DNA of 64,000 nucleotides. Source: Pelagibacteraceae bacterium AG-422-N09. Its GTDB lineage: Bacteria > Pseudomonadota > Alphaproteobacteria > Pelagibacterales > AG-422-B15. Both the position numbers and the translations under genes were made by a program. Numbering within the stretch: the stretch's first letter is position 1; every line of letters starts with the position of its first letter. Of the stretch, positions 1 to 64,000 are shown piece after piece. Location of the stretch: the NCBI GenBank assembly GCA_003213515.1, contig QCMV01000002.1, positions 57,740 to 121,739 on the forward strand. The letters run 5' to 3'. The notes beneath the pieces were generated by a model that ran no database searches, had not been told where the DNA came from, and saw nothing but the letters and a program-made list of their open reading frames with translations.

Positions 1-264
1 TTTTTTGTTGAGCAAAAATCTTTACGTTTAAAAATAATTAAAATTCTTCAAGACAAGAAATTTGGTACAAAGAACATTCCTGACGCTCTTAAATGGCACT
101 GTGCTTACTACTGGGATCATGCTTTAGATAAAAATGAGTATCTCAGGTCAAAAAAAACAATGGAAATTTTAAAACAAGCTATATCAATTCCTATTCTGCT
201 AAAGAAAAGCTTAAAAGATTATAAATTATTGATTAGAAATATTAATCGAGTGATAAGTTCTTGA
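1..264 (+). CDS. 3' end of an ORF that starts upstream of the window; function unknown
   Basis: Frame 1 is open from the window edge to TGA at 262-264 (...KWHCAYYWDHALDKNEY...NRVISS*). I recognise no motif. Confidence 0.4.
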   Translation, partial: FFVEQKSLRLKIIKILQDKKFGTKNIPDALKWHCAYYWDHALDKNEYLRSKKTMEILKQAISIPILLKKSLKDYKLLIRNINRVISS

Positions 265-268
265 AATT

Positions 269-1153
269 TTATCTGAATGGTTCCTTAGATGCAATTATAT
301 GAATATTATCCACATATTTTTGATAAAAGAATCCAAGTTGATGTAATTCTTCTTCAACAGATTTAAATGGGTTTTTAAATCCTTCTAAAATAAGAGCATC
401 TTCATGTATCTCTACTAAATATAGATTTACGTGGTTTGAAATTTTTTTTGCTCCTCTCAAAATTTTAATTTCTGCTCCTTCTGTATCTATTTTCACTAAA
501 TCAGGCTTATTTTTAATTATTTGATTTTTAATTAGACTGTCAAGACTCATTGATTCCACTTCTAAGCAAATCTGTTTACCTGTTGGAGATGGAGAACTTG
601 TTTCCTTAAAAATACTATGTGTGTCTTTGTCAGGTCTGATGTAAAATTTTACTTTTTCATTTTTGTCAGTAACAGCTAATTTTAATAACTTTACATTAGA
701 AATATTATTAATTTTACAATTATTCTTTATTGCAGTCTGGCCAATTTCATCAGGTTCAAATACATATACTTTTCCATTAGGTCCAACTTTTTTTGCAAGT
801 GGAATAGTATATTGCCCTGTATGTCCACCGATATCAAATATTGTCATTCCATCGTGAACATGAGTTTCAAGAAACTTGTTTAAAAATCTTTCTTCATTTT
901 GATTTCCAGTTGAAAGGTGCCAGAAATTTTTTGCTGAAACTGCTTCATAGACTAAAGATATATTGCCATATGATTTTTTAATTAATCTCTCTCCATTTTC
1001 GTATCTTAAATAACAATTTTCTCTTACTTTTTTTCTTCTGTATTTGTATATTTTGTAATCAACTCTGATTAATCTGTATATATATTTAATTACTTGGTAA
1101 GTTAGCGGATATGACTCCAATATTTTTTTTATATTATCTAATTTTTTTTTCAT
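269..1153 (-). CDS. FkbM-family SAM-dependent methyltransferase
   Basis: 294-aa ORF with FkbM-type blocks DIGGHTGQYT, VYVFEPD and VKIDTEGAE. Confidence 0.8.
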   Translation of the reverse strand: MKKKLDNIKKILESYPLTYQVIKYIYRLIRVDYKIYKYRRKKVRENCYLRYENGERLIKKSYGNISLVYEAVSAKNFWHLSTGNQNEERFLNKFLETHVHDGMTIFDIGGHTGQYTIPLAKKVGPNGKVYVFEPDEIGQTAIKNNCKINNISNVKLLKLAVTDKNEKVKFYIRPDKDTHSIFKETSSPSPTGKQICLEVESMSLDSLIKNQIIKNKPDLVKIDTEGAEIKILRGAKKISNHVNLYLVEIHEDALILEGFKNPFKSVEEELHQLGFFYQKYVDNIHIIASKEPFR

Positions 1154-1193
1154 GAGATTATTTATTAATAGATAATGAGAACAATATTTTAAA

Positions 1194-2972
1194 ATGAAGA
1201 ATAATATACTTACATTAACTGGTCTAGAGAAAATGGATTCAAAAAAAGATGATGTGTACTTATTAGGGAAATGGTGTTTAGGAGACCGTATCGATGATTT
1301 AGAAACGCATAATAATTATCAAATTCTAAACTATCATTGGGATGATAGGGAAAAATTAAAATTAGATTATTATTATTTAAAAAAGTTACATGATAGGTTG
1401 TTGGATAAACTTACATTATCTCTAAATAAATTGCATTTAGTAGAAAAAGACAAAAGATATTGGCAAATATTACTTGATCCTTGGCTCATGGATTATGTAG
1501 GAATTATATTTGATAGATGGGAAACGATAAGAATTGCAAGTCAATTGGACAGTAAATTTAAAATTAATTATTTAGAAAATTTACCTCATTTTGATGCATC
1601 ATTTTCCTATGTTCATCAAGCAAAGTTAATAAGGACTAGAACTTGGAACCAGGTAATTTATCAAAGAATAATTAATTTTAGTTTTAAGAATAGTTTTGAT
1701 TTTGAAAAAATTACTATAAATAAGGAAGAAAAATTTAAAGAAAATTTTTCAGACAGTGAATATAATAGAAAGGTAATATTAGGTATAATAAAAATATTTA
1801 TAAGGATCTATGAATATTGTTGTTCTAAATTTATACGTAATTATAAAGTTGTGTTTTTAGATGCTTACTTTAGACCGTTTTCATTTATTCTTTTAAATCT
1901 TAAGTTATTTCAACTTCCTAGAATATTCTATTTTGAGTTTTTAAATCCAAAATTAAATAATAAGAAATTACCAAACAGAAAAAAATTAATAATAGATTTA
2001 GACTATTCAAATAAATTTGAGGAATTTCTGAATCATTTTTTACCTACAGATTTACCTACCTCTGTGGTCGAATACTACAAAGATTTTTCTGAACATATAA
2101 AGAAGATTAAAATACAAACAAAGATGATTTTATCTGCGAACGCTTATTGGTATAGTGTCCCTAAAAAATATTGGATTGCAGAACAGTCTTCTAAAGGTGT
2201 AAGTTTTGTTTCAGTTTCACATGGTGGTTCTTTTCCAGCTTACGAGGAACATTTCGATTTTGAAGAAGATATAAGTGACAAAAGATGTACATGGTTCAAA
2301 CCTCTGCATGATAAGCATGTTCAATTACCACCAAATAAATTAATTAATTTAAAGAATTATTACAAACTTCTTAATATAAGAAACTCACGTAAATTACTTT
2401 CAATAATAGGTTTTGAAGGAAGTGGAAAGTGGGCTCATAGATCAACTTTTCGTCCAGTATCGCATCAGGCCTTATTAACCTTTGATTTTAGTGTTAAATT
2501 AGTCAAATTATTAGATAAAGAAATTCAAAACAAAACAAAGATTAGACCACAGAGTAATTTAGGATGGAATACAAAAGAAATGTACGAAAACTATCTAGGA
2601 AAAAAAATGATTTCCCAGGAAAAGAATTATTATAAATTTATTTCTCATTCTAAGATTATTTTATGCTTGTATCCTGAAACGACTTTTTCTGAATCCATGG
2701 CCTCAGGTATTCCAACTATCCTTGCTTATCCAGAAAATTACAATGAGAGAAATCATAAAGCTTTAGGACTAATAGATACAATGAAGAAAGCTAAAATTAT
2801 TTTCAATAATTTTGATTTGGCAGCTGATCATATAAACAATATTTGGCAAAACCCATATGATTGGTGGAATAGTGAAGAAACTTGTAGGGCAAGAGAAGAG
2901 TTCTTTCAAACTGCTGGAAATCCGAATGATAGTCAATGGTTAAGAAAATGGTTGAAGTTTCTTAAGATTTAA
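1194..2972 (+). CDS. Uncharacterised putative transferase, LIC12162-like family as I recall it from TIGRFAM; paralogue of the N-terminal ~600 aa of 5524..8277
   Basis: 592-aa ORF. It shares long identical strings with the downstream paralogue (ILNYHWDDR, ILLDPWLMDYV, FDRWETI, HGGSFP, FEEDISDKR, YPETTF). It lies in a glycan locus next to a WbuX-type amidotransferase. Confidence 0.5.
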   Translation: MKNNILTLTGLEKMDSKKDDVYLLGKWCLGDRIDDLETHNNYQILNYHWDDREKLKLDYYYLKKLHDRLLDKLTLSLNKLHLVEKDKRYWQILLDPWLMDYVGIIFDRWETIRIASQLDSKFKINYLENLPHFDASFSYVHQAKLIRTRTWNQVIYQRIINFSFKNSFDFEKITINKEEKFKENFSDSEYNRKVILGIIKIFIRIYEYCCSKFIRNYKVVFLDAYFRPFSFILLNLKLFQLPRIFYFEFLNPKLNNKKLPNRKKLIIDLDYSNKFEEFLNHFLPTDLPTSVVEYYKDFSEHIKKIKIQTKMILSANAYWYSVPKKYWIAEQSSKGVSFVSVSHGGSFPAYEEHFDFEEDISDKRCTWFKPLHDKHVQLPPNKLINLKNYYKLLNIRNSRKLLSIIGFEGSGKWAHRSTFRPVSHQALLTFDFSVKLVKLLDKEIQNKTKIRPQSNLGWNTKEMYENYLGKKMISQEKNYYKFISHSKIILCLYPETTFSESMASGIPTILAYPENYNERNHKALGLIDTMKKAKIIFNNFDLAADHINNIWQNPYDWWNSEETCRAREEFFQTAGNPNDSQWLRKWLKFLKI

Positions 2973-3010
2973 TATTAATAAGATTTAAGAATAAACTGCT
3001 TCATAATTAA

Positions 3011-4198
3011 ATGAAAAATATAACTTACTGTACGCGTTGCACTATCCCTAGTACCCAAGAGGGAGTAACTTTTGATGAAATGGGAATTTGTACAGCTTGT
3101 ATTTCTTCTGAAGAAAAAATGCACATAGATTGGAATAAAAGAGAAAAGGATCTTTTAGAAATATTAAAAAATGCAAAATCAAATTCGGGAAATGGCTATG
3201 ATTGTGTATTGCCGATATCTGGTGGAAAAGATAGTTTTTTTCAAGCACATGTTCTTACTCAAGTATATGATGTTAAGCCTTTAGCAGTAACATTTAGCCA
3301 TAATTGGTTTTCGGAAACAGGTTTTTATAATCTACAGAGATGTTTGGAAGTCTTTAACTTAGATCATATACAGTTTACACCCGCAAGAAACTTAGTAAAT
3401 AAGCTTGCAAGAAAATCAATAAATGTAATAGGAGATTCTTGTTGGCATTGTCATGCAGGTGTTGGAGCATTTCCACTTCAAATTGCTACAAAATTTAAGA
3501 TTCCTTTATTAGTTTGGGGAGAATCAATAGCCGAAAATGATGGAAGAGAAGGATATGGTTGTCCCAAAATTAAGTTTGATAGAGATTATTTTACTAAAGT
3601 TTCTGCTAAGCTTACAGCTGAGGAGATGGTTGATGATAATTTATCTTCAAAAGATTTACATCCGTTTAGTCTTCCCTCTTATAAAGAAATAGACGATGCG
3701 GGTGTGCATGGTATTCATCTTGGAGATTATATTTTTTGGGACGATGAGAGGCAGACAGAATGGATAAGAGATACCTATGGTTGGAAAGAAACAGAAATGG
3801 AAGGAACATACAAAGGCTATAAAAGCGCAGAATGTATTATGTCTGGTATGCATGATTTTACTTGTTATTTAAAGAGAGGCTACGGCAGAGCTACTGTTCA
3901 AACAGCCGTAGATGTTAGAAATGGACTTCTTACTAGAAAAGAAGGTTTTGAATTAATTAAAAAGCACGATCAGGAAATTCCTGAAGCTTTAGACTATTAC
4001 CTAGAAATTACAGGCCTTAATGACAATGAGTTTTATAGGATAATGAACTCAAAAAAACTAAAAGAATTGCACGAAGTAAATATCCCTGTAAGAAAGAAAG
4101 AGCAACAAAACCTTGAGAAAATAAAGCCTTTTGTCGAACAAATAATTGAAAAGCATTTAAAAAGAGAAGATCCTAGGGTTTTGCGAGATAAAAAATAA
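3011..4198 (+). CDS. N-acetyl sugar amidotransferase (WbuX/WbpG/PseA-like PP-loop ATP pyrophosphatase)
   Basis: It has an N-terminal Cys cluster (CTRCTIP...GICTAC) and the PP-loop motif PISGGKDS. The length of 395 aa is typical of the family. Confidence 0.8.
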   Translation: MKNITYCTRCTIPSTQEGVTFDEMGICTACISSEEKMHIDWNKREKDLLEILKNAKSNSGNGYDCVLPISGGKDSFFQAHVLTQVYDVKPLAVTFSHNWFSETGFYNLQRCLEVFNLDHIQFTPARNLVNKLARKSINVIGDSCWHCHAGVGAFPLQIATKFKIPLLVWGESIAENDGREGYGCPKIKFDRDYFTKVSAKLTAEEMVDDNLSSKDLHPFSLPSYKEIDDAGVHGIHLGDYIFWDDERQTEWIRDTYGWKETEMEGTYKGYKSAECIMSGMHDFTCYLKRGYGRATVQTAVDVRNGLLTRKEGFELIKKHDQEIPEALDYYLEITGLNDNEFYRIMNSKKLKELHEVNIPVRKKEQQNLEKIKPFVEQIIEKHLKREDPRVLRDKK

Positions 4199-5524
4199 AT
4201 GATGGGTTATTTATTTCTAGAAAACTCAATCAGCGAATTATTAAATAAAATTAAAAATAAAGAATTTGCTCTTTCTGACATGATAAGTCACTCAGAAGAA
4301 GTATATCTTAGACATGAGAATGAAACAAATGCATGGAAAGAATTTGATACAGGCAGATTAAATAAATATCTTGATGATAATAATTTAAGAAATTTATCTG
4401 GAATACCTTTTGGAATAAAAGATATTTTTAATACATCTGATTTTTTTACTCAGATGGGATCAGAAATATGGAAAAACTTTTCTCCAGGAAACAATGCAAG
4501 AGTAGTTGATATGCTTATCGGCGCAGGTGCTTTTCCAATAGGAAAAACAGTAACGGCCGAATTTGCTGTTCACAAGTTAAATGAAACTCTAAATCCGCAT
4601 GATGCCTTGAGGACACCAGGTACATCTTCTAGTGGATCAGCAGCTGCTGTATCAAGAGGAGTTGTTCCATTTGCTCTTGGCACTCAAACTGCTGGATCTA
4701 TAATAAGACCTGCAAGTTTTTGTGGAGTATGGGGTATGAAGCCCTCTTTTGGAATGATTCCTAGAACAGGAATTCTTAAAACTACAGATTCATTAGATAC
4801 TGTTGGATTTTTAACAACGCATGGAAAGAATATGCGACTAATTCTTGATTCTATTAGAGTAAAAGGGCCTAACTATCCATATGTTTATAAAAATGTTGAT
4901 CTAGCTAGCAAAAGAAATAACAAGCATTGGAAAGTAGGTTTCCTAAAAACAAATCTATTTAGTAAGTCTGAACAATATGTTCAAAAAAGTATTGGCAATT
5001 TTATTAACAAACTTTCAACTATTAATACATTTGAGGTAGATGAAGTTTTGTGGCCTAGTTCAATGAATGATTTACATAGTATACATTCAACAATTTACTA
5101 TAAGTCATTAGGATATTATTTTCAAAGAGAAGAAAAACAATCCCAAAAAATTTCTGATTCAATGAAACAAATAATAAATTTATCAAAAGAAATATCCTTA
5201 GACGATTTTCAAAAAGCATTGGATAGACAAGAAAAATTTATTTATTCATTAGATGAATTGATCAAAAAATATGATTTTTTGATAACTAATAGCACAGCGA
5301 GCTCAGCGCCGCTAAGAAACGAGACTGAAATAGACGATACTTCATTGCTTTGGACAATGGGACATGTCCCTTCGATATCTGCTCCGGTATTTAAGTGTCC
5401 AAAGGGGCTTCCCTTTGGAATTCAGTTTATATCAAGAAAATGGAATGACTTTAATTTAATTAATGCCATTGAAGAGCTTATTGACATTGAGATATTACCT
5501 AAGTCTTCTGTTAAGGTACAGTGA
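4199..5524 (+). CDS. Amidase-signature (GatA-like) family amidase
   Basis: Catalytic elements are present: GIPFGIKDIF (Lys), GTSSSGSAAAV (Gly/Ser-rich signature with cis-Ser) and GTQTAGSIIRPASFCG (Ser nucleophile). The ATG directly follows the upstream TAA at 4196-4198. Confidence 0.85.
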   Translation: MMGYLFLENSISELLNKIKNKEFALSDMISHSEEVYLRHENETNAWKEFDTGRLNKYLDDNNLRNLSGIPFGIKDIFNTSDFFTQMGSEIWKNFSPGNNARVVDMLIGAGAFPIGKTVTAEFAVHKLNETLNPHDALRTPGTSSSGSAAAVSRGVVPFALGTQTAGSIIRPASFCGVWGMKPSFGMIPRTGILKTTDSLDTVGFLTTHGKNMRLILDSIRVKGPNYPYVYKNVDLASKRNNKHWKVGFLKTNLFSKSEQYVQKSIGNFINKLSTINTFEVDEVLWPSSMNDLHSIHSTIYYKSLGYYFQREEKQSQKISDSMKQIINLSKEISLDDFQKALDRQEKFIYSLDELIKKYDFLITNSTASSAPLRNETEIDDTSLLWTMGHVPSISAPVFKCPKGLPFGIQFISRKWNDFNLINAIEELIDIEILPKSSVKVQ

Positions 5525-8277
5525 TGACTAAAAGAAATTTATTAATACTTACTTCCATTAAAGAAACTAGAAATCAATCACATGATGATTGTATTTTACT
5601 AGGTGAGTGGTGCAAGGATTTAAATGAGGAAGATAAAAATTTTAATATAGAACATATTCTAAATTATCATTGGGATGATAGAGTCAAATTAAAGAGAGAT
5701 TATAAATATTTAAAAAACTTTCATTATCAATTATTAAGTGAACTAACTACAAAACTAAATTCGTTACATGGTGTCAATTATGATATTAGATATTGGAGAA
5801 TTTTATTAGATCCTTGGTTAATGGATTATGTATCAGTTTTATTTGATAGATGGGAGACTATTGATGCTGCATGTAAATTAGACAAAAAATTTGATGTTAA
5901 TTTCTTACAAAGTAATTTCTTAGATAAGTCTTTACCTTTAGGAATGAATCAGATGCATGCACACTTTAGTAAAGATTATTTCAATCAATTATTATATCAA
6001 AAAATAATTGAATATAATTATAGCGACTCATTCAATATAAAAATAGTAGATACCAAAAGAGATTTACAAAAGGATTTGTATGAGCCGTTTGTAGAAAAAG
6101 AAAGCTCATATTTTTTCAATCTTTTTAGAGGATTGTATAATCATATTGATAAGATGCTCGGAAACATTTTTAACAAATATGATGTAGTTTTTATTGACTC
6201 ATACTTTAGGTATTTTGACCTGATAAAAATAAATCTAGCTATGAATCAGTTTCCAAGATTATTTAATATGGATTTTGATTCAAAATCCAAAGAAATTAAA
6301 AGCCTTTATGAAAATCAAGATAATGAGGCTCGTAATCAAATTAAAATTTCCTTAAATAATAGTTCTAAGTTTGAAAATTTTATACTTGAGCAAATTATTA
6401 AGAATTTGCCAAAATCAATTGTAGAAAATTATTCATCTTTAAAGAATATATCCCAGCAGATAAATATTAATACCAAAGTGATAATGTCTGCAAACAGTCA
6501 TTGGGATAATCTTTTAAAAAAATTCTGGATTGCGCATAAGGTATCTCAAGGAGTAAAATTTGTTACATTAGAACATGGTGGCTCATTCCCTCCACTAAAA
6601 GAACATTTTCAATTTGAGGAAGATATAAGCGATAAAAGAGGAACCTGGTTTATTCCTTGGCATGAAAAGCACATTCAATTACCGCCTACAAAATTAGTTC
6701 ACAGAAATAAATTGATTAATAAAAGAAAAGGTTCTTCTAATCGCTATAAAAGGTGTTCTTTAATTGCTTACGGAGGAAGAAGATGGGCTTTTCGGGTTAA
6801 TTTTTATCCTCATTCATATCAGGGGCTAAAACCTTTGGAAGATAGTGTGGTATTTTACAATAATTTAGACACTAAAATAAAAGATAATTTTCAAATTAAG
6901 TTACACCATGACCTTGGATTAAATGAAATTGATAGATTTAGAAGAAAATTAGATCCTTCAAAAATATCTACCGAAAAAAATTATGATAAATTTTTAAGTA
7001 ATTCAAAAGTAATTGTTTGTACTTATCCTGAGACTACATTTGCTGAAGCAATGTCAACTAATATTCCAACAATTATGTTTTTTGATAAAAATATTTTTGA
7101 GCGAAATCCAATAACAGATAACTTACTTAACAAGCTTGTTGAAGCAAAGATAATTTTCTTCGATGCAAAAACAGCAGCTAAACATTTAAATAAAATATGG
7201 GATAATTTAGATGTCTGGTGGAATAGTGACATTGTATTGAATGCAAGAATTGAATTTAGGAAACAGGCTTCCCCAATAGACAAATATTGGATTAGTAAAT
7301 GGAAGACATTCATAAATGATAATTTTTTAAGAAATTCTCATCATAAAATGCAAGCTTATGGGAATAATTTTACTGGCTATCTAAGAGCGGGAATTTATAC
7401 AACTAGATTATTTGTTCAGAACCCTGTTGAAAGTTTGAATGAAATCATTTCTGATGTCAGAAAAGATCAAAATTCTAAACTTTTTGAGTCAAAATATAAT
7501 CTTGTTTGGTGTGCGGGTTTACCACATTCAGGAACTACTCTAGTAGAAGAAATATTTGATAGTTTGCCATATATTAGATTAAATTCATCTCCACTTAGAT
7601 TTTTTAATTCAGGTAATCTGACTCACCCTCATAGTGTTTCAAGAGAAATGTTTTTAAGCGCACCAATAAACAAATATTCATTTTTTAAAACCCATAGTCA
7701 TTATGATCCAAGTTTTCTAGAATATGCAAAACAGAGCAATGCAAGAATAATAGTTTGTCTTAGAGATATTAGAGATATGATGATTAGCAGATATTGGCAT
7801 ATTATGTCTAATAAATACCACTGGTTACATCTTAAGATCAAAGATCTTCCAATGAGAGAGGGTTTTATTGAGTCTTTGATTTCTGTTAATGAGGAAAATT
7901 ATTATTCCCCTAGACCAATTGAAGATTATTTCTTGTGGATAAAGAATTGGATAGAAGTTGAAAAAAAAGAAGATATTAAAATTATATGGTATGAAGATTA
8001 TGTTAAAAATTCAATTCAGTATATTTATAATATTTTAGATTACTTAGAATTTAGTGAAATTAATGCGAAACATATAGAAGAAAAACTTGAGTCAAAAAGG
8101 GTTAGAAATAAGTCATTTCCATTATCAAAGAGACTTTTTTTGCCAGGAAGAATGAAATCAACATATAGGTCAGGTAAATCCGGGGAGTGGCGTGAATTAT
8201 TTGATGATAATATTTCTGAGGTCTTTAATTCATATATTCCTGGAGAAATTTCAGAAATTATAGATAATAATAGATAA
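5524..8277 (+). CDS. Fusion protein: LIC12162-like putative transferase (N-terminal ~600 aa) plus a C-terminal PAPS-type sulfotransferase domain
   Basis: The N-terminus is collinear with 1194..2972 to that protein's very end (QWLRKWLKFLKI versus YWISKWKTFIND). The extra ~300 aa carry sulfotransferase motifs: GLPHSGTT (5'-PSB), FKTHSH, LRDIRDMMISRY (3'-PB) and RSGKSGEWRELF. The track start GTG 5521 and ATG 5524 are both possible; ATG 5524 overlaps the upstream TGA. Confidence 0.7.
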   Translation: MTKRNLLILTSIKETRNQSHDDCILLGEWCKDLNEEDKNFNIEHILNYHWDDRVKLKRDYKYLKNFHYQLLSELTTKLNSLHGVNYDIRYWRILLDPWLMDYVSVLFDRWETIDAACKLDKKFDVNFLQSNFLDKSLPLGMNQMHAHFSKDYFNQLLYQKIIEYNYSDSFNIKIVDTKRDLQKDLYEPFVEKESSYFFNLFRGLYNHIDKMLGNIFNKYDVVFIDSYFRYFDLIKINLAMNQFPRLFNMDFDSKSKEIKSLYENQDNEARNQIKISLNNSSKFENFILEQIIKNLPKSIVENYSSLKNISQQININTKVIMSANSHWDNLLKKFWIAHKVSQGVKFVTLEHGGSFPPLKEHFQFEEDISDKRGTWFIPWHEKHIQLPPTKLVHRNKLINKRKGSSNRYKRCSLIAYGGRRWAFRVNFYPHSYQGLKPLEDSVVFYNNLDTKIKDNFQIKLHHDLGLNEIDRFRRKLDPSKISTEKNYDKFLSNSKVIVCTYPETTFAEAMSTNIPTIMFFDKNIFERNPITDNLLNKLVEAKIIFFDAKTAAKHLNKIWDNLDVWWNSDIVLNARIEFRKQASPIDKYWISKWKTFINDNFLRNSHHKMQAYGNNFTGYLRAGIYTTRLFVQNPVESLNEIISDVRKDQNSKLFESKYNLVWCAGLPHSGTTLVEEIFDSLPYIRLNSSPLRFFNSGNLTHPHSVSREMFLSAPINKYSFFKTHSHYDPSFLEYAKQSNARIIVCLRDIRDMMISRYWHIMSNKYHWLHLKIKDLPMREGFIESLISVNEENYYSPRPIEDYFLWIKNWIEVEKKEDIKIIWYEDYVKNSIQYIYNILDYLEFSEINAKHIEEKLESKRVRNKSFPLSKRLFLPGRMKSTYRSGKSGEWRELFDDNISEVFNSYIPGEISEIIDNNR

Positions 8278-8395
8278 TTTTTTTAATATTTAATAGATTG
8301 CAGAAAATTATATCTGAAATATGACCAGGTATAAAGAATGTCTTAAAAATAAAGAAAGCTAGCGAAAATTATAATTTTTTATAAATATAGATTTT

Positions 8396-9154
8396 ATGAA
8401 TTTAAGAAAAAAAAATTTTTATTTTAAAAATATTACGATTGGTTCATGGATTACACTTTATAACCCAGGAATTGCAGAAATATTTTCACAAAATAAATTT
8501 GATTGGATAGTTGTAGATTTAGAGCATAGCGCGATTTCAATAGATCAGGCATCTGATTTAATCAGAATAATTGATTTATGTGGATGCAGACCTTTAGTTA
8601 GACTTACCTCTAATAGTAAGGATTTAACAAAGAGAGTTTTAGATGCAGGAGCTCACGGAATTATTGTTCCTATGATAAATTCAAAAGATGAGGCAAAGAA
8701 AGCTGTAAGCTATTCACACTATATGCCGAAAGGCGTAAGAGGTGTTGGACTAGCGAGAGCTCAAGGTTATGGAAGTAAATTTGATGAATATGTTCGATGG
8801 CAAGAAAATGAGCCACTTATTATTGCTCAAATTGAACACGTTAACGCAATAAATAATATTGAAGAAATTGTCTCGGTTAGTGGAATAGATGGCGTTTTTA
8901 TTGGTCCATATGACCTGTCTGGATCTATTGGAAGATCTGGAGATTTTACTTCAACGAAGTATAAAAACTCAATCAAAAAAGTAAAAGCAGTTGTTAAATC
9001 AAAAAATAAAATACTTGGCATTCATGTTGTTGAGCCTGATGTCTTCGAGGTAAATAAAGCAATAAGAGATGGATTCAGCTTTATCTCATTTAGTGTTGAT
9101 ATCAGAATTTTAGACTCTAATATAAAAAATGCTATTCAAAAAATAAGAAAATAA
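8396..9154 (+). CDS. HpcH/HpaI-family class II (pyruvate) aldolase
   Basis: Family pattern: GSWITLYNPGIAEI, DWIVVDLEHS, RPLVRL, LDAGAHGIIVPMINSKDEA, YMPKGVRGVG. Confidence 0.8.
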   Translation: MNLRKKNFYFKNITIGSWITLYNPGIAEIFSQNKFDWIVVDLEHSAISIDQASDLIRIIDLCGCRPLVRLTSNSKDLTKRVLDAGAHGIIVPMINSKDEAKKAVSYSHYMPKGVRGVGLARAQGYGSKFDEYVRWQENEPLIIAQIEHVNAINNIEEIVSVSGIDGVFIGPYDLSGSIGRSGDFTSTKYKNSIKKVKAVVKSKNKILGIHVVEPDVFEVNKAIRDGFSFISFSVDIRILDSNIKNAIQKIRK

Positions 9155-9169
9155 CAGTAAAAAAATTAA

Positions 9170-9946
9170 ATGAATACCATTGGCATCATTCCAGTAAGAA
9201 TGGACTCGACAAGATTTTATGGGAAACCTATGGCTAATATATGTGGGATTCCTATGGTAGGTCATTGTTTTTATCGATCTTGCTTAGCGTTAGGAAGTAA
9301 TAAAGTTTTTGTCGCTACATGTGACAAAATAATTGCAGATTATATTAGTAGTATCGGCGGACAAGTAGTTCTTACATCAAAAAAACATAAAAGGGCGACA
9401 ACGAGGACTGCTGAAGCAAAAAGGAAAATCGAGAAGAAATATAAAGATAAGATAGAAGCAATAGTTATGATTCAAGGAGATGAACCAACTATAAATAATA
9501 AATCTATTTCTGAGGTTGCAAAAGAATTAAAAAAATCAAAAAAAAATATTATCAATCTAGTTTCAATCATTAATTCTAAGAAAAATTTAAGAGATCAAAA
9601 TAATGTAAAAGTGATTCTTAATAAGAATAGACAAGCTATCTATTATTCTCGGTATCCTATACCTTTTTTGATAGATAAATCAAAAAAAACAGATTTTTAC
9701 ATGCAAACAGGTATCATTGGATTCAAGTCAAGTAAGCTTGATAAGTTTAATAACCTAGATGAAACAATATTAGAAAAGTTGGAATCAGTCGATATGAATA
9801 GATTAATAGAAAACAATGAATCTATAGATACAATATGTACCAACTATCCAACTATTAGTGTAGATACAAGAAAAGAACTCAAGGCTGCTGAAAAATTAAT
9901 AATAAAGGATCGTTTGATTAATAAATATAAAAAATTAATAAGATAA
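9170..9946 (+). CDS. KdsB/NeuA-type cytidylyltransferase (CMP-ulosonic acid synthetase family)
   Basis: The N-terminus IGIIPVRMDSTRFYGKPMANICGIPMVGH and the QGDEP motif are as in 3-deoxy-manno-octulosonate cytidylyltransferases. Confidence 0.75.
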   Translation: MNTIGIIPVRMDSTRFYGKPMANICGIPMVGHCFYRSCLALGSNKVFVATCDKIIADYISSIGGQVVLTSKKHKRATTRTAEAKRKIEKKYKDKIEAIVMIQGDEPTINNKSISEVAKELKKSKKNIINLVSIINSKKNLRDQNNVKVILNKNRQAIYYSRYPIPFLIDKSKKTDFYMQTGIIGFKSSKLDKFNNLDETILEKLESVDMNRLIENNESIDTICTNYPTISVDTRKELKAAEKLIIKDRLINKYKKLIR

Positions 9947-10920
9947 TGATGAATAAGATAAAAAAAATATTGCTAAATTTAATTGATAGTTCACGTAAAA
10001 AAAAAATTAATAAAAGCATACAAAATATACTTTCATCTCAAAAAATTGGATTTATTGATATTGGAGCAGCTGGCAACATACATCCAAGATGGGAGAAGAT
10101 AAGTAAACATATTAATTATTATGGGTTTGAACCAGATCTTAGATCGTATAATCTTTTAGTTAATAAAAAGAACGAATGTCATGAATATAAGATATTTAAT
10201 ACGGCAATATGGGAAAGTGACTCAGAGATTCAAATAAATTTATGCAAGAAGCCATGGGTCTCATCTTTTTATACTCCAAACTATAATTTTTTAGATAATT
10301 TTCCTGAAAATGATAGATACACTGTCATTGAAAAAGAAAATATGAAAACGTCTTCATTGGACAATGTTAATTTCAGTGAAAAAGACTTTATAAAAATTGA
10401 TATTCAAGGTGGGGAACTAAAAGTTCTTAAAGGAGCTTCTAAAACACTCCATCATTGCCTAGGACTTGAAATTGAAGTTGAGTTTCTTGAACTATATGAA
10501 TCCCAGCCACTATTTGGTGAATTATGTTTATTTCTAAAGAATGAAGGATTTGAATTTATAGATTTTATCTCTTTGAATAGGTGGGAGAGAGATAAATATG
10601 ACGGATATGGACAAAGCACTTTTGGCGATGCACTTTTTATGAGAACACCTGAACACATGCAAAAGTTTTTTTCAAAAGATTCAAATAAAATAAAAAAATA
10701 TATAGCTACATGTGTTTTATATAATCGCTATGATTATATTGAGACAATTACTAATTCAAAAATTTTCTCTGCAAACTTTTCATTTGAAGAAATTAAAAAG
10801 ATAAAAAAATCAGCAGACAAAATGAAAACAAACCATATTAAAGTAAGATCAGTTAATAAATTTTTTAATAAAATTTTAAGAATTATGGATGACAATAACA
10901 GTTTGCATCTTTTTTACTAA
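9946..10920 (+). CDS. FkbM-family methyltransferase
   Basis: Motifs IDIGAAGN, YGFEPD and IKIDIQGGELKVLKGA. The TAATG start overlaps the upstream stop. Confidence 0.75.
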   Translation: MMNKIKKILLNLIDSSRKKKINKSIQNILSSQKIGFIDIGAAGNIHPRWEKISKHINYYGFEPDLRSYNLLVNKKNECHEYKIFNTAIWESDSEIQINLCKKPWVSSFYTPNYNFLDNFPENDRYTVIEKENMKTSSLDNVNFSEKDFIKIDIQGGELKVLKGASKTLHHCLGLEIEVEFLELYESQPLFGELCLFLKNEGFEFIDFISLNRWERDKYDGYGQSTFGDALFMRTPEHMQKFFSKDSNKIKKYIATCVLYNRYDYIETITNSKIFSANFSFEEIKKIKKSADKMKTNHIKVRSVNKFFNKILRIMDDNNSLHLFY

Positions 10921-11984
10921 TGGGAAAAAAAATTAAAATTGCAATAGCCGGTTATGGAGTAGTTGGAAAACTAAGACATAAATCAATTAATAAAAATAAA
11001 GATTTTGATTTAATCGCAGTATGTGACAGAAAATTCAAAAAAAATGGAGTCTTTAGCAATGGTATTCAATATTATAGATATTATAAGGAACTGCTCGAAT
11101 TAGACATTGATGCTATAATAATTTGTTTAACTAATGATGTTGCTGCTCAAGCTACCCTTGATTCACTAAAAAAAAATAAGCATGTTTTTTGTGAGAAGCC
11201 TCCAGGCGTTCGATTAAGAGATATATTTACCATATATAAATATTTAAAGAAAAATAAAAAACTAAAGCTAATGTATGGATTTAATCATCGTTATCACCAG
11301 TCAATTCAAGATGCTATTGATATAGTTAACTCTGAAAAGTATGGAAAGATAATTAACATGAGAGCAGTTTATGGTAAGTCAAATATAATTACTTTCAATC
11401 AATCCGATTGGAGAACAAAAAGGAAAATAGCTGGAGGTGGTATTCTATTAGATCAAGGTATTCATATTCTTGACTTATTAAGATTATTTGCTGGAGATTT
11501 TAATCAAATAAAAAGTTTTGTTTCTAATAATTATTGGAAATTCGATGTAGAAGATAATGTATACGCAGTAATGAAAACAAGATCAGGAATTCATGCTTCA
11601 ATAAACTCCTCAGCTACTCAATGGCCACATAAGTTTTCTCTTGAAATCAATCTTGAAAAGGGATCGGTGGTTTTATCAGGAATTTTATCTAATTCAAAAA
11701 GTTATGGTAAAGAAACAATAAAGTTATTAAAAAAGAAAAAAAATGATAATAAATTTAAGCAAAATATAAAAATAAAAAAATACACAAAAGATATATCATG
11801 GGACAAAGAACTAGAATCCTTTTCAGACATTATTAAAAACAAGAAATCATCAAAAAAAGGTAGCATTAGTGAAGCATTTCTTACTATGAAATTAGTTTTC
11901 TTAATATATTACAGCGACAAAGAATGGAGGAAAAAATACAATATTGAGAATCCTAATAAATTTACTATCGATGAAGAAAAATAA
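10920..11984 (+). CDS. Gfo/Idh/MocA-family NAD(P)-dependent oxidoreductase
   Basis: The N-terminal Rossmann segment KIAIAGYGVVGKLR and the CEKPPG (EKP) motif are typical of the family. Confidence 0.8.
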   Translation: MGKKIKIAIAGYGVVGKLRHKSINKNKDFDLIAVCDRKFKKNGVFSNGIQYYRYYKELLELDIDAIIICLTNDVAAQATLDSLKKNKHVFCEKPPGVRLRDIFTIYKYLKKNKKLKLMYGFNHRYHQSIQDAIDIVNSEKYGKIINMRAVYGKSNIITFNQSDWRTKRKIAGGGILLDQGIHILDLLRLFAGDFNQIKSFVSNNYWKFDVEDNVYAVMKTRSGIHASINSSATQWPHKFSLEINLEKGSVVLSGILSNSKSYGKETIKLLKKKKNDNKFKQNIKIKKYTKDISWDKELESFSDIIKNKKSSKKGSISEAFLTMKLVFLIYYSDKEWRKKYNIENPNKFTIDEEK

Positions 11985-12705
11985 TTTACTTGAAATTGCA
12001 AAAAAAGCATCTTTAGCTGCTTTAGAATCTTTGGAATTAAACAAAGATAAAGAACTTAAATCTAGTTATGATGTAGATTTAATAAGGGAGATGAAAAGTG
12101 AAATAGATATTATTAATAATAATAAAATACTTAATGTATTAAAAAAAACAGGTATACCAATTTTGTCTGAAGAAAATATAAAAGAAATAGACCATAGTGA
12201 ATATTGTTGGATTGTAGATCCATTAGACGGCACAGTAAATTATATAAGAAATATAGCTAGTTGTGGCATATCAATAGCCCTCTTTAAAAATAGTAAACCT
12301 ATTTTCGGCGTAATTGCTGAGTATCCAGATAAAAATCTATATTGGGGAGGTAAAGAATTTGGAGCTTTCAGAAATGGAGTTCCAATCAAAGTTTCAAAAA
12401 TATCGAACAAAAAGGAGGCTATTCTGTGCACAGGATTTCCCGCAAGATATGATTTTGATGAATTAGATGATACACAATTATTTAGAGAATATGCAAAAAT
12501 AAGAATGCTTGGATCGGCTTCAATTAGTTTGGTAAATCTTGCCAAGGGAAGTGTAGATTGTTACTTAGAAAAAAACATAATGATATGGGATATAGCGGCG
12601 GGAATAGCGTTACTTGAGGGTGCCGGTGGAGAATATAAAATTCAGAATTTAAAATTCCTATCTCCATTAAATCTTATTGCACATAATGGGATTTTAAATA
12701 TATGA
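11971..12705 (+). CDS. Inositol-monophosphatase-family phosphatase (island copy)
   Basis: Motifs WIVDPLDGTVNY and MIWDIAAG. The track ORF starts at TTG 11944. ATG 11971 (MKKNNLLEIAKKAS) is the more conservative start and overlaps the upstream gene by 14 nt. Confidence 0.8.
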   Translation: MKKNNLLEIAKKASLAALESLELNKDKELKSSYDVDLIREMKSEIDIINNNKILNVLKKTGIPILSEENIKEIDHSEYCWIVDPLDGTVNYIRNIASCGISIALFKNSKPIFGVIAEYPDKNLYWGGKEFGAFRNGVPIKVSKISNKKEAILCTGFPARYDFDELDDTQLFREYAKIRMLGSASISLVNLAKGSVDCYLEKNIMIWDIAAGIALLEGAGGEYKIQNLKFLSPLNLIAHNGILNI

Positions 12706-13628
12706 AAAATAATAAAAAAGATTTTATTGCTGTATGTTCCCGGTCCTTTTCAGCAAATCCATTATTAAGAAAAAAAATTTTATCCAAATATAAAAATGTA
12801 AAGTTTAATGACAGGGGTATTAAACTAGAGGGAAGTAGTCTTCATAGCTTTGTTAAAGGAGCTTCTAAAATAATTGTAGGACTAGAAAAAATTGATAAAC
12901 AATTGTTGGCTTCACTCCCAGAATTAAAACTTATTTCAAAATATGGAGTTGGAATTGATAATATAGATACCCATGCAATGAAAAAATATAATAAGAAGCT
13001 TGTTAACTATGAGGGTGTAAATAAAAGATCAATTTCAGAACTTATTTTATTGTTAATATTGAATAGTATGAGGAAAATCAAATTGATTAATAGTGATATA
13101 ACTCTCGGAAAGTGGAAACAAAGAGTTGGATCGGAATTAAGTGGTAAGACTGTCGGAATTATTGGATTTGGAAATATTGGCCAAGATTTAAGTGTTATTT
13201 TAAGGCCTTTTGAATGTAAAATTATTTTTTATGATATTAGTATTAATCATGTAAAAAAAAATATTTTAAGAAAAGTAAAAAGAGTTAGTCTAAACAAACT
13301 TCTTACATCAGCAGATATCATAACATTAAACTTGCCATACAATAGGTATACGAAGAATATTATTGATAAAAATAATATCAAATTGATGAAGTCAAATTCG
13401 ATTTTAATCAATACTGCAAGAGGAGGACTGGTTGATGAGAAAGCATTATTCAGAGCTTTAAAACAAAAAAAAATTGCGGCAGCAGCTTTTGATGTATTTG
13501 AGAAAGAGCCTCCTCAAAATTCTAATCTGTTGAAATTAGATAACTTTTTTGCTACTTCTCATATCGGAAGTATTACCAATGAAGCAATTATTAGGATGGG
13601 AATGGCTGCTATAAAAGGCTTACAGTAA
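12702..13628 (+). CDS. D-isomer-specific 2-hydroxyacid dehydrogenase (phosphoglycerate dehydrogenase-like)
   Basis: Motifs GKTVGIIGFGNIGQ (NAD binding), NTARGGLVDEKAL, FDVFEKEP and SHIG. There is an ATGA overlap with the upstream gene. Confidence 0.85.
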   Translation: MKNNKKDFIAVCSRSFSANPLLRKKILSKYKNVKFNDRGIKLEGSSLHSFVKGASKIIVGLEKIDKQLLASLPELKLISKYGVGIDNIDTHAMKKYNKKLVNYEGVNKRSISELILLLILNSMRKIKLINSDITLGKWKQRVGSELSGKTVGIIGFGNIGQDLSVILRPFECKIIFYDISINHVKKNILRKVKRVSLNKLLTSADIITLNLPYNRYTKNIIDKNNIKLMKSNSILINTARGGLVDEKALFRALKQKKIAAAAFDVFEKEPPQNSNLLKLDNFFATSHIGSITNEAIIRMGMAAIKGLQ

Positions 13629-13644
13629 CCTTAAGAATATCAAA

Positions 13645-15462
13645 ATGTTGAATGAAATAGAGCTAATTTGGAAACTGCCTCATAAAAAAACAGAAAAACT
13701 GTCAATTACTAAATATGTCGAAACTAACGGAATTGAAATAAGGAGAAGTTATTCAAATTTCATTCATAACCTCTCACATCAGAAAATAGGTAAAAAAAAA
13801 ATATATAATTTTTTTTTATTCAATAATCATTTTAATCTATGGTGGATGTCGCTTTTATATGAGAAAAACTTTTATAAATCAAAAAATATAAGTGAGTGCA
13901 TTAAAATTATAGGATTAGAGAAGATTATAAAAGAATTTAAGCCTCACACAATAAGACTTATATGTTCATCAAACAAAACTAGGAAGTGTATAATTGAATT
14001 ATGTAAACAGTTAGATGTTAATTTAAAAATTGATATCAAGAATAAATCTAAAAGATTTTCTAATTATAAATTTTTAAAAATTATAAAAAAAAATATTCCT
14101 TATTATTTACAAGGTTTTCTATTTCTCCTTTCTTATTATTTAAATGCTTTGAGTTTGAAAAAACTTAAAAAGCCATCTTGGATTAAATCATCAAGTAGTA
14201 TATTTTTATTTTCATATTTTACTCATTTAAAATTTAACAAAACAAACAAAAGCATTATAGAGTCAAGTCAATGGGAAGATGTTATTGGACTAATAAGAAA
14301 AAGAAGAAAGGATATTAACTGGTTACACTTTGATGGGATGACTAAAGATAATTATAAGAAAAAAAACTTCCTATCTTTATCGCCAAATAGTAAGCAATTT
14401 AGTGATTTTAACGAACAGCATTTTTTTTTAGAGGGCTATCTTAATATACAATTACTAATAAAAATTTTTTTTATTTATTCTTTTTTACATTTAAAATATT
14501 TAATATTTAGGCCTAAAAAAAATATTTTTTCAGTTAAAGATTCAAATATTAATTTATATCCCTTGTTAATTGATGATTGGCATGAATCATTTTCGGGAAT
14601 TATTTTAATGCAAAATATTATTTGGATAATATTGTTCGACTTAGCAATGAAGGACATTCCAAAAAGCAAATTTGGTCTTTTTCCTCAGGAAAATCAATCA
14701 TGGGAACGTGCATTCATCTCTTCGTGGAGAAAACATCAAACAGGAAAATTAATAGGTTATGCTCACTCCGATATTAGATTCTGGGATACCAAGTATTTCG
14801 AAAACGTGGAAATTTTTGAAAATGATAGTTTACGCTTTCCTTATTCAGATGCTTTAGCAATAAATTCTGAGAGAGCTTATGAAAACCTTATTAGTTCTAA
14901 ATTTCCGCAATCTAAAATTTTAAAGGTTGAGGCTGTAAGATATCTTCGAGTGTTAGAAAATGATAATAAAAGAAGTCTAAATGTTAATTCATTCAAAAAG
15001 ATATTAATTGTTGGTGATTACCAATTTCGATATAACTATAAGTTACTTGAAGATATATATTCATTAAATTTAAACCCAAAGAATTATAATCTTACATTTA
15101 AGTCTCATCCTGGTTTTCCAATTGATGTATCAAAATATAAATTATTTGGTTTAAAAGAAACAAATGAACCGCTTGAAGATATACTTCAGGATTATGATAT
15201 TATTGTAGCGGTAGACGCAACAGCATCTTCCATAGAGGCAGTTTTAATGAATAAATTTACTATAGTTTATTATGATAGTGCATATTTAAATTACAGTCCT
15301 TTAAGAAATAGTAACAGTGTTTCTTTTGCTAGCAATAAGTATGAGCTTGGTGAATATATAAAAAATTATGACTCAAAAGTCAAAATAGATAATCATAATT
15401 TACTCTATTTTAATAAAGACTTAAAACTCTGGAAAAATGTTATTGATAAATATGTTTACTAA
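13645..15462 (+). CDS. Large uncharacterised protein in the glycan operon, possibly an orphan transferase
   Basis: 605-aa uninterrupted ORF in very AT-rich DNA, co-directional with and 16 nt after the upstream gene. It has hydrophobic segments mid-protein. The C-terminal third (ILIVGDY..., KSHPGFP, DIIVAVDATASSIEAV) has a Rossmann-like alternation. I recognise no diagnostic motif. Confidence 0.5.
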   Translation: MLNEIELIWKLPHKKTEKLSITKYVETNGIEIRRSYSNFIHNLSHQKIGKKKIYNFFLFNNHFNLWWMSLLYEKNFYKSKNISECIKIIGLEKIIKEFKPHTIRLICSSNKTRKCIIELCKQLDVNLKIDIKNKSKRFSNYKFLKIIKKNIPYYLQGFLFLLSYYLNALSLKKLKKPSWIKSSSSIFLFSYFTHLKFNKTNKSIIESSQWEDVIGLIRKRRKDINWLHFDGMTKDNYKKKNFLSLSPNSKQFSDFNEQHFFLEGYLNIQLLIKIFFIYSFLHLKYLIFRPKKNIFSVKDSNINLYPLLIDDWHESFSGIILMQNIIWIILFDLAMKDIPKSKFGLFPQENQSWERAFISSWRKHQTGKLIGYAHSDIRFWDTKYFENVEIFENDSLRFPYSDALAINSERAYENLISSKFPQSKILKVEAVRYLRVLENDNKRSLNVNSFKKILIVGDYQFRYNYKLLEDIYSLNLNPKNYNLTFKSHPGFPIDVSKYKLFGLKETNEPLEDILQDYDIIVAVDATASSIEAVLMNKFTIVYYDSAYLNYSPLRNSNSVSFASNKYELGEYIKNYDSKVKIDNHNLLYFNKDLKLWKNVIDKYVY

Positions 15463-15488
15463 AATTTTTATTGGTATTATCTAGAATA

Positions 15489-16421
15489 ATGAAAATATTA
15501 GTAACTGGTGGGGCAGGATTCATAGGTTCTCATTTATGCGAGGCTTTATTGGGTAATAATAATAAAGTAACTTGTCTCGATAATCTATATACCGGGAATA
15601 AAGAAAATATTAAGAACTTAATTAGTAACCCAAATTTTGAGTTTATTGATTATGATATAACCAATCCTTTAAATCTCAAATTTGATCAGGTTTATAATTT
15701 AGCTTGCCCTGCTTCACCAACATATTACCAAAAAGATCCAATCAAAACTTGGGAAACAAACGTTATTGGAATTAACAATATTCTTAATATAGCAGAGAAG
15801 AATAAAGCTAAAATATTACAGGCCTCAACTAGTGAAGTCTATGGTGATCCGAAAGTTTCACCACAAAATGAAGATTACTGGGGAAATGTGAACCCAATCG
15901 GGATTAGATCTTGTTATGATGAAGGAAAGAGATCAGCAGAAGCTATTTGTATGGATTACTCTAGAAATAGAAATATTGACGTGAAAATTGCGAGAATATT
16001 TAACACATATGGATCAAAAATGCAGAGAAATGATGGTCGAGTAATCTCCAATTTTTTAGTTCAATCTATTTTGAATCAGAATATTACAATTTACGGTGAT
16101 GGCAGCCAAACCAGATCATTCTGTTACGTAGATGATTTGATACAAGGATTGATGGGTTTAATGAATGAAGATAAGATTAATCCTACTCCTTTAAACTTAG
16201 GAAATCCCAATGAATTTACAATTAGAGAATTAGCTGAGCATATTCTTAAAATTACTAAATCTAGGTCAAATATTTCTTTTCATGATCTTCCTTTAGATGA
16301 TCCCAAAATAAGAAAACCAGATATTAAAAGCGCGAAACAAAGGATTAATTGGGAGCCCAGAATTCAATTATTAGAAGGACTTGAGAGAACTTATAATTAT
16401 TTCAAACATATATTAATATAA
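15489..16421 (+). CDS. UDP-glucuronate decarboxylase (UDP-xylose synthase), extended SDR
   Basis: Motifs MKILVTGGAGFIGSHLCEALL, DNLYTG, STSEVYGDP and YDEGKR. The track start TTG 15471 is less likely than ATG 15489. Confidence 0.85.
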   Translation: MKILVTGGAGFIGSHLCEALLGNNNKVTCLDNLYTGNKENIKNLISNPNFEFIDYDITNPLNLKFDQVYNLACPASPTYYQKDPIKTWETNVIGINNILNIAEKNKAKILQASTSEVYGDPKVSPQNEDYWGNVNPIGIRSCYDEGKRSAEAICMDYSRNRNIDVKIARIFNTYGSKMQRNDGRVISNFLVQSILNQNITIYGDGSQTRSFCYVDDLIQGLMGLMNEDKINPTPLNLGNPNEFTIRELAEHILKITKSRSNISFHDLPLDDPKIRKPDIKSAKQRINWEPRIQLLEGLERTYNYFKHILI

Positions 16422-16439
16422 TGGGAAAATTATTTAATT

Positions 16440-17360
16440 ATGGATTTAGAAAATTTAGATAATAATCCAAGTCTCATTTCAGTAATTGTTCCTGTCTATA
16501 ACTCTGCCCATCTAATAACCAGACTGCTTGATTCTCTTGTCATACAATCATACAAATTATTTGAAGTACTTATATGTGATGATGGATCTACAGATAATTT
16601 AAAAGAAATAATAGACTCTTATAACTCAAAACTAGATATCAGATATTTTAAAAATAGTAACTTTGGCGGTCCTGCAGTTTCTAGAAATATAGGAATAAAA
16701 AACTCTAGAGGAACTTTTTTAGCTTTTGTTGACGCTGACGATTGGTGGAAAAGAGATAAACTTAAGATATGTTTAATGTCGTTTAATAAAAATACTGATT
16801 TCGTGTATCATGATCTAATAATACATAGAGAAAAATATAAATTTTTAGGAAAAAAAGTAATTAGAGGCGCAAAGTTAAAATCACCAGTTTTCACAAGTCT
16901 TATTAAAAAAGGTAATATAATTTGCAACTCATCAGTTGTAGTAAGAAAAAGTGTAATTATTAAATCAAATGGTTTTTCAGAAAATAAAGATATGATTGCT
17001 GCAGAAGACTATAATGCGTGGTTAAGAGTTTCAAAAATTTCAGATAAATTCAAATATATAAATAAGGCTTTAGGTTATTATTTTACAAATCATGGTATAA
17101 GCTTTAGTAGAGACATGTCAAAACCAACCCAAGTTGCAATTAATGAATTTATCAACGATTTAAAAGATAAAGAAAAACAAGAAGTTTTCTGGAAATTATC
17201 CTATATGAGTGGCATTTTTAATTTAAATAAAAAAAACTTTAATGTTTCTATCAAGAAATTAAAGGCAAGTTCGTCTTCTTCTGATATTAATATAAAAATT
17301 AAGTCATACTTACTTATAATCTTAGTTTACTTACTCATTATTTTTAGAGTAAAAAAATAA
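16440..17360 (+). CDS. Family 2 glycosyltransferase with a C-terminal membrane anchor
   Basis: Motifs ISVIVPVYNS, CDDGSTD and FVDADDWW. The terminal hydrophobic helix is YLLIILVYLLIIF. Confidence 0.85.
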   Translation: MDLENLDNNPSLISVIVPVYNSAHLITRLLDSLVIQSYKLFEVLICDDGSTDNLKEIIDSYNSKLDIRYFKNSNFGGPAVSRNIGIKNSRGTFLAFVDADDWWKRDKLKICLMSFNKNTDFVYHDLIIHREKYKFLGKKVIRGAKLKSPVFTSLIKKGNIICNSSVVVRKSVIIKSNGFSENKDMIAAEDYNAWLRVSKISDKFKYINKALGYYFTNHGISFSRDMSKPTQVAINEFINDLKDKEKQEVFWKLSYMSGIFNLNKKNFNVSIKKLKASSSSSDINIKIKSYLLIILVYLLIIFRVKK

Positions 17361-17392
17361 AAGACTCAATAAAGTAGATTTAGATATAACTC

Positions 17393-18544
17393 ATGAAAAA
17401 AAATTTATATATAAATACAGAGTCAATAGTAATTTTATTTTTTTTAATTATTAATTATTTTTATTTTTCAATCTTTACTTCAAATTATTTATTTTATTAT
17501 AACGAAAATTCCTTTTTTTATTTTCCACTCAATTTTGATTCTTTCAAGCTTACTTATCCATTTTTACAAAGCTACTTTCTAGAAGACAAGTCAATGTATA
17601 CGAAGCTTCCGCACTATTTCTTAAGTGAAGTATTCTTTGAAAGAAGCATATTTCAAATAGGTATAACTTTAATCTATGTAATGATTTTATTTTTTACTCA
17701 ATTTTTTACAGATAATATATTATTTGTATCTTTTTTGATAAATAATTTTTTAATACTAATCGGATACTATTATTATAAAAAAATATTACGTAACATTTTT
17801 GGAATATTTAGTGCTAAACTGGAACTACTTTACTTTATTAACCCAATATTAATTTGGTATTCTCAAGGAATTAATAAAGATATATTTCTAATCACTCTAT
17901 TTATTCCAATTATATATTATTTTTATACTAAAGAGCACTTTAAGGTTTTTTTATTTGGACTTGTCGTTCTTTTAATAAGGGTCCCTTATTTCTTAGTAAT
18001 CCCAATACTTTATGCATTATTTTATATTAAAAATAAATTTATAGTAGCAATAGGTATTTACGCAACTTTATCTATAGGCTCAGCATTTTTTTTCACAGAA
18101 AATTTTGACTCAAGATCTCAATCTAATATTAATAATACCTTTTTTGGAATAAGTTCTTATGTATTTAAACTAAATGAAGCTGCTTATGTTGGTAATTTAC
18201 TCCTGAATCCAATAAGAGCTCTATTGTTAATATTTGACCAGTTAAGATCAATTAATATCTTTAAGGATGAAAGTTTAAATTTATTTAAATTAGCTAATGT
18301 GCCTATTACAATTTATTTTATTTATAATTTTAGAAGGGTAATTAATTTATTTAAAGTATTCTTTTTTAAAAGAACAAAATTAAGTGTAATTCTATACTTT
18401 GTCTTTTCTATAGTTTTAATAGGTCTTATGCCTACGGTGATTCACGCAAGATATATTGCTCCAATTATTTACCCTCTGTTTTTGATTCTTATTTATTATA
18501 ATACAGTTAATAGAATTTTTAATCAGAATGGTAAGCTAAAATGA
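17393..18544 (+). CDS. Polytopic membrane protein, candidate O-antigen/capsule repeat-unit polymerase (Wzy-like)
   Basis: 383 aa, Phe/Ile/Leu/Tyr-rich with about 10 predicted hydrophobic helices. It sits between glycosyltransferases. There is no sequence motif, so the assignment is by context only. Confidence 0.45.
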   Translation: MKKNLYINTESIVILFFLIINYFYFSIFTSNYLFYYNENSFFYFPLNFDSFKLTYPFLQSYFLEDKSMYTKLPHYFLSEVFFERSIFQIGITLIYVMILFFTQFFTDNILFVSFLINNFLILIGYYYYKKILRNIFGIFSAKLELLYFINPILIWYSQGINKDIFLITLFIPIIYYFYTKEHFKVFLFGLVVLLIRVPYFLVIPILYALFYIKNKFIVAIGIYATLSIGSAFFFTENFDSRSQSNINNTFFGISSYVFKLNEAAYVGNLLLNPIRALLLIFDQLRSINIFKDESLNLFKLANVPITIYFIYNFRRVINLFKVFFFKRTKLSVILYFVFSIVLIGLMPTVIHARYIAPIIYPLFLILIYYNTVNRIFNQNGKLK

Positions 18545-19677
18545 TATTAGGAGTATCAGTATTTAATATCTCTAGAGGAGGAGGGTTAATTCATTTAAAG
18601 GAATTATTGAATAATTCATTTAATAATCAGAAATCTTTTAAAAAAATTATTTTATGGGCCAATAGAGAGATTTTAGACCAAATAAATGATAATAAAATTT
18701 TAGAGAAAAGAACTCATCCATTTTTAGAAAAAAATATTTTATATAAACTATTTTGGCAAAATTTCATCCTAACAAGAGAATGTAGACTTGAAAAAATTGA
18801 CTTACTTTACGTACCTGGTCAAATATATACCGGCTCGTTTAAACCTTTTGTTACAATGTTTCAAAATGCATTACCTTATGAAAAAAAACAAGCTCAAAAA
18901 TATTTAGGGTATTTTTTTTATATAAAATTAGTTTTTATTAAATTTTTTCAACTCATTTCTTTTAAAAATTCAAATGGGATTATCTTTTTATCACTATATG
19001 GAAAAAATCTAATCAAGCAAAAAATAGATATTAAAGATATTAAAACAACAATTATTCCTCATGGAATTAGCCAACAATTCTTTCTAAGGCCGCGAAAACA
19101 AAAAGATATTAAATGTTACACAAAACAAAACAAATTTAAAATTATTTATGTTTCTACAGTTGATCTTTATAAACATCAATGGAATGTGATTGAGGCCACC
19201 TCATATTTAAGAAATAAAGGCTATCCTATTTCACTAGATCTTGTAGGGGGGTATTATTTGCCGGCATTGAAAAAACTAAATGCTGCAATTAATAAATACG
19301 ATAGCAAAAAAGAATTTATAAGCTATCATAACGAACTAGATCATTATGAAATTTGTAAAAAATTACATCAATCTGATCTCTTTGTTTTTGCATCATCTTG
19401 CGAAAATTTGCCAATTGCACTTTTAGAAGGAATGTCTTCAGGCCTCCCAATCGTGTGTTCAAATCTTAGTCCAATGAAGGATATTATGCCGAAAGAAACA
19501 CTTTTATTTGATCCATACAATATATCTGATCTAGCCAAAAAAATTGAGCAATATTTAATAAATCATGATTTACGGCAAATAAATGCAATGAAGACTTATT
19601 CTCTTAGTAAAAAATATAGTTGGGACAAATGTACAAATGAAACATTTCGTTTTTTTACTAAAAATTTAAAATGTTAA
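18541..19677 (+). CDS. GT-B glycosyltransferase (family 4/1)
   Basis: The C-terminal EX7E-type block is SSCENLPIALLEGMSSGLPIVCSN. There is an ATGA overlap with the upstream gene. Confidence 0.8.
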   Translation: MILGVSVFNISRGGGLIHLKELLNNSFNNQKSFKKIILWANREILDQINDNKILEKRTHPFLEKNILYKLFWQNFILTRECRLEKIDLLYVPGQIYTGSFKPFVTMFQNALPYEKKQAQKYLGYFFYIKLVFIKFFQLISFKNSNGIIFLSLYGKNLIKQKIDIKDIKTTIIPHGISQQFFLRPRKQKDIKCYTKQNKFKIIYVSTVDLYKHQWNVIEATSYLRNKGYPISLDLVGGYYLPALKKLNAAINKYDSKKEFISYHNELDHYEICKKLHQSDLFVFASSCENLPIALLEGMSSGLPIVCSNLSPMKDIMPKETLLFDPYNISDLAKKIEQYLINHDLRQINAMKTYSLSKKYSWDKCTNETFRFFTKNLKC

Positions 19678-19680
19678 ACT

Positions 19681-20799
19681 ATGAATAAACCCATTATAAA
19701 AATATTAGTCACAGGAAGTGAGGGCTTTATTGGAAAAAATCTTATATGTCATTTAAAAGAAGATAGTAGATTTAAGATATTCTCTTATTCAAAAGAAAAA
19801 AAATTAAGTTTATTAAATAAGTATATACAAGAAAGTGATTTTATTTTTCATTTAGCTGGAGTAAATAGATCAAAAAAATTGAATAATTTTAATCAGATTA
19901 ATTTTAAATTAACAAGCCATATATGTAAGCAAGCTAAACTAACAAATAGAAAGATACCAATTTTATATACTTCAACTATTCATGTAAAAAGAAAGAATCA
20001 TTACGGGATTAGTAAAAAAAGAGGAGAAGAATGTTTAATAAAATATGCAAGTCAAACAAAAGCTAAAATTTATATTTTAAGATTACCAAATATTTTTGGT
20101 AAATGGGCAAAGCCAAATTATAATTCAGTAATTGCAACCTTTTGTCATAACCTTGCAAATGACAAGCCAATTAAAGTATTTAATAAAAATGAATTACTCA
20201 ATCTTTTACATATTGATGATCTCATAAAAGTATTTTTAAATTTATTATTTGCTCAAAGAAAAAATAATATTTATGTCAAATTAAAAAATATATATTCAAT
20301 CAAAATTGGAAAAGTTGAGGAATATCTAAGAGAATTTAGTAACAGTAATTTTAATTTAGAGGCAAAATGCGGAGAAAAGAGCTTTAAAAGAAAACTATAT
20401 TCGACATTTATAAGTTATTTGCCTACAAGGAAATTTAGCTACGTATTAAATGAAAATAGAGACACGAGGGGTAATTTTGTTGAGGTTACAAAAAATTCTG
20501 CTGGACAACATTCATATTTTACTGCATATCCAAATATTGTAAGAGGAGGGCACTACCATCATAGCAAAGTTGAGAAGTTTTTAATACTGAAAGGTAAGGC
20601 CGAATTTACTTTTAAAAATATCGTATCGAATAGAGTTTATAAATTAAAGGTGAATTCTCGTGAAAACAAGATCGTATTTTCAATTCCAGGATGGGCCCAT
20701 AAGATAAAAAATATAGGAAATGATGAAATGATAGTTTTCTTATGGTCATGTGAAGTTTATTCAAAAAAAGATCCTGACACCTTTAATTATAAAATTTGA
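19681..20799 (+). CDS. fnlB: CapF/FnlB/WbjC-like bifunctional enzyme (N-terminal SDR plus C-terminal cupin) of the UDP-L-FucNAc/L-PneNAc route
   Basis: The N-terminus is KILVTGSEGFIGKNL. The C-terminal cupin carries RGNFVEV...GGHYHHSKVEKFLILKGKAEF. This two-domain architecture and the ~370-aa size are characteristic. Confidence 0.7.
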   Translation: MNKPIIKILVTGSEGFIGKNLICHLKEDSRFKIFSYSKEKKLSLLNKYIQESDFIFHLAGVNRSKKLNNFNQINFKLTSHICKQAKLTNRKIPILYTSTIHVKRKNHYGISKKRGEECLIKYASQTKAKIYILRLPNIFGKWAKPNYNSVIATFCHNLANDKPIKVFNKNELLNLLHIDDLIKVFLNLLFAQRKNNIYVKLKNIYSIKIGKVEEYLREFSNSNFNLEAKCGEKSFKRKLYSTFISYLPTRKFSYVLNENRDTRGNFVEVTKNSAGQHSYFTAYPNIVRGGHYHHSKVEKFLILKGKAEFTFKNIVSNRVYKLKVNSRENKIVFSIPGWAHKIKNIGNDEMIVFLWSCEVYSKKDPDTFNYKI

Positions 20800-20805
20800 A
20801 AATTT

Positions 20806-21933
20806 ATGGATAGATTAAAAATAATCACAATAGTAGGAACGAGACCAGAAGTTATCAGGCTATCAAGTATTATAAAGAAACTTAATATTTATTTTGAGCA
20901 TTTATTATTACATACGGGACAAAACAATGACTATGAATTAAATGAAATATTTTTTGATGATTTGGAACTTAAAAAGCCAGATTTCTATTTAAACTCAGCA
21001 AGGGGAAACTTTGCGGAAACATTAGGAAGTATAATAATTGAAACTGATAAAATTTTAGCCTCAGAAAAACCAGATGCTGTTCTAATACTTGGTGATACAA
21101 ATAGTTGCCTTTCGGCAATACCTGCAAAAAAAAGAAAAATTCCTATATTTCACATGGAAGCTGGTAATAGGTGTTTTGATCAGAGAGTTCCTGAGGAGAC
21201 AAATAGAAAGATTGTTGACCATATTTCAGATATCAATCTTACTTACAGCTCAATTGCTAGAGAATATTTGATAAGTGAGGGTTTACCAGCAGAAAATATC
21301 ATAAAAGTTGGAAGTCCAATGAGGGAAGTAATAGAGAATAATATTGAAAAGATAAATGGTTCATCAATTCTTAAAAAACTAAAACTTGAAAAAAATAATT
21401 TTTTTCTTGTTAGTTGTCATCGAGAAGAAAATATTGAGAACAATGAAAGATTTAGTGAATTTATAGATATTCTAAACTTTCTGGCAAATGAATATAAAAT
21501 AGATGTTATAGTGTCAACTCATCCTAGAACTAGAAAAAAAATCGATGAGAGTAATCCAACATTAGATAATAAAGTAAAGTTTTTAAAGCCATTGAGTTTT
21601 ACGGAATATAATAAACTTCAAATTTCTTCCAGAGCGGTGTTATCAGATAGTGGAACAATCAGTGAAGAGTCCTCAATATTGAACTTTCCTGCTCTTAATA
21701 TTCGTGAGTCTCACGAAAGACCTGAAGCAATGGAGCAAGCTAGTGTAATGTTAGTTGGTTTTAATAAAAGTAGAATAAAACAATCTGTTAAAATATTAGA
21801 CGATCAGAACAGAGATAAAAAAAGAACTTTAAATATTGTAGAAGATTACAGCGATAATAATATTTCCGATAAAATCATTAGGATTATAATTAGCCATATA
21901 GATTTTATTAATACAAATACTTGGCATAAATAA
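20806..21933 (+). CDS. fnlC: Non-hydrolysing UDP-N-acetylglucosamine 2-epimerase family (FnlC/CapG/WecB-like)
   Basis: Motifs IVGTRPEVIRLS, LGDTNS and CHREEN. It lies immediately after the CapF-like gene. Confidence 0.85.
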   Translation: MDRLKIITIVGTRPEVIRLSSIIKKLNIYFEHLLLHTGQNNDYELNEIFFDDLELKKPDFYLNSARGNFAETLGSIIIETDKILASEKPDAVLILGDTNSCLSAIPAKKRKIPIFHMEAGNRCFDQRVPEETNRKIVDHISDINLTYSSIAREYLISEGLPAENIIKVGSPMREVIENNIEKINGSSILKKLKLEKNNFFLVSCHREENIENNERFSEFIDILNFLANEYKIDVIVSTHPRTRKKIDESNPTLDNKVKFLKPLSFTEYNKLQISSRAVLSDSGTISEESSILNFPALNIRESHERPEAMEQASVMLVGFNKSRIKQSVKILDDQNRDKKRTLNIVEDYSDNNISDKIIRIIISHIDFINTNTWHK

Positions 21934-21949
21934 AAAAATCCTAACTTAA

Positions 21950-23146
21950 ATGAGTATACTTATTTTAAATCAACATCAGTTTACTGATAACCATGGCTAT
22001 TTAATCTCTGGAGTAATAGAGCAACTAATTTCCAAAGGATATAACGTAGATTATATTTGTTATAAAACTTCAATTAAAAAAGAAAATTTAAACCATTTAA
22101 GGGTGAAAAAAGTAAATATAAGAAGAATAGAAGTTTTTAGCCCAAAGTCATATAGTACTACTCTGCGAATAATAGATATGATTTATTTTTCATTATCATG
22201 TCTTTTTATTTCCATATTCAATAAAAAAAATTATGAAACTATTATTGTTTCATCAAGTCATGTTATGTTTTTAGGTTTGACAGGTTTGATATTATCAAAA
22301 ATCTATAATGCTAAATTTATTTATAGAATTGAGGATTTAACAATAGAAGGAAATTATTTAACTAGACCTTATCTGAAGTTTTTTCTTTTTCCCTATTACT
22401 ATATTGATAAATTAGTATGTTTATATGCTGATCAGATTCTTACTTTGTCTGACGATATGGTTAATTCAATAAATTCAAGATTTGTTGACCCATTAAAGAA
22501 TATATCGAAAATACCCAATCTACCAAAGATTTCCAAAAGGAAAGACTTTAAGAAAAAAAATATAAAAAAATCATTAGTAAAGAACTCAAGTTTTAGAATT
22601 GTTTTTATAGGTAATATTGGATTGCCACAAGGCTTAGATTTTCTAATAAATGTAATGAAAAAATTAAAAAACAATAAAATTGAACTTTTTTTTGTTGGAG
22701 ATGGCTATGCAAAGAAACAACTGATAAGGATGTCATATGCACTTCTTAATAAAAAAATACACTTTATACCTTTTCAAGAAGATAAAAATTTAAATCAAAT
22801 ACTAAAGACTTCAGATTTGGGAGTAATATCTCTAATTCCAGGATTTGAGAAATTTAGTTTTCCAAGTAAAATCTATAGTTATCTGGAAATGAATTGTCCA
22901 ATTCTTGGAATTGTAAATAAAAACTCAGAAATTAGTAAGTTAATTAAAAATGAAAAAATAGGTATCTCAGTTGAATATGGTGATCATAAGAAACTTGAAA
23001 GGATTTTAGTTAAATGTTCTAGTGAAAAAAAATTTAAAGATAAGTATGTAAAAAACATAAAATTATTTAGAAAAAAATATTTTTCAAAAAATAAAATATT
23101 AAATCAGTGGGTTGAAGCAATAGAAAAAACAAATATAAAAAAATGA
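21950..23146 (+). CDS. GT4 glycosyltransferase (WbuB/CapL-like; candidate L-FucNAc transferase by context)
   Basis: 398 aa. The GT-B C-terminal half is VFIGNIGLPQGLD...FFVGDG...FPSKIYSYLEMNCPILG. Its position after fnlB-fnlC mirrors known FucNAc loci. Confidence 0.6.
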   Translation: MSILILNQHQFTDNHGYLISGVIEQLISKGYNVDYICYKTSIKKENLNHLRVKKVNIRRIEVFSPKSYSTTLRIIDMIYFSLSCLFISIFNKKNYETIIVSSSHVMFLGLTGLILSKIYNAKFIYRIEDLTIEGNYLTRPYLKFFLFPYYYIDKLVCLYADQILTLSDDMVNSINSRFVDPLKNISKIPNLPKISKRKDFKKKNIKKSLVKNSSFRIVFIGNIGLPQGLDFLINVMKKLKNNKIELFFVGDGYAKKQLIRMSYALLNKKIHFIPFQEDKNLNQILKTSDLGVISLIPGFEKFSFPSKIYSYLEMNCPILGIVNKNSEISKLIKNEKIGISVEYGDHKKLERILVKCSSEKKFKDKYVKNIKLFRKKYFSKNKILNQWVEAIEKTNIKK

Positions 23147-23700
23147 ATAGACTTATAGACTTAATTTTTTCAATTGTTCTGGGCTTAGCAATGTTTGCTC
23201 CAGCAATTCTTATTGCATGTTTGATTATTTCATCTTCAAAAGGTCCTATTATTCACTGGTCAAAAAGAATTGGCCTTGCAAATAAGGAATTTTTAATGCC
23301 TAAATTTAGAACGATGTATGTTGATACACCTGATATAGCAACCCATCTTCTTGAAGATGACAAATATATCACTACTGTTGGCTTTTACTTAAGGAAGCTA
23401 AGTCTTGATGAAATTCCTCAATTGTGGTCAATTTTTAAGGGAGATATGACATTAGTGGGACCAAGACCAGCACTTCATAATCAATTCGATTTAATTAAGC
23501 TGAGAACAAAAAGTGGAGTTAATAATTTGGTTCCTGGCATAACAGGATGGGCGCAAATAAATGGTAGAGACAACATTAGTATAGAAGATAAAGCCAATCT
23601 TGATCATGAGTATTTATTAAGAAGATCATTATTTTTCGATCTAAAAATAATATTTGTAACAATGAAGCATGTTGTAGGTATGAAAAATATTAGACATTGA
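23143..23700 (+). CDS. Small monotopic phosphoglycosyl transferase (Bac_transf; PglC/CapM/WbaP C-domain type), initiating enzyme
   Basis: It has an N-terminal re-entrant helix, then PKFRTM, DEIPQLWSIFKGDMTLVGPRPAL and PGITGWAQINGR. Confidence 0.85.
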   Translation: MNRLIDLIFSIVLGLAMFAPAILIACLIISSSKGPIIHWSKRIGLANKEFLMPKFRTMYVDTPDIATHLLEDDKYITTVGFYLRKLSLDEIPQLWSIFKGDMTLVGPRPALHNQFDLIKLRTKSGVNNLVPGITGWAQINGRDNISIEDKANLDHEYLLRRSLFFDLKIIFVTMKHVVGMKNIRH

Positions 23701-23716
23701 TACAAAAAGAATTTTT

Positions 23717-24631
23717 TTAGTATTCAGATATATTAAAATCATTCAAGCTTTTTTTTGGTTCAAAACCAATTGTATTTATTTTCTTTGATGAATAATATTC
23801 ACTATTAATTATTTTTTGTATTTTATTTTTCATAAAAGGAAATAATATAGAAAAAATTTCGTAAAATACTTTATGAATACTAAGTTTTGTTGGTTTTTTA
23901 TTAATTGAATAGCATATTGACTCATAGATCATTCGAGTTGAATAAGCATTATTATCTGTGACAATAAACGTTTCGTTATGAGCCTCGACTTTTGTCATGA
24001 CAAGATGAATTGCATTTACTACATCATCAACATGAATCATTGACCTCATGTTGTTTATCGCTGGCGGTGGAGGAAAGTATCCTAATGCAATAGCATTTTT
24101 CATTGCTCTTAGATTCCCCTTTACATTTGGCCCATAAACTAGAGAAGGTTTTAATATTATATATTTCATATTTGTTTTTTCACATTTTTTCCTTAAAAAC
24201 ATTTCTGCTTTCATTTTGCTTTTTCCATATGAGTTTTTTGGCTCATAGACATCTTCCTCAGTATTTATTTCTTTATTAGAATTATACTCTGAAGATTTGA
24301 CACTACTTAAATAAATAAATTTTTTAACATTAGCATTAATCGAATATTCGATAATTTTTTTAGTGACATCGTAATTAAGAAACATATTTTTTTTTTCAAT
24401 TTCTTTTGAATTTTTATTAGAATGAGCATAACCAGCTAGATGTACAACAATTTCAACATTATCAAACGCCGTTTGAGGTATACTTTCTTTTTCAAAATCA
24501 CAGATATGATTTTTGTGGCCACTTACTTTTGATCTCCCGAGCAAGCGAATACTAAATTTAGATTTATCTAATGAACCTAAAAATTTATTACCTATAAATC
24601 CAGTAGAGCCGGTTATAAGGATATTAGTCAT
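23717..24631 (-). CDS. NAD-dependent epimerase/reductase (SDR; CapN/WbpK-like by context)
   Basis: Motifs ILITGSTGFIGNKF and YGKSK (YxxxK). This is the only minus-strand gene in this part of the island. It is flanked by CapM-like and CapD-like genes. Confidence 0.65.
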   Translation of the reverse strand: MTNILITGSTGFIGNKFLGSLDKSKFSIRLLGRSKVSGHKNHICDFEKESIPQTAFDNVEIVVHLAGYAHSNKNSKEIEKKNMFLNYDVTKKIIEYSINANVKKFIYLSSVKSSEYNSNKEINTEEDVYEPKNSYGKSKMKAEMFLRKKCEKTNMKYIILKPSLVYGPNVKGNLRAMKNAIALGYFPPPPAINNMRSMIHVDDVVNAIHLVMTKVEAHNETFIVTDNNAYSTRMIYESICYSINKKPTKLSIHKVFYEIFSILFPFMKNKIQKIINSEYYSSKKINTIGFEPKKSLNDFNISEY

Positions 24632-24727
24632 AAATTATTGAATATTTTTAAATTTAAAAATAATGTATACATTTAATTTATACGTCCGCAATGTTCAATT
24701 AATTAACGAAATTTTGGCTTAAATCTT

Positions 24728-26575
24728 ATGCAGTTTCTACTTAGTATACCCACACAATACAAATTATTATTAATTGTCCTAACCGATATATTGATTTCTT
24801 TCGTATCTTTAATTTTATCCTCTTATTTTATATATGGAATTTTATTTAATTATATTTTTATTAATATTAATTTAATTTTAATATGTTTAAGTTTTATAAT
24901 CTTCTTTTATTTTTTTGGGATTTATAAAAAAATTAATAGGTACTTTAGTCTTTCAGACTTTAAGGTAATTTTTTATGCTACTGCACTGTACGCCTTGTTT
25001 ATACTGCTAGTATTATTAAATTTTAATATTAATAATGAATTGATATACGTTTATATAATTATTTTTCTTACTATCATTTTATTAAGTCGCATTGGTGTTT
25101 TGACACTTGTTCAGAACTCCATGATTTCTCGGCAGAGAAAAAAAATAATTATTTATGGAACAGGCGATTCAGCTTATCAGACCTTACAATCAATCAGAAA
25201 CTATCCGGATTATCAAACTATTGCTTTTGTAGATAACAATAAAAATATGATTGGAAGAAATATAAACGGAATCAAAGTTTACAGTCATAAAAGTATAGAA
25301 GATGTTATTCGAATTCATGATATTAGTGATATACTTATAACTACTCCACTCTCAGATATACATAAAAGAAAAGAGCTAATTAAATTCTTAAACCAATTTA
25401 ATATTGGTATAAGGTTATTGCCGTCAATCAATGATTTAGTGTCTGGCAAAGTAACTATAAGTGATTTTAAAAATATAGATGTTAGAGATATTTTAGATAG
25501 AAAAATTGAAGTAAATACTCTTGCCCTCGAAGAACAGTTTAAAAATAAAACAGTTTTAATAACTGGAGCTGGAGGTTCTATAGGGTCAGAACTTTCTATT
25601 CAGCTTGCAAAGCTTGATTTATCAAAAATAATACTTTTAGATCACAGTGAATTTAATCTGTACAAAATTCAATCTTTGCTTGAAGAAAATCATATAAATA
25701 AATCTGATAGAATTGAGGTTGTCTCAATTCTTAGCAGTATTAATGATCAAGATCGATTAGATAACATATTTAAAAATCACAAACCTGATTATGTTTTTCA
25801 CGCTGCCGCGTATAAACATGTTCCTATTGTCGAGGAAAATATCATAGATTCAGTAAAAAATAACGTTTTTGGATCACTAAATCTTTTAATGACCGCTTTA
25901 AACCATCAAGTAAAAAAATTTATATTAATTTCAACCGATAAAGCTGTAAATCCGACGAGTGTGATGGGTGCAACAAAAAGAATTTCTGAAATGTTCATAC
26001 AAGCTTATGCTGATGATCAAAAAGATAAAATGAAATCAATCCTTTCAATAGTTAGATTTGGTAATGTATTAGACTCATCTGGATCTATAATTCCTCTATT
26101 TAGGGAACAATTAAAAGCAGGAGGACCACTCACTGTTACTCATCCAGAAATGAAAAGATTTTTTATGTTAATATCTGAGGCAGTGGGATTAATACTCGAA
26201 ACTTCAATCATTTCTAAAGGTGGTGAAGTTTTTGTATTAAATATGGGCAATCCAGTAAGCATATTAGAATTAGCTAAAAAAATGATCAATCTTTCTGGTA
26301 ATAAGGTAAAAGAAGAAAAAAATGATCAAGGTATAAAAATAGAGTTTACAGGGTTAAGAAAAGGAGAAAAGCTCTCTGAAGAACTTTTTATCGACGATAA
26401 ATATAAGACTACAGAAAATAAAGAAATTTTTATTGCTCACGAAGAGTTTATGCCAATTGATGAATTAAATATCTTTATTGAGAATTTAAAAAAAGCTGTT
26501 CAGGAGAATAATCAGCAATTAATAATTGATTTAATGAGCATTAATGTGACAGGGTTTAAATATAAAATCAGTTAA
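24728..26575 (+). CDS. Membrane-anchored UDP-GlcNAc 4,6-dehydratase family (CapD/WbpM/PglF)
   Basis: There are four N-terminal hydrophobic helices, then VLITGAGGSIGSEL, HAAAYKHVP and STDKAVNPTSVMGATKR. Confidence 0.85.
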   Translation: MQFLLSIPTQYKLLLIVLTDILISFVSLILSSYFIYGILFNYIFININLILICLSFIIFFYFFGIYKKINRYFSLSDFKVIFYATALYALFILLVLLNFNINNELIYVYIIIFLTIILLSRIGVLTLVQNSMISRQRKKIIIYGTGDSAYQTLQSIRNYPDYQTIAFVDNNKNMIGRNINGIKVYSHKSIEDVIRIHDISDILITTPLSDIHKRKELIKFLNQFNIGIRLLPSINDLVSGKVTISDFKNIDVRDILDRKIEVNTLALEEQFKNKTVLITGAGGSIGSELSIQLAKLDLSKIILLDHSEFNLYKIQSLLEENHINKSDRIEVVSILSSINDQDRLDNIFKNHKPDYVFHAAAYKHVPIVEENIIDSVKNNVFGSLNLLMTALNHQVKKFILISTDKAVNPTSVMGATKRISEMFIQAYADDQKDKMKSILSIVRFGNVLDSSGSIIPLFREQLKAGGPLTVTHPEMKRFFMLISEAVGLILETSIISKGGEVFVLNMGNPVSILELAKKMINLSGNKVKEEKNDQGIKIEFTGLRKGEKLSEELFIDDKYKTTENKEIFIAHEEFMPIDELNIFIENLKKAVQENNQQLIIDLMSINVTGFKYKIS

Positions 26576-26579
26576 ATAT

Positions 26580-27596
26580 ATGAAGGCAAAAAAAAATGTT
26601 TTATTAACAGGTGGTGCCGGTTATATAGGGAGTCATACATTCCTATCCTTAATTGAAAATGGCTATAACCCTATAATTATTGACAATTTTCATAATAGTA
26701 AAAAAGAAGTAATAAATCGATTAGAGCATATAATAAAATGTAAAATAAATCTGATTGAAGGTGATATTTGTGAAAGAGAAATTGTCCTTAAAGCATTTGA
26801 AAAATTTGATATTTCTTCAGTTATACATTTTGCTGCATTTAAGTCTGTTGAAGAATCAGTCACAAAAGCCTCTTACTATTTAAGTAATAATATTATAGGC
26901 CTCTTAAATATTATCGAGGCAATGAGAATTTTTAAGTGCAATAAAATTGTTTTTAGCAGTAGCGCATGTGTTTATGGAGATAAAGAAGAAATGCCAGTCA
27001 GTGAAGATACTCATCGAAAATTTGTGAATCCCTATGGTCAATCCAAAATTATTTGCGAAGATATTTTGGAAACCTATAAAAACTCAGCGGATTTGAGATA
27101 TTTAATTTTACGGTATTTTAATCCAATAGGATGTCACGAAAGTGCCATGATCGGAGAAGATCCTAAAAGCGAGCTAAGTAACCTTATGCCAAACATTGCC
27201 CAAGTTGCTATTGGAAAGAAGCCTTATCTCGAAGTTTTTGGAAATGACTATAATACAATAGATGGTACCGGAGTGAGAGATTATATTCATATTATGGATT
27301 TAGCCGATGGTCACGTAGCCGCACTTAAGAAAATTGAAATTGAAGGAGTAAATACTTCAATTAATCTTGGCACGGGAAAAGGGTATAGTGTTTTTGAGAT
27401 TATTAGGGCATATGAAAAAGTCTCAGGGAAAAAAATTGAATATAAGTTATGTCCAAAAAGATCAGGTGATGTACCAATTATTTTTGCTGATATTAAAAAA
27501 GCCAAAAAAGTATTAAATTGGAATTCAAAAAGAGATATAATAGAAATGTGCAGATCTAGTTGGCAGTGGCAACTAGAAAATCCTGACGGTTATTAA
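26580..27596 (+). CDS. galE: UDP-glucose (or UDP-GlcNAc) 4-epimerase
   Basis: Motifs VLLTGGAGYIGSHT, SSSACVYG, YGQSKI and RDYIHIMDLADGH. Confidence 0.9.
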   Translation: MKAKKNVLLTGGAGYIGSHTFLSLIENGYNPIIIDNFHNSKKEVINRLEHIIKCKINLIEGDICEREIVLKAFEKFDISSVIHFAAFKSVEESVTKASYYLSNNIIGLLNIIEAMRIFKCNKIVFSSSACVYGDKEEMPVSEDTHRKFVNPYGQSKIICEDILETYKNSADLRYLILRYFNPIGCHESAMIGEDPKSELSNLMPNIAQVAIGKKPYLEVFGNDYNTIDGTGVRDYIHIMDLADGHVAALKKIEIEGVNTSINLGTGKGYSVFEIIRAYEKVSGKKIEYKLCPKRSGDVPIIFADIKKAKKVLNWNSKRDIIEMCRSSWQWQLENPDGY

Positions 27597-27642
27597 AAAA
27601 TTGTATTCTTCATTGAGCTAAGATAAATAACTAGATTGAAAA

Positions 27643-28941
27643 ATGAGTGAAAATAACCAACCAATAAATCAGTATTTCATAGATCAATCTGAACAGGTTA
27701 GTATATCAGATTTATTATTTGGTATTTGGGATTATAAATATTTTACAATAATCATAATAATTTTATTAAATGTATTTGCTTATTTATTTTATTACTCCCA
27801 GCCAAAAGTATACGAAAATTCTATAAAGCTAGAAATGTCGAATAAAATTAATTTTGACCTATTGCCTGGATTTGTTGAGAAAATCGAGGGTCTTGGCATG
27901 TCAACAACAGAATTACTGGAACAATTTTCTTCTGAAACATTAAGTAAAGAAGTAATAAACAAAACATATCAAGAAAACAATGTGAAAGAAATTTTAGAAA
28001 CATACAATATAAATAATGAAAACTTTATAAGTTCTTTTTCAATAGAGAAATTTTACGTCAAAACAATTGAAGATATTTTAAATGGAAGGCCGTTAGATAT
28101 ATATGAATATGTTTTAACGATTGACTCGGAAATAACCTCGCAACAAGCTAAAATTATTTTTGATAAGCACTTAGTGAATAGTCTACGCTCAACAAATAAT
28201 AAGTTTACTTCATGGCTCATAGATTATGACAATTATTTAGATAATGAAATGCTATACACTAAAGAAAAATACAAAAATCTAAATGATGCTCATGCAGACG
28301 CCCTTACAAAAAAACTTATAAGATTGAGAAAAGAGCAAGAATTAAATGCCTTAATGGAAATTGACTCACTTAAAAATGATTATGATATTGCTAAAACATT
28401 AGGAATAGAAATACCTATTGTTGACCCAAAATATTTAAAGGATGCTGAAGAAGAGGCTTTTCTATTTAGCGAACAAATGTCGGATGACGATGAAAAAAAA
28501 GAAATGACTGATTTTATGGAGGATCAGTATTACTACGAAGAGGACATGATTTCTAAATTTTTTTTTGGTACAGTTGTATTAGAAAAAATTATTAAAAGTA
28601 AGGAAAGCAAGTTGAGAACAGATTCAGGACCAACATCAAAACAAGAAGCAGCGTTGTTAGCTAGAATTGCAAATGAAGATTATGCTTACGACATGGAAAG
28701 GGATTTGGAACTTTCAGAGCTAATTACAAAAAAAAGAAATGTCATGAGTGTTTATGAAGAATTTAATAAAAGTAAAATATTTATACCATTTGTTAAATTT
28801 GATACTGATCAGATTTCAACTAATGGAGTTAAAATACCCTCATTATATATATTTTTATCAACTTTAGCATTTGCACTTATACTTACTTTTATCCTCTCAA
28901 TAGTTTGGCCAGAATATAAAAGAAGATATTACAATCAATAG
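27643..28941 (+). CDS. Polysaccharide co-polymerase / chain-length determinant-like protein (Wzz topology)
   Basis: It has one hydrophobic helix near the N-terminus (FTIIIIILLNVFAYLFYY) and one at the extreme C-terminus (LYIFLSTLAFALILTFILSIVW). Between them is a long polar, partly acidic and coiled region. The assignment is from topology and context only. Confidence 0.45.
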   Translation: MSENNQPINQYFIDQSEQVSISDLLFGIWDYKYFTIIIIILLNVFAYLFYYSQPKVYENSIKLEMSNKINFDLLPGFVEKIEGLGMSTTELLEQFSSETLSKEVINKTYQENNVKEILETYNINNENFISSFSIEKFYVKTIEDILNGRPLDIYEYVLTIDSEITSQQAKIIFDKHLVNSLRSTNNKFTSWLIDYDNYLDNEMLYTKEKYKNLNDAHADALTKKLIRLRKEQELNALMEIDSLKNDYDIAKTLGIEIPIVDPKYLKDAEEEAFLFSEQMSDDDEKKEMTDFMEDQYYYEEDMISKFFFGTVVLEKIIKSKESKLRTDSGPTSKQEAALLARIANEDYAYDMERDLELSELITKKRNVMSVYEEFNKSKIFIPFVKFDTDQISTNGVKIPSLYIFLSTLAFALILTFILSIVWPEYKRRYYNQ

Positions 28942-28978
28942 CTTTATATATAGATCAAAGATATAAGTTTACATAAAT

Positions 28979-29476
28979 ATGTGGTTAGTCAAAAAATCAA
29001 AAGTGCATGGCTCTGGAGTATTTGCTACTAAAAATATACCTAAGGGAAAAAAAATTATTGAATATATCGGAGAAAAAATCGCTAAATCAGAGGGAGATAG
29101 GAGATCTGAATTAAGAATAAAAAAATATTTAAACTCAGATAAAACAGGTTCTGTATATATTTTTGAGTTAAATAAAAAATATGATATTGATGGATCACCT
29201 CTTTATAATAAAGCAAGATATATAAATCACTCATGTGAACCAAACTGTGAGGTAGATATTATAGATAATCAAATTTGGATTTCATCTATAAAAAAAATAA
29301 AGAGCGGTGAAGAGCTAACTTATGATTATGGTTATACTTTTGATCGAGATGATTATAAAGATCACCCATGTCGTTGTGCATCAAAAAACTGTATAGGTTA
29401 CATTATATCTTCTGATGATTGGGGTAAATTTTTGAAACATTTAAAAAAAAATATAAATAAGCTCAAAAAATTATAG
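28979..29476 (+). CDS. SET-domain protein (putative protein lysine methyltransferase)
   Basis: It has the SET core motifs ARYINHSCEPNC and GEELTYDYG, plus the post-SET Cys cluster HPCRCASKNCIGY. Confidence 0.8.
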   Translation: MWLVKKSKVHGSGVFATKNIPKGKKIIEYIGEKIAKSEGDRRSELRIKKYLNSDKTGSVYIFELNKKYDIDGSPLYNKARYINHSCEPNCEVDIIDNQIWISSIKKIKSGEELTYDYGYTFDRDDYKDHPCRCASKNCIGYIISSDDWGKFLKHLKKNINKLKKL

Positions 29477-30397
29477 TGTTTCTAATCTTTTGAATGGATG
29501 ACTCTCTTCTTTTCTCTCAGCTATATCTATCTGTTTTTGTCTTATAAGTGATCTTTTTTTTTGTTCATGAGTTCTTTCTTTATAGCAATAAGGGCACGAA
29601 ACACCTTTTTTATATAAAATTGATCTTGTATCTTTCTTTGTTATTGGCCTTCTGCAACCATAACATTGTAAATACTTACCTTTATCTAAATTATTATTAA
29701 TTGATACTCTGTCATCAAAAACAAAACATTCTCCCTGCCAATTAGAAGTTTCTTTTTCTTTATAAATATACTCTAAATACTTGATTATTCCGCCCTTTAA
29801 TTGAACCACGTTTTCATAACCTTTCATTTTGAGAAATGCAGATGCCTTTTCACATCTAATTCCTCCAGTGCAATACATTGCGATCTTATCTTTCTTGGAA
29901 AGCTTTAGATTATTAATTTTTTTTGGAAATTCTCTAAATGTATTAGTTGACGGATTAATACTATTTTGAAATTTACCTATGTTTATTTCATACATATTTC
30001 TGACGTCGATTACCTTTGTATTTTTATCAAAAATAATATCATTCCAACCAGATGGGTGAATATATTTACCGTGAAAATTCTTTGATTTAAAATTGCCGAC
30101 ACCTAGACTCACAATTTCTTTTTTAAGTCTTACCTTCATTTTATTAAATGGTAGAAAATTAGTATTATTTTTCTTTATATCAAGTTTTCTTATTTTTAAT
30201 TCTCTTTTAATAAACTTTACAGTTTTTTCTAATGTCTCATTATCACCTGAAATTGATGCATTAATACCTTCATCCGCTAATAAAATTGTCCCTCTTATCA
30301 CTTTAAATTTAAAGTAAGAGTCTAACTTTTTTTTTATTTGTTTTTTATTAGATATCTCTAAAAATCGATAAAAACTATAAATAGTAAGTTTTTTCAT
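29471..30397 (-). CDS. trhO: Rhodanese-domain UPF0176 protein (tRNA U34 hydroxylase TrhO/YceA family)
   Basis: The N-terminus is YSFYRF. The rhodanese active-site loop is MYCTGGIRCEKA. The C-terminal Cys pairs are CYGCRRP...CPYC. Confidence 0.8.
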   Translation of the reverse strand: MKKLTIYSFYRFLEISNKKQIKKKLDSYFKFKVIRGTILLADEGINASISGDNETLEKTVKFIKRELKIRKLDIKKNNTNFLPFNKMKVRLKKEIVSLGVGNFKSKNFHGKYIHPSGWNDIIFDKNTKVIDVRNMYEINIGKFQNSINPSTNTFREFPKKINNLKLSKKDKIAMYCTGGIRCEKASAFLKMKGYENVVQLKGGIIKYLEYIYKEKETSNWQGECFVFDDRVSINNNLDKGKYLQCYGCRRPITKKDTRSILYKKGVSCPYCYKERTHEQKKRSLIRQKQIDIAERKEESHPFKRLETL

Positions 30398-30400
30398 CTT

Positions 30401-31219
30401 TTACTTTCTGAGCTCATATGTTTTTTTCTTCAAGTATTTTGTAAGCTTTTCTCTATTACTAATTTTGCTTAAATCACTGTATTTAATAACATTTCCCGGA
30501 TAGATATTAATTTTTTTCCCTATCATTTTTTTTGTTTCGTGAATATAAGATGAGTATTTTAGAGTTTGACTTTTTAATTTAGATGCAAAGACATGAAATA
30601 GTAGTCCATTTTTTCCATCAAAGTATATTGGTAAAATATCGCTTTTTGTTTGTTTTAAGATTTTAGCGGTAAATTGCTTCCAATCATCATCCTCAGCAGC
30701 AGATTTAGAATCTTTTGCTATAGATACGCTGCCAGATGGAAATATTATCAGTAATCCATTGTTTAATAGGTGTCTTCTAGCTTCTTGAGTAGTTTTAATA
30801 TTATTTTTAATAGTTTCTTTTTTGTTTTCACTAAAATCAATTGGTAAAATATATTTTCCTAACTCAGGAGCAAATTGAAGAGTTTCATGTGTAAGAATTT
30901 TAAAATCAGACCTGACTTTAGAAGCAAGAGAACACATAATTAAGCCATCAATGATTCCAAAAGGGTGATTAGCTATCATAATTAATGGGCCTTTTGCAGG
31001 AATTTGAATACCTGATTCTGAGTTATCAATAACATTTATTTTCATAGACTTCAGTATACCAGTCCAGAAATATCTAGGGTTCGAATTATTTTTTGAAAAT
31101 TCATTATAAATTTTTTGTAATTTTCTTTTTCCAGTAACTTGCTCAATAGTTTTTATTAATATTCTTTGAGCAAAATTATGCTCTGTATTTGAAGCATAGG
31201 ATATATCAATTTTATTCAT
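30401..31219 (-). CDS. PlsC-family (HX4D) lysophospholipid/lipid acyltransferase
   Basis: Motifs IANHPFGIIDG (HX4D) and IFPSG. The track start at 31273 overlaps the upstream gene by 53 nt. The ATG at 31219 (MNKIDISY) abuts the upstream stop and is preferred. Confidence 0.6.
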   Translation of the reverse strand: MNKIDISYASNTEHNFAQRILIKTIEQVTGKRKLQKIYNEFSKNNSNPRYFWTGILKSMKINVIDNSESGIQIPAKGPLIMIANHPFGIIDGLIMCSLASKVRSDFKILTHETLQFAPELGKYILPIDFSENKKETIKNNIKTTQEARRHLLNNGLLIIFPSGSVSIAKDSKSAAEDDDWKQFTAKILKQTKSDILPIYFDGKNGLLFHVFASKLKSQTLKYSSYIHETKKMIGKKINIYPGNVIKYSDLSKISNREKLTKYLKKKTYELRK

Positions 31220-31220
31220 A

Positions 31221-31841
31221 TTAGTATTCCACTGGAATTGGGTCCAAACTTCTCCAAAAATACCATGTTGCAACTGATCTATAAGGTTTCCATTTTTCAG
31301 ACATTTTTATAGCATGATCTTTAGTTATTGGATATTTCATGTTGTAGCAATTACAGATACCCTTTATTAACCCTAAATCATCTACGGGAAAGACATCAGG
31401 TCTACATAAATTAAAAATGAGAAACATCTCTGCAGTCCATCTACCAATTCCCTTAATTTTGACTAATTCACTTATGATTTCTTCATCCGAATAATTTGAC
31501 CATTTATTTGGATTGATCTCATTATTGATGAAGGCTTTTGCTAGTGATTTAAGGTACAAAATTTTTTGACGCGAAAATCCGCAAGCTTTAAGTGTCATAA
31601 AGTGCATCTTTAAAGTTCGATGTGGTGTGACACTCTTAACTTTAGACTCATATCTGTTCCACACAGCTTGAGCAGCCTTTACCGAGATTTGTTGTCCAAC
31701 AATTGATCTTGCCAGAGTATAAAAAGGATCAGATTTAGAAAAAAGGAAATCTTTAGGATAATTAGTAATAATTTTTCCTAACTTTTTGTCTTTACCAATT
31801 AGAACTTTTTTTGCTTTTTCCCAAAAAAATGGTTTTTTCAT
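31221..31841 (-). CDS. HhH-GPD DNA glycosylase (3-methyladenine DNA glycosylase II-like)
   Basis: The helix-hairpin-helix is IKGIGRWTAEMFLIF, followed by PVDDLGL (catalytic Asp region). Confidence 0.8.
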   Translation of the reverse strand: MKKPFFWEKAKKVLIGKDKKLGKIITNYPKDFLFSKSDPFYTLARSIVGQQISVKAAQAVWNRYESKVKSVTPHRTLKMHFMTLKACGFSRQKILYLKSLAKAFINNEINPNKWSNYSDEEIISELVKIKGIGRWTAEMFLIFNLCRPDVFPVDDLGLIKGICNCYNMKYPITKDHAIKMSEKWKPYRSVATWYFWRSLDPIPVEY

Positions 31842-31924
31842 ACTGATGTAACGAATTTAATATTGACATATATAATGTAAATTGTTTTATTTGCCATTCT
31901 AAATAATTAATGGAGATAAAAATT

Positions 31925-32239
31925 ATGGCAGACGTTGCTAGTTTATTAACTGAGTTTCAAAAAGGTATCGAAGGAAAAGACACTGGTCTTGGGGCAACAG
32001 TAAAATTTGACTTTGAGGGAGCTGGGTGTATTTTTCTTGATGGAAAATCCAACCCAAATACTGTTTCTGACGAGGATAAAGATGCTGATTGTACTTTATC
32101 TATGTCCCTTGAGACATTTGAACAAATGAGATCAGGTGAAGTTGATGGAACTTCAGCTTTTATGCAAGGTAAATTGAAAGTATCTGGCGATATGTCAATT
32201 GCAATGAAGTTACAATCTGTAATGGATGCACTTGCTTAG
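31925..32239 (+). CDS. SCP2 (sterol carrier protein 2-like) lipid-binding domain protein
   Basis: It is about 104 aa with the C-terminal SCP2 pattern AFMQGKLKVSGDMSIAMKL. ATG 31925 is preceded by GGAGA. The track start is ATG 31910. Confidence 0.65.
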   Translation: MADVASLLTEFQKGIEGKDTGLGATVKFDFEGAGCIFLDGKSNPNTVSDEDKDADCTLSMSLETFEQMRSGEVDGTSAFMQGKLKVSGDMSIAMKLQSVMDALA

Positions 32240-32257
32240 ATCTTAAATAAATAAAAG

Positions 32258-33076
32258 TTAACCCATCTTCGATTTATTCTTGGATGGGTTCTTTTTATTC
32301 AAAATTGATCTGCATTTATTAAAAATCTCATTATTTGCGCAAGCAATTATTCTTCCACCTTTAGATATATTTTTATTATCCCAAGTTTTTAATATTCCTC
32401 CCGCGTTCATAATTATTGGTTCTAAAGCTCTTATATCCCATGCGTTTAGTCCACTTTCCACGACTATATCTACAAGTCCGTCTGCGAGCAAACAATAACT
32501 GTAGCAATCTCCACCAAGTCGAGTTAATTTGACCTTTTTACTTAGTCTCTCAAATGATGATTGATCATTTTTATTTGCAAATAAATATGGCGAAGTTGTA
32601 TTTAATATTGAATCGGAAATTACTTTATTGTTACTAACCTTCAAATTGGATTTTTTTCCATTTATAATCTTATATGATTTTTTTTCATATCCAATGTATC
32701 TCTCATCTAACGCAGGAATATCTGCAACACCCAAAATAATATTACCATTTTCTGATAGCGAAATTAATGTACCCCAAAGCGGCATACCTTGTATAAACGA
32801 CTTTGTTCCATCAATTGGATCAATACACCATTCATAAGCACTATTTTTAGGATGAGTTTCTTCCTCTCCGATAATTGAGTGATTTGGAAAATATTTTAGA
32901 ATTAAATGATTTAATTTTTTTTGAATTTTGATGTCTGCTACTGTTACCGGATCAAAACCAGATCTTTCTTTATTTTTAGCTTTAATTTTTGTTTTAAAAT
33001 ATTTAAGGGAAATTAGACGAGCTTCGTCTGCCAACATATTTGAGAAATTTAAAAATTTTTTTATACTTTTTTTCAT
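32258..33076 (-). CDS. Inositol-monophosphatase-family protein, possibly histidinol-phosphatase HisN
   Basis: Motifs CIDPIDGTKSF and AWDIRALEPII. The start is trimmed to ATG 33076 (MKKSIKKF). The longer track ORF runs into the divergent neighbour. Confidence 0.7.
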   Translation of the reverse strand: MKKSIKKFLNFSNMLADEARLISLKYFKTKIKAKNKERSGFDPVTVADIKIQKKLNHLILKYFPNHSIIGEEETHPKNSAYEWCIDPIDGTKSFIQGMPLWGTLISLSENGNIILGVADIPALDERYIGYEKKSYKIINGKKSNLKVSNNKVISDSILNTTSPYLFANKNDQSSFERLSKKVKLTRLGGDCYSYCLLADGLVDIVVESGLNAWDIRALEPIIMNAGGILKTWDNKNISKGGRIIACANNEIFNKCRSILNKKNPSKNKSKMG

Positions 33077-33131
33077 ACTATATATAAAATTATGTATTGA
33101 ATGGCTAGATAACCTTTTGTACCATAGAAGT

Positions 33132-34409
33132 ATGATTATAAAAAATATCCTTTTATTGATTTTTCTTTTTTTGCCATCATTTTTATTAGCAAATAGTGAA
33201 ATTGACGACATTTATATTGGTGATAGAGAGCCAATAAACGATCCAATTCCTCAATATAATCCTGAGTCAAACTCTTATCCAAACCCATTCAATGATGATC
33301 AAATAATCTTAACCATAGATAAAAATAATTATATCAATTTCGTCGAAAACATTCTCACGCCAGGTCAAATTGAAATGTTTGAGACATATCCTGAAACTTT
33401 TAAGATGCACGTGTATCCCTCGAGAAGGAGTTGCGCAGTGCCTCCTGAGGTTTTAAAATTAACAAAAGAAAATGCAAAACTAACCGATGAAGGTGAGGGA
33501 TTAGAGGGTGTTGTAGGAAGTATTCCCTTTCCAAACCCAAGTGAAGCACTTCACCATGTATGGAATCATATTTTAAGATATAGAGGAGTAAACATATATG
33601 GCGCTTCTCCTTTTTATATAGTCAATCCAGATAATTCTAGAACATTTGGTGCTGGCGAAGCTATTGCAATCAACTATTGGAATCCTTTTGTTGAGAACGA
33701 TAAAGGCTTGCAAGGTATGCTAATGTCAAAAGTAACTCACCCGCCAAGACTAGCAGACGCTTCTTTACTTGTAATTGAATCTTTAAATGCTTTTAAAACT
33801 CCTCGTCGGGCTTGGGTATATAATCCTGGAACGAGGAGAGTAAGAAGAGCACCTGATATAGCCTATGATTACAAACCGTCAGCAAATCAAGGTTTAACAA
33901 CCACAGACCAGTTCGACGGCTTTAATGGCGCAAAAGATAGATACAATTGGTCATTTGTGGGAACGACCAAAAAATTGATGCCGTACAATGCATATGAATT
34001 TCACGAGACAAATATAGAAGAAACATTAACGCCATATCATGTAAATCAAGAGTTTTTAAGATATGAATTAGTTAATGTTAATATTGTTAAAGCGAATCTT
34101 AAAACAGATAAGAGACACATTATACCTCATAGAACTATGTATTTTGATTTAGATAGCCATAATATGCTTGTAGAAGAAACTTATGATGATGAAAATGAAA
34201 TAATGGCGTATAGAGAGTTTCCAATAATAAATTTTTATGATCAACCCATGTGTTTATCAATTCATAGTGCTACGTATGACTTTGCTACAAAACGCTATCA
34301 ATTAACTAATGTCAGATCAAAGGATATACCTAAAATTCAATGGAGGCTTAATGAACCTCATGATGAAAAAATGTTCACACCTGAAGGGTTAAAAAGATTT
34401 GCCAGATAG
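33132..34409 (+). CDS. Secreted DUF1329-like protein (LolA-like fold family, function unknown)
   Basis: A signal peptide MIIKNILLLIFLFLPSFLLANS begins at ATG 33132. The blocks VYPSRRSCAVP, GSIPFPNP and VWNHILRYRG match my recollection of DUF1329. Confidence 0.6.
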   Translation: MIIKNILLLIFLFLPSFLLANSEIDDIYIGDREPINDPIPQYNPESNSYPNPFNDDQIILTIDKNNYINFVENILTPGQIEMFETYPETFKMHVYPSRRSCAVPPEVLKLTKENAKLTDEGEGLEGVVGSIPFPNPSEALHHVWNHILRYRGVNIYGASPFYIVNPDNSRTFGAGEAIAINYWNPFVENDKGLQGMLMSKVTHPPRLADASLLVIESLNAFKTPRRAWVYNPGTRRVRRAPDIAYDYKPSANQGLTTTDQFDGFNGAKDRYNWSFVGTTKKLMPYNAYEFHETNIEETLTPYHVNQEFLRYELVNVNIVKANLKTDKRHIIPHRTMYFDLDSHNMLVEETYDDENEIMAYREFPIINFYDQPMCLSIHSATYDFATKRYQLTNVRSKDIPKIQWRLNEPHDEKMFTPEGLKRFAR

Positions 34410-34420
34410 CAATTAAAAAA

Positions 34421-34451
34421 TTATATATCCTTGATATATAACACGATTTTT
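34421..34451 (+). terminator. Candidate hairpin terminator after the DUF1329-like gene
   Basis: A perfect 9-bp inverted repeat, ttatatatc (34421-29) and gatatataa (34433-41), has a 3-nt loop. It is followed by tttt t at 34447-34451. The stem is entirely A/T apart from one pair, so it is weak. Confidence 0.3.
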
Positions 34452-34526
34452 GGGCACGTAGCTCAGTGGTAGAGCATCACGTTGACATCGTGGGGGTTGT
34501 TGGTTCGATCCCAACCGTGCCCACCA
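34452..34526 (+). tRNA. tRNA-Val (anticodon GAC)
   Basis: Manual cloverleaf: acceptor GGGCACG/CGTGCCC, D arm GCTC-AGTGGTA-GAGC, anticodon arm TCACG-TTGACAT-CGTGG, T arm GTTGG-TTCGATC-CCAAC, encoded CCA. Confidence 0.9.
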
Positions 34527-34583
34527 TAAATCTCAATTATATGTTGTTTTTTATTACTTAATTAGATAAAAGATCGCAGTATT

Positions 34584-34718
34584 ATGAAAAAGCCAAATAA
34601 AATAAGAGAAGCAAGACTCAATAAGATGAGATCTAGAAAAAATAACATTCGTAAAGAAAAAGTTAGACTTAAAAAAATTGAAGAAGCAAATGCACCTCAA
34701 CCGGAGCCTCAACAATGA
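34584..34718 (+). CDS. Unannotated 44-codon Lys/Arg-rich small ORF, translationally coupled to rpmJ
   Basis: It encodes [44 protein letters not shown]. Its TGA (34716-18) overlaps the rpmJ ATG (34715-17) as ATGA. It is below the ORF-track size cut-off. Confidence 0.35.
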
Positions 34719-34840
34719 AAGTAAGAAGCTCACTAAAAAATCTTAAAACAAGAGACCGTAATAATAAGCTTATAAAAAGAAAAGGTCGTCTATACGTTAT
34801 TAATAAAAGAAATCCACGAATGAAAGCTCGTCAAGGCTAA
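34715..34840 (+). CDS. rpmJ: 50S ribosomal protein L36
   Basis: It encodes [41 protein letters not shown] (41 aa). This matches the Cys-less L36 type seen in alphaproteobacteria. Confidence 0.9.
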
Positions 34841-34846
34841 TAATAT

Positions 34847-35545
34847 TTGTCGTCTAAAAAAAATAAAAGAATTCTTTTTATTGCAGATCACGCATCAAAT
34901 TATATACCAAGTTCATTAAAAAATTTAGGCCTTAAAGACAACCAATTAAATTCACATATTGCGTATGATGTAGGTGTAAAAGAACTATGCATTAATTTGT
35001 CTAATCTTCTTAACTCTGATTATATAATAGGCCAATACTCAAGACTTATTATTGATTTAAATAGAGATATTTCAGATCCAACATTAATTCCAGAAATTGT
35101 TGACAGAAAAATAATAACAAAAAATTTAAGTCTTAGTAACTATGATAAGAAAAAAAGAATTTCAGAGATCTACAATAAATATCATTACAAAATTAAAACA
35201 GCTATAAAACATAATAATATAATGGCATTAATTTCTCTTCATTCATTTAATCCAATATTCAAAAAGCGAAAACGAAATATTCATTTTGGCATTCTATCAA
35301 ATCAAGATAGAAGACTGAGTGATTATATAATTACAGAAATGAAAAGAAGGAAATTAAAAGTCGGTGACAATGAGCCGTATGAGGGAAATTTAATTGGTGA
35401 TACGATGTATAAACACGGTCTTAAAAATAATTTACATCATACTTTAATTGAGGTCAGAAACGATTTACTTTCTTCCTCAACTAAGATACACAGAGTATCA
35501 GTACTATTAAAGCAAGTAATTAATAATTCAATTAATAGGATTTAA
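34847..35545 (+). CDS. N-formylglutamate amidohydrolase (FGase) family protein
   Basis: Motifs ILFIADHASNYIP, YSRLIIDLNRD and LISLHSFNP. TTG start. Confidence 0.75.
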   Translation: MSSKKNKRILFIADHASNYIPSSLKNLGLKDNQLNSHIAYDVGVKELCINLSNLLNSDYIIGQYSRLIIDLNRDISDPTLIPEIVDRKIITKNLSLSNYDKKKRISEIYNKYHYKIKTAIKHNNIMALISLHSFNPIFKKRKRNIHFGILSNQDRRLSDYIITEMKRRKLKVGDNEPYEGNLIGDTMYKHGLKNNLHHTLIEVRNDLLSSSTKIHRVSVLLKQVINNSINRI

Positions 35546-35552
35546 AGACAAA

Positions 35553-36455
35553 ATGAGTAATGTAGCTCCAAGGTGGTTTGAAAAAGCAATAGCTAATAAG
35601 CCTGAAGTAATGTCTGTGAAAATAAAAGGGACAAAAATTTCCTACAATGTCTGGGGCGATAAATCAAAACCAGGCTTAATTTTTATTCATGGTGGCATGG
35701 CACATGCTGAGTGGTGGAGTTTTATCGCTCCCTACTTTGCAAAAACACATAGAGTTATAGCTATGAATCTAGGTGGGATGGGTGATAGTGAATGGAAGAA
35801 AAAATATTCAGTTGAGTCTTGGGGCGCAGAAATAGTTGGTGTATGTAAAAAAGAAAAATTAAAAAAACCTATTTTCATTGGACATAGCCTTGGAGGCATG
35901 TGCGGTGTGTATGCTGCTTCTTTAATGAAAAAAAAATTGTATGGTTTAGTCATTGTAGACACAGCTATAATGCCTCCTACTGATAATCCTCCAAAATTCG
36001 ATTTAAAAGTCAGAGCTAACAACGTTTATAAAAAAATGTCAGATATTATTGAACGTTTTAGATTAGTTCCATCTCAGAGTGACGCTCTTGAATATGCGAT
36101 GAATTTTATAGCAGAAAAATCTATTAAAAAAGTCAGAGGTGGATGGACATGGAAATTTGACCCAAGTTATATGAATATTTTTACAAGTGAAAATTTTGCT
36201 GAAAGGCAAGCAGTTTTGAGAAAAACACTAAAGAGTCTTAAATGTAGAGTTGCGGTATTTAGGGGTGAGAAATCATCTATCTTTCCAGGATTTAGTGCAA
36301 AATATATGAATGAATTGATGGATAAGAAATCACCGATAATTAACATACCAGAAGCTCATCACCATATTATGGTAGATCAACCTTTAGCGCTTGTTTCAGC
36401 TTTAAGATCATTAATTATTGATTGGGATCATTCAAAGCCATCTAAAGCACTGTAA
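35553..36455 (+). CDS. Alpha/beta-fold hydrolase
   Basis: It has the nucleophile elbow IGHSLGG, the HGG oxyanion region FIHGGMAH, and a C-terminal His (EAHHHIMVDQP). Confidence 0.75.
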   Translation: MSNVAPRWFEKAIANKPEVMSVKIKGTKISYNVWGDKSKPGLIFIHGGMAHAEWWSFIAPYFAKTHRVIAMNLGGMGDSEWKKKYSVESWGAEIVGVCKKEKLKKPIFIGHSLGGMCGVYAASLMKKKLYGLVIVDTAIMPPTDNPPKFDLKVRANNVYKKMSDIIERFRLVPSQSDALEYAMNFIAEKSIKKVRGGWTWKFDPSYMNIFTSENFAERQAVLRKTLKSLKCRVAVFRGEKSSIFPGFSAKYMNELMDKKSPIINIPEAHHHIMVDQPLALVSALRSLIIDWDHSKPSKAL

Positions 36456-36544
36456 ACTATATATAAATCAATTATCACTAATCTTATATTAACTAAAAAA
36501 AACACTGTTAAATTCGATATTTAGAAATATATTAACTGCTTATC

Positions 36545-36655
36545 ATGGATATATCAGAGCAGAAAAAAGCATATAGTTTCTTCGGCAAGCTCATTTTATG
36601 GGGGTCTGTTGGTATTGTTGTTGTATTGGTTTTGATGGCAATTTTTTTAATCTAA
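36545..36655 (+). CDS. 36-aa single-helix membrane peptide upstream of pntAA (resembles the small aa3-oxidase-subunit-IV-like proteins often found there)
   Basis: It encodes MDISEQKKAYSFFGKLILWGSVGIVVVLVLMAIFLI* and ends 11 nt before the pntAA ATG. It is below the ORF-track cut-off. Confidence 0.45.
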   Translation: MDISEQKKAYSFFGKLILWGSVGIVVVLVLMAIFLI

Positions 36656-36666
36656 ATTTTAAATTT

Positions 36667-37788
36667 ATGCGCGCTTATATTTTAAAAGAAAGTGAGTCAG
36701 AATTACGCGTGTCAGCTTCCCCTGATAGCGTAAAAAAGATGGTTGAGTTAGGAATTTCAGTGAATATACAAACCTCTGCGGGTCAAAATTCAAATTTTTC
36801 TGACGAAAATTATAAAGCAAATGGGGCCAAGATTTTTAATAATACTTCCGAAATTTCAAACGCTGATATCATAATAAAAGTTAACAAACCAACTGACGAT
36901 GAAATTTCATCAATGAAAGAAGGCTCTTTATTCATAGGTTCTCTGGATCCTTATAATAGCAGGGAGACGCTAAATAAACTAAGGGATAAGGGTGTAACAT
37001 CGTTTGCAATGGAATTAATGCCAAGAATAACAAGAGCTCAATCTATGGATATACTCTCTTCACAATCTAACTTAGCTGGGTACAAGGCTGTTATAGACGC
37101 GACCTATTTATTTAACAAAGCAATGCCAATGATGATGACGGCTGCTGGTACAATCGCACCAGCAAAAGTTATGGTATTTGGTGCTGGTGTTGCCGGTTTA
37201 CAAGCTATTGCTACTGCAAAGAGACTTGGAGCAATCGTTTCCGCAACTGACGTAAGAATGGCAGCAAAAGAACAAGTCGAGAGTTTAGGTGGTAAATTTG
37301 TTATGGTTGAGGATGATGAGACTCAGGACGCAGAAACATCTGGGGGTTATGCAAAAGAAATGAGTGATGAATTTAAAGCTAAGCAGGCAAAGCTTATTTC
37401 AGATACCTTAGCAGCTCAAGATATTGCAATATGCACAGCACTTATTCCTGGAAAGAAAGCTCCAATACTTATTTCAGAGGAACAGGTTAAATCAATGAAA
37501 CCCGGATCAATAATAATCGATCTTGCAGCCGAAAGCGGTGGGAATTGCGAGTGCTCTGAAGCTGGTGAGACAAAGGAGGTTGGAGGCGTACATGTAGTTG
37601 GTTCAAAAGATATAACTTCAACAATTTCTGAAGATGCTTCAGCGCTATTTTCAAAAAATATACTTAATTTTTTAACATTATTAATCGACAGCGAATCCAA
37701 GTCTATAAGTATTGATTGGGATGATGAGATTATACAAGGAATACTTGTAACAAAAAATAATGAAATCGTGCATAAGGAGCTTAGCTAA
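36667..37788 (+). CDS. pntAA: NAD(P) transhydrogenase subunit alpha, part 1 (dI)
   Basis: It has an alanine-dehydrogenase/PNT fold: MRAYILKESESELRV..., VMVFGAGVAGLQAIATAKRLGA. The start is trimmed from the track's 36598 to ATG 36667. Confidence 0.9.
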   Translation: MRAYILKESESELRVSASPDSVKKMVELGISVNIQTSAGQNSNFSDENYKANGAKIFNNTSEISNADIIIKVNKPTDDEISSMKEGSLFIGSLDPYNSRETLNKLRDKGVTSFAMELMPRITRAQSMDILSSQSNLAGYKAVIDATYLFNKAMPMMMTAAGTIAPAKVMVFGAGVAGLQAIATAKRLGAIVSATDVRMAAKEQVESLGGKFVMVEDDETQDAETSGGYAKEMSDEFKAKQAKLISDTLAAQDIAICTALIPGKKAPILISEEQVKSMKPGSIIIDLAAESGGNCECSEAGETKEVGGVHVVGSKDITSTISEDASALFSKNILNFLTLLIDSESKSISIDWDDEIIQGILVTKNNEIVHKELS

Positions 37789-38111
37789 TGGAAGCAATTG
37801 ATCCAAATATATTTAGACTAACCATTTTTGTGTTATCAATTTTTGTGGGTTACTATGTAGTTTGGAGTGTGACACCTGCCTTACATACTCCTTTAATGGC
37901 TGTTACTAATGCGATTTCGTCAGTAATAATTGTTGGCGGTTTATTCGCTCTTGTCTCAAGCACTGATCAGACATTTCTGGGAATTTTATCCAAAAGTTTT
38001 GGATTTATGGCAGTTTTGCTAGCTGCGGTAAATATATTTGGTGGATTCCTAGTAACACAAAGAATGTTAGCAATGTATAAAAAGAAAGCGAAAAATCAGG
38101 ATAAAATATAA
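37788..38111 (+). CDS. pntAB: NAD(P) transhydrogenase subunit alpha, part 2 (membrane dII-a)
   Basis: 107 aa, three to four hydrophobic helices, TAATG overlap with pntAA. This is the split-alpha arrangement known from Rhodospirillum-type transhydrogenases. Confidence 0.85.
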   Translation: MEAIDPNIFRLTIFVLSIFVGYYVVWSVTPALHTPLMAVTNAISSVIIVGGLFALVSSTDQTFLGILSKSFGFMAVLLAAVNIFGGFLVTQRMLAMYKKKAKNQDKI

Positions 38112-39508
38112 TGCACAATCTTGTAGCAGTTGCTTACGTTATATCAGGGATATTCTTTATCATTGCTTTAAGAGGCCTATCTTCACCAGAAAGTTCTCGA
38201 AGAGGGAATATTTTTGGTATGCTTGGTATGCTAATTGCTGTGATCGCCACATTATTCTCTGTTAATTTTTTTACGTCCAATATTCAAACTGTAGGATTAG
38301 TACTAATTGCAATTGTTATTGGTGGATTAATTGGTTCAGTGATCGCTAGGAAAATTGCAATGACTGCGATGCCGCAACTCGTTGCTGCTTTTCACAGCTT
38401 AGTAGGACTTGCGGCAGTATTCGTTGCCTTAGCCGCGTTTTATGCACCCGAGGCTTTTAATATTGGGACTGTTGGAAAAATTAAAACTTTAAGTTTAGTA
38501 GAAATGTCTCTTGGTGCTGTGATTGGTGCTATTACATTTTCTGGCTCAGTAATTGCATTTGGTAAATTGCAAGGCATTATGTCAGGCTCACCAATTGTAT
38601 TTAAGGGTCAACATCTTGTAAATTTGTTAATTGGTTTGATCATAATCGCAGGCATTGTTTATTTTTGTTTTAATCAGGATCAAAATGTTTATTTAGCAAT
38701 TATCGCGCTCTCATTTCTGATTGGATTTTTAATTATTATTCCTATTGGTGGTGCTGATATGCCCGTTGTTGTATCAATGTTAAACTCTTATTCTGGATGG
38801 GCTGCAGCTGGAATTGGTTTTACTCTTGGAAACACTGCACTGATCATTACTGGTGCATTAGTTGGATCATCTGGAGCAATTTTATCTTATATAATGTGCG
38901 CTGCTATGAATAGATCATTCATCAGTGTTATTCTAGGTGGATTTGGAGCAGAGGGCGCTGCGGTTTCTAAAGATGCAGAGCAAAGACCTGTCAAAGAAGG
39001 TAGTGCTGATGATGCTGCATTTATTATGAAGAATGCAGGCTCAGTTATTATTGTTCCTGGATATGGAATGGCGGTAGCACAAGCTCAGCATGCACTTAAA
39101 GAAATGACAGATGCGCTAAAATCAAATGGTGTAAAGGTTACATTTGCAATTCACCCTGTTGCGGGAAGAATGCCAGGACACATGAATGTATTGTTGGCTG
39201 AAGCAAATGTTCCATATGATGAGGTTTTTGAACTTGAGGATATTAATTCTGAATTCTCTCAAGCTGATGTTGCTTTTGTTATTGGAGCTAATGATGTAAC
39301 GAATCCTATAGCAAAAACAGATCCTGCATCACCAATTTATGGAATGCCTATTCTTGATGTAGAAAAAGCTAGTACAGTTCTGTTTGTCAAAAGAGGACGA
39401 GGTCTCGGCTATGCAGGTATTGATAATGAATTATTCTATCGTGACAATACTATGATGCTATTTTCGGATGCAAAAAAAATGGTTGAAGGTGTTGTTAAAG
39501 CTTTATAA
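38111..39508 (+). CDS. pntB: NAD(P) transhydrogenase subunit beta
   Basis: It has a membrane domain plus the C-terminal dIII (VIIVPGYGMAVAQAQH, HPVAGRMPGHMNVLLAEA, IGANDV). Confidence 0.95.
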   Translation: MHNLVAVAYVISGIFFIIALRGLSSPESSRRGNIFGMLGMLIAVIATLFSVNFFTSNIQTVGLVLIAIVIGGLIGSVIARKIAMTAMPQLVAAFHSLVGLAAVFVALAAFYAPEAFNIGTVGKIKTLSLVEMSLGAVIGAITFSGSVIAFGKLQGIMSGSPIVFKGQHLVNLLIGLIIIAGIVYFCFNQDQNVYLAIIALSFLIGFLIIIPIGGADMPVVVSMLNSYSGWAAAGIGFTLGNTALIITGALVGSSGAILSYIMCAAMNRSFISVILGGFGAEGAAVSKDAEQRPVKEGSADDAAFIMKNAGSVIIVPGYGMAVAQAQHALKEMTDALKSNGVKVTFAIHPVAGRMPGHMNVLLAEANVPYDEVFELEDINSEFSQADVAFVIGANDVTNPIAKTDPASPIYGMPILDVEKASTVLFVKRGRGLGYAGIDNELFYRDNTMMLFSDAKKMVEGVVKAL

Positions 39509-39528
39509 AGATTTAGCTATAAATCTTT
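39507..39528. terminator. Perfect hairpin spanning the stop codons of convergent pntB and rpsU (possible bidirectional terminator)
   Basis: The arms aaagattta (39507-15) and taaatcttt (39520-28) enclose the loop gcta. The hairpin overlaps the pntB TAA (39506-08) and the last codons plus TAA (39513-15) of rpsU. The stem is AT-rich and there is no clear U-tract. Confidence 0.3.
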
Positions 39529-39710
39529 CTTCTAGCCATTTTACGTGAGCGACGAATGTTTTCAGCCTTCTCTCTTAATTTTTTTTGACTAGGTTTTTCA
39601 AAGTAAGTTCTCATCTTCATTTCTTTAAAAATGCCTTCTCTTTGCATCTTTTTTTTGAGAATACGAAGGGCTCCCTCCACATTGTTATCTTTTACACTTA
39701 CTTCGACTAT
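39513..39710 (-). CDS. rpsU: 30S ribosomal protein S21, apparent non-canonical (ATA) start
   Basis: The minus-strand translation is (I/M)[71 protein letters not shown] lies 8 nt upstream of ATA at 39710-39708. There is no ATG/GTG/TTG between that codon and the upstream in-frame TAA, which is why the gene is absent from the ORF track. Confidence 0.85.
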
Positions 39711-39798
39711 TGTTCTGCCCTCCTTAAGAGCAAGTTAAAATTTGAGGGTTTTTAGCACTTGGATACACGCTTGTCCACATAAAAGAAAAAGATTTAAT

Positions 39799-40875
39799 CT
39801 ACATTACAAAATTAATATGGCCCATTTTACGCCCTTGTTTAATTGTTTTTTTACCATAGTCGTATGCCTTCTTCTTTTTATAAACCTTATAACTTTTCAA
39901 TTTACTTATTTGTTTGGTTCTTTTGATCTCATTGCCAATAAGATTTCTCATAAGACCTTTTTTAATAATTTTTGGGGTTTTAATTTTATCTCTTGTGATT
40001 GCTTTAATATGTAACTCGAATTGACTCATATTCGCATTATCAAGTGTTATATGGCCTGAATTGTGTACTCTTGGTGCAATTTCGTTTACATAGATATTAT
40101 TTTCATCATCTAAAAAGAATTCTATTGTGAGTAAGCCAATATAATTAAGCTTATTTAAAATCTTTTTTGATATTATTATTAGCTGTTTATTTATTTTTTC
40201 ATCTATTTGTGATGGAGATATTGTTTCAAACAAAATATGGTTTTTGTGAATATTCTCAAATGGTGGATAAAAATATATATTTTTTTTTATGTTTCTTGAG
40301 CAAATGACAGATAGTTCTCTATCAAACTTTATTACCTTCTCAATTACGCACGATTGATAATCAAGCTTTTTCCATTTATTTTTTAAGTCAGAAAAATTTT
40401 TTACTTTGTATTGACCTTTTCCGTCATAACCAAATCTGCAAGTTTTTAATATAACTGGAAAATTTATTTTATCTTTAAACTTATTTAAATTTGTTTTCTT
40501 ATTAATAAAAAAAAGTCCAGCATGTTTAATTTTATTCTTTGAAAAAAATAATTTTTCTTTTTTTCTATCTTGGCTTATTTCTAAAGCCGAAATCGGTGGG
40601 TATATTTTTATTTGTTTATTGATTTGTTTTAATGTTTTTATAGCAACATTTTCAAATTCATAAGTTAGCAAATCAATATTTTTTCTAAATTCATTTAACT
40701 TCTTATGATCATTAAAAGAACCATAAATAATTTTATTAGCATATTTTTTTGCAGGGGCATCATCTGTATCAGAATAGATATGTGTAGTAAGTCCAATTTT
40801 TTGACAAGCTTGAGCTAAAAACATGCCAAGTTGACCCCCACCGATTATGCCTACAGTGGAAACTTCAGCTTTCAT
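39799..40875 (-). CDS. purK: N5-carboxyaminoimidazole ribonucleotide synthase
   Basis: VGIIGGGQLGMFLAQA with an ATP-grasp body, immediately downstream of purE. Confidence 0.9.
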   Translation of the reverse strand: MKAEVSTVGIIGGGQLGMFLAQACQKIGLTTHIYSDTDDAPAKKYANKIIYGSFNDHKKLNEFRKNIDLLTYEFENVAIKTLKQINKQIKIYPPISALEISQDRKKEKLFFSKNKIKHAGLFFINKKTNLNKFKDKINFPVILKTCRFGYDGKGQYKVKNFSDLKNKWKKLDYQSCVIEKVIKFDRELSVICSRNIKKNIYFYPPFENIHKNHILFETISPSQIDEKINKQLIIISKKILNKLNYIGLLTIEFFLDDENNIYVNEIAPRVHNSGHITLDNANMSQFELHIKAITRDKIKTPKIIKKGLMRNLIGNEIKRTKQISKLKSYKVYKKKKAYDYGKKTIKQGRKMGHINFVM

Positions 40876-41360
40876 TATTTCGGTATATTTTTTACTGACT
40901 TAGTTTGTTTTGATCTCCATGAAGCGTATTTCTTTTTCAGTTTTGTGTTATTGCTGCTTAAAATTGATACTGCAAGTAATGCTGCATTTTTTGCTCCAGC
41001 TTCTCCAACAGCAAGTGTTCCAACTGGTACGCCTGCTGGCATTTGAGCGATCGATAGCAAACTATCTAAGCCTTTTAGTTTTTTTGATTCAATTGGAACG
41101 CCTAGTACAGGAATATTTGAAATAGAGGCTGTCATTCCAGGCAAATGAGCTGCTCCACCAGCGCCTGCAATTATTATTTCTATCCCTCTTTGTTCTGCAC
41201 TTTCAGCATATTCAAACATTCTTTTAGGCGTTCTATGGGCAGAAATAATTTTTACTTCGTGTTTTATATTAAATAATTTTAAAATTTTTGAAGCATGCTT
41301 CATTGTGGGCCAATCAGATTGGCTGCCCATAATGATGCTTACCAGTGAAGGATTTTTCAT
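40875..41360 (-). CDS. purE: N5-carboxyaminoimidazole ribonucleotide mutase
   Basis: Motifs [20 protein letters not shown] and [12 protein letters not shown]. Confidence 0.95.
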
Positions 41361-41371
41361 TTTAATATTTA

Positions 41372-42013
41372 TTATCCATCGACAGCAGAAGTTTCTGACT
41401 CATTTATGTCTGAAACTTTTTCATCTGCTTCTTGCAGTCTCAATTTCTCTTCTTTTTCTTTTCTCTTTTGAGCTCTTTTCATTGATCTTTCAGCTTTAGC
41501 TAAAGCCTCATCTAATTCAACTTGCCTACAAATTCCAAGTCCAATTGGATCTTGTGGACGGATATTTGCCATGTTCCAATGAGTTCTTTTTCTAATAGCA
41601 TCAATTGTATTTTTTGTACTGCCAACTAGTCTTGCAACCTGTGAGTCCTTTAGTTCGGGGTGATTTCTTATCAACCAATAAACTGCGTCTGGCCTATCCT
41701 GTCTTTTTGAAAGAGGAGTATATTTTTTTTTCTTTTTTGATTGCTCAGTCTTTTCAGAGATTTCATTTTCAATAATCTTCAGTGACTCATCTTCATTATC
41801 CGCACATCTATCGATTTCATCTTTTGTTAATTGACCACTGGTTATAGGATTTAATCCCTTAATTCCCACGCCGACTTCACCATCTGCTATACCTTTAATT
41901 TCTAATTCATGCATCCCACAGAAATCACCTATCTGCCTGAATGACAAAGAAGTATTATCAACAAGCCATATTGCAGTGGCTTTTGGCATTAATGGTAATT
42001 TTGCTGTTTTCAT
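41372..42013 (-). CDS. DUF1013 protein (alphaproteobacterial TrcR-like regulator family)
   Basis: It has the N-terminal block [41 protein letters not shown], followed by an acidic/basic tail. Confidence 0.75.
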
Positions 42014-42067
42014 AATAATAATAGAGTGCCTCTTATAAGTTAATTTTAGAGTTTTTCAAAGGATATC

Positions 42068-43063
42068 CTAAAATTTAAGCAGCAATTTGCCAATATTCTT
42101 ATTATTTTCCATGTATTGATGTGCTTTTTGAACATTCTCAAAATCAAATTTTTGGTCAATATGCAATTTAATATCGCCATTTTCAATTAATGGCCAAATA
42201 TGTTTCTTAAGATTATCAGCAATGAATTTCTTTTCATCATTACTTCTTATTCTTAACGTTGAGCCAGAAACTGTTAATCGCTTCAACATAATTGGCAGTA
42301 AGTTTACTTCTACCTTAGATCCCTTTAGGTATGCGATATTTAGAAGCCTTCCAAGTCTATTTAGGACATTAATATTTTTTTGAAAATAATCCCCACCTAC
42401 CATGTCTAGTATTACATCAACTCCTTTATATTCATTTTTAATTATGCTTTCAAAATCCTCAAGATTGTAATTAATTACTCTTTCTAAACCCAAATCCTTC
42501 AAATATTTATATTTTTCCTCTGATCCTACGGTTGCTATGCATTTAATTTGCATGGCTAATGCAATAGAAATAGCAGTCAAACCTATACCACTAGCACCAC
42601 CATGAATTAATAATGTCTCACCTTGTTTTAGCTTTGCTTGATCAAATAGATTTGTCCAAACTGTAAAAAATGTTTCGGGAATTGTGCAAGCGTCAATAAT
42701 TGAAATGCCTTTAGGTATAGGAAGAATTGTTGATGTATGACATTTTACAAATTCTGCGTAACCTCCACCAGGGACAAGTGCACAGACTTTTGAGTTGAGC
42801 AAATTTTTATTTACATCATCACCAACATCAACAATTTCCCCTGAAACTTCTAAGCCCAAAATTTCTGATGCACCTGGCGGTGGTGGGTAACCACCAGATC
42901 GTTGAAGAATATCTGGTCGATTTATACCAGCCGCGTGAACTTGAATCAAAACTTCATGTTTTTCTATTTGAGGTATCTCAACGTCATTAGTTACTCCTAA
43001 AACCTCTGGTCCACCAAATTCTTTGTGTAATATTGCTTTCATTTTAATCTTAGGAGCCACCAT
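42068..43063 (-). CDS. NAD(P)H:quinone oxidoreductase, MDR superfamily (PIG3/Qor-like)
   Basis: Motifs AAGINRPDILQRSGGYPPPPGASEILGLEVSGEIV and LIHGGASGIGLTAI. Confidence 0.85.
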   Translation of the reverse strand: MVAPKIKMKAILHKEFGGPEVLGVTNDVEIPQIEKHEVLIQVHAAGINRPDILQRSGGYPPPPGASEILGLEVSGEIVDVGDDVNKNLLNSKVCALVPGGGYAEFVKCHTSTILPIPKGISIIDACTIPETFFTVWTNLFDQAKLKQGETLLIHGGASGIGLTAISIALAMQIKCIATVGSEEKYKYLKDLGLERVINYNLEDFESIIKNEYKGVDVILDMVGGDYFQKNINVLNRLGRLLNIAYLKGSKVEVNLLPIMLKRLTVSGSTLRIRSNDEKKFIADNLKKHIWPLIENGDIKLHIDQKFDFENVQKAHQYMENNKNIGKLLLKF

Positions 43064-43085
43064 TTAAAGTGACTCCTAATTCTTT

Positions 43086-43514
43086 TTAGTTAATTTTTGA
43101 ATTAATTTCAATTTTTCTAGGTTTTTGATGTTCTGGTATTTCTCTTTCAAGAAAAATGTGAAGTAACCCATTTTCGTAATTTGCATCAGTAACTTTAATG
43201 GTATCAGCTAATCTAAATTTTCTTTCAAAATTTCTACCTGCTATACCTCTGTGCAAAAATTCGATTTCCTCATTAGAGTCACTAGTTGACCCCTTAATAA
43301 CCAACTCATTTTCCTGTACAGATATATCTAAATCTGATTTTGAAAAACCAGCTACAGCTACTGTTATAGTGTAATTATTGCCTGATTTAACAATATTATA
43401 TGGTGGATAAGATCCACTGGACTCATTTAAATTAAAAACCGAGTCAAAAATATTATCAAATGCATCGAAACCAACACTAGAGCGTAGTAATGGTGATAAG
43501 TCAAATGTAGTCAT
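43086..43514 (-). CDS. Small heat-shock protein (Hsp20/alpha-crystallin, IbpA-like)
   Basis: Motifs YPPYNIVKSGNNYTITVAVAGFSKSDLDISVQENELVIKG and ANYENGLLHIFLERE. Confidence 0.9.
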   Translation of the reverse strand: MTTFDLSPLLRSSVGFDAFDNIFDSVFNLNESSGSYPPYNIVKSGNNYTITVAVAGFSKSDLDISVQENELVIKGSTSDSNEEIEFLHRGIAGRNFERKFRLADTIKVTDANYENGLLHIFLEREIPEHQKPRKIEINSKIN

Positions 43515-43645
43515 AATTTAATCCTCCTTAAGCGATTAAAAATTTGCTTACTCTTTAAGAGCTAAGCTTTGTTTGCCAATGCAGAATGCCATCAGCACCT
43601 TATATGTTGTGACTAATGATAAATTTTCAATACTAGAAATTTGAA
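43515..43645 (-). promoter_or_regulatory. hsp20 leader: candidate sigma32-like promoter and structured 5' UTR (possible RNA thermometer)
   Basis: On the minus strand, TTGAAA (43630-43625) is followed 15 nt later by CAACATATA (compare CTTGAA-N13-17-CCCCATNT). A bulged-G hairpin lies at 43567-43546 (GCUUA-G-CUCU...AGAG-UAAGC). Its CUCUUAA segment can alternatively pair with the UUAAGGAG Shine-Dalgarno region. Confidence 0.25.
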
Positions 43646-43864
43646 TTATGTCTTGAGGTTACTGAACCTTTTTTTGAAACGACTAACTTGGCCTTTATCC
43701 TGAATTTTTTGCTGCCCACCAGTCCAAGCTGGGTGGGAAAGGGGATCAATATCAAGAGACATTGTGTCACCTTCTTTTCCCCATGTCGACATAGTCTCAA
43801 ATTTTGTGCCGTCTGTCATCACAACAGTAATTTTATGGTAATCAGGATGTTTATCTTTTTTCAT
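43646..43864 (-). CDS. rpmE: 50S ribosomal protein L31
   Basis: The sequence begins [50 protein letters not shown]. Confidence 0.9.
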
Positions 43865-43933
43865 ATATGTTCTATTTTTTGTGAGTAGATATCCTATATA
43901 ATATTATTGATCAACAGTTAATTGTTAAATTTT

Positions 43934-44236
43934 ATGAATATAATTTCAATAATGATGAGACGGCTTAATATTCATAGTTTCTCTCAATTTATCGTAATCA
44001 TGATTATTTTTGCTATTACAGGGTCATTGTCGCTTTATATCACTGTCGAATTATTTCAATTTATTGGTCTTCAGGAAGAGAATTTAAATCCAATAATTTT
44101 TTGGCCGCTTAGAATAATATTACTTTTTGTAATCTATCAAATATTACTGCTACTTGTTGCACTGCCATTTGGACAATTTCAATATTTTTGGTCATTTGAA
44201 AAAAAATTTTTAAGTAGATTTGGACTTAAATTATAA
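43934..44236 (+). CDS. Small hypothetical membrane protein
   Basis: It is about 100 aa with two to three hydrophobic helices (FIVIMIIFAITGSLSLYI, RIILLFVIYQILLLLVAL). ATG 43934 is preferred over the track's TTG 43922. The 3' end overlaps suhB by 6 nt. Confidence 0.4.
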   Translation: MNIISIMMRRLNIHSFSQFIVIMIIFAITGSLSLYITVELFQFIGLQEENLNPIIFWPLRIILLFVIYQILLLLVALPFGQFQYFWSFEKKFLSRFGLKL

Positions 44237-45019
44237 TTCAATTATTTTTTTAAGCTTTTCATGTATTCTAAAATTAGATGCTAATATTCTTCCACTTTTG
44301 AGATAGTCCTCTTTTCCATCAAAATCAGTTACTTTTCCTCCGGCCTCTTTTACAATTAATGAGCCAGCTGCAATATCAACCAATTTTAAATTTTTTTCCC
44401 AATATCCATCAAATTTTCCTGCGGCCACATAAGCTAAGTCGAGTGACGCTGCGCCAAATCTTCTAATGCCGCATACTTTTTCCATAACTTGCTTTAACCC
44501 AGGAATATATTCTTCATGACCTTTCATACCTTTATGAGGAATGCCTGTGCCAATCATACAGTCTTCAAGGTTTTCTTTTAAGGACACTCTGAGTCTCAGA
44601 TTATTACAGTAGGCGCCCCTTCCTTTAACTGCCCAAAAGAATTCATCAGTAAGCGGTTGATATACACCTCCAACTATTACCTCGTTATTCTTTTCAAGCG
44701 CAATTGATATAGCAAAGTGTGGGATACTAAAAACAAAGTTGCTTGTGCCATCAAGGGGATCAATAATCCATCTAATATTTTCATTAGAATTTTTTATAAC
44801 ACCTGTTTCTTCGGCAATAATATTTATTTTAGGATATGAATAAGTTAGTTCTTTAATCAACATTTTTTCAGCTTTTGTATCTGCTAATGATACAAAATCA
44901 GAGACACCCTTCAGAGACACTTGAAGTTTCTCAACTTCTCCAAAATCCCGAATAAGACTTTTACTAGTTTTCCTACAGGCTAAAAAAATCGCATTGATAT
45001 AAGGGTCTGAGTAGCTCAT
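44231..45019 (-). CDS. suhB: Inositol monophosphatase family protein (SuhB-like)
   Basis: Motifs WIIDPLDGTSNF and LVDIAAGSLIV. Its ATG shares one base with the efp TAA (TAATG). Confidence 0.85.
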   Translation of the reverse strand: MSYSDPYINAIFLACRKTSKSLIRDFGEVEKLQVSLKGVSDFVSLADTKAEKMLIKELTYSYPKINIIAEETGVIKNSNENIRWIIDPLDGTSNFVFSIPHFAISIALEKNNEVIVGGVYQPLTDEFFWAVKGRGAYCNNLRLRVSLKENLEDCMIGTGIPHKGMKGHEEYIPGLKQVMEKVCGIRRFGAASLDLAYVAAGKFDGYWEKNLKLVDIAAGSLIVKEAGGKVTDFDGKEDYLKSGRILASNFRIHEKLKKIIEL

Positions 45020-45582
45020 TAGTCAACTCTTTTTGAATATGATAGGTCCTCTGTATTAATTTCTATCTTTTCACCCTGTTCTATAAAAGGTGGAACCATT
45101 ACTCTAATACCATTTTCAAGAATGGCAGGCTTGTTCGATGAAGCGGCTGTTTGTCCTTTAACAACAGCCTCTGTTTCATTGACAATAAAAGATAAGGTTT
45201 TAGGAAGTTGAATTCCTATTGGCTTTTCATTATACATTTCTAGGATGACCTCATCATTTTCACTCATTAAAACTAGCTTTTCTCCAACTATTTCCTCATC
45301 AATTTCAATTTGTTCATATGAAGTACTGTTCATAAAGAAAAGTTTGTTATCTTGCTTGTACAGATACTGATATTTTTCTTCATCCACTCTAACCCTCTCT
45401 ACTTCTTCTGATGCTCTGAAACGTTCATTTAATTTCGTACTAGTTTTAATATTTTTCATCTCAACTTGATTAAATGCACCACCTTTACCAGGTTTTACAG
45501 ACTGAGATTTATTCACAACCCACAACTCTCCCTTGTGTTCAACTATCATTCCTGGTTTAACAGCATTTCCATTAATTTTCAT
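45019..45582 (-). CDS. efp: Elongation factor P
   Basis: The KPGKGGAF loop is present and there is full-length collinearity with EF-P. Confidence 0.95.
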   Translation of the reverse strand: MKINGNAVKPGMIVEHKGELWVVNKSQSVKPGKGGAFNQVEMKNIKTSTKLNERFRASEEVERVRVDEEKYQYLYKQDNKLFFMNSTSYEQIEIDEEIVGEKLVLMSENDEVILEMYNEKPIGIQLPKTLSFIVNETEAVVKGQTAASSNKPAILENGIRVMVPPFIEQGEKIEINTEDLSYSKRVD

Positions 45583-45588
45583 TTTTTC

Positions 45589-46602
45589 TTAACCTTCGAG
45601 AGATTTATCCCACTGACCTTGTGCAGCCTTCATATTCATTACAGCTCTATGGCTAAAAGCTTTTTGAGCCGCTTCAAGATTGTCATCTTTGCCAGCCCAA
45701 GTTTTGAGAGCTGCTTGTTGTAAAGCCCTTCCATAGGAAAAACTTAGCTTCCATTTGAAACCACCTATTTTATTCATTGCATCGAGATGAGCTGTTGCAT
45801 CTAGGTCTGACTGACCACCAGATAAAAAAACAATTCCAGGTAATTCATCTGGAACAGATGATTTGAGACATTGAAGTGTTTTTTCTGCAACTTCTTCAAT
45901 AGGGGCTTGGTATTTATTTTCTGTTCCTGATACAACCATATTTGGTTTAAGAAGAGTTCCTTCAATATTGACATTTTTTTTATCAAGCATTTCAAATAAA
46001 ACTAATAGTGTTTGATTAGTAACCTCATGACACCTTTCCACAGAGTGGGACCCATCCATAATAACCTCAGGCTCAACAATCGGTACCATATTGCTTTGTT
46101 GAGCAATGAGCGCATATTCAGCTAATGCATTCATATTTTCGCTTATACAATTGTTTGATGGTATTTCATCACTTACATTTATAACGGCTCTCCATTTTGT
46201 AAATTTCGCTCCAAGCTTCTCGTACTCTTGGCAGCGTTCATGAAGTCCGTCTATTCCTGTAGTAATTTTTTCATCACTACCACCTTCAAACTCTTTTACT
46301 CCTTGATCAACTTTAATTCCCGGCAGTGAGCCGTGATCAAGTATAACATTTCTTAAATAGTCTCCATCACTGGACTTTTGTCTGAGAGTTTCGTCAAAAA
46401 GTATCACTCCGCCAATTGCCTCTGCCATGACCGGAGATCTAAATAACATTTCTCTATACTTTCTTCTATTATCTTCGGTAGACTCAACATTAATTGATTT
46501 GAATCGTTTCTCAATGGTTCCTGAACTTTCATCGGCTGCCAGAATTCCTTTGCCATCACTGACAATGTAATTTGCTATCTCTTCTAAAGTCTCTGGTATC
46601 AT
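45589..46602 (-). CDS. fba: Fructose-bisphosphate aldolase, class I
   Basis: GKGILAADESSGTIEKRF with a Schiff-base Lys region (LLKPNMV). It completes the tkt-gap-pgk-fba block. Confidence 0.9.
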   Translation of the reverse strand: MIPETLEEIANYIVSDGKGILAADESSGTIEKRFKSINVESTEDNRRKYREMLFRSPVMAEAIGGVILFDETLRQKSSDGDYLRNVILDHGSLPGIKVDQGVKEFEGGSDEKITTGIDGLHERCQEYEKLGAKFTKWRAVINVSDEIPSNNCISENMNALAEYALIAQQSNMVPIVEPEVIMDGSHSVERCHEVTNQTLLVLFEMLDKKNVNIEGTLLKPNMVVSGTENKYQAPIEEVAEKTLQCLKSSVPDELPGIVFLSGGQSDLDATAHLDAMNKIGGFKWKLSFSYGRALQQAALKTWAGKDDNLEAAQKAFSHRAVMNMKAAQGQWDKSLEG

Positions 46603-46615
46603 TTTCTTCTCCTTT

Positions 46616-47812
46616 TTATAAAGCTCCTAAGGCAACTAAACCTGGCAATTTCTTACCTTCTATTAGCTCAAGTAGAGCTCCTCCGCCAGTAGAAACATAA
46701 GAAAATTTATCTTTAACAGCCACCATATCCAGCGCGGAAATTGTATCACCGCCCCCAGCAAAAGATCGAAGACAATTTTTATCAGTAATTTCAGCAATGA
46801 ATTTAGCTATCTCGAATGTGCCTTTATGAAATGGTTTAGTTTCAAAGACACCCACTGGTCCATTCCAAAATACTGTTTCACAATTTGAAATTTCATTCTT
46901 AATCAACTCGATAGTTTGTTTCCCAATATCTAAAATCATTTGATTATCTTTTAAAGCATCAACTGCACATTCGTTTATTTCTGTAGTTTCAGATACTTTC
47001 TCAGCTGTAACAACATCTAAAGGTAAAATTAGTTTACATTTTTGCTCATTTGCAAAATTAATAATTTCTTTTACGAGGTGATCTACATCATTTTCAATCA
47101 ATGAATTTTTTACATCATTTCCTAAATATTTAAGAAAATTATTAGCCATCCCACCAGCAATGACAATCGAGTCCATTTTTTGCAGTAGATTTTTTATAAC
47201 TGTAATTTTTGTAGAGATTTTTGAGCCACCAATGATAGTTAATGCAGGAGTTTTAGGGTTATTAACTACATCATTTAAGTTTAATATTTCTTCATGTAAT
47301 AATTCTCCACAATAAGATGGTATGAAGTTTGTGATTGCTTCAATTGAGGCGTGAGCTCTATGAGAGCATGCAAAAGCATCATTAATATAAACGTCTGCTA
47401 ATTTTGATAGCTCGGATGCAAAAAATTTATCATTTTGCTCTTCGCCTTCATGAAAACGGCAATTTTCAAGAAGAATAATTGAATCCTGGCTTAAAGAATT
47501 TATCTTTTTTTCAATCTCATCGCCTATACAATTTGAAAGAAATATTATTTTTTTTTGCAATACGTTTTCTAATGAGCTGATTATTTGATTAAGTGAAAGC
47601 TCATCATTTCTTTTTCCTTTTGGCCTTCCTAGATGAGACAGAATTACAACTTTATTATTCTTATTAAGAAGGTTTTGTATTGGATTTTTAATTCTCGTAA
47701 TCCGATCGCTTATTGTAGAGGCTTCTTTATTGAGCGGAATATTTAGGTCAAAGCGAATAAGTACAGTTTTATTTTTCTGATCAAATGTTTTTAGAGCTTT
47801 AACATTTAACAT
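46616..47812 (-). CDS. pgk: Phosphoglycerate kinase
   Basis: Motifs RFDLNIPL, SHLGRPKG and GGGDT. Confidence 0.95.
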   Translation of the reverse strand: MLNVKALKTFDQKNKTVLIRFDLNIPLNKEASTISDRITRIKNPIQNLLNKNNKVVILSHLGRPKGKRNDELSLNQIISSLENVLQKKIIFLSNCIGDEIEKKINSLSQDSIILLENCRFHEGEEQNDKFFASELSKLADVYINDAFACSHRAHASIEAITNFIPSYCGELLHEEILNLNDVVNNPKTPALTIIGGSKISTKITVIKNLLQKMDSIVIAGGMANNFLKYLGNDVKNSLIENDVDHLVKEIINFANEQKCKLILPLDVVTAEKVSETTEINECAVDALKDNQMILDIGKQTIELIKNEISNCETVFWNGPVGVFETKPFHKGTFEIAKFIAEITDKNCLRSFAGGGDTISALDMVAVKDKFSYVSTGGGALLELIEGKKLPGLVALGAL

Positions 47813-47813
47813 T

Positions 47814-48824
47814 CTATCTAGATCTTTTCATCGCAACTGCAGTATCACACATTCGATTTGAAAAGCCCCATTCATTATCATACCAACTTAAAACTCTTCC
47901 AAACTTTCCATCAATTACTTGTGTTTGAGTTAAATCAAAATTTGACGAGGCAGGATTATGATTAAAATCAGATGAAACCAATGGTTTAGAATTTACATCT
48001 AGGACTCCATTTAGCTTATTTGATTTTGCTGCAGCCGACATAGCCTTATTAATACTATCGACTGTCATTCTTTTTTTAGAAACAAATTTAAAGTCGATTA
48101 ATGAAACATTAGGTGTTGGTACTCTAATTGCAGTTCCATCTAACTTACCAGAAAGCTCAGGCATAACGAGTCCTACTGCTTTTGCAGCTCCTGTAGATGT
48201 AGGTATCATTGACAATGACGCAGCTCGAGCTCTTCTTAAGTCTGAGTGAAATGTATCCAGAACACTTTGGTCACCAGTAAAGGCATGTATAGTTGTCATA
48301 TATCCATGCACAATTTTGAATTTATCGTGTAAAACTTTTGCAACAGGAGCTAAACAATTTGTCGTGCAAGACGCATTAGATACAACGAGGTCTTCTTTTG
48401 TTATCTCATCTTCATTCACTCCATATACAATGGTTTTATCAGCATTTGTACATGGCGCTGAGACTAAAACCTTTTTTGCGCCGGCCTTAATATGCATTGC
48501 TGCCTTATCTTTTGAAGTAAATAATCCAGTGCATTCAAGAGCGACGTCAATTTTCATTCTTTTCCAAGGAAGTTTTTGAGGATCTCTCTGATTCAATACT
48601 GTAATATTTTTTCTTCCAACGATCATTTTATTGCGTTTGAAAGATACTTTTTCATTAAGAGGGCCGTGAACAGTATCATTTGCAAGTAAAAATGCGTTTG
48701 TTTCTATTGGGGCTAAATCGTTTATAGCCACGACATTAATATCTTTTCTTTTACTCTCAATGATTGATCTTAAAACCAACCTTCCAATTCTTCCAAATCC
48801 ACTTATTGCAACATTTACAGCCAT
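47814..48824 (-). CDS. gap: Glyceraldehyde-3-phosphate dehydrogenase
   Basis: Motifs GFGRIGR, SNASCTTNCLAP and WYDNEWG. Confidence 0.95.
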   Translation of the reverse strand: MAVNVAISGFGRIGRLVLRSIIESKRKDINVVAINDLAPIETNAFLLANDTVHGPLNEKVSFKRNKMIVGRKNITVLNQRDPQKLPWKRMKIDVALECTGLFTSKDKAAMHIKAGAKKVLVSAPCTNADKTIVYGVNEDEITKEDLVVSNASCTTNCLAPVAKVLHDKFKIVHGYMTTIHAFTGDQSVLDTFHSDLRRARAASLSMIPTSTGAAKAVGLVMPELSGKLDGTAIRVPTPNVSLIDFKFVSKKRMTVDSINKAMSAAAKSNKLNGVLDVNSKPLVSSDFNHNPASSNFDLTQTQVIDGKFGRVLSWYDNEWGFSNRMCDTAVAMKRSR

Positions 48825-48836
48825 ATTTAGTATCTC

Positions 48837-50834
48837 CTATATTTTCTTGCTTATTAATTTGAATATTTTTTTTGCCGTAATCCCATAAAAATCGTAGAGC
48901 TTTTGATAAGGAGCACTTGCTCCAAAATCTTTCATACCGATGTTTATTGTATTTTCAGGGCATACTTGGCTCCACCCAAAATTAGTTCCCGCCTCAATCG
49001 AGACATTAATTTCAGAGTTTCCTCTAATTATTTTTTGATACGTTTTACTTTGGATTTTAAACTGTTCCATGCACGGTACTGAAACGACTCTCACTAACTT
49101 TTTCTTTTTTTCAAGCATAGTCATTAATTGCAGTGCAATTTCGACTTCAGAGCCAGACGCGAAAATAGAAATATTGGGTTTTTTTGAATTACTTTTTAAT
49201 TCGTAAGCTCCTTGAGCACTAATATTTTTTGCATGATACTTTTTTCTTATCATCGGAAGTTTTTGCCTTGTAAGCGCAATTACACTTGGTCCCTTTGAAT
49301 TTGAAAGCGCTAATTCCCATGCTTCCGCAGTTTCAATTAAATCAGCAGGTCTAAAGACTTTAACATTTGGCGTTGCTCTTAATGATGCAAGCTGTTCAAC
49401 TGGTTGATGCGTTGGGCCATCTTCACCAAGACCGATTGAGTCATGTGTTAATATATATATAGCTCTTTGTTTCATTAAAGCTGCAAGACGAAGAGATGGT
49501 TTACAATAATCTAAAAAAATTAAAAAGGTTCCACCAAATGGAATAATTCCTTTATGGAGTGACAACCCATTCATGATAGAAGCCATACCGTGCTCTCGTA
49601 TTCCATAGTAAATATATTTGCCATTATAATTTGTAGAATTAATAACTTCCATTTTACTACCTTTGGTATTGTTAGAACCTGTCAAGTCTGCTGAGCCTCC
49701 AACCAATTCAGGTAGTGATGATGAAATTGTATTTATTACCATTTCTGATGCTTGTCGTGTGGCAACATCGAGTGGTTTCTTAATATATTTCTTCTTAAAC
49801 TGATTAAAGTTTTGAATTAATTTTAATGGAAGCTTTCCTTCGATTCTTCTTATGTAGTGAGCCTTTTTACTTTTTGGAAGTTTCTCATAATTCAATTTCC
49901 AAGACTTATATTCATCTATTGATTTTTTACTAAGATTTTTCCACTCCTCAAGTATATTTTTTGGAACTGTAAATGGTTTGTGTGGCCAATTCAGTTTAGT
50001 TCTAGTAAGTTTTACTTCATCCTCACCAAGTGGTGAACCATGAACTGATGATTTTCCTTGTTTGTTTGGAGATCCAAAACCAATTTTAGTTTTACAAGAA
50101 ATTAATGTAGGTTTCTTAGATTTTTGAGCTTTCTTAATTGACTGTATTATTTCTTTAGGTTTGTGACCATTTATTTTAATTGTATTCCATCCATAGGCTT
50201 TAAATCTTTCAGCCGTATTTTCTGAGTTTGCCAGTTTAACAGGCCCATCTATTGAAATTCCATTATCGTCAAAAAAAACAATTAATTTATTTAGTTTTAG
50301 ATGTCCTGCAAAAGATGCGACTTCATGAGAAATCCCCTCCATTAAATCTCCATCACTTGCAATAACGTAAGTGAAATGATTTACAATTTTTTCGCCAAAT
50401 TGACTTCTTAGTATTTCTTCTGCTAACGCCATTCCAACTGCATTGCCGATACCTTGTCCGAGTGGGCCAGTCGTCGTTTCTATTCCTTTAGCGTGCCCAT
50501 ACTCTGGATGACCTGCACATTTACTACCAAGCTGTCTAAATTTCTTGATCTCTTGAATAGTCATATCTTTATGACCGGTTAGATAGAGTAGTGAGTATAA
50601 AAGCATTGATCCATGACCAGCAGATAGTACGAACCTATCTCTATCATGCCACCTTGGAACATTAGGATTGTATTTTAAAAACTTCGTGAAAAGAACAGTT
50701 GCTACATCTGCCATACCCATTGGTAAACCTGGGTGACCACTTTTTGCTTTTTCAACCGCATCGATTGAAAGAAACCTTATTGCGTTAGCTAAATCATCAT
50801 GAGTAACTGCAAACTGATCTTTTTTGTTAGGCAT
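48837..50834 (-). CDS. tkt: Transketolase
   Basis: Motifs SGHPG, GHGSMLLYSLLYLTG, GPLGQGIGNAVG, DGDLMEG and THDSIGLGEDGPTHQP. Confidence 0.95.
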   Translation of the reverse strand: MPNKKDQFAVTHDDLANAIRFLSIDAVEKAKSGHPGLPMGMADVATVLFTKFLKYNPNVPRWHDRDRFVLSAGHGSMLLYSLLYLTGHKDMTIQEIKKFRQLGSKCAGHPEYGHAKGIETTTGPLGQGIGNAVGMALAEEILRSQFGEKIVNHFTYVIASDGDLMEGISHEVASFAGHLKLNKLIVFFDDNGISIDGPVKLANSENTAERFKAYGWNTIKINGHKPKEIIQSIKKAQKSKKPTLISCKTKIGFGSPNKQGKSSVHGSPLGEDEVKLTRTKLNWPHKPFTVPKNILEEWKNLSKKSIDEYKSWKLNYEKLPKSKKAHYIRRIEGKLPLKLIQNFNQFKKKYIKKPLDVATRQASEMVINTISSSLPELVGGSADLTGSNNTKGSKMEVINSTNYNGKYIYYGIREHGMASIMNGLSLHKGIIPFGGTFLIFLDYCKPSLRLAALMKQRAIYILTHDSIGLGEDGPTHQPVEQLASLRATPNVKVFRPADLIETAEAWELALSNSKGPSVIALTRQKLPMIRKKYHAKNISAQGAYELKSNSKKPNISIFASGSEVEIALQLMTMLEKKKKLVRVVSVPCMEQFKIQSKTYQKIIRGNSEINVSIEAGTNFGWSQVCPENTINIGMKDFGASAPYQKLYDFYGITAKKIFKLISKKI

Positions 50835-50999
50835 ATTATCAATAAATTGGATTTTGAGCTTAATATAAGCAATTATCTATAAAGAGTCTTAAATTTTAGT
50901 AAATTATTAACAAAAAAATAATCTGTCTATTTGCAATATTATAAGTTGACTGAGAACAAAAAAGACAGTTAAACTCGATTAAAGTTTCAAGGGGTTTTA

Positions 51000-51263
51000 A
51001 TGTCGAGTTATCAAGATTCAAAAGTTAAATTTAATGGTGCAATTGATAAACTTAGTGAGGAAATAGACAAATTAACAAAAAAAGCTCAAAGAGCTACAGA
51101 ATTGGAAGCGCAAAATCAAAAATTACAAGAAAATAACTCTCATCTAGAAAATGAAATTAAGATTCTTAAGTCAGATTTTATGGAACTTAAAAATATTGCA
51201 GGCAATATTTCTTCTCAACTCGATGAAAACATTTATACCATAAAAGATATATTAGACTCTTAA
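51000..51263 (+). CDS. Small coiled-coil protein upstream of zapA (ZapB/DUF4164-like by position)
   Basis: 87 aa with heptad-like Leu/Glu/Lys/Gln composition (ELEAQNQKLQENNSHLENEIKILK). It ends 3 nt before zapA. Confidence 0.5.
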   Translation: MSSYQDSKVKFNGAIDKLSEEIDKLTKKAQRATELEAQNQKLQENNSHLENEIKILKSDFMELKNIAGNISSQLDENIYTIKDILDS

Positions 51264-51266
51264 GCA

Positions 51267-51629
51267 ATGCCTGAAATAATTGTAAATATTAATGATCAAG
51301 ATTACGCAATTGTCTGCGATCCGGGTGAAGAAAACCATCTTAAACATTTAAGCTCAAAAATTGACTATAAAGTGAGAGAATTAACTAAGAGATTTGGAAA
51401 AATTGGAGAAACTAGATTAATGGTAATGGCTTCACTGTTAATAGCAGATGAAATTCATGAGCTAAATAAAAAACTAGAAACAAATATTGAAAAAATAAAT
51501 TCCCTTGAAGCAAACATTGGTTCAAAAGATAAAGAATTGACTGACCAGAAAAAAGAGAGTCAGGAATATATAGACATTAGCAACGATAGATTAACAGATT
51601 TATTATCACGCTTGACTCTTGTAAACTAA
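51267..51629 (+). CDS. zapA: Cell division protein ZapA
   Basis: The N-terminal pattern is IVNINDQDYAIVCDPGEENHLKHL, followed by a coiled-coil tail. It sits upstream of the MTHFS gene, as in many proteobacteria. Confidence 0.75.
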   Translation: MPEIIVNINDQDYAIVCDPGEENHLKHLSSKIDYKVRELTKRFGKIGETRLMVMASLLIADEIHELNKKLETNIEKINSLEANIGSKDKELTDQKKESQEYIDISNDRLTDLLSRLTLVN

Positions 51630-51656
51630 TTTTAAAAATTAGATTTCATTTTATAC

Positions 51657-52232
51657 ATGATGAAAAGTGTGCAACTGAGAGAAAAAGAAGCATTAAGAAA
51701 GTTTTTAATCAATCGACGCTCAGAACTTGGTCCATCAATAGATTTTCAGAGTAATATACTTAATAACATTAAGCCCCTCATAGAAGAAATAGAAAATGAA
51801 TATATTGGAACTTATATAAGTTTCAGAGATGAATTAGATACAAAAAAATTAAACCAAAATTTACTTGAAAGAGAACTTAATTTAGCTTTACCAGCCATAG
51901 ATTTTCAGACTAAAGAAATTAATTTCTTCACATATCATAAAAACACTGAACTAATAGAAAATAAATTTTCTATTTTAGAACCTAAGAATAAAGATAAAGT
52001 TATCTTTCCAAAAATTATTTTAATACCATTATTAGGTTATTCCAAAAGTGGCTTTAGGCTGGGGTACGGGGGTGGATATTATGATAAGTATTTATCAAAA
52101 AATGGTATTGGTGATGTAAAAAAAATAGGAATAGCATTTTCATTTCAAGAAGTAGAAGAAATTCCTGTCGAAGATCATGATGAAAGACTTGATTGGATTT
52201 TAACTGAAAAACATTTATATAAAGTTAAATGA
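51657..52232 (+). CDS. 5-formyltetrahydrofolate cyclo-ligase (MTHFS)
   Basis: Motifs LLGYSKSGFRLGYGGGYYDKYL and HDERLDWILTE. Confidence 0.85.
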   Translation: MMKSVQLREKEALRKFLINRRSELGPSIDFQSNILNNIKPLIEEIENEYIGTYISFRDELDTKKLNQNLLERELNLALPAIDFQTKEINFFTYHKNTELIENKFSILEPKNKDKVIFPKIILIPLLGYSKSGFRLGYGGGYYDKYLSKNGIGDVKKIGIAFSFQEVEEIPVEDHDERLDWILTEKHLYKVK

Positions 52233-53029
52233 GAATTCTATTTTTAGGCGATGTAATGGGTCGATCTGGAAGACATGCTTTGAGAGATCATCTACCAGAT
52301 GCCATTAAAAATAATAATATAGATTTTGTTATTGCTAATGGGGAAAATTCTGCTGGTGGCTTTGGTATTACAGAGCCAATATGCAACGAATTATATTCTT
52401 ATGGAGTTAATGTAATCACAACTGGAAATCATTTGTGGGATCAAAAAGAGATAAATAGTTATATCGATAAAGATGATAAACTTTTAAAGCCTTATAATTT
52501 TGCTGAAGGCTCCCCAGGTTTAGGTGTAAATACTTATATGCATGAGAATGGTCAAAAAATTGCGGTAATAAATTTAATGGGCAATCTATTTATGAGATCG
52601 TGTGATAATGCATTTTTTAAAATTGAAGAAGTACTTAAAAATTTAAAAACTGAAGATCTATCATTTATATTTGTCGATTTTCACGCTGAAGCTACAAGTG
52701 AAAAAATGGCAATGGGACACCATCTTGACGGAAGAGTAACAGCAGTTGTTGGAACTCATACTCACGTTCCAACAGCAGATGCAACAATTATGGAACATGG
52801 AACAGCTTTTCAAACTGACGCTGGAATGTGTGGCGACTATGACTCAGTTATTGGCACAAAAAAAGAGGAGTTTGTCAGAAAATTTGCTACACAAGACACT
52901 GAGCGAAAAAGGGTACCTCCTGCTGATGGCGAAGGAACATTATGTGGGGTTATTATAGAGTCAAACACTGAAAACTACTTAGCAAAAAGCATTCGTTCAA
53001 TCCGTGTTGGTGGAAAAATCGGTAATTAA
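52229..53029 (+). CDS. YmdB-family metallophosphoesterase
   Basis: Motifs MRILFLGDVMGRSGR, ANGENSAGGFGIT, DFHAEATSEK and GTHTHVPTAD. Confidence 0.85.
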   Translation: MRILFLGDVMGRSGRHALRDHLPDAIKNNNIDFVIANGENSAGGFGITEPICNELYSYGVNVITTGNHLWDQKEINSYIDKDDKLLKPYNFAEGSPGLGVNTYMHENGQKIAVINLMGNLFMRSCDNAFFKIEEVLKNLKTEDLSFIFVDFHAEATSEKMAMGHHLDGRVTAVVGTHTHVPTADATIMEHGTAFQTDAGMCGDYDSVIGTKKEEFVRKFATQDTERKRVPPADGEGTLCGVIIESNTENYLAKSIRSIRVGGKIGN

Positions 53030-53773
53030 ATGGCAGGCCACTCTAAGTTTAAAAACATTATGTACCGCAAAGGTGCACAAGACAAAAAGAGAGCTAGTTT
53101 ATTTTCTAAACTTTCAAAGGAAATTACGGTAGCAGCTAAGTTAGGTGCGCCTGATCCTGATCAAAACGCAAGATTAAGATCGGCTATACAATTAGCAAAA
53201 GCCTCAAGTTTCCCTAAGGAAAATATTGATAGAGCCATAAAAAAATCTTTGGATAAAGATACTGTTAACTATGATCAAATGAGGTACGAAGGATTTGGTC
53301 CAAACGGAACGTCGATAATTGTCGAGGCACTGACGGATAATCGAAATAGAACAGCCTCAAATGTAAGATCTACATTTCAAAAATTTGGAGGTTCAATGGG
53401 CGAAACAGGTTCAGTCTCCCATGCATTTAATCATTATGGTTTTGTGCGTTACAACAAAGACGTGACAAGTGAAGAAGATTTTTTCAACTTTTCAATTGAG
53501 GGTGGAGCTGAAGATTGTTTTATCGAAGAAGATACTTATGAAGCAGTATCCACGCCAGAAACTCTATCAAATTTATATAATTATTTAGATAAAAAATTTG
53601 GTGAACCTGTATCATCAGGTTTCCAATGGAAACCTGTTACGTATGTAGCAATAGAGGGAGATAAACTTAAATCCCTTATTAACATGCTCAATGAACTTGA
53701 TAATGACGAGGATGTTCAACAAGTCTTTTCAAATTTTGAGGCATCAGACGAAGAATTAGCAAAGTTTGCTTAA
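53030..53773 (+). CDS. yebC: YebC/PmpR-family transcriptional regulator
   Basis: Motifs MAGHSKFKNIMYRKGAQDKKR and YEGFGPNG. Confidence 0.95.
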   Translation: MAGHSKFKNIMYRKGAQDKKRASLFSKLSKEITVAAKLGAPDPDQNARLRSAIQLAKASSFPKENIDRAIKKSLDKDTVNYDQMRYEGFGPNGTSIIVEALTDNRNRTASNVRSTFQKFGGSMGETGSVSHAFNHYGFVRYNKDVTSEEDFFNFSIEGGAEDCFIEEDTYEAVSTPETLSNLYNYLDKKFGEPVSSGFQWKPVTYVAIEGDKLKSLINMLNELDNDEDVQQVFSNFEASDEELAKFA

Positions 53774-53840
53774 TTTATTCACTTTCAAAAAAAAATTATA
53801 TGAATTAATCTTAAATTATTAAGTAATTCTGATTCGCTTT

Positions 53841-54221
53841 ATGCCAGGTAGTTCTCCAAAAAGAAAAGGTGATGGATACGAGAGAGAGCTTGCGAAGTAC
53901 TTTAATGAAAAGATTTTTAATGGAGAAGATAAAGTTCAACGTATGCCTTTGTCAGGTGGTGGTGCTATCAAATCTTCTGGAGGAAGTGATTTAAAAAATA
54001 CTCCTCATATATACGTCGAAGCTAAAAGAACTGAAAAGTTCAAAATTCATGAGTCAATGAGACAAGTATGCGAAAATATTGAAACATCTAAATCAGACTC
54101 AATGCCGGTTGTCATAACGAGAAGAAATCGAGAGGCAACAGGGGACTCACTTTGTGTTTTGAAACTTGACGATTTTATAGAACTTTATCGAATATTAATT
54201 AATAGTAAAAAAGGACTTTAG
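53841..54221 (+). CDS. PD-(D/E)XK nuclease resembling archaeal Holliday-junction resolvase Hjc
   Basis: The 126-aa protein carries KGDGYERELAKYF ... RMPLSGG ... GSDL ... IYVEAKRTEK. This has the same order and spacing as the Hjc pattern KGxxxEREL...RxxxSG...D(L/I)...(I/V)E(V/A)K. Confidence 0.55.
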   Translation: MPGSSPKRKGDGYERELAKYFNEKIFNGEDKVQRMPLSGGGAIKSSGGSDLKNTPHIYVEAKRTEKFKIHESMRQVCENIETSKSDSMPVVITRRNREATGDSLCVLKLDDFIELYRILINSKKGL

Positions 54222-54265
54222 GATTTGCCCTAATTAAGACAATATTTAATAATAATTGAAAAATT

Positions 54266-54970
54266 ATGGAAAACGAAGATTTAGTAAGTGTTAGCCAAGT
54301 AAATGATGAGTTCACATTAATTTCACTTTTTTTTAGAGCGGATATTGTCGTAAAGTTAGTGATTCTAATTCTATTTGCTTCTTCTATTTTCTCATGGACT
54401 ATAATAATTCATAAAATTCGTTTATTTCGTTCTTTAAAAGAAATCAGTAAGCAATTCGAGGAGGAATTTTGGTCGGGAAGATCAATAAAAGAAATCACTA
54501 GTAGTACGAGAGAATTACCAGAAAGTCCAATTAAGTATGTTTTCAATGAAGCTGTTGACGAGATTGAAAAGTCTAATCAGGAAACTACAAAAAAAATAGA
54601 TAGTTTAGTTGATAGATTAAATCGTGTTATGGAGGCAGCAATAGATTTTCAAAATGAGAAGCTATCTGAATACTTTAGTTATTTAGCAACAATAGGCGCT
54701 ACGACTCCATTTATTGGATTATTTGGAACGGTCTGGGGTATAATGAATTCTTTTCAATCTATTGCCATTTCAAGAAATACCTCCCTTGCAGTAGTTGCTC
54801 CTGGAATAGCTGAAGCATTATTTGCAACTGCTCTTGGTTTATTAGCAGCAATACCTGCTGTTATTGCTTACAATATATTTACTAGTCAGGTGAATGATGA
54901 AAATGCACGAATGTATCGATTTAAAGAACATTTTAATGTTATTTTCTCAAGAGGCTTGAGTACGAAATAG
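54266..54970 (+). CDS. tolQ: Tol-Pal system protein TolQ
   Basis: MotA/TolQ/ExbB channel: ATIGATTPFIGLFGTVWGIMNSF, VAPGIAEALFATALGLLAAIPAVIAYN. Confidence 0.9.
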   Translation: MENEDLVSVSQVNDEFTLISLFFRADIVVKLVILILFASSIFSWTIIIHKIRLFRSLKEISKQFEEEFWSGRSIKEITSSTRELPESPIKYVFNEAVDEIEKSNQETTKKIDSLVDRLNRVMEAAIDFQNEKLSEYFSYLATIGATTPFIGLFGTVWGIMNSFQSIAISRNTSLAVVAPGIAEALFATALGLLAAIPAVIAYNIFTSQVNDENARMYRFKEHFNVIFSRGLSTK

Positions 54971-54982
54971 AAATTTTAAATT

Positions 54983-55387
54983 GTGACACGTAACACTAGA
55001 TCAAAACCATTCAGTGAAATCAACGTAACACCTTTCGTTGATGTAATGCTGGTTTTATTAATCATTTTTATGGTAACCGCTCCTTTGTTAACAGTGGGAG
55101 TTCAGGTTGACTTACCTGAAACAAACGCAGATACTTTACAATCTGACAATGAACCGCTTGAAGTAACAATTGATGCAAGCGGCAATATATTCATTCAAGA
55201 GACAGAGATAGGCATTTCTGAACTGGTTCCAAAAATGAAAGCTATAACAGAAAATAGACTTGATACAAAAATATATGTTAGAGGAGATGAAGCAATTGAT
55301 TATGGACAGATAATGATGGTTTTAGGAGAGCTATCTGGTTCTGGTTTTACAAAGGTTGCTTTGATTACTAAGCCATTAAGTAAATAA
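54983..55387 (+). CDS. tolR: Tol-Pal system protein TolR
   Basis: ExbD/TolR: EINVTPFVDVMLVLLIIFMV. GTG start. Confidence 0.9.
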   Translation: MTRNTRSKPFSEINVTPFVDVMLVLLIIFMVTAPLLTVGVQVDLPETNADTLQSDNEPLEVTIDASGNIFIQETEIGISELVPKMKAITENRLDTKIYVRGDEAIDYGQIMMVLGELSGSGFTKVALITKPLSK

Positions 55388-55403
55388 TTAATGCGATTTA
55401 TAT

Positions 55404-56216
55404 ATGAGAGTTTCTGTTTTAGGGTCAATATTTCTACACGTTTTTATACTTTTATTTACGGTCTTATCTTTGCCATTATTTAATAATAATGATTTGGAAA
55501 TGCCACCGGTTATACAAGTTGAATTAATAGAAATCGCAGAAAAAACAAATGTCCCACAAATTAGTAAAAAAATCGAAGAGCAAAAAGAACCAATTGAAAA
55601 AAAGAAGGAAGAAACAAAATTAAACCAGCCAATTAATAAACCCAAAGATGAAAAATCCAACGAAAAAGTAAAAAATCCAAGCGATGAGGAAAAAATTGAA
55701 AAGACAAAATTAGAAGAAAAAATGATACAAAACATGCCTGTACGAAAACCTGAAGTTAAGAAAAAAGACAAATTCGATCCTCTTAAATTAGCCGAGTTAA
55801 TCGATAAACAAAAAGATACAAAAATGAATAATCCAGAAGAAATTATAGAAAAAGATTATGAAGCATTAGACTCAACACCTAGTCTCGATAAACGACTTAC
55901 TTTATCTGAGGAGGATGCTATCAGAGCTCAATTTATGCAATGCTGGAGTATACCTCTTGGAATTCCATATGATGATACAATGATTGTTAAAATTAAAATT
56001 TACTTAAATACAGATGGTTCTTTGCTTAAACCACCGGAGGTTGTTCAGCACGAAAGGATGAATAAGCCTAGTGAAAAGTATTTTAGAACTCTTGCTGAAA
56101 GTGCCCTTAGAGCAGTAAGACGTTGTGATCCAATAAAAGTTCCAGATGTTGAAAGATATGATAATTGGAAAAATTTACAGTTGAATTTTGATCCTAGAGA
56201 GATACTAAGAGGATAA
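55404..56216 (+). CDS. tolA: TolA-like protein
   Basis: It has an N-terminal anchor helix, a long Lys/Glu/Pro-rich spacer and a globular C-terminal domain. It lies between tolR and tolB. Confidence 0.7.
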   Translation: MRVSVLGSIFLHVFILLFTVLSLPLFNNNDLEMPPVIQVELIEIAEKTNVPQISKKIEEQKEPIEKKKEETKLNQPINKPKDEKSNEKVKNPSDEEKIEKTKLEEKMIQNMPVRKPEVKKKDKFDPLKLAELIDKQKDTKMNNPEEIIEKDYEALDSTPSLDKRLTLSEEDAIRAQFMQCWSIPLGIPYDDTMIVKIKIYLNTDGSLLKPPEVVQHERMNKPSEKYFRTLAESALRAVRRCDPIKVPDVERYDNWKNLQLNFDPREILRG

Positions 56217-56222
56217 TTTATT

Positions 56223-57545
56223 ATGAAAAAAATACTTTTATACATCGTAATATCTCTTCATTTTTCATCTATTTCATTTGCTATTATTGAAATTGATATT
56301 ACTGAAGGTAATAGAGAGCCTCTACCAATTGCTATTACTGAATTTTTTCATGACACAGACAGTATTCTGGATGACCAAAATATACCATCAAGTATCCGCA
56401 AAGTTATAGCTGATGACTTAGAGAGAAGTGGATTATTTTTATCTGTAGCTGAAAATGCATTTATTCAAAAAAATAGAGCAATGCATTTAAATCCACGTTT
56501 TGCAGATTGGAGATTGATAAAGGCTCAGGGCCTATTAACAGGCGAGCTATCAATTGAAAATGAGAGACTTCGAGTGGAGTTTAGACTTTGGGACACACTA
56601 GCAGAAAAGGAAATAGATGGACTTGTCCTAATTACGACAATAGAAAATTGGAGAAGAATTAGCCACATGATTGCAGATAAGGTATATGAGCGCCTTACAG
56701 GCGAGCAGGGTTATTTTGATACTAGAATAGTTTATGTTGCTGAGGAAGGACCTAAAAATAAACGTATTAAGAAACTTGCGATAATGGATCAGGACGGAGC
56801 AAATCATAAATTTTTAACTACAGGCAAAGAGCTTGTTTTGACTCCAAGATTTAACCCAGTAAGACAAGAGATTACTTATTTATCTTATTTTAAAAATCTT
56901 CCGCGAGTCTATTTGTTAAACATTCAAACAGGTATCCAAGAGGTGGTTGGAGACTTCCCAGGCATGACATTTGCACCGCGTTTTTCCCCAGATGGAAATA
57001 AAATTATTATGAGTTTAGCCAGAGAAGGTAACTCTGACATATATGTAATGGATCTAGTATCCAGAGTAGTTGAAAGGTTAACAGACAGTCCTGCAATTGA
57101 TACATCGCCAAGTTATTCTCCAGACGGAAAGAGAATTACATTTAACTCTGATAGAGGCGGATCCCAACAAATTTATGTAATGGATAGTAATGGCAGAAAC
57201 CAAAAAAGAATCTCAAAAGGAACTGGTAATTATGCAACACCTGTTTGGTCACCAAGAGGTGATCTTATAGCTTTTACAAAAAATTTTCAGGGACAATATT
57301 TTATTGGAGTTATGAGAACAGATGGAACTGGGGAGAGACTTTTAACTGAAAATTGGTATCAAGAGGCTCCATCTTGGTCTTCTAATGGTAGAGTTTTGAT
57401 ATTTTATAGAGAAACTAAGTCAGACGATGCAGGTCAGGGCCATTCCTCTGCAATCTGGTCAATTGATTTAACAGGATTTAATGAGAGAAAGCTTGAAACT
57501 CCAGTTGATGCATCAGACCCATCATGGTCGAAATTGATACAATAA
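56223..57545 (+). CDS. tolB: Tol-Pal system beta-propeller protein TolB
   Basis: It has a signal peptide. Repeated propeller blades are [22 protein letters not shown] and [12 protein letters not shown]. Confidence 0.95.
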
Positions 57546-57666
57546 GCAATTTTTGGACTAAAATAAGACCATTTTTAGCAATTCGCAGCTATTTTATTAT
57601 AGACTTGCGTAACTTAAATTAATAAAGTACTAGGACTTGGGCGATCAAATATTACGGGAGTTTATA

Positions 57667-58182
57667 ATGTTATTAACATTTAAAAATTTAAACAGGTTTT
57701 TAGTTCTATTTTTTGCAGCACTCATTTTAGCTGCATGTACCACAACACCACAAGATACTGCATCTACATCATCATCAAGTTCGTCTTCTAAAGTTGAAGT
57801 CGTAGACGGAGTTTATGTTGGTACTGATACAGTGGAAATGCTTGCTGTTGATGTGCCGGATAGAGTTTTCTTTGCATACGATAGTTATTCACTAACAAAC
57901 GCAGCCCAAGCAACTTTAGCTAAACAAGCAAAGTGGTTAAAGGCAAATGGATCAGTTACTATTGCAATTGAAGGCCATGCTGATGAAAGGGGTACAAGAG
58001 AATATAACTTAGCCCTTGGTGATAGAAGAGCAAATGCAGCAAAAGATTATTTAATGACACAAGGTATAAGCGCTAGTCGAATTACAACAATTAGTTTTGG
58101 TAAAGAAAGACCAGTTAACAGTGCATCTAATAATAAAGCATGGGCTCAAAATAGACGTTCTGTAACAGTAAGAACTAACTAA
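57667..58182 (+). CDS. pal: Peptidoglycan-associated lipoprotein Pal (OmpA-like domain)
   Basis: The lipobox is FAALILAAC, followed by a Ser-rich linker. The OmpA block is FAYDSYSL...IEGHADERGTREYNLALGDRRA. The start is trimmed to ATG 57667. Confidence 0.9.
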   Translation: MLLTFKNLNRFLVLFFAALILAACTTTPQDTASTSSSSSSSKVEVVDGVYVGTDTVEMLAVDVPDRVFFAYDSYSLTNAAQATLAKQAKWLKANGSVTIAIEGHADERGTREYNLALGDRRANAAKDYLMTQGISASRITTISFGKERPVNSASNNKAWAQNRRSVTVRTN

Positions 58183-58216
58183 TTTATAAGACGCCTTTTT
58201 TTAGACAAAAGATAAG

Positions 58217-58243
58217 CTTAATCTTTTAAATAAGATTAAGTTT
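58217..58243 (+). terminator. Candidate hairpin terminator downstream of pal
   Basis: A perfect 9-bp inverted repeat, cttaatctt (58217-25) and aagattaag (58232-40), has a 6-nt loop and is followed by ttt. Confidence 0.35.
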
Positions 58244-58253
58244 AGATAATGCA

Positions 58254-59288
58254 ATGTTCAAAAGAATTCAATTTATTTTCTTTTTTATTCTAATCTCTTT
58301 CACACAGATTATTCATGTTCAATCAGAAGAACTAGATGTAGATCAGTTGTTGCAAAAATTGAACTCAATTGAAAGCAGAATAAAGGTTCTTGAAAAGGCA
58401 ACATTTAGCAAAACAACTTCTGGCACTGGTAATAATGTTAGTCTTGATGATTATCAATCAATCATTACAAAACAATCTATCCAGATAGCTGAATTACAGA
58501 ATGAAGTTCAATCGCTGACAGCAAAAATTGAAGAAATGATATTTACAATGCAATCTACAGTAAATAATTTTAATACATTTAGAGAAGATACTGAATTTAG
58601 GTTTATCGATATAAATTCTAAAACTGAAAGTATAGAGAAAAATCAATTATCTATGACGTCACCCAACAATGAAACACAAATTAATAACCTTGTAGATAAC
58701 ACGAGTGAGGGACTAAATTTGGAACCTCAGTCACTTGGAACAATAAATGTGTCTTCAGAAGAAGAGCTGTCTACTTCTCCATTTGAAATCAAAAATGTTG
58801 ATGAAGAGGAAGAGCAAGAAATAATAAATACCATTTCTCAGGATAATATTATCGCTTTTGAAGAACAAGAAATTATACTAGCGGTACTACCTGAAGGAGA
58901 TGAAAAAGGACAATATGAATACGCAATGGGTCTTCTCAAGCAAGGTGACTATGAACTTGCTGAAAAAGCATTTCAAGAGTTTATGACTGTTGGAAATGAT
59001 TCCAGCCTTTTAAGCAACGCAAATTTTTGGCTAGCAGAAACTTATTATGTTAGAGAAAATTATAAAGATGCAGCTAAAAATTATTTAAGCCTATACCAAG
59101 TTTATCCAGACTCAAAGAAAGCCGCAGATGCACTTTTAAAGCTCGGAATATCTTTGGTTAATATGGACCAAAAGGAACAAGGGTGCGTAACTTTTATACA
59201 ATTGAAAGATACCTATCCAAACGCAAATACTGCTGTATTAGACAGGGGTAAATTAGAAATCGAAAAAAATGGCTGTGAAATTAGTTAA
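58254..59288 (+). CDS. cpoB: Tol-Pal system protein YbgF/CpoB
   Basis: It has a signal peptide, an N-terminal coiled coil, and C-terminal TPR repeats (YEYAMGLLKQGDYELAEKAFQEF, NANFWLAETYY). Confidence 0.8.
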   Translation: MFKRIQFIFFFILISFTQIIHVQSEELDVDQLLQKLNSIESRIKVLEKATFSKTTSGTGNNVSLDDYQSIITKQSIQIAELQNEVQSLTAKIEEMIFTMQSTVNNFNTFREDTEFRFIDINSKTESIEKNQLSMTSPNNETQINNLVDNTSEGLNLEPQSLGTINVSSEEELSTSPFEIKNVDEEEEQEIINTISQDNIIAFEEQEIILAVLPEGDEKGQYEYAMGLLKQGDYELAEKAFQEFMTVGNDSSLLSNANFWLAETYYVRENYKDAAKNYLSLYQVYPDSKKAADALLKLGISLVNMDQKEQGCVTFIQLKDTYPNANTAVLDRGKLEIEKNGCEIS

Positions 59289-60354
59289 GCCAATTAATCA
59301 TAAAAAAGTCGTAAAAATAACTAATCAAGATTTCGAAGTAAAGATGAGAGAACTTCGAGTTAATTCAGATATTGCAGTAGCAGTTTCTGGCGGTCCAGAT
59401 AGTTTAGCACTCATGCATTTGTCTAATAGATATGCATTAAATAATAATATTAATTTAACTGTATTAAGTATTGATCATGGAATTAGAACAGAGTCATCAA
59501 AAGAAATTGTATGGTTAGAAAAGATTGCAAAAAAGAATAAAATTAACTTCTACTCAACTAAACTAAAAAAAAGGATCAATAGCTCTAATACCCTCTCCAA
59601 GGCAAGGACACTTCGATATGAGGCCTTATCAAAATATTGTAACAAAAAAAAAATTAAATTCTTATTAACAGCCCATCATCTTGATGACGAAATAGAAAAT
59701 TTTTTAATGAGATTAATAAGGGGCAGTGGGATAAAAGGACTTTCATCATTGAAAGTTAAATCTAGATATAAGAATACAAAATTAATTTTAGTTAGGCCGC
59801 TGCTTGAGTACTCAAAAAAATCTCTTATTGCGTATTTATCAGAGCAAAAGCAAACTTATATAAACGATAGAACAAATTATAATAATAAGTACGATAGGTC
59901 TCGTATTCGAAAGCTATCTCAACAATTAATAAATGAAGGTCTTAGTAAAGTTAGGTTTAAAAACGTTTTAAAGAATTTAAAAAATGCAGATAACGCAATT
60001 AATACTGCAGTTAGCAATTACTTGGAGGAGCAAGTTAAACTTAATGAAAAGAACATTATTAGTTTTAGGTCCAAGGAATTTATGAGCTTACCCGAAGAAA
60101 TTCAACATAGAGTACTTGTAAAACTGTGTAGATTTGCTGGAAAAAGCAATAAAGTGCCTAGATCACGATCAATACAAGAATTGATAAATTCAATTGTGAA
60201 AGAAAAAAGTTTTAAGCGTACCTTAAATAGTTGCACATTTGTTGGGAAGAAGGGAGTTGTAAATATTCAGTCAGAGAGTAACATAGCTAAACCTAATAAT
60301 ACTGAAAATTTGGCAATTTTTAAAAATTGGACAAAATCTATCGAGCATTACTAG
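59269..60354 (+). CDS. tilS: tRNA(Ile)-lysidine synthetase
   Basis: The PP-loop is IAVAVSGGPDSLAL. An alternative start is ATG 59344 (MRELRV). Confidence 0.85.
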   Translation: MAVKLVKPINHKKVVKITNQDFEVKMRELRVNSDIAVAVSGGPDSLALMHLSNRYALNNNINLTVLSIDHGIRTESSKEIVWLEKIAKKNKINFYSTKLKKRINSSNTLSKARTLRYEALSKYCNKKKIKFLLTAHHLDDEIENFLMRLIRGSGIKGLSSLKVKSRYKNTKLILVRPLLEYSKKSLIAYLSEQKQTYINDRTNYNNKYDRSRIRKLSQQLINEGLSKVRFKNVLKNLKNADNAINTAVSNYLEEQVKLNEKNIISFRSKEFMSLPEEIQHRVLVKLCRFAGKSNKVPRSRSIQELINSIVKEKSFKRTLNSCTFVGKKGVVNIQSESNIAKPNNTENLAIFKNWTKSIEHY

Positions 60355-60446
60355 ACTAAGCTATTGAATATAATGTTAAATTTTATTGATATATTTTCTT
60401 GTATGCTGAAAAATAGTAATTATCTAATAATATCAATATCTTTATT

Positions 60447-62360
60447 ATGATGAATTTACGAAATATAATTTTATGGCTCTTTATTGCTTTAATCGTTTTT
60501 GGACTTTTTAATTTATTTAGCAATACCAGCGGTGATAGAAGCACAGTTGATTTAACATACTCACAATTTTTAGATGAAGTTGAAGCTGGGTCGATCAAAG
60601 ATGTTATTATTCGAGGTAATAATATCAACGGAGCTTTTGAAGATGGTAGATCTTTTAAAACCTATGCCGCTAATGACCCAACACTCGTTGATAGACTTAA
60701 TGATAGAGGTGTAAACATTTCAGCTGCACCACTAGACGACGGCTATCCTTCACTTCTTGGTGTTCTAATTTCCTGGTTTCCAATGCTTTTACTTATTGGT
60801 GTATGGATTTTTTTCATGCGTCAGATGCAGGGCGGAAGAGGCGGAGCAATGGGATTTGGAAGATCCAAGGCCAAATTGCTAACTGAAAATAAAAATAAAG
60901 TTACTTTTAATGATGTTGCTGGAATAGATGAAGCAAAAGAGGAGCTTGTTGAAATTGTTGAGTTTTTAAAAGATCCTAGAAAATTTCAAAAACTTGGCGG
61001 TAGAATTCCAAAAGGAGCCCTACTAATTGGCCCTCCAGGAACGGGAAAGACATTGCTTGCCAGAGCTGTAGCGGGAGAGGCCGGTGTACCCTTCTTTACA
61101 ATCTCGGGTTCTGATTTTGTTGAAATGTTTGTTGGCGTTGGAGCATCTAGAGTTAGGGATATGTTCGAGCAGGGAAGAAGAAATGCGCCATGTATAATTT
61201 TCATTGATGAGATCGATGCTGTCGGTAGAAGCCGTGGAGCAGGCCTTGGTGGTGGTAATGATGAGAGAGAACAGACACTGAATCAGATTTTAGTTGAGAT
61301 GGACGGATTTGATACTCAGGAAGGTATTATTTTGGTTGCCGCGACTAATAGACCAGATGTACTTGATCCAGCTCTATTAAGACCAGGTCGTTTTGACAGG
61401 CAGGTTGTTGTTCCTAATCCAGATATCTTAGGCAGAGAAGCAATTCTGAAAGTTCATATTAAAAAAATCTCTGTCGCGCCTGATGTAGATATTAGAACAA
61501 TAGCAAGGGGAACACCCGGTTTTTCTGGTGCAGATCTAGCTAACATTGTAAATGAAGCAGCATTGTTGGCAGCAAGAAAAAATAAGAAAATTGTTACTAT
61601 GGTAGATTTTGAGGAAGCAAAAGATAAAGTAATGATGGGTTCAGAAAGAAGATCACTTGTTATGAGTCAAGAAGAAAAAGAACTTACCGCTTACCACGAA
61701 GGAGGTCACGCTGTTGTTGCATTAAACCAATCCGCTTCAGATCCAATACATAAAGCTACAATAATACCAAGAGGCAGAGCTCTTGGAATGGTAATGAGAC
61801 TGCCCGAAAGAGACCAATTATCTTTACCTAGGGAAAAAATGTTAGCAGATATCACAGTTGCTATGGGTGGTAGAGTTGCTGAAGAAATAATCTTTGGTGA
61901 CAAAAAAGTTACTTCTGGTGCTTCATCAGACATCGAAATGGCAACTAAGATGGCTAGAAATATGGTGACTAAATTTGGAATGAGCGAAAAATTAGGACCA
62001 TTACAATATGGTGAAAATGAGGAAGAAGTATTTTTAGGAAGATCAGTACAAAGACATCAAAATGTGTCTGAAGAAACAGCTAAACTTATAGACTCAGAGA
62101 TCAGACAAATTGTTGATAGCTGTTATGATTTAGCAAAGAAAATTTTAAATGAAAAAATAGACGATTTGCATGCTCTTGCAAAAGGTTTAATTGAATATGA
62201 AACTTTAAATGGAGATGAAATAACTACATTATTAAAAGAGGGTAAGATTGACAGATCCAATCCTGAAGAGGAGATTAATAATGCTGGACCATCTGTACCT
62301 AAAAGTGGTAAATCAGCTCCCGTTGGTCCTAGTTTAAAGCCTAAACCTATAACAAGTTAA
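60447..62360 (+). CDS. ftsH: ATP-dependent zinc metalloprotease FtsH
   Basis: Motifs are Walker [14 protein letters not shown], the SRH region, and the HEGGHA zinc site. Confidence 0.97.
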
Positions 62361-62376
62361 CTAATTACAGTGTCCC

Positions 62377-63423
62377 GTGCGTAATTCGAATAGATATTAC
62401 GTACGACCAATATTTAGTAAAATAAAAACAAAAGACTCACTTTTTCTTGGGTCCTCCAGATTATTCTTTAATGAAATTGAATTGATAACAAGAGGCAAAA
62501 CCAAGACTCGATCAAAGTTTCTGAAAATTAATAATATAAAATATTTGGAACCTGATATTCAGAGAAATATAAATAAAAAAATTTCAAATATTACAAAGAA
62601 TAGAAAAAAATTAGGAAAGTTTAACTTTGAGCGATCACTTGTGATGGGTATTCTTAATGTAACACCTGATAGCTTTTTTGATGGTGGAAAATATTTATTA
62701 AGCGATAATGCAATTGAGCAGTTTAAAAAATTAATTAAAGAAGGCGCAGATATTATTGATATTGGCGGAGAGTCAACGAGGCCTGGATCAAAAGGAATTA
62801 CAGTTAATGAGGAAATTAGCCGAATTATTCCAATAATTTCGCAAACCAGAAAAAAATATAAGAGAGAATTTATCTCGGTAGATACAAGAAAATCTCAAGT
62901 TATGAAAGAAGCATATAAATTTGATATAAATCTAATAAATGATGTTTCAGGACTTAGATTTGATAAAAATTCAAAAAAATTTTTAAAGTCGAATAAAATT
63001 CCTTTTGTTTTAATGCATTCAATTTCAACTCCTGAAAAGATGCAAAAAACTATAAAGTACAAAGATGTACTTCTTGATATTTATGATTTCTTTGAAAAGC
63101 AAATCAGTCTATGTGAGAAAAATGGCATTTCTAAAAGCCGAATTATAATAGACCCTGGAATTGGTTTTGGTAAAACTTTGCAACAAAATTTGAAACTAAT
63201 TTCAAACATCGCATTGTTTCATTCCTTGGGCCTTCCCGTGCTATTGGGAAGCTCTCGAAAAAGTTTTATTGGCAAGATTGAAAAAAATGAACTATACGAA
63301 GATCGATTAGGTGGTTCAATAGCAACAGTTTTGCATGGGTTAGCTGAAGGAGTTCAAATATTTAGGGTGCACGATGTTTATGCAACAAAACAATCAATTA
63401 AGGTTTATTCTAAAATAAAATGA
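62377..63423 (+). CDS. folP: Dihydropteroate synthase with an unexplained ~75-89-aa N-terminal extension
   Basis: The DHPS core starts at [17 protein letters not shown] (about aa 88), with [10 protein letters not shown] further on. The ORF is open upstream to GTG 62377, with no internal ATG before aa 90. An alternative start is TTG about 62479. Confidence 0.85.
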
Positions 63424-64000
63424 AAAAGTTTTTTGGAACAGATGGAGTAAGAGCAAGTTCAAATAGTCAAAAACTTAATGGTCTCACACTTATGAAGCTC
63501 GGAATGGCACTAGGTAAACATTTTACTGTTGGAGAACATCGTCATAAGGTCGTTATTGGTAAAGATACAAGACTATCAGGATATATGATTGAACAGGCAT
63601 TAACCTCTGGATTATTATCTATGGGAATGGATGTCTTTCTTTTTGGGCCCATACCTACACCCGCAGTTGCAATGTTGACAAAATCTATGCGAGCAGACTT
63701 AGGGATAATGATTACTGCTTCACACAATCAGTATCAAGATAATGGTATTAAAATATTTGATAAAAATGGAAATAAATTATCAGACGAAACTGAAATTGAA
63801 ATAGAGTCTCTTATGGAGTCTGAATTGGAAAATTCATTAGCAGGTCCAGAAAAAATAGGCAGAGCAAAAAGACTCGAAGATGCAAATGGTAGATATATAG
63901 AATTCCTAAAAGGTACTTTTCCTAAATCACAACGGCTTGATGGTCTTAAAATTGTAATAGATTGTGCAAATGGGGCTTCTTATATTTCTGCACCTTTAAT
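63420..64000 (+). CDS. glmM: Phosphoglucosamine mutase (5' part; continues beyond the window)
   Basis: Motifs [12 protein letters not shown] and the active-site loop [14 protein letters not shown]. There is an ATGA overlap with folP. Confidence 0.9.

What the first reader, a model, noticed from the sequence alone, without database searches (positions are those of the whole stretch)
3011..5524. WbuX-type PP-loop amidotransferase paired with an amidase-signature enzyme instead of a HisH/HisF-like ammonia-donor pair
Seen in sequence: the amidotransferase has SGGKDS and an N-terminal CxxC...CxxC cluster. It ends at TAA 4196-4198, and the amidase ATG follows at 4199. The amidase keeps all catalytic elements of the family: Lys in GIKD, SSSGS, and the GSIIRPA nucleophile. 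No HisH- or HisF-like ORF occurs anywhere in the window.

Established knowledge: acetamidino-sugar loci such as E. coli O145 wbuXYZ and P. aeruginosa wbpG with hisH2/hisF2 pair this amidotransferase with glutaminase/cyclase homologues. The amidase-signature family includes GatA, which hydrolyses glutamine and channels ammonia to a partner subunit.

Inference: the amidase may be a GatA-like ammonia supplier for acetamidino or amide formation on an N-acetyl or uronic sugar. That would be an undescribed partner combination. Together with the fnlB/fnlC genes downstream it would fit an L-FucNAm-type sugar.
Basis: partly seen in the sequence, partly recalled or inferred. Interest (0 to 1): 0.65.

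Follow-up and report, generated by a model that had tools for sequence, protein, structure and literature searches.

The report
Sugar amidotransferase with dedicated amidase partner
In this SAR11 genome, an enzyme that puts an amidine group on a surface sugar sits next to an amidase that most likely feeds it ammonia; the pair recurs in about 160 other loci, is fused into one protein in some, and was not found described in the papers searched.

Summary
ORF 3011-4198 is a WbuX/NASAT-family PP-loop enzyme (TIGR03573, 327 bits, cutoff 203). ORF 4199-5524 is an amidase-signature enzyme with an intact Lys74/cis-Ser143/Ser167 triad. The TAA stop abuts the ATG, and no HisH or HisF lies in the window or 9.7 kb upstream.

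The pairing is not chance:
- 79 of 80 further genome loci chosen by the amidase, plus Sulfuricella, carry the WbuX gene directly upstream.
- 75 of 75 metagenome loci chosen by WbuX, with room downstream, carry the amidase directly downstream.
- About 60 protein clusters are natural WbuX-amidase fusions.
- In all four genome-scan loci with HisH/HisF nearby, those genes abut a second, divergent WbuX paralog (31-37% identity).
- AlphaFold2 gives pTM 0.85 for both the concatenated window pair and a natural fusion.

Best reading: the amidase, which is closer to malonamidase E2 than to GatA, supplies ammonia to this WbuX clade in place of HisH/HisF. This rests on comparative inference, not biochemistry.

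The proposed L-FucNAm target is not supported. The conserved neighbours are nonulosonic-acid genes (NeuB, PseB, PseC/LegC-like, PseF, GNAT), so a legionaminic- or pseudaminic-type sugar is the likely substrate. I found no literature description. I rate it a new variant of a known kind.

The parts
3011..4198 (+). WbuX/NASAT-family PP-loop N-acetyl-sugar amidotransferase, amidase-linked clade ('clade A')
   Evidence: TIGR03573 scores 327 bits against a cutoff of 203. It matches L. pneumophila NASAT 8WEX at E=3e-41. It is 74% identical to the Sulfuricella orthologue and 53-82% identical to orthologues in about 160 loci.
3029..3100 (+). Predicted Zn-binding tetracysteine motif (C7, C10, C27, C30)
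   Evidence: Read from the translation. C27 and C30 are invariant and C7 and C10 nearly invariant in fusions. The motif is defined in PMC10607449.
3218..3235 (+). PP-loop SGGKDS (residues 70-75), the ATP pyrophosphatase signature
   Evidence: Read from the translation. The six residues are invariant in 59 sequences.
4115..4153 (+). Clade-specific C-terminal motif E369-x3-P-F-x-E-Q-[LI]-I-E-K381. It lies beyond the end of the TIGR03573 match, just before the amidase. It is a candidate docking element.
   Evidence: E369, P373 and Q377 are conserved at 96-98% in 46 clade-A proteins. The region is absent or gapped in 8 HisH/HisF-linked or plasmid-borne divergent WbuX. The motif is retained ahead of the linker in natural fusions. 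Residues 374-381 form a helix in the AF2 model, and the linker 381-397 is disordered. The docking role is inference.
4196..4201 (+). TAA stop abutting the ATG start, consistent with translational coupling
   Evidence: Seen. In 150 related loci with separate genes the median stop-start distance is about -3.5 nt, and 90 of 150 lie within +/-10 nt.
4199..5524 (+). Amidase-signature enzyme of a malonamidase-E2-like subfamily; proposed ammonia-generating subunit
   Evidence: PF01425 scores 212 bits. It falls below every NCBIfam equivalog cutoff, including GatA. Malonamidase E2 matches at E=2e-69 over the full length, against GatA at 1e-52 over the N-terminal half only. The predicted fold matches MAE2 at TM 0.85-0.88 and GatA at 0.76-0.79.
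4418..4420 (+). Catalytic Lys74 (GIKD)
   Evidence: Invariant. It aligns with MAE2 Lys62.
4625..4627 (+). cis-Ser143 (first Ser of the SSSGS motif)
   Evidence: Invariant. It aligns with MAE2 Ser131.
4697..4708 (+). Nucleophile Ser167 and Arg170 (S-I-I-R). Arg170 aligns with MAE2 Arg158, which I recall to be the residue that binds the malonamate carboxylate.
   Evidence: Both are invariant. An R158Q mutant structure of MAE2 is listed. The role of Arg158 rests on my own knowledge of the MAE2 literature.
1194..2972 (+). LIC12162-family transferase (context; possible nonulosonic-acid transferase)
   Evidence: TIGR04331 scores 312 bits against a cutoff of 225. A homologue follows the amidase directly in the nearest relatives L002-L004, L007, L008, L011 and L081. 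The family is noted beside neuABC genes in PMC6679464.
5521..8277 (+). Second LIC12162-family transferase fused to a C-terminal sulfotransferase domain (context)
   Evidence: TIGR04331 scores 332 bits. PF00685 matches residues 662-906.

Best explanation
ORFs 3011-4198 and 4199-5524 most likely encode the two subunits of one amidotransferase.

Proposed mechanism:
1. The amidase-signature subunit hydrolyses a small amide donor through its Lys74/cis-Ser143/Ser167 triad. The donor is glutamine, or possibly asparagine or a malonamate-like carboxy-amide.
2. The released ammonia passes to the PP-loop WbuX subunit.
3. WbuX uses ATP to activate the carbonyl of an N-acyl group on a sugar, probably an N-acetyl group, and converts it to an amidine (acetamidino).

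In this WbuX clade the amidase takes the place that HisH/HisF-like proteins (WbuY/WbuZ) hold for other WbuX enzymes. The likely substrate is a legionaminic- or pseudaminic-type nonulosonic acid, or its nucleotide-linked precursor, made by the surrounding cluster in this SAR11 surface-glycan island.

Shown by computation: family membership, intact catalytic motifs, near-obligate adjacency, natural fusions, partner exclusivity and the nonulosonic-acid context. Inferred: ammonia transfer, the identity of the donor, and the identity and position of the acceptor group.
For: - Adjacency seen from the amidase side: of 80 further genome loci found with the amidase, 78 have a WbuX homologue (53-76% identical) directly upstream. 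One (L064) has it directly downstream and one (L030) has no contig left upstream. The Sulfuricella locus L001 shows the same arrangement. The loci span Proteobacteria, Bacteroidota, Spirochaetia, Cyanobacteria including Prochlorococcus, CPR phyla and a Methanoregula archaeon.
- Adjacency seen from the WbuX side: 75 of 75 metagenome loci with room downstream have the amidase directly downstream. None has HisH or HisF within 6 kb.
- Natural fusions: about 60 clusters (at 90% identity) of roughly 850-920-aa WbuX-linker-amidase proteins exist. One is from the cultured Solidesulfovibrio alcoholivorans DSM 5433. About 10 further clusters are triple-domain versions. Four of the 161 related loci are fused.
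- Partner exclusivity: in all four genome-scan loci with HisH/HisF within 10 kb, and also in L090, those genes abut a second WbuX-type gene. In the four loci that paralog is 31-37% identical. Five of eight plasmid-borne divergent WbuX genes sit beside hisH/hisF and none beside an amidase. The plasmid collection holds no clade-A WbuX and no close relative of this amidase.
- Coupling: the stop codon abuts the start codon here, and the median spacing elsewhere is about -3.5 nt.
- Predicted structure: AlphaFold2 gives pTM 0.85 and pLDDT 87-88 for the concatenated window pair and for the natural fusion P0356. Only the linker is disordered. A pTM this high for two domains of about 400 aa each implies a defined mutual arrangement (my inference).
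- Catalytic residues of both partners are invariant.
- The closest solved relative of the amidase is an ammonia-releasing hydrolase of a small carboxy-amide (MAE2). The Arg at +3 from the nucleophile is shared with it.
- GNAT-WbuX fusions and a GNAT usually lying just upstream fit a sequence of N-acetylation followed by amidination.
- Context: NeuB, PseB, PseC/LegC-like, PseF and GNAT genes surround the pair elsewhere and part of that set lies just upstream of this window.
Against: - No biochemical or genetic data exist for any member of this pair.
- The nearest characterised relative of the amidase, MAE2, is a stand-alone hydrolase, not a channelling subunit. The amidase fails the GatA model.
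- The amide donor cannot be read from the sequence.
- I obtained only summary confidence values from the structure predictions, with no coordinates or PAE. No interface or tunnel was seen.
- This system coexists with a WbuX-HisH-HisF system in some nonulosonic-acid loci. The two therefore do different jobs, and the clade-A reaction need not be acetamidino formation.
- The nonulosonic-acid synthase (NeuB) itself was not found in the window or in the 9.7 kb upstream. In this genome the sugar assignment rests on partial context and on related loci.
- Some divergent WbuX genes have no dedicated partner at all.
Confidence: 0.65

Rival explanations
1. The two proteins form a complex, but the amidase is a tailoring hydrolase or transacylase acting on the sugar or glycan itself. 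Possible reactions are removal or exchange of an N-acyl group, or hydrolysis of an amidine or amide intermediate. WbuX would then take free ammonia or another nitrogen nucleophile.
For: Amidase-signature enzymes have very diverse substrates, and some are transacylases; ClbL appears among the hits. The amidase is not a GatA orthologue. Some WbuX-family genes have no dedicated ammonia supplier nearby. One fusion (P0184) carries an amidase-like domain with the catalytic Lys and Ser replaced, which hints at a structural role.
Against: HisH/HisF and the amidase partition cleanly between two WbuX clades, as expected for interchangeable ammonia suppliers. The closest structural relative hydrolyses a small carboxy-amide, and the Arg that aligns with its Arg158 is invariant here. 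The catalytic triad is invariant in 78 of the sequences examined. Fusion in the order synthetase then amidase parallels other PP-loop amidotransferases (own knowledge: NadE, GuaA).
Confidence: 0.15
2. The pair is an amidotransferase with the amidase as ammonia donor, but the chemistry or acceptor differs from N-acetyl to acetamidino on a nonulosonic acid. Possible alternatives are amidation of a carboxylate, a formamidino group from an N-formyl group, or action on another sugar such as L-FucNAc.
For: Clade A is only 31-37% identical to HisH/HisF-linked WbuX and has many clade-specific invariant residues. It coexists with a WbuX-HisH-HisF set in the same loci, which implies a non-redundant reaction. 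Formyltransferases lie nearby in L001, L084 and L090, and one formyltransferase-WbuX fusion exists. FnlB-like and FnlC-like genes lie 14 kb downstream in this window.
Against: The protein scores well above the TIGR03573 cutoff, with the PP-loop and Zn motif intact. GNAT genes and GNAT fusions are the commonest neighbours. Fnl homologues are absent near the pair in other loci and there is no FnlA in the window. To my knowledge, uronamide formation in known O-antigen loci uses AsnB-type enzymes.
Confidence: 0.15
3. The adjacency is incidental operon packing, and the two enzymes work independently.
For: None beyond the fact that glycan islands pack many unrelated genes together.
Against: Adjacency holds in 75 of 75 and 80 of 81 loci across many phyla and one archaeon. 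Genes overlap or abut. About 60 fusion clusters exist. The predicted two-domain architecture is confident.
Confidence: 0.03

Closest known systems
WbuX/WbuY/WbuZ (E. coli O145), WbpG with HisH2/HisF2 (P. aeruginosa), PseA (C. jejuni), MMP1081-1083 (M. maripaludis): acetamidino-sugar amidotransferase systems
   Same: The synthetase belongs to the same family (TIGR03573), with the PP-loop SGGxDS and the Zn tetracysteine motif. It sits in surface-glycan loci, often nonulosonic-acid loci. A dedicated ammonia-supplying partner is encoded next to it.
   Different: The partner here is a single amidase-signature protein instead of a class-I glutaminase (HisH-like) plus a HisF-like barrel. The synthetase forms a separate clade, 31-37% identical to the HisH/HisF-linked paralogs found in the same loci. 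It carries a conserved extra C-terminal motif. The M. maripaludis and C. jejuni examples are from my own knowledge and were not retrieved here.
GatCAB/GatFAB tRNA-dependent amidotransferase (GatA subunit)
   Same: An amidase-signature enzyme with a Ser-cisSer-Lys triad acts as the ammonia-generating subunit of an ATP-dependent amidotransferase. GatA is the second-best structural match, at TM 0.76-0.79.
   Different: The window amidase is not a GatA orthologue: 193 bits against a cutoff of 481, and only the N-terminal half aligns. The acceptor enzyme is a PP-loop sugar amidotransferase, not GatB. No GatB or GatC family was matched among the window ORFs scanned. The protein is shorter, at MAE2 size.
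Malonamidase E2 (Bradyrhizobium japonicum; PDB 1OBL, 1O9O and others)
   Same: It is the closest solved relative in sequence (E=2e-69, full length) and in predicted fold (TM 0.85-0.88, about 29% identity). It shares the GS[IV][IV]RPA spacing, which places an Arg at +3 from the nucleophile.
   Different: By my own knowledge MAE2 is a stand-alone hydrolase of malonamate with no synthetase partner. The window family is always paired or fused with WbuX. MAE2 Gln277 aligns with an invariant Tyr300 here.
Glutamine-dependent NAD+ synthetase (NadE) and GMP synthetase (GuaA)
   Same: These show the same modular logic: a PP-loop ATP pyrophosphatase that activates a carbonyl or carboxyl oxygen and receives ammonia from an attached or fused amide hydrolase. 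Different families use different hydrolase folds (own knowledge). FtNadE was among the structural neighbours of NASAT in PMC10607449.
   Different: The hydrolase modules differ: nitrilase-type in NadE and class-I GATase in GuaA, against amidase-signature here. The acceptor substrates also differ.

Membership tests
NASAT / WbuX family (TIGR03573) | Score above the curated family cutoff | tested here: met
   327 bits against a cutoff of 203.2, over model positions 2-344 of 344.
NASAT / WbuX family (TIGR03573) | PP-loop SGGxDS | tested here: met
   S70-G-G-K-D-S75, invariant in homologues. The motif is defined in PMC10607449.
NASAT / WbuX family (TIGR03573) | Tetracysteine motif CxxC-Xn-[GN]xCxxC | tested here: met
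   C7xxC10 ... G25-I-C27xxC30.
NASAT / WbuX family (TIGR03573) | Catalyses N-acetyl to acetamidino conversion on a sugar | not testable with these tools
   This needs an enzyme assay or glycan analysis.
WbuXYZ-type three-gene system | Adjacent HisH-like (WbuY) and HisF-like (WbuZ) genes | tested here: not met
   No HisH or HisF lies in the window or 9.7 kb upstream. There were none in 80 metagenome loci of this clade. Where present in genome loci, they abut a different WbuX paralog.
Amidase-signature family (PF01425) | Score above the gathering cutoff | tested here: met
   211.9 bits against a cutoff of 27, over residues 55-420.
Amidase-signature family (PF01425) | Ser-cisSer-Lys catalytic triad | tested here: met
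   K74, S143 and S167 align with MAE2 K62, S131 and S155 and are invariant.
GatA (TIGR00132 equivalog) | Score above the equivalog cutoff over the full length | tested here: not met
   192.8 bits against a cutoff of 481.1. The best stretch covers only residues 16-296.
GatA (TIGR00132 equivalog) | Works with GatB and GatC | tested here: not met
   The constant neighbour is WbuX, not GatB or GatC. No GatB or GatC family was matched among the window ORFs scanned.
Malonamidase E2-like amidases | Closest overall sequence and fold, and Arg at +3 from the nucleophile | tested here: met
   E=2e-69 over the full length. TM is 0.85-0.88. GSIIRPA here compares with GSVIRPA in MAE2.
Malonamidase E2-like amidases | Malonamate as substrate | not testable with these tools
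   Identity is about 29%, and MAE2 Gln277 is replaced by Tyr300. Substrate specificity cannot be inferred.
Two-subunit amidotransferase with ammonia channelling | Physical association of the hydrolase and synthetase modules | tested here: inconclusive
   Natural fusions exist. AF2 pTM is 0.85 for two constructs. No coordinates or PAE were available and there is no experiment.
Two-subunit amidotransferase with ammonia channelling | Intramolecular tunnel and coupled glutaminase activity | not testable with these tools
   This needs model coordinates or a structure, plus kinetics.

The most novel reading that the evidence does not exclude
This would be a previously unrecognised class of sugar amidotransferase. 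A malonamidase-E2-like amidase-signature protein, separate or fused, replaces HisH/HisF as the dedicated ammonia source of a distinct WbuX clade. That would make it the second known system after GatCAB/GatFAB to use an amidase-signature enzyme as a channelling ammonia donor. It would install amidino groups on nonulosonic acids at the cell surface of SAR11, Prochlorococcus, CPR bacteria and some archaea. It might use a donor other than glutamine.
Probability: 0.6. Interest if true: 0.72.

Novelty: new variant of a known kind. Interest (0 to 1): 0.62.

Why it matters
The only structural paper on N-acetyl-sugar amidotransferases states that little is known about them, and it does not address the ammonia source. 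A conserved, often fused amidase partner would add a new hydrolase module to the PP-loop amidotransferases. It would also be a second case, after GatCAB, of an amidase-signature enzyme serving as an ammonia donor.

The natural single-chain fusions offer a convenient system for reconstituting acetamidino formation in vitro. One comes from the cultured Solidesulfovibrio alcoholivorans.

The module marks nonulosonic-acid clusters in very abundant or poorly understood organisms: SAR11, Prochlorococcus, CPR phyla and a methanogen. It therefore predicts positively charged amidino sugars on their surfaces, which bears on phage and grazer recognition. It also shows that the current generic database names ('amidase', 'GatA family amidase') hide a specific function.

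Tried and rejected
A plain-letter concatenation was accepted instead.
- I tested whether the conserved 300-320-aa unknown neighbour ('unk318', and the 302-aa protein in L084) is the stand-alone form of the degenerate WbuX-like domain seen in triple fusions. There is no detectable similarity, so I rejected the idea. It has no significant Pfam or NCBIfam match.
- I tried to read further upstream than 9.7 kb. Its exact database copy, P0442, was 'not on record'. NeuB was therefore not located in this genome.
- The exact-sequence look-up of the window WbuX found nothing.
- GatA orthology was rejected.
- The L-FucNAm context was rejected.
- Phage and plasmid collections hold no clade-A WbuX and no close relative of this amidase.
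- Literature searches for the combination found nothing relevant.
- I did not map GatA's glutamine-binding residues onto this family. Only the N-terminal half aligns with GatA, and no residue-level structural alignment was available.
Full report
**1. What is in the sequence**

ORFs 3011-4198 (395 aa) and 4199-5524 (441 aa) lie on the + strand in the same frame. The TAA stop at 4196-4198 is followed at once by ATG.

The first protein matches the N-acetyl sugar amidotransferase model TIGR03573 (WbuX) at 327 bits, against a cutoff of 203. It carries the PP-loop S70GGKDS75 and the tetracysteine C7xxC10...C27xxC30. These are the two motifs that define the NASAT family in the only structural paper on it (PMC10607449). 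Its one solved relative is that L. pneumophila enzyme, 8WEX (E=3e-41).

The second protein is an amidase-signature enzyme (PF01425, 212 bits). It has Lys74, cis-Ser143 and nucleophile Ser167. These align with Lys62, Ser131 and Ser155 of malonamidase E2.

No HisH or HisF homologue is in the 64-kb window. tblastn with the T. maritima proteins found none here but did find them in other loci. NCBIfam scans of candidate ORFs found none.

**2. Host and setting**

EF-P and TolQ encoded in the window are identical to proteins of Pelagibacterales MAGs, and G+C is 25-37%. This is therefore a SAR11 surface-glycan island.

The pair is flanked by two LIC12162-family transferases. The downstream one is fused to a sulfotransferase domain.

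A Logan contig (L084) is 100% identical to window 1-3913 and extends 9.7 kb further upstream. That stretch encodes:
- two PseC/LegC-like aminotransferases
- a PhyH-type dioxygenase
- a GFO/IDH/MocA oxidoreductase
- a CMP-sugar-type cytidylyltransferase
- a formyltransferase
- a DUF4910 protein
- a PseH-like GNAT

It encodes no HisH or HisF. I could not read further upstream.

**3. Is the pairing recurrent?**

Yes, to a striking degree.

- The amidase belongs to a tight subfamily, 41-58% identical to the window protein in the genome loci, named only 'amidase' or 'GatA family amidase' in databases.
- In Sulfuricella denitrificans skB26 it is preceded by a protein 74% identical to the window WbuX, and the two genes overlap by one base.
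- A scan of one genome per GTDB species with an alignment of this amidase subfamily returned 80 loci. In 78 of them a WbuX homologue (53-76% identical) lies directly upstream. One has it directly downstream, and one has no contig left on that side.
- The hosts include Proteobacteria, Bacteroidota, Spirochaetia, Verrucomicrobiota, Chlorobiaceae, Cyanobacteria (including a Prochlorococcus single-cell genome), several CPR phyla and a Methanoregula archaeon.
- In the reciprocal test, 80 metagenome loci were chosen by similarity to WbuX (63-100% identical). All 75 with room downstream carry the amidase directly downstream. The other five have fewer than 110 nt left.
- Where the genes are separate, the estimated stop-to-start distance has a median of about -3.5 nt.

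**4. Natural fusions**

An exhaustive HMMER search with the concatenated pair found proteins that match both halves in a single chain. The sequences show a WbuX domain, a linker of roughly 25 residues (as in P0182) and a complete amidase domain, so these are not simple stop-codon read-throughs.

A follow-up search found about 60 clusters at 90% identity, of roughly 850-920 aa. One is from the cultured Solidesulfovibrio alcoholivorans DSM 5433, and others lie on MAG contigs longer than 100 kb. About 10 further clusters are 1120-1180-aa proteins with the order WbuX, a second WbuX-like domain that has lost its PP-loop, then amidase. Four of the 161 related loci are fused.

GNAT-WbuX fusions and one formyltransferase-WbuX fusion also exist.

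**5. Partner exclusivity**

HisH and HisF lie within 10 kb of the pair in only four of the 81 genome loci. In each case they are contiguous with a second WbuX paralog that is only 31-37% identical to the window protein. L090 has the same layout: HisH, HisF and a 386-aa protein that I take to be a divergent WbuX, plus a fused WbuX-WbuX'-amidase.

On plasmids, 21 records carry WbuX-family genes and all are under 40% identical. Of the eight I inspected, five sit beside hisH/hisF and none beside an amidase. The plasmid collection also lacks any close relative of this amidase.

Two WbuX clades therefore each keep their own partner. Clade A also has many clade-specific invariant residues. It has a conserved C-terminal motif (E369-x3-PFxEQ[LI]IEK) that the other clade lacks.

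**6. Predicted structure**

AlphaFold2 was run on the concatenated window pair, with the natural fusions as the alignment. It gave mean pLDDT 86.9 and pTM 0.85, and only residues 381-397 (the junction) and 518-522 were disordered. The natural fusion P0356 gave pLDDT 87.9 and pTM 0.85.

For two domains of about 400 residues each, a pTM this high implies a confident mutual arrangement. That is my inference, because no PAE or coordinates were returned and no tunnel could be examined.

Foldseek places the amidase domain closest to malonamidase E2 (TM 0.85-0.88), then GatA (0.76-0.79). It places the WbuX domain on 8WEX.

**7. What the amidase is and is not**

It fails the GatA equivalog model (193 bits against 481), and only its N-terminal half aligns with GatA. 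Malonamidase E2 aligns over the full length (E=2e-69).

The family shares MAE2's GS[IV][IV]RPA spacing. This places an invariant Arg170 opposite MAE2 Arg158. By my recollection of the MAE2 literature, Arg158 binds the substrate carboxylate; an R158Q mutant structure is listed.

This fits a small carboxy-amide donor such as Gln, Asn or malonamate, rather than a bulky glycan amide. The donor cannot be named from the sequence.

**8. Which sugar?**

I clustered neighbouring ORFs across the 81 genome loci. The recurrent families were:

| Neighbour family | Loci (of 81) |
|---|---|
| GNAT | 47 |
| PseC-like aminotransferase | 46 |
| Unknown 318-aa protein | 38 |
| GFO oxidoreductase | 36 |
| PseB | 29 |
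| NeuB/PseI-like synthase | 28 |

PseF-type and other cytidylyltransferases also recur. The typical gene order is GFO, DegT, GNAT, (unknown), WbuX, amidase. The metagenome set agrees.

Homologues of FnlB and FnlC are essentially absent near the pair elsewhere, and the window has no FnlA. The likely acceptor is therefore a legionaminic- or pseudaminic-type nonulosonic acid or its precursor, not L-FucNAc.

In this genome the NeuB gene itself was not seen within reach, so the assignment rests on the partial upstream cassette and on related loci.

**9. Interpretation**

The best-supported model is a two-subunit amidotransferase, fused in some lineages. An MAE2-like amidase-signature hydrolase supplies ammonia to a distinct WbuX clade. 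WbuX then uses ATP to convert an N-acyl group on a nonulosonic acid, probably N-acetyl, to an amidine.

The functional unit is very likely real, at about 0.9. The ammonia-donor role I put at about 0.65. The acetamidino-nonulosonic-acid product is somewhat less certain.

The rivals are as follows:
- The amidase is a tailoring hydrolase or transacylase.
- The pair is an amidotransferase with a different acceptor chemistry. The coexistence of both WbuX systems in one locus shows that they are not redundant.
- The adjacency is incidental, which the data exclude.

**10. Novelty**

Full-text searches for the combination found nothing. The NASAT structure paper does not discuss partners. Databases label the fusions simply 'N-acetyl sugar amidotransferase'.

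Relative to WbuXYZ, WbpG-HisH2F2 and PseA systems, this is a new variant of a known kind, because the ammonia-generating module has been replaced. Relative to GatCAB, it would be a second use of an amidase-signature enzyme as an ammonia donor.

The 'GatA-like' label and the L-FucNAm target do not.

Noticed in passing
window 5521-8277 and 1194-2972; 11944-12705; L090 6293-7168 and 14103-15641: Two LIC12162-family transferase paralogs (42% identical) bracket the pair. The downstream one is fused to a sulfotransferase domain. A CysQ/IMPase-like gene lies nearby. In L090 a sulfotransferase and an APS-kinase gene sit beside the fused WbuX-amidase, and P0415 is an APS-kinase-WbuX fusion. Together these suggest sulfation of the same glycan.
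   Followed up: partly
window 8396-15462: An HpcH/HpaI-type aldolase and a KdsB-like cytidylyltransferase are followed by an FkbM methyltransferase, a GFO oxidoreductase, an IMPase-like phosphatase, a 2-hydroxyacid dehydrogenase and a TIGR04326 protein. The aldolase and cytidylyltransferase recur in several of the nearest relatives (both in L003, L081, L091, L092, L094, L114 and L117; the cytidylyltransferase alone in L007). This may be a second ulosonic-acid route that does not use NeuB.
   Followed up: partly
P0180, P0181, P0357, P0371, P0372, P0375, P0379, P0380; P0189, P0192 and about 30 similar proteins; L090 8001-11546: Triple-domain proteins have the order WbuX, a WbuX-like domain with the PP-loop lost, then amidase. 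Proteins of about 600 aa have the degenerate domain followed by a canonical WbuX. This may be a pseudo-enzyme partner, perhaps mimicking the NASAT homodimer seen in 8WEX.
   Followed up: partly
P0403, P0409, P0417, P0418, P0420, P0423; P0411: GNAT (PF13302)-WbuX fusion proteins exist, along with one formyltransferase-WbuX fusion. They suggest that the acyl group is installed and then amidinated by coupled enzymes.
   Followed up: no
P0184 (728 aa, Oscillospiraceae MAG): WbuX is fused to an amidase-like domain in which the catalytic Lys (GVKD becomes AVED) and the nucleophile Ser motif are replaced. This looks like an inactive amidase domain kept as a structural partner.
   Followed up: no
L078 13552-14505; L084 8674-9582 (upstream of the window); 38 of 81 genome loci: A conserved protein of 300-320 aa lies next to the pair or the GNAT gene. 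It has no significant Pfam or NCBIfam match and is not related to WbuX. Its function is unknown, and a PseG-like hydrolase role is only a guess.
   Followed up: partly
window 19681-21933 and 24728-26575: An FnlB-like reductase scores below its model cutoff (431 bits against 500), and a WecB/FnlC-like 2-epimerase is present, but no FnlA. A membrane-anchored PglF/WbpM-like dehydratase lies at 24728-26575. The 6-deoxy-hexosamine made here is unclear.
   Followed up: partly
window 32258-33211 (-) and 32928-34409 (+): The HisN-type histidinol-phosphatase ORF overlaps by about 280 nt a 493-aa TTG-start ORF on the opposite strand that has no family match. One of the two start calls is probably wrong.
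   Followed up: no

Follow-up and report, generated by a model that had tools for sequence, protein, structure and literature searches.

The window, the 64-kb stretch of DNA that was analysed, carries a surface-glycan island in which one long gene joins a LIC12162-family transferase to a sulfotransferase. The genes around it, all on the forward (+) strand, are as follows:

1194..2972, +, free-standing LIC12162/TIGR04331 paralogue, 592 aa
3011..4198, +, WbuX-type N-acetyl sugar amidotransferase (TIGR03573)
4199..5524, +, amidase-signature protein (PF01425); the fusion gene starts within its stop codon
5524..8277, +, fusion gene, 917 aa, LIC12162-family transferase plus sulfotransferase
8396..9154, +, HpcH/HpaI-type pyruvate aldolase, first gene of a conserved downstream block
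9170..9946, +, KdsB-like cytidylyltransferase (CMP-ulosonic acid synthetase type)
9946..10920, +, FkbM-family methyltransferase
10920..11984, +, Gfo/Idh/MocA oxidoreductase
11944..12705, +, inositol-monophosphatase-family phosphatase, a candidate sugar-phosphate or PAP phosphatase
12702..13628, +, D-2-hydroxyacid dehydrogenase
13645..15462, +, TIGR04326 "surface carbohydrate biosynthesis protein", 605 aa

The succession WbuX, amidase, LIC12162 is a conserved run. In profile comparisons the TIGR04326 protein weakly resembles the LIC12162 family over that family's C-terminal half. The island also holds a set of genes for lipid-linked assembly, with glycosyltransferases of the GT1 and GT2 types, an initiating sugar transferase and, by a weak match, a Wzz-like protein. 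The premise of the earlier note that the genome is SAR11-like was supported, as housekeeping proteins of the window (e.g., YbgF) fall in 90%-identity clusters with those of a Pelagibacterales MAG; the G+C content is 25–35%. Sulfotransferases have already been reported from the hypervariable surface-glycan regions of SAR11 (PMC2217521; bioRxiv 10.64898/2026.04.03.716430) and are typical content of the hypervariable region (10.64898/2026.04.03.716430); what is new here is the fusion architecture and a Lys-to-His change within it.

Although an in-frame GTG at 5521 gives a longer ORF in the ORF listing (5521..8277, + strand), the start of the fusion gene was placed at ATG 5524 (gene callers, identical Logan contig), where its first base is also the last base of the TGA that ends the amidase gene upstream (GTGATG). 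The product has no transmembrane segment (top 19-residue Kyte-Doolittle mean 0.92) and is most likely a soluble, cytoplasmic two-module enzyme. Its features, which include all four of the motifs quoted previously, are:

5524..7311, +, LIC12162/TIGR04331 (PF27859) domain, aa 1-596, predicted GT-B glycosyltransferase-like fold
6574..6591, +, conserved HGGSFP in the N-module
7024..7053, +, conserved YPETTFAEAM in the N-module
7312..7368, +, short connector, aa 597-615, from the end of LIC12162 homology to the first sulfotransferase alignment
7369..7482, +, pair of helices at the N-terminal end of the sulfotransferase module, aa 616-653
7504..8238, +, Sulfotransfer_1 (PF00685) core, aa 661-905
7516..7539, +, 5'-PSB loop GLPHSGTT, aa 665-672
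7525..7527, +, His668 (codon CAT) in GLPHSGTT, in the place of the catalytic Lys
7687..7701, +, KTHSH, aa 722-726 (K722-T-H724 at 7687..7695)
7762..7794, +, RDIRDMMISRY, aa 747-757 (RDIRDMMIS at 7762..7788)
8167..8202, +, RSGKSGEWRELF, aa 882-893 (RSGKSGEW at 8167..8190)

The N-module matched TIGR04331 (NCBIfam) over aa 7-596 and model positions 1-584 of 585, with 331.9 bits (cut-off 225) and an E-value of 8e-99. The paralogue at 1194..2972, itself a full-length member (E 7.7e-93), is collinear with it at 41% identity and ends at fusion residue ~600, as noted before; an equivalent was found in the fusion islands with upstream sequence (the window and loci L002, L009, and L010). Unfused members of the family likewise share full-length collinear homology (25–42% identity) and the HGG and YPETTFxEAM motifs, and have genes for WbuX, an amidase and a cytidylyltransferase nearby, but they end at ~600 aa. 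The closest of these homologues also follow an amidase gene, and 3' of the two closest unfused relatives examined is an FkbM methyltransferase gene, in the place of the sulfotransferase domain of the fusion, a substitution suggestive of modular decoration. An AlphaFold2 model of the N-module (pLDDT 92.6, pTM 0.93) can confidently be described as GT-B glycosyltransferase-like, since Foldseek searches of the PDB returned GT-B enzymes (SPY, MGD1, glycogen synthase, MurG, and WaaG) with probability 1.00 and E-values of 2e-6 to 1e-3. The module shares with MurG, WaaG, MGD1, glycogen synthase and SPY/OGT the two Rossmann-like halves, but differs in having only ~10% identity to GT-B structures, low TM scores (0.25–0.34 by query length, at most 0.56 by target length) and a long helical insertion in its N-half. 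Sequence-level profile searches gave no glycosyltransferase-family match, and we found no LIC12162 family member with demonstrated activity in the literature.

The C-module matched Sulfotransfer_1 (PF00685, Pfam) over aa 661-905 (model 4-247 of 255, 80.7 bits, cut-off 22, E 1.5e-22) and, narrowly, Sulfotransfer_3 (PF13469, 27.8 bits against 27). Its model (pLDDT 96.0) has the fold of a cytosolic-SULT-like PAPS-binding domain; the top Foldseek matches were structures of cytosolic SULTs in complex with PAP (E 5e-8), and phmmer found Arabidopsis SULT 1q44 with the PSB, KTH, RxxxDxxxS and RxGxxGxW motifs aligned. K722 and H724, the Lys and catalytic-base His of SULT-type enzymes, are conserved, as are Arg747 and Ser755 of the 3'-phosphate-binding motif RDIRDMMIS, and RSGKSGEW (Arg882, Gly884) is the counterpart of the SULT RKGxxGxW motif. 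The fusion of an LIC12162-like transferase with a PAPS-type sulfotransferase, as first proposed from the sequence, was thus borne out by HMM matches, fold models and conservation. The module nevertheless differs from the cytosolic SULTs (Arabidopsis 1q44, human SULT1A1, mouse SULT7A1), with which it shares family, fold and the aligned catalytic His, 3'-phosphate Arg/Ser and RKG-type motifs: identity is only 15–21% with a TM of about 0.5, His stands in place of the PSB Lys, two N-terminal helices are added, and the gene sits in a glycan island whereas SULT substrates are small phenols and steroids.

Much closer are free-standing marine Sulfotransfer_1 proteins (e.g., P0179-P0243, P0305 onward) of ~300 aa, which are encoded in glycan islands of low-G+C marine metagenomes. 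These align at 40–47% identity across the whole C-module from fusion residue ~616 (nt ~7369, close to the "about nt 7340" at which the earlier note began the second domain). The helices at aa 616-653 are therefore not a novel linker, as the free-standing relatives share them. They also have the KTH(S/T)H, RDLRDMMISRY and RxGxxGxW motifs and surface-glycan gene neighbours, but are separate genes with GLPKSG rather than GLPHSG. The C-module derives from this abundant family, and the fusion probably had a single origin, in which a whole LIC12162 gene was joined head-to-tail to a whole free-standing sulfotransferase gene; it has since then been maintained by purifying selection.

The fusion architecture is rare but conserved. 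When 1.84 billion representative proteins were searched exhaustively, no long protein other than the fusion appeared among the top 150 relatives. Fused proteins form four 90%-identity clusters, 46–48% identical to each other at 99–100% coverage; three lineages besides that of the window carry it with an unchanged gene order, and diverged orthologues P0002-P0004 and metagenome loci L014-L017 and L025 are fused too. All full-length variants retrieved were fused, and gene order is common to the window, L002, L009, and L010. Free-standing versions of both halves make two genes plausible in principle, yet we found no positive evidence that a frameshift or lost stop had merged adjacent genes through an assembly or sequencing artefact, and we give that reading almost no credence. 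The ORF is uninterrupted in the NCBI contig, identical in Logan run SRR7040879, intact in TARA contig L010 despite 29 nucleotide differences, uninterrupted in other TARA/ENA/JGI marine metagenomes and in the 46–48% identical lineages, and its junction length is conserved; together the independent data sets and diverged fused lineages refute an artefact. The sulfotransferase part is 49–55% identical across lineages, at least as high as the whole protein (47–48%), and dN/dS between the window and L010 was 0.138 for this domain and 0.134 for the N-domain, counts being small (only 5 synonymous and 3 non-synonymous differences in the sulfotransferase domain). A probable second fusion is P0098, in which an LIC12162 domain is followed by a divergent C-terminal part resembling a sulfotransferase (84.5% probability in hhalign).

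The canonical 5'-PSB loop is PKSGTT, its Lys being a catalytic residue, so PHSGTT cannot be taken as a canonical hallmark. The earlier view that the domain has all the sulfotransferase hallmarks holds for Lys722, His724, Arg747, Ser755, Arg882, and Gly884, which are kept across fused lineages ~50% identical, but fails at the PSB site: the loop reads GLPHSG in every fused copy and GLPKSG in 160 of the 160 scorable free-standing relatives (153/153 and 7/7, with detectable loop). Sulfotransferase activity is therefore not to be assumed. A PSB Lys or Arg is part of the family definition in a review of polysaccharide sulfotransferases (PMC11625862), and we came across no reference to a His there.

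We favor, with somewhat better than even confidence, a two-module SAR11 surface-polysaccharide enzyme in which the N-module transfers a sugar and the C-module O-sulfates the same intermediate. The N-module would move an activated sugar, probably CMP- or NDP-linked and supplied by neighbouring genes, onto a lipid-linked repeat unit, and the C-module would sulfate the newly added residue or its acceptor before export, at the cytoplasmic side of the membrane since PAPS is cytoplasmic. On this reading His668 substitutes for the lost Lys, possibly with altered kinetics. From the location of the gene in a surface-glycan island, a sulfated surface glycan, as had been implied previously, is the natural inference. 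The data themselves establish the architecture, the folds, their conservation, the gene order, the rarity of the fusion, the Lys-to-His change and the order of the host, whereas we infer what the enzyme uses as donor and acceptor, that it is catalytically competent and how PAPS is supplied.

It is feasible, but in our view unlikely, that loss of the PSB Lys after fusion left a PAPS/PAP- or acceptor-binding module without glycan sulfation, one that regulates or positions the LIC12162 transferase or uses another chemistry or donor. The uniform His, a change needing two nucleotide substitutions (codon CAT), would fit this, as would the Lys-less PSB position of P0098 (Ser in FPSSG), the definition cited above and the presence among structural matches of retinol dehydratase, a PAPS-using non-sulfotransferase of PF00685. 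Against it stand the six other conserved residues and a dN/dS as low as that of the N-domain. Moreover, a histidine can be positively charged and act as a hydrogen-bond donor, so it may do the work of the Lys.

We also hold it improbable that both modules are active without a shared polymer intermediate, either by sulfation of a nucleotide-activated sugar or small molecule or because the N-domain is not a glycosyltransferase (e.g., a TagF-like phosphotransferase with a GT-B-like fold). The nearest structures to the C-domain are small-molecule SULTs rather than heparan- or carbohydrate-type enzymes, the N-domain resembles GT-B enzymes in fold but not in any family profile, and free-standing relatives of the sulfotransferase occur among sugar-precursor genes (aminotransferases, radical SAM enzymes). 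However, the covalent fusion and its probable independent recurrence argue for a shared substrate, and the usual lipid-linked assembly set and the methyltransferase gene at the equivalent position in unfused relatives also count against it.

For a glycosyl-transferring and sulfating enzyme, the best-known precedent is the eukaryotic Golgi deacetylase-sulfotransferase, which combines a glycan-processing module and a PAPS sulfotransferase in one polypeptide acting on one polymer. The likeness is in working logic only, not membership, as that enzyme is Golgi-located, has a deacetylase rather than a transferase partner, and contains a sulfotransferase of the heparan N-sulfotransferase type that keeps the PSB Lys. 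NodH, Stf0, and Mesorhizobium KpsS are also PAPS-dependent and sulfate bacterial envelope glycoconjugates, but all are single-domain proteins (PMC11625862).

The source of PAPS had been called a puzzle. That SAR11 lack cysDNCHIJ is indeed stated in the text of Smith et al. (2016), but the puzzle was overstated, as their Table 3 lists one cysC orthologue in five of seven cultured strains, together with aprA (5/7) and cysQ (7/7) (PMC5069961), and Grote et al. (2012) mention aprBA and an APS kinase (PMC3448164). Conversion of sulfite to APS by AprBA and of APS to PAPS by CysC is therefore genomically plausible, and would supply the fusion host if it resembles these strains. The 64-kb window contains no APS kinase, sat or cysDN gene, and none lies closer than 10 kb to the fusion in L002, L009, or L010. 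A short "APS kinase" adjoining a related free-standing sulfotransferase at L003 scored far below the CysC model cut-offs; the usual partner of such genes is a GmhA-like isomerase gene. The phosphatase at 11944..12705 scored below the CysQ cut-off and occurs in all four of the fusion islands with downstream sequence.

The gene at 5524-8277 (forward strand) encodes a protein of 917 residues in which a LIC12162-family transferase (residues 1-596) is followed by a sulfotransferase (residues 616-917), a fusion that an earlier note had proposed from the sequence alone and for which both domains were confirmed by profile searches. The N-terminal module matched the NCBIfam model TIGR04331 ("LIC12162 family transferase") with 331.9 bits against a cut-off of 225, residues 7-596 covering positions 1-584 of the 585 in the model, and a match to PF27859 is precomputed for the identical protein. 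An HMM search of the C-terminal part, which the note had suggested as a check, returned PF00685 (Sulfotransfer_1) well above its cut-off of 22 bits (80.7 bits, E 1.5e-22; residues 661-905, model positions 4-247 of 255). The ORF listing opens the frame at a GTG (5521-8277, forward strand), and the gene callers start the gene on the identical contig at the ATG at 5524, giving the 917-residue product. This ATG shares one base with the TGA of the upstream amidase gene (GTGATG), an arrangement typical of co-translated operon genes.

That the fusion might be two separate genes joined by a sequencing frameshift is ruled out, as the frame is intact wherever it was found. An independent assembly of run SRR7040879 carries an identical ORF, a TARA contig (L010) has the frame intact despite 29 differences from the window in 2754 nt, and three further 90%-identity clusters (P0002, P0003, and P0004; 908-915 residues) are 46-48% identical to the fusion over 99-100% of its length. 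All ten of the further full-length variants retrieved are fused, and a metagenome scan added five more fused loci. The junction is also short. The full-length TIGR04331 paralogue upstream (1194-2972) is 41% identical to the N-terminal module and, as had been noted, collinear with it up to its own C-terminus, which falls at about fusion residue 600. Residues 617-653 have the appearance of a linker and form two helices in the model of the C-terminal module; the same two-helix segment is found in free-standing sulfotransferase relatives, whose alignment starts at about residue 616. Consequently, only ~20 residues lie between a complete LIC12162 protein and a complete sulfotransferase, the spacing to be expected if two adjacent genes had lost the stop codon and the intergenic spacer between them. 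No transmembrane segment was found in the fusion protein.

Searching the sequences of the PDB with a profile of the N-terminal domain gave no relative of solved structure. The model of this module is of high confidence (pLDDT 92.6, pTM 0.93), and its Foldseek matches in the PDB are GT-B glycosyltransferases, all of them distant (SPY, MGD1, glycogen synthase, MurG, and WaaG; ~10% identity, TM at most 0.56 by target length, probability 1.00, E 2e-6 to 1e-3). The predicted structure has two Rossmann-like domains with a cleft between them and is GT-B-like at the level of fold only. Residues conserved in the family include H351-G352 and Y501, T504, T505, and E508 of the motif YPETTFxEAM, and the model puts these last four in a strand-helix unit within the C-terminal Rossmann half. 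In GT-B enzymes this unit is where the nucleotide binds. The LIC12162 family is uncharacterised, and we infer the donor of this module from the neighbouring cytidylyltransferase genes. Our literature searches found no mention of TIGR04331, TIGR04326, or PF27859; one paper that names the LIC12162 family places the gene beside neuABC-type genes in Herbaspirillum. The TIGR04326 protein encoded nearby (13645-15462) has weak profile similarity to the C-terminal Rossmann half of LIC12162 (hhalign E 7e-4, probability 26%), which may mean that both orphan families are GT-B-like transferases with a distant relationship. A mixed alignment (A5) of fused, N-domain-only, and sulfotransferase-only sequences was set aside, since the C-terminal ~145 residues of the N-domain-only proteins were misaligned onto the sulfotransferase domain.

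The C-terminal module is predicted to be a PAPS-dependent SULT-type sulfotransferase. Its model (pLDDT 96.0) has the sulfotransferase fold with a central beta-sheet; the top 50 Foldseek matches in the PDB are all SULT-family structures, nearly all with PAP or PAPS bound, and cytosolic SULTs solved with PAP matched with E-values from 5e-8 and a TM of ~0.5. The closest solved relative by sequence is an Arabidopsis SULT (1q44, E 2e-5), with which all the PAPS-binding motifs align. The earlier note had credited this domain with all of the sulfotransferase hallmarks, and its four motifs were located at residues 665-672, 722-726, 747-757, and 882-893. The PAPS-binding 5'-PSB loop (GLPHSGTT, residues 665-672) follows the first beta-strand of the model and precedes a helix, giving the strand-loop-helix arrangement; the catalytic-base motif K722-T-H724 aligns with the NTH of 1q44 and is invariant in 56 of 56 relatives; and the 3'-phosphate-binding motif RxxxDxxxS is present as RDIRDMMIS, its R747 and S755 also invariant in relatives. 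The exception to the claim is the catalytic Lys of the PSB loop, which is replaced by His668.

A recent review (PMC11625862) gives this Lys (Arg in Stf0) a catalytic role, stabilisation of the transition state, and counts Lys/Arg at this position as a defining feature of the family, one that the fused copies lack. All four fusion clusters and every variant retrieved have the loop GLPHSG(T/S)T. Free-standing relatives have GLPKSG, both in one alignment (56/56) and among all those with a detectable loop (153/153). The metagenome loci divide in the same way (His in 5/5 fused, Lys in 7/7 free-standing), these being a biased sample as one of the two scan patterns contained His, a bias that leaves the 56/56 and 153/153 counts unaffected. 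The His668 codon is CAT, which is two substitutions from either Lys codon. The fused copies appear to share one ancestor, and the association of His with fusion thus counts phylogenetically as one event. The fixed Lys-to-His change is new, and, at a residue deemed defining for PAPS sulfotransferases, it poses a clean and testable question of enzymology.

It is conceivable that the module that lost this Lys has been repurposed, which we think unlikely. Lys722, His724 (the catalytic base), Arg747, Ser755, Arg882, and Gly884 are all retained across lineages that are only ~50% identical, and dN/dS between the window and the TARA contig is low in both the N-terminal domain (0.134; 13 synonymous and 8 non-synonymous differences) and the sulfotransferase domain (0.138; 5 and 3, which are small numbers). 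Neither domain has a sign of relaxed selection in this comparison of small counts, and this favours an active enzyme in which His668 would stand in for the Lys.

A second candidate fusion was found outside the window in P0098, an 895-residue marine protein (ENA/TARA) whose residues 1-568 are a LIC12162 domain with 31% identity. Its C-terminal extension has no Pfam match, and can be aligned across 222 columns with the profile of the sulfotransferase (E 6.9e-6, hhalign probability 84.5%), with FPSSG, VHTH, and IRDPFSTLYS falling on the PSB, catalytic-His, and 3'-phosphate motifs, respectively. From this alignment P0098 may be an independent fusion of LIC12162 with a very divergent sulfotransferase-like domain. 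It has Ser at the position of the PSB Lys, and the lack of the Lys here also hints that the partner domain alters what the active site needs.

Both domains are members of known families, and it is their combination that is new: no published account of it came to light, and none of the other sulfotransferase-domain relatives sampled has it. An exhaustive HMMER search with the sulfotransferase-domain profile against 1.84 billion representative proteins identified 797 relatives at E <= 0.001; among the best 150 of these the fusion cluster is the only long one, the remainder being free-standing proteins of ~300 residues or fragments, plus three of 430-479 residues. We judged rarity on this search, as a word-indexed search with the same profile missed the very fusion proteins used to build it, which the exhaustive search recovered, and absence from the indexed search is not to be taken as true absence. 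Viral contigs scanned with both alignments had no relatives. Scanning the genome contigs of species representatives with the fusion alignment, by two peptide patterns only, gave a single locus: in Pelagibacter sp. HIMB1420, a LIC12162 gene that is unfused and 30% identical.

The earlier note had left its SAR11-like premise unverified, and this is now supported: the YbgF of the window falls in a 90%-identity cluster with a "Candidatus Pelagibacterales bacterium" protein (GIR05678.1), other housekeeping proteins fall in clusters with hundreds of marine-metagenome members, and G+C is 25-35%. The genes from position 1 to ~29 kb form a surface-glycan island of a Pelagibacterales genome, the setting expected of the LIC12162 family. 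The island continues past the left edge of the window, and the region beyond that edge is known from the TARA contig only, which also has a cytidylyltransferase gene upstream. Hypervariable region 2 of SAR11 lies between the 16S-23S and 5S rRNA genes and is bounded by tRNAs, and sulfotransferases are already among the typical contents of SAR11 hypervariable regions (PMC2217521; 10.64898/2026.04.03.716430). No rRNA gene was found in the 64 kb, and the sole tRNA is tRNA-Val at 34452-34526. Among the neighbours of the fusion are genes for the WbuX amidotransferase, a cytidylyltransferase, glycosyltransferases of GT1 and GT2, Bac_transf, epimerases, and the PglF-like dehydratase. Three fusion-bearing loci (L002, L009, and L010) share the gene order around the fusion, apart from an extra methyltransferase gene ahead of WbuX in L002 and L009 and a Glucosamine_iso gene after the fusion in L009. 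The order and the island content are as follows:

Upstream, ending at the fusion: FkbM, LIC12162 paralogue, WbuX-type amidotransferase, amidase, fusion
Downstream: HpcH aldolase, cytidylyltransferase, FkbM, Gfo/Idh/MocA oxidoreductase
Then: IMPase-family phosphatase, 2-hydroxyacid dehydrogenase, TIGR04326 protein, epimerase, GT2
Conserved block, 8396-13628: HpcH/HpaI pyruvate aldolase, KdsB-like cytidylyltransferase, FkbM, Gfo/Idh/MocA oxidoreductase, IMPase-family phosphatase, 2-hydroxyacid dehydrogenase
Island content: two FkbM methyltransferases, WbuX amidotransferase, amidase, TIGR04326 protein
Island content, continued: GT2 and GT1 glycosyltransferases, UDP-GlcNAc 2-epimerase, initiating Bac_transf sugar transferase, PglF-like dehydratase
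Island content, continued: protein with a weak Wzz-like match

Judged by the Pfam and NCBIfam names of its products, the conserved block looks like a route to a CMP-activated sugar of the 3-deoxy-ulosonic type, with what looks like a pyruvate aldolase instead of a PEP-dependent one. The WbuX-type amidotransferase and amidase-signature genes (3011-5524) lie directly 5' of the fusion in the window as in the three loci, and an amidase gene also precedes the closest unfused homologues of the N-terminal domain (P0006 and P0010); it may supply ammonia for an acetamidino sugar. These two homologues occupy the same position after the amidase and have an FkbM methyltransferase gene where the fusion has its sulfotransferase, which supports a modular logic of adding a residue and then decorating it. 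As PAPS is cytoplasmic and the protein soluble, sulfation would take place on a nucleotide-sugar or a lipid-linked repeat unit, before export. The nearest precedent in working logic is NDST1, in which a glycan-processing module is fused to a sulfotransferase, although the two are unrelated in origin and in partner domain.

The fusion provides a first functional handle on the uncharacterised LIC12162/TIGR04331 family, which is represented in the surface-glycan clusters of many uncultured organisms as well as of Leptospira, Herbaspirillum, and Pelagibacter. Because its members have been physically joined to a sulfotransferase once, and probably twice independently, the family can be connected with a step that yields a product for later decoration, and this link is new.

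The supply of PAPS is less of a puzzle than the earlier note, citing the lack of assimilatory genes in cultured Pelagibacter, had made it. The text of Smith et al. (2016) gives cysDNCHIJ as absent, while its Table 3 lists cysC in 5, cysQ in 7, and aprA in 5 of the 7 cultured strains (PMC5069961), and Grote et al. (2012) report aprBA "and/or APS kinase" (PMC3448164). On these published gene tables, SAR11 could plausibly convert sulfite to APS and APS to PAPS. A search for PAPS genes in the window, and in as much flanking sequence as could be reached from it, found none. In two loci with a free-standing sulfotransferase gene (L003 and L004; 46% identical to the C-terminal module) that gene is followed by one with a Pfam APS_kinase match, and the loci encoding proteins of this kind (133-143 residues) include:

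L003, 8922-9347: short APS_kinase-matching protein, P-loop kinase
L004, 1300-1725: short APS_kinase-matching protein, P-loop kinase
L012, 8001-8402: short APS_kinase-matching protein, P-loop kinase

A tblastn search with the L003 protein had no match in the window or the fusion loci. We rejected this gene as proof of PAPS supply, because the protein matches no more than the first ~80 residues of the CysC models, with 27-32 bits where the cut-offs are 127-244. Marine metagenomes contain it in extreme abundance, in low-G+C glycan islands, and its gene is usually paired with that of a GmhA-like SIS_2 isomerase whether or not a sulfotransferase is nearby; judging by these matches, the protein could be either an APS kinase that has diverged or a kinase of a sugar pathway. 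The window itself has three genes of the inositol-monophosphatase family, none of which reaches the CysQ threshold:

11944-12705: IMPase-family gene, inside the glycan island
32258-33211, reverse strand: IMPase-family gene, HisN-like, just below the HisN cut-off
44231-45019, reverse strand: IMPase-family gene, SuhB-like, adjoining efp

That the island gene is CysQ was kept as a lead only, since its score for that model is 86 bits (cut-off 228.8), lower than those for other subfamilies. The gene is present in all four fusion-bearing islands with downstream sequence and absent from the unfused P0010 island, and could be a PAP phosphatase.

A joint reading, which we consider doubtful as a whole, is that SAR11, a sulfate-assimilation-negative organism, spends PAPS on surface sulfation: orphan cysC, cysQ, and aprBA would feed its glycan sulfotransferases by way of sulfite, APS, and PAPS, the fusion would be a machine dedicated to adding a residue and then sulfating it, and the His-containing PSB loop would be an undescribed catalytic variant that arose with the fusion. 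The annotation is solid; the active enzyme, the sulfated SAR11 surface, and the PAPS source are inferred and open to test. If they hold, the surface glycans of the most abundant marine bacterium would be sulfated, and its surface-glycan islands are thought to set phage susceptibility. Current views are not overturned, as sulfotransferases of SAR11 glycan islands have already been reported and the domain functions are predictions.

Two smaller observations lie at and beyond the right edge of the island. A small SET-domain protein of 165 residues is encoded at its edge (28979-29476). Further on, a 493-residue ORF with a TTG start (32928-34409, forward strand) and no family match overlaps the HisN-like gene on the opposite strand, and at least part of this ORF is probably spurious.

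Follow-up and report, generated by a model that had tools for sequence, protein, structure and literature searches.

A pyruvate aldolase and a KdsB-like cytidylyltransferase at the core of a surface-glycan cassette proposed to make a CMP-activated 2-keto sugar acid

We analyzed a 64,000-nucleotide stretch of DNA (the window) that carries a polysaccharide locus. Within this locus, the six genes at 8396-13628 were found to be intact, all co-directional on the + strand and translationally coupled, as the original prediction had described. The block and the neighbouring features considered here were as follows.

1194-2972, + strand: LIC12162-family (TIGR04331) putative transferase, TIGR04331 at 312 bits
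5521-8277, + strand: LIC12162-family protein fused to a C-terminal sulfotransferase, TIGR04331 at 332 bits and PF00685
8278-8395, no strand: AT-rich intergenic gap of 118 bp, upstream of the block
8396-9154, + strand: HpcH_HpaI aldolase gene (ORF, Pfam/NCBIfam)
9170-9946, + strand: CTP_transf_3 (KdsB-like) cytidylyltransferase gene (ORF, Pfam/NCBIfam)
9946-10920, + strand: FkbM methyltransferase gene (ORF, matches to PF05050 and TIGR01444)
10920-11984, + strand: Gfo/Idh/MocA oxidoreductase gene (ORF, Pfam/NCBIfam)
11971 (ATG)-12705, alternative TTG start at 11944, + strand: IMPase-family phosphatase gene (ORF, PF00459)
12702-13628, + strand: D-2-hydroxyacid dehydrogenase gene (ORF, Pfam/NCBIfam)
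13645-15462, + strand: TIGR04326 "surface carbohydrate biosynthesis protein", 347 bits against a cut-off of 250
15471-16421, + strand: extended SDR (NAD-dependent epimerase/dehydratase), Pfam Epimerase and GDP_Man_Dehyd

The Pfam and NCBIfam profiles confirmed the six predicted families and their order, and all six proteins carried their hallmark catalytic motifs. The start/stop overlaps claimed at 9946, 10920, 11971-11984 and 12702 were all present. The first two are TAATG overlaps, the Gfo/Idh/MocA and IMPase genes overlap by 14 nt with an ATG start that the gene callers also picked, and the IMPase/dehydrogenase junction is ATGA (12702-12705). The gap at 8278-8395 was indeed the biggest in the co-directional run 1194-23700, where every other gap was 38 bp or less. 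L001-L003, the nearest relatives by synteny, carry a 228-aa 6-phosphogluconolactonase-like (PGL-like) gene (PF01182) at this position, no remnant of which was found in the window's gap. The stated absence of a KdsA/NeuB synthase and a HAD phosphatase from the window also held: tblastn of the entire window returned no NeuB, HAD, SIS, AroB-like or PGL homologue, and no KdsA-type (DAHP_synth_1) match was obtained among 45 window ORFs searched with Pfam and/or NCBIfam profiles, a scan that left out about 10 ORFs of 90-360 aa at 30-64 kb.

The window aldolase matched PF03328 at 123 bits and scored far below the equivalog cut-offs for HpaI (172 bits, cut-off 369), GarL (143, cut-off 407) and RhmA (138, cut-off 441). 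By sequence comparison, it is a member of a distinct glycan-locus clade of HpcH/HpaI class II pyruvate aldolases. The catalytic residues E43-H44, R69, Q145/E147 and D173 are invariant across this clade and align with those of YfaU and GarL. At least 594 species-level genomes encode a member; they span many bacterial phyla, extend to archaea and include Dehalococcoidia, Patescibacteria, Acetivibrio, Methanoregula and Micrarchaeota. These five groups have no lipid A-Kdo, which rules out the cassette as a housekeeping Kdo supply.

Linkage was measured on the 49 loci whose flanks reached 6 kb or more on both sides. A CTP_transf_3 cytidylyltransferase lay within 6 kb of the aldolase in 47 of the 49 (96%) and within 300 bp in 33, a recurrence in unrelated phyla that goes far beyond what chance would produce. 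The second most conserved partner was the D-2-hydroxyacid dehydrogenase, present in 80% of these loci. The gene combination had been predicted to recur in other genomes; this was true of the aldolase, cytidylyltransferase and 2-hydroxyacid dehydrogenase, while the Gfo/Idh/MocA, IMPase and FkbM genes turned out to be swappable accessories. The conserved core is thus three genes rather than a six-gene unit, and in function the TIGR04326 and LIC12162 genes on its flanks belong to the unit as well. A search of the literature found no description of this widespread cassette in the searchable library, and it is apparently undescribed.

The accessory genes showed a pattern of exclusion. The HAD phosphatase (37 loci), the IMPase (8 loci) and an AroB-like phospholyase (13 loci) never co-occurred, which argues for an obligatory phosphorylated intermediate. 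Likewise, GmhA-like SIS isomerases (12 loci) and PGL-like proteins (13 of 83 loci) were never found together. Gfo/Idh/MocA enzymes were absent from all 37 loci with a HAD phosphatase and accompanied an extended SDR in only 3 loci, but were present in 7/8 IMPase loci and 11/13 AroB-like loci. Type-A loci combine the same aldolase orthologue with a HAD phosphatase and an extended SDR, and contain no Gfo/Idh/MocA, IMPase or cyclase gene; in most type-B loci a methyltransferase (Methyltransf_23 type or FkbM) follows the cytidylyltransferase. The aldolases of two locus architectures were intermixed, with 52% identity between types and 55-60% within, so a core chemistry common to both is indicated. 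NeuB was encoded nearby in 14 loci, and in the 9 of these with a single cytidylyltransferase within 7 kb, that enzyme could be shared with, or part of, the NeuB route.

The window cytidylyltransferase matched PF02348 at 138 bits and passed the NCBIfam "KdsB" subfamily NF003952 (225.6 bits, cut-off 193), but fell below the KdsB equivalog cut-offs TIGR00466 and NF003948. Its closest PDB relatives were all KdsB or KpsU. To our knowledge, the characterized members of this family all activate 2-keto-3-deoxy ulosonic acids. The 60 members of the cassette KdsB-like clade keep the P-loop, QGDEP and the C-terminal Asp. In contrast, D50, SGTER, RH and LEQLR, invariant in four solved KdsB enzymes, are substituted across all 60, and the KdsB-invariant residues of the Kdo-binding C-terminal domain are systematically replaced. 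The roles of the KdsB nucleotide and Mg residues D95, D219 and K19 were taken from PMC3149649. As judged from these substitutions, the cassette enzyme has a remodelled sugar pocket and retains the nucleotide and Mg residues. Beside the aldolase, 60 loci have a KdsB-like cytidylyltransferase and 13 have one of a different CTP_transf_3 subtype ("HSTNP") that we take to be NeuA-like; in an Acuticoccus plasmid cassette PGAP names the enzyme "acylneuraminate cytidylyltransferase family".

The remaining block enzymes are more variable. The IMPase-family protein (PF00459 at 153 bits; EE, DPLDGT and WDIAAG motifs) is the third paralogue in the window, with two further IMPase genes in the core part, and is proposed to be an island-dedicated dephosphorylating enzyme, a functional analogue of KdsC. 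For the Gfo/Idh/MocA protein, which carries GYGVVG and EKP motifs, we propose an accessory NAD(P) sugar oxidoreductase role that is largely filled by an extended SDR elsewhere, and for the FkbM methyltransferase an accessory tailoring step. The D-2-hydroxyacid dehydrogenase gave Pfam and PGDH-like matches under every equivalog cut-off, with catalytic NTARG, EKEP and SHIGS present. However, it lacks the PGDH "VRS" motif and has G-x-E instead, as in glyoxylate/hydroxypyruvate reductases, which weakens the earlier idea of a 3-phosphohydroxypyruvate donor. Its role may be to provide a 2-keto-acid donor or to convert aldonate and ulosonate into each other. A simple Kdo-like scheme does not require it, and its near-universal presence hints at chemistry outside our model.

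Putative transferase genes of four families (TIGR04326, LIC12162, u430 and a PF01973 Maf-type protein) were found beside the cassette, the first three mutually homologous. TIGR04326 lies directly downstream in several unrelated loci (e.g., L005, L019, L044, L059 and L080). Against the PDB, its profile matched only KpsC and WbbB, both CMP-Kdo-dependent beta-Kdo transferases, and weakly (E 0.006 to 0.6), over the K-x-H-P region. The AF2 model (pLDDT 91) has a GT-B fold, and in a Foldseek search with this model neither Kdo nor sialyl transferases stood out. From profile and model, the window protein is a candidate transferase for the CMP-sugar. The C-terminal half of LIC12162 is homologous to the TIGR04326 family (hhalign probability 96.8%, E 2e-10), and the gene next before the aldolase is of the LIC12162 family in L005, L059 and L080; L041 and L075 have one a short distance upstream. 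The fusion directly upstream of the window block (LIC12162 domain at residues ~8-597, PF00685 sulfotransferase at 662-906) also occurs in L001 and L007-L012. The SDR at 15471-16421 is a possible additional pathway or tailoring enzyme; its L001 orthologue groups with the "SDRepi" partner cluster of type-A cassettes.

The gene content, intact catalytic motifs, cross-phylum linkage, interchangeable modules and non-KdsB sugar pocket are the observations from which we infer every chemical step, the step order, the phosphate position and the sugar identity. Our favoured reading, with a probability of roughly 0.6, is a pathway of the Kdo/Kdn kind whose PEP-dependent synthase has given way to a class II pyruvate aldolase, the module providing a CMP-activated 2-keto (ulosonic-type) sugar acid for the cell-surface polysaccharide of the surrounding island. 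A point against it is that class II pyruvate aldolases act reversibly and are classically enzymes of catabolism. In this reading the aldolase, as the proposed C-C bond-forming enzyme and functional analogue of KdsA/NeuB, would join an aldose phosphate to pyruvate, or possibly hydroxypyruvate. The IMPase-family enzyme would then remove the phosphate in place of KdsC, and the Gfo/Idh/MocA enzyme, the D-2-hydroxyacid dehydrogenase and the FkbM methyltransferase would supply or tailor the substrate. The KdsB-like enzyme is proposed to couple the keto acid to CMP, with pyrophosphate release pulling the aldol reaction forward, and the flanking GT-B proteins of the TIGR04326 and LIC12162 families would transfer the sugar to the glycan. 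The original prediction had cast the aldolase and a non-HAD phosphatase as stand-ins for KdsA/NeuB and KdsC, which gains support from the cross-phylum synteny and, for the phosphatase, from the mutual exclusion of IMPase, HAD and AroB-like phospholyase. Its non-canonical keto-acid activation is backed by the remodelled pocket and by cassettes in LPS-less lineages, and its transfer to a surface glycan by the transferase genes attached to the cassette.

In an unlikely alternative, the product arises by oxidations and is a 2-keto-aldonate, a 3-hydroxy ulosonic acid of the 2-ketogluconate type. The Gfo/Idh/MocA enzyme or extended SDR would oxidize C1 of an aldose phosphate to a lactone, opened by the PGL-like lactonase where present; the 2-hydroxyacid dehydrogenase would oxidize C2, and the phosphatase and then the cytidylyltransferase would act. 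Under this scheme no recurrent accessory is left without a function. The PGL-like gene at the gap position in L001-L003 passes the 6-phosphogluconolactonase cut-off (155.7 bits vs 124), the Gfo family includes aldose 1-dehydrogenases, and the dehydrogenase combines its reductase-type substrate motif with a "probable 2-ketogluconate reductase" among its PDB relatives. However, the aldolase, the tightest-linked partner of the cytidylyltransferase, would become marginal, merely epimerizing or exchanging part of the chain by retro-aldol/aldol reaction with hydroxypyruvate. Moreover, L051 and L090 have the aldolase, cytidylyltransferase and methyltransferases but no 2-hydroxyacid dehydrogenase or oxidoreductase, and PGL is confined to its 13 loci and missing from the window.

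We consider quite improbable a cyclitol-derived acid, in which the aldolase would add pyruvate to an inosose-type cyclic ketone to give a carbocycle-bearing (bicyclic) 2-keto acid for CMP activation. The ketone would come from the IMPase and an IolG-like Gfo/Idh/MocA enzyme, or elsewhere from an AroB-like sugar-phosphate cyclase, an SDR and Gfo/Idh/MocA. The association of Gfo/Idh/MocA with IMPase and AroB-like genes fits this, as does the AroB-like partner, which passes TIGR04425, "putative sugar phosphate phospholyase (cyclizing)". The top NCBIfam match of the window Gfo/Idh/MocA protein is inositol 2-dehydrogenase (IolG), but at 100.7 bits it is far short of the 355 cut-off, and no inositol-phosphate synthase was found among the profile-scanned window ORFs. 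The type-A loci, where HAD and an extended SDR take the place of these genes, exclude a cyclitol as the general acceptor.

Ordinary CMP-Kdo supply, by a capsule-type second KdsB (like KpsU) fed by housekeeping KdsA/KdsC, with the aldolase and dehydrogenases in unrelated tailoring or salvage, is very unlikely. The NF003952 score, the KdsB and KpsU relatives and the weak likeness of the TIGR04326 neighbour to beta-Kdo transferases point towards it. Against it stand the failed equivalog cut-offs, the replaced Kdo-binding residues, the tie of the cytidylyltransferase gene to the aldolase across phyla, the cassettes of archaea and monoderm bacteria without a Kdo pathway, and the 13 loci that pair the same aldolase with the other subtype.

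Finally, a catabolic or salvage sugar-acid cluster placed in the island by chance is scarcely credible. Sugar-acid catabolism does typically employ HpcH aldolases, Gfo/Idh/MocA enzymes and 2-hydroxyacid dehydrogenases, in line with the PDB relatives, but transporter, kinase, dehydratase and regulator are all absent, translational coupling ties the genes to a cytidylyltransferase and a methyltransferase within a glycosyltransferase-rich locus, and the same linkage is kept in polysaccharide and LPS contexts of other genomes. In Nitrosomonadaceae, the cassette is located between a Wzy_C O-antigen ligase and LptF/LptG.

The six open reading frames of the block all lie on the forward strand, exactly where the original prediction had placed them, and profile-HMM searches with Pfam and NCBIfam upheld the six family assignments.

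Genes of the block (window positions; families assigned with Pfam and NCBIfam)
8396-9154, + strand, HpcH/HpaI aldolase
9170-9946, + strand, CTP_transf_3 (KdsB-like) cytidylyltransferase
9946-10920, + strand, FkbM methyltransferase
10920-11984, + strand, Gfo/Idh/MocA oxidoreductase
11971-12705, + strand, IMPase-family phosphatase (ATG start; a TTG at 11944 is also open)
12702-13628, + strand, D-2-hydroxyacid dehydrogenase

The junctions were also as described, with TAATG at 9946 and 10920, a 14-nt overlap at 11971-11984 and ATGA at 12702, and the 118-bp gap at 8278-8395 was the largest within the co-directional run 1194-23700. A relative at 64% identity showed the same gene order with a 6-phosphogluconolactonase-like (PGL) gene at the position of this gap, and a search of the gap itself found no remnant of a PGL-like gene. 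Promoter-like sites in 7900-14000 were fewer than in shuffled sequences and the terminator scan of the same region returned one candidate at chance level, both results being uninformative in DNA of 27% GC. The hallmark catalytic motifs are kept in all six products.

The block had been reported to stand in a window lacking the usual synthase and phosphatase, and tblastn agreed, showing no homologue of NeuB, HAD phosphatase, SIS isomerase, AroB-like enzyme or PGL in the window. The phosphatase slot is occupied by the IMPase, with no HAD gene found in the window by tblastn. A scan of 45 window ORFs, covering all but about ten smaller ones at 30-64 kb, gave no Pfam match to a KdsA-type (DAHP_synth_1) or NeuB synthase, and neither kdsA nor kdsC was found among these ORFs.

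The block is part of a polysaccharide island of about 27% GC that runs from ~269 to ~28.9 kb and encodes glycosyltransferases, a Bac_transf initiating transferase, CapF- and 2-epimerase-type proteins, a WbuX amidotransferase, an amidase and a sulfotransferase. Two LIC12162-family transferases (TIGR04331) lie directly upstream of the block, the second as a sulfotransferase fusion, and a surface carbohydrate biosynthesis protein of family TIGR04326 lies directly downstream. In its core-genome part, the window encodes TolB, PntAB, FtsH, transketolase and an alphaproteobacterial TrcR. Window proteins also turn up in marine assemblies, those of Tara included. The transketolase belongs to a cluster of 877 members at 90% identity, and one of these members occurred on 883 contigs. 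The source is probably a streamlined and abundant alphaproteobacterium of the sea, perhaps SAR11-like. Several marine metagenomes carry near-identical copies of the island. Within the island, a WbuX-type N-acetyl sugar amidotransferase (3011-4198, +) abuts a GatA-like amidase (4199-5524, +) with adjacent stop and start. The pair recurs in two comparison loci (L001 and L037) and so perhaps constitutes a two-component system that forms an amidine or amide for an acetamido sugar. At the island edge, 28979-29476 (+) encodes a 165-residue SET-domain protein, which is unusual for a streamlined marine bacterium.

The aldolase matched PF03328 at 123.3 bits (cut-off 25) and shares the fold and the metal and catalytic residues of HpcH/HpaI class II aldolases. 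E43-H44, R69, E147 and D173 are invariant in its clade and align with YfaU and GarL, as does a Q-x-E motif, while H148, Y172 and H210 are invariant residues specific to the clade. Enzymes of this family join pyruvate, or in some members hydroxypyruvate, to aldehydes and yield 4-hydroxy-2-oxo acids; to our knowledge, every member characterised so far is either catabolic or a biocatalytic tool. Unlike HpaI, GarL and RhmA/YfaU, the aldolase studied here occurs in glycan loci beside a cytidylyltransferase and fell under every equivalog cut-off, scoring 172, 143 and 138 bits for HpaI, GarL and RhmA against cut-offs of 369, 407 and 441.

The cytidylyltransferase has the CTP_transf_3 fold (PF02348, 137.6 bits) and retains R10, R15, K19, QGDEP (D104) and D232; the roles of the Mg-A ligands and of K19 are those described for KdsB (PMC3149649). 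CMP activation by a CTP_transf_3 enzyme, as in canonical ulosonic pathways, is predicted from the sequence. The protein scored below the KdsB equivalog cut-offs (TIGR00466, 149.7 against 155.2; NF003948, 161.2 against 281), and the only KdsB model it passed was the subfamily model NF003952 (225.6 against 193). Four solved KdsB enzymes served as the reference for the window protein and its 60-member clade. The P-loop, QGDEP and the C-terminal Asp are retained throughout the clade, but residues invariant in KdsB are replaced: D50 by C, SGTER by RA(S/T)DR, RH by KQ (K/M-Q) and LEQLR by VDMxR, the last two motifs lying in the Kdo-binding C-terminal domain. Residues specific to the clade are C51, R75, D78 (T78 in the window protein), Q179, D208 and M209. 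At 13 loci the aldolase is paired with another CTP_transf_3 subtype in which 'HSTNP' replaces 'QGDEP'. This motif resembles the NeuA-type one, and the subtype is probably NeuA-like.

The 2-hydroxyacid dehydrogenase has the catalytic Arg, Glu and His and scored below the SerA equivalog (TIGR01327, 221.5 against 454). The 'VRS' motif of the phosphoglycerate dehydrogenase (PGDH) 1WWK reads 'VG-LE' in the window protein and G-x-E across the clade, and at this position the enzyme aligns with 'SER' of glyoxylate/hydroxypyruvate reductases. A true PGDH making 3-phosphohydroxypyruvate was rejected because 'VRS' is absent, which weakens the original suggestion of that compound as a possible donor. The missing motif and the 'SER' alignment indicate that the label 'phosphoglycerate dehydrogenase' is probably over-specific. 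The Gfo oxidoreductase is not IolG at equivalog level (TIGR04380, 100.7 against 355). The phosphatase matched PF00459 at 153.2 bits with the motifs EE, DPxDG(T/S) and WDxAAG all present, and reached none of the specific equivalogs SuhB, CysQ, HisN and FBPase/IMPase. Three IMPase-family paralogues occur in the 64 kb, two in the core-genome part (32258-33211, -; 44231-45019, -) and one, 11971-12705 (+), dedicated to the island.

Homologues of the aldolase number in the thousands at 50-67% identity, and clade-specific peptide patterns placed the clade in at least 594 genomes when one genome per species was counted. Carriers include Desulfobacterota, Nitrosomonadaceae, Planctomycetota, Omnitrophota, Leptospirales, SAR86, Prochlorococcus, Dehalococcoidia, Patescibacteria, Acetivibrio and the archaea Methanoregula and Micrarchaeota. 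At 83 loci, every ORF lying 7 kb or less from the aldolase was clustered with no prior assumptions; partner frequencies, counting partners within 6 kb, were calculated from the 49 loci whose sequence extends 6 kb or more to either side of it. A cytidylyltransferase was found at 96% of these loci (within 300 bp in 33/49), a 2-hydroxyacid dehydrogenase at 80%, a Gfo oxidoreductase or extended SDR at 82%, an HAD, IMPase or AroB-like enzyme at 65%, and a protein of the TIGR04326, LIC12162 or u430 families (u430 being a family from Nitrosomonadaceae) at 49%. The six genes had been expected to co-occur as a unit; only three, the aldolase, the cytidylyltransferase and the 2-hydroxyacid dehydrogenase, are conserved across loci, and we refer to this recurrent set with its swappable accessories as the cassette. 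It is also found in organisms without LPS.

The loci showed two architectures. Type A (e.g. Nitrosomonadaceae) has the cytidylyltransferase, aldolase, 2-hydroxyacid dehydrogenase, extended SDR and HAD, with PGL added at some loci. The window belongs to type B, which has the aldolase, cytidylyltransferase, methyltransferase, Gfo and sometimes a GmhA-like SIS isomerase, then either IMPase or an SDR with an AroB-like enzyme, and lastly the 2-hydroxyacid dehydrogenase. No locus combined any two of HAD (37 loci), IMPase (8) and the AroB-like enzyme (13), and Gfo was never found with HAD, nor SIS with PGL. The aldolases of the two types are intermixed by sequence, which argues for a common core chemistry and for accessories that replace one another without being orthologous.

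The AroB-like partner scored above the cut-off of TIGR04425, 'AroB-related putative sugar phosphate phospholyase (cyclizing)'. Its gene (L036:14861-16072 and 12 other loci) fills the IMPase/HAD slot, with a classical SDR alongside in 11/13, and this placement suggests a deoxygenating alternative to dephosphorylation. Formation by this enzyme of a carbocyclic, quinate-like analogue for CMP activation was judged unlikely, as a tertiary carbinol ester should be unable to act as a glycosyl donor. NeuB was absent within 7 kb at 69/83 loci, and NeuB clusters are often neighbours; at 9 of the 14 NeuB-neighboured loci there is a single cytidylyltransferase within 7 kb, a caveat to the pathway proposed below. 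The plasmid database yielded a single, more divergent cassette (type A, 39% identity), that of the cultured alphaproteobacterium Acuticoccus sp. I52.16.1 (locus L093; plasmid NZ_CP094833.1, 97 kb, 8980-13432). It comprises an aldolase, a NeuA-family cytidylyltransferase and a 'PGDH', these three with overlapping starts and stops, followed by an HAD and an oxidoreductase, and carries the generic PGAP labels 'aldolase/citrate lyase family', 'acylneuraminate cytidylyltransferase family', 'phosphoglycerate dehydrogenase' and 'HAD family hydrolase'.

The best-supported model, to which we assign a probability of roughly 0.6, is a Kdo/Kdn-like pathway built with non-homologous parts, in line with the original proposal that the aldolase and IMPase stand in for the KdsA/NeuB synthase and the HAD phosphatase. 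Linkage, interchangeable modules, intact active sites and an altered KdsB pocket are observed, and from them we infer the following chemistry. An aldose phosphate would be formed, at some loci with supply by the SIS isomerase, and the class II aldolase would condense it with pyruvate or possibly hydroxypyruvate. IMPase or HAD would then remove the phosphate; alternatively, the AroB-like phospholyase would eliminate it and an SDR would reduce the product, giving a terminal-deoxy variant. After tailoring by Gfo or the extended SDR, the 2-hydroxyacid dehydrogenase and methyltransferases, the CTP_transf_3 enzyme would add CMP in an irreversible step that would pull the reversible aldol reaction, and a GT-B or Maf-type transferase would place the sugar onto the glycan. 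The weakest point of the model is the nearly universal 2-hydroxyacid dehydrogenase, for which it offers no explanation.

The Kdo pathway (isomerase KdsD, Kdo-8-P synthase KdsA, HAD phosphatase KdsC and CMP-Kdo synthetase KdsB) follows the same logic, in which an aldose phosphate, which an isomerase may supply, and a C3 unit give a 2-keto acid that is dephosphorylated and CMP-activated by a CTP_transf_3 enzyme; the cassette cytidylyltransferase is a KdsB homologue, and SIS isomerases and HAD phosphatases are encoded at related loci. However, the cassette has an HpcH class II aldolase in place of the PEP-dependent DAHP_synth_1-type synthase, its KdsB sugar-pocket residues are replaced and some of its carriers have no LPS, and the window has an IMPase-fold phosphatase rather than HAD together with two extra dehydrogenases and a methyltransferase. 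We also compared the nonulosonic acid and Kdn pathways (NeuB/PseI/LegI with NeuA/PseF/LegF; Kdn-9-P synthase, HAD phosphatase and CMP-Kdn synthetase in Bacteroides). The expected product is likewise a CMP-activated 2-keto-3-deoxy acid sugar that is heavily tailored (methyl, acetyl, radical SAM) and comes from a variable surface-glycan island, and some cassettes include a Maf-type PF01973 protein and the 'HSTNP' subtype. In contrast, the enzyme forming the C-C bond is non-homologous, and the window has no NeuB.

An aldonate route, in which C1 oxidation, a lactonase and C2 oxidation by the 2-hydroxyacid dehydrogenase would give a 2-keto-aldonate, accounts for both PGL and the dehydrogenase; it leaves the aldolase sidelined, and we regard it as unlikely. 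The pairing of IMPase with IolG-like genes and of AroB-like enzymes with Gfo would fit a cyclitol-derived acceptor, which is improbable given that it is incompatible with type-A loci carrying the same aldolase orthologue. Ordinary CMP-Kdo supply is highly improbable, since the cytidylyltransferase pocket is substituted, archaea and monoderm bacteria also carry the cassette, and some loci have the alternative cytidylyltransferase subtype. Catabolism is the least probable of these readings, as the aldolase is found in a context of glycan biosynthesis and not in a catabolic operon.

For the transfer step of the Kdo/Kdn-like pathway, the neighbouring orphan families are candidates. TIGR04326, LIC12162 and the u430 proteins of type-A loci (L066:5495-6766 etc.) show homology in a C-terminal stretch of 200-240 residues (hhalign probabilities of 96.8% and 95.6%); the window members are 13645-15462 (TIGR04326) and 1194-2972 (LIC12162/TIGR04331). 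TIGR04326 has 4,617 representatives at 50% identity. Among PDB sequences its profile matched only KpsC (E 0.006) and WbbB (E 0.4-0.6), weakly and in every case over the region of the K-x-H-P motif. KpsC (GT107) and WbbB (GT99) are CMP-Kdo-dependent retaining beta-Kdo transferases. The high-confidence AF2 model (pLDDT 91.4) showed a GT-B fold with a large N-terminal extension. Its best Foldseek match was the capsule polymerase multienzyme 8qoy, which we take to be TagF-like; TarL with CDP-ribitol ranked 18th and the others were generic GT-B proteins. KpsC, WbbB and the CDP-dependent TagF-like polymerases use cytidine-nucleotide-activated donors, and TIGR04326 has the GT-B fold and K-x-H-P motif in common with them; however, the sequence match is weak, with E between 0.006 and 0.6, the structural match is generic GT-B, and no GT99 or GT107 assignment is made. 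The model confirms the GT-B fold, and the TIGR04326 and LIC12162 proteins flanking the block are candidate CMP-sugar transferases. Profile searches with LIC12162 and u430 gave no meaningful matches among PDB sequences. A fourth neighbour family (c30) matched PF01973, the Maf-type domain of flagellin pseudaminic/legionaminic-acid transferases. The LIC12162-sulfotransferase fusion (5521-8277, +; 918 residues) consists of the putative transferase (~8-597) and a C-terminal PF00685 sulfotransferase (662-906) and is conserved in the relatives L001 and L007-L012, which suggests that sugar transfer and glycan sulfation are coupled.

In the literature searched, to which subscription literature did not belong, there was no description of the cassette, TIGR04326, TIGR04331, TIGR04425 or LIC13510. 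A 2026 preprint reports that CMP-linked ulosonic acids of unknown kind are still being found in environmental bacteria, and no link to the cassette can be made. The cassette would represent CMP-ulosonic-acid biosynthesis with a non-homologous synthase, and there is a realistic chance that it defines a new family of sugars as well as a new superfamily of transferases. We give even odds to the joint reading of a new class of CMP-activated sugar acids, neither Kdo nor nonulosonic, whose skeleton is made by a class II pyruvate/hydroxypyruvate aldolase instead of a PEP-dependent synthase, whose terminus is hydroxylated or deoxy according to whether a phosphatase (IMPase/HAD) or an AroB-like phospholyase with a reductase is present, and which a new GT-B superfamily (TIGR04326, LIC12162, u430) installs on surface glycans of hundreds of species, with abundant marine bacteria and nitrifiers at one end of the range and Dehalococcoidia, Patescibacteria and archaea at the other.

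CMP-activated keto sugar acids such as Kdo, sialic, pseudaminic and legionaminic acids are key in surface recognition, phage susceptibility and immune evasion, and all routes to them that we know of proceed via PEP-dependent synthases. If the reading holds, the aldolase route would be a third, non-homologous way to such sugars, three large orphan families (TIGR04326, LIC12162, u430) would gain a function, and a large number of genes that now go under the labels 'KdsB', 'phosphoglycerate dehydrogenase', 'aldolase/citrate lyase' or 'hypothetical' would be reassigned. Some of the most abundant ocean bacteria, and ammonia oxidisers, would carry unknown sugars. The hypothesis is directly testable because some carriers are in culture (Nitrosospira briensis Nsp8, Nitrosomonas oligotropha Nm45, N. 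marina Nm71, Nitrosomonas sp. Nm166 and Acuticoccus sp. I52.16.1), and the Acuticoccus plasmid cassette offers a convenient experimental system.

The Nitrosomonadaceae type-A cassette lies between the Wzy_C O-antigen ligase region and lptF/lptG. At six loci (L046, L050, L053, L073, L076 and L086) it has a fixed position, with an O-antigen-ligase/O-methyltransferase/FkbM/GT2 region on one side and lptF-lptG on the other; a DAGK-like kinase gene and a CDP-alcohol phosphatidyltransferase-like gene also lie in this interval. From this position, the cassette sugar of ammonia oxidisers may be a component of the LPS core or outer core.
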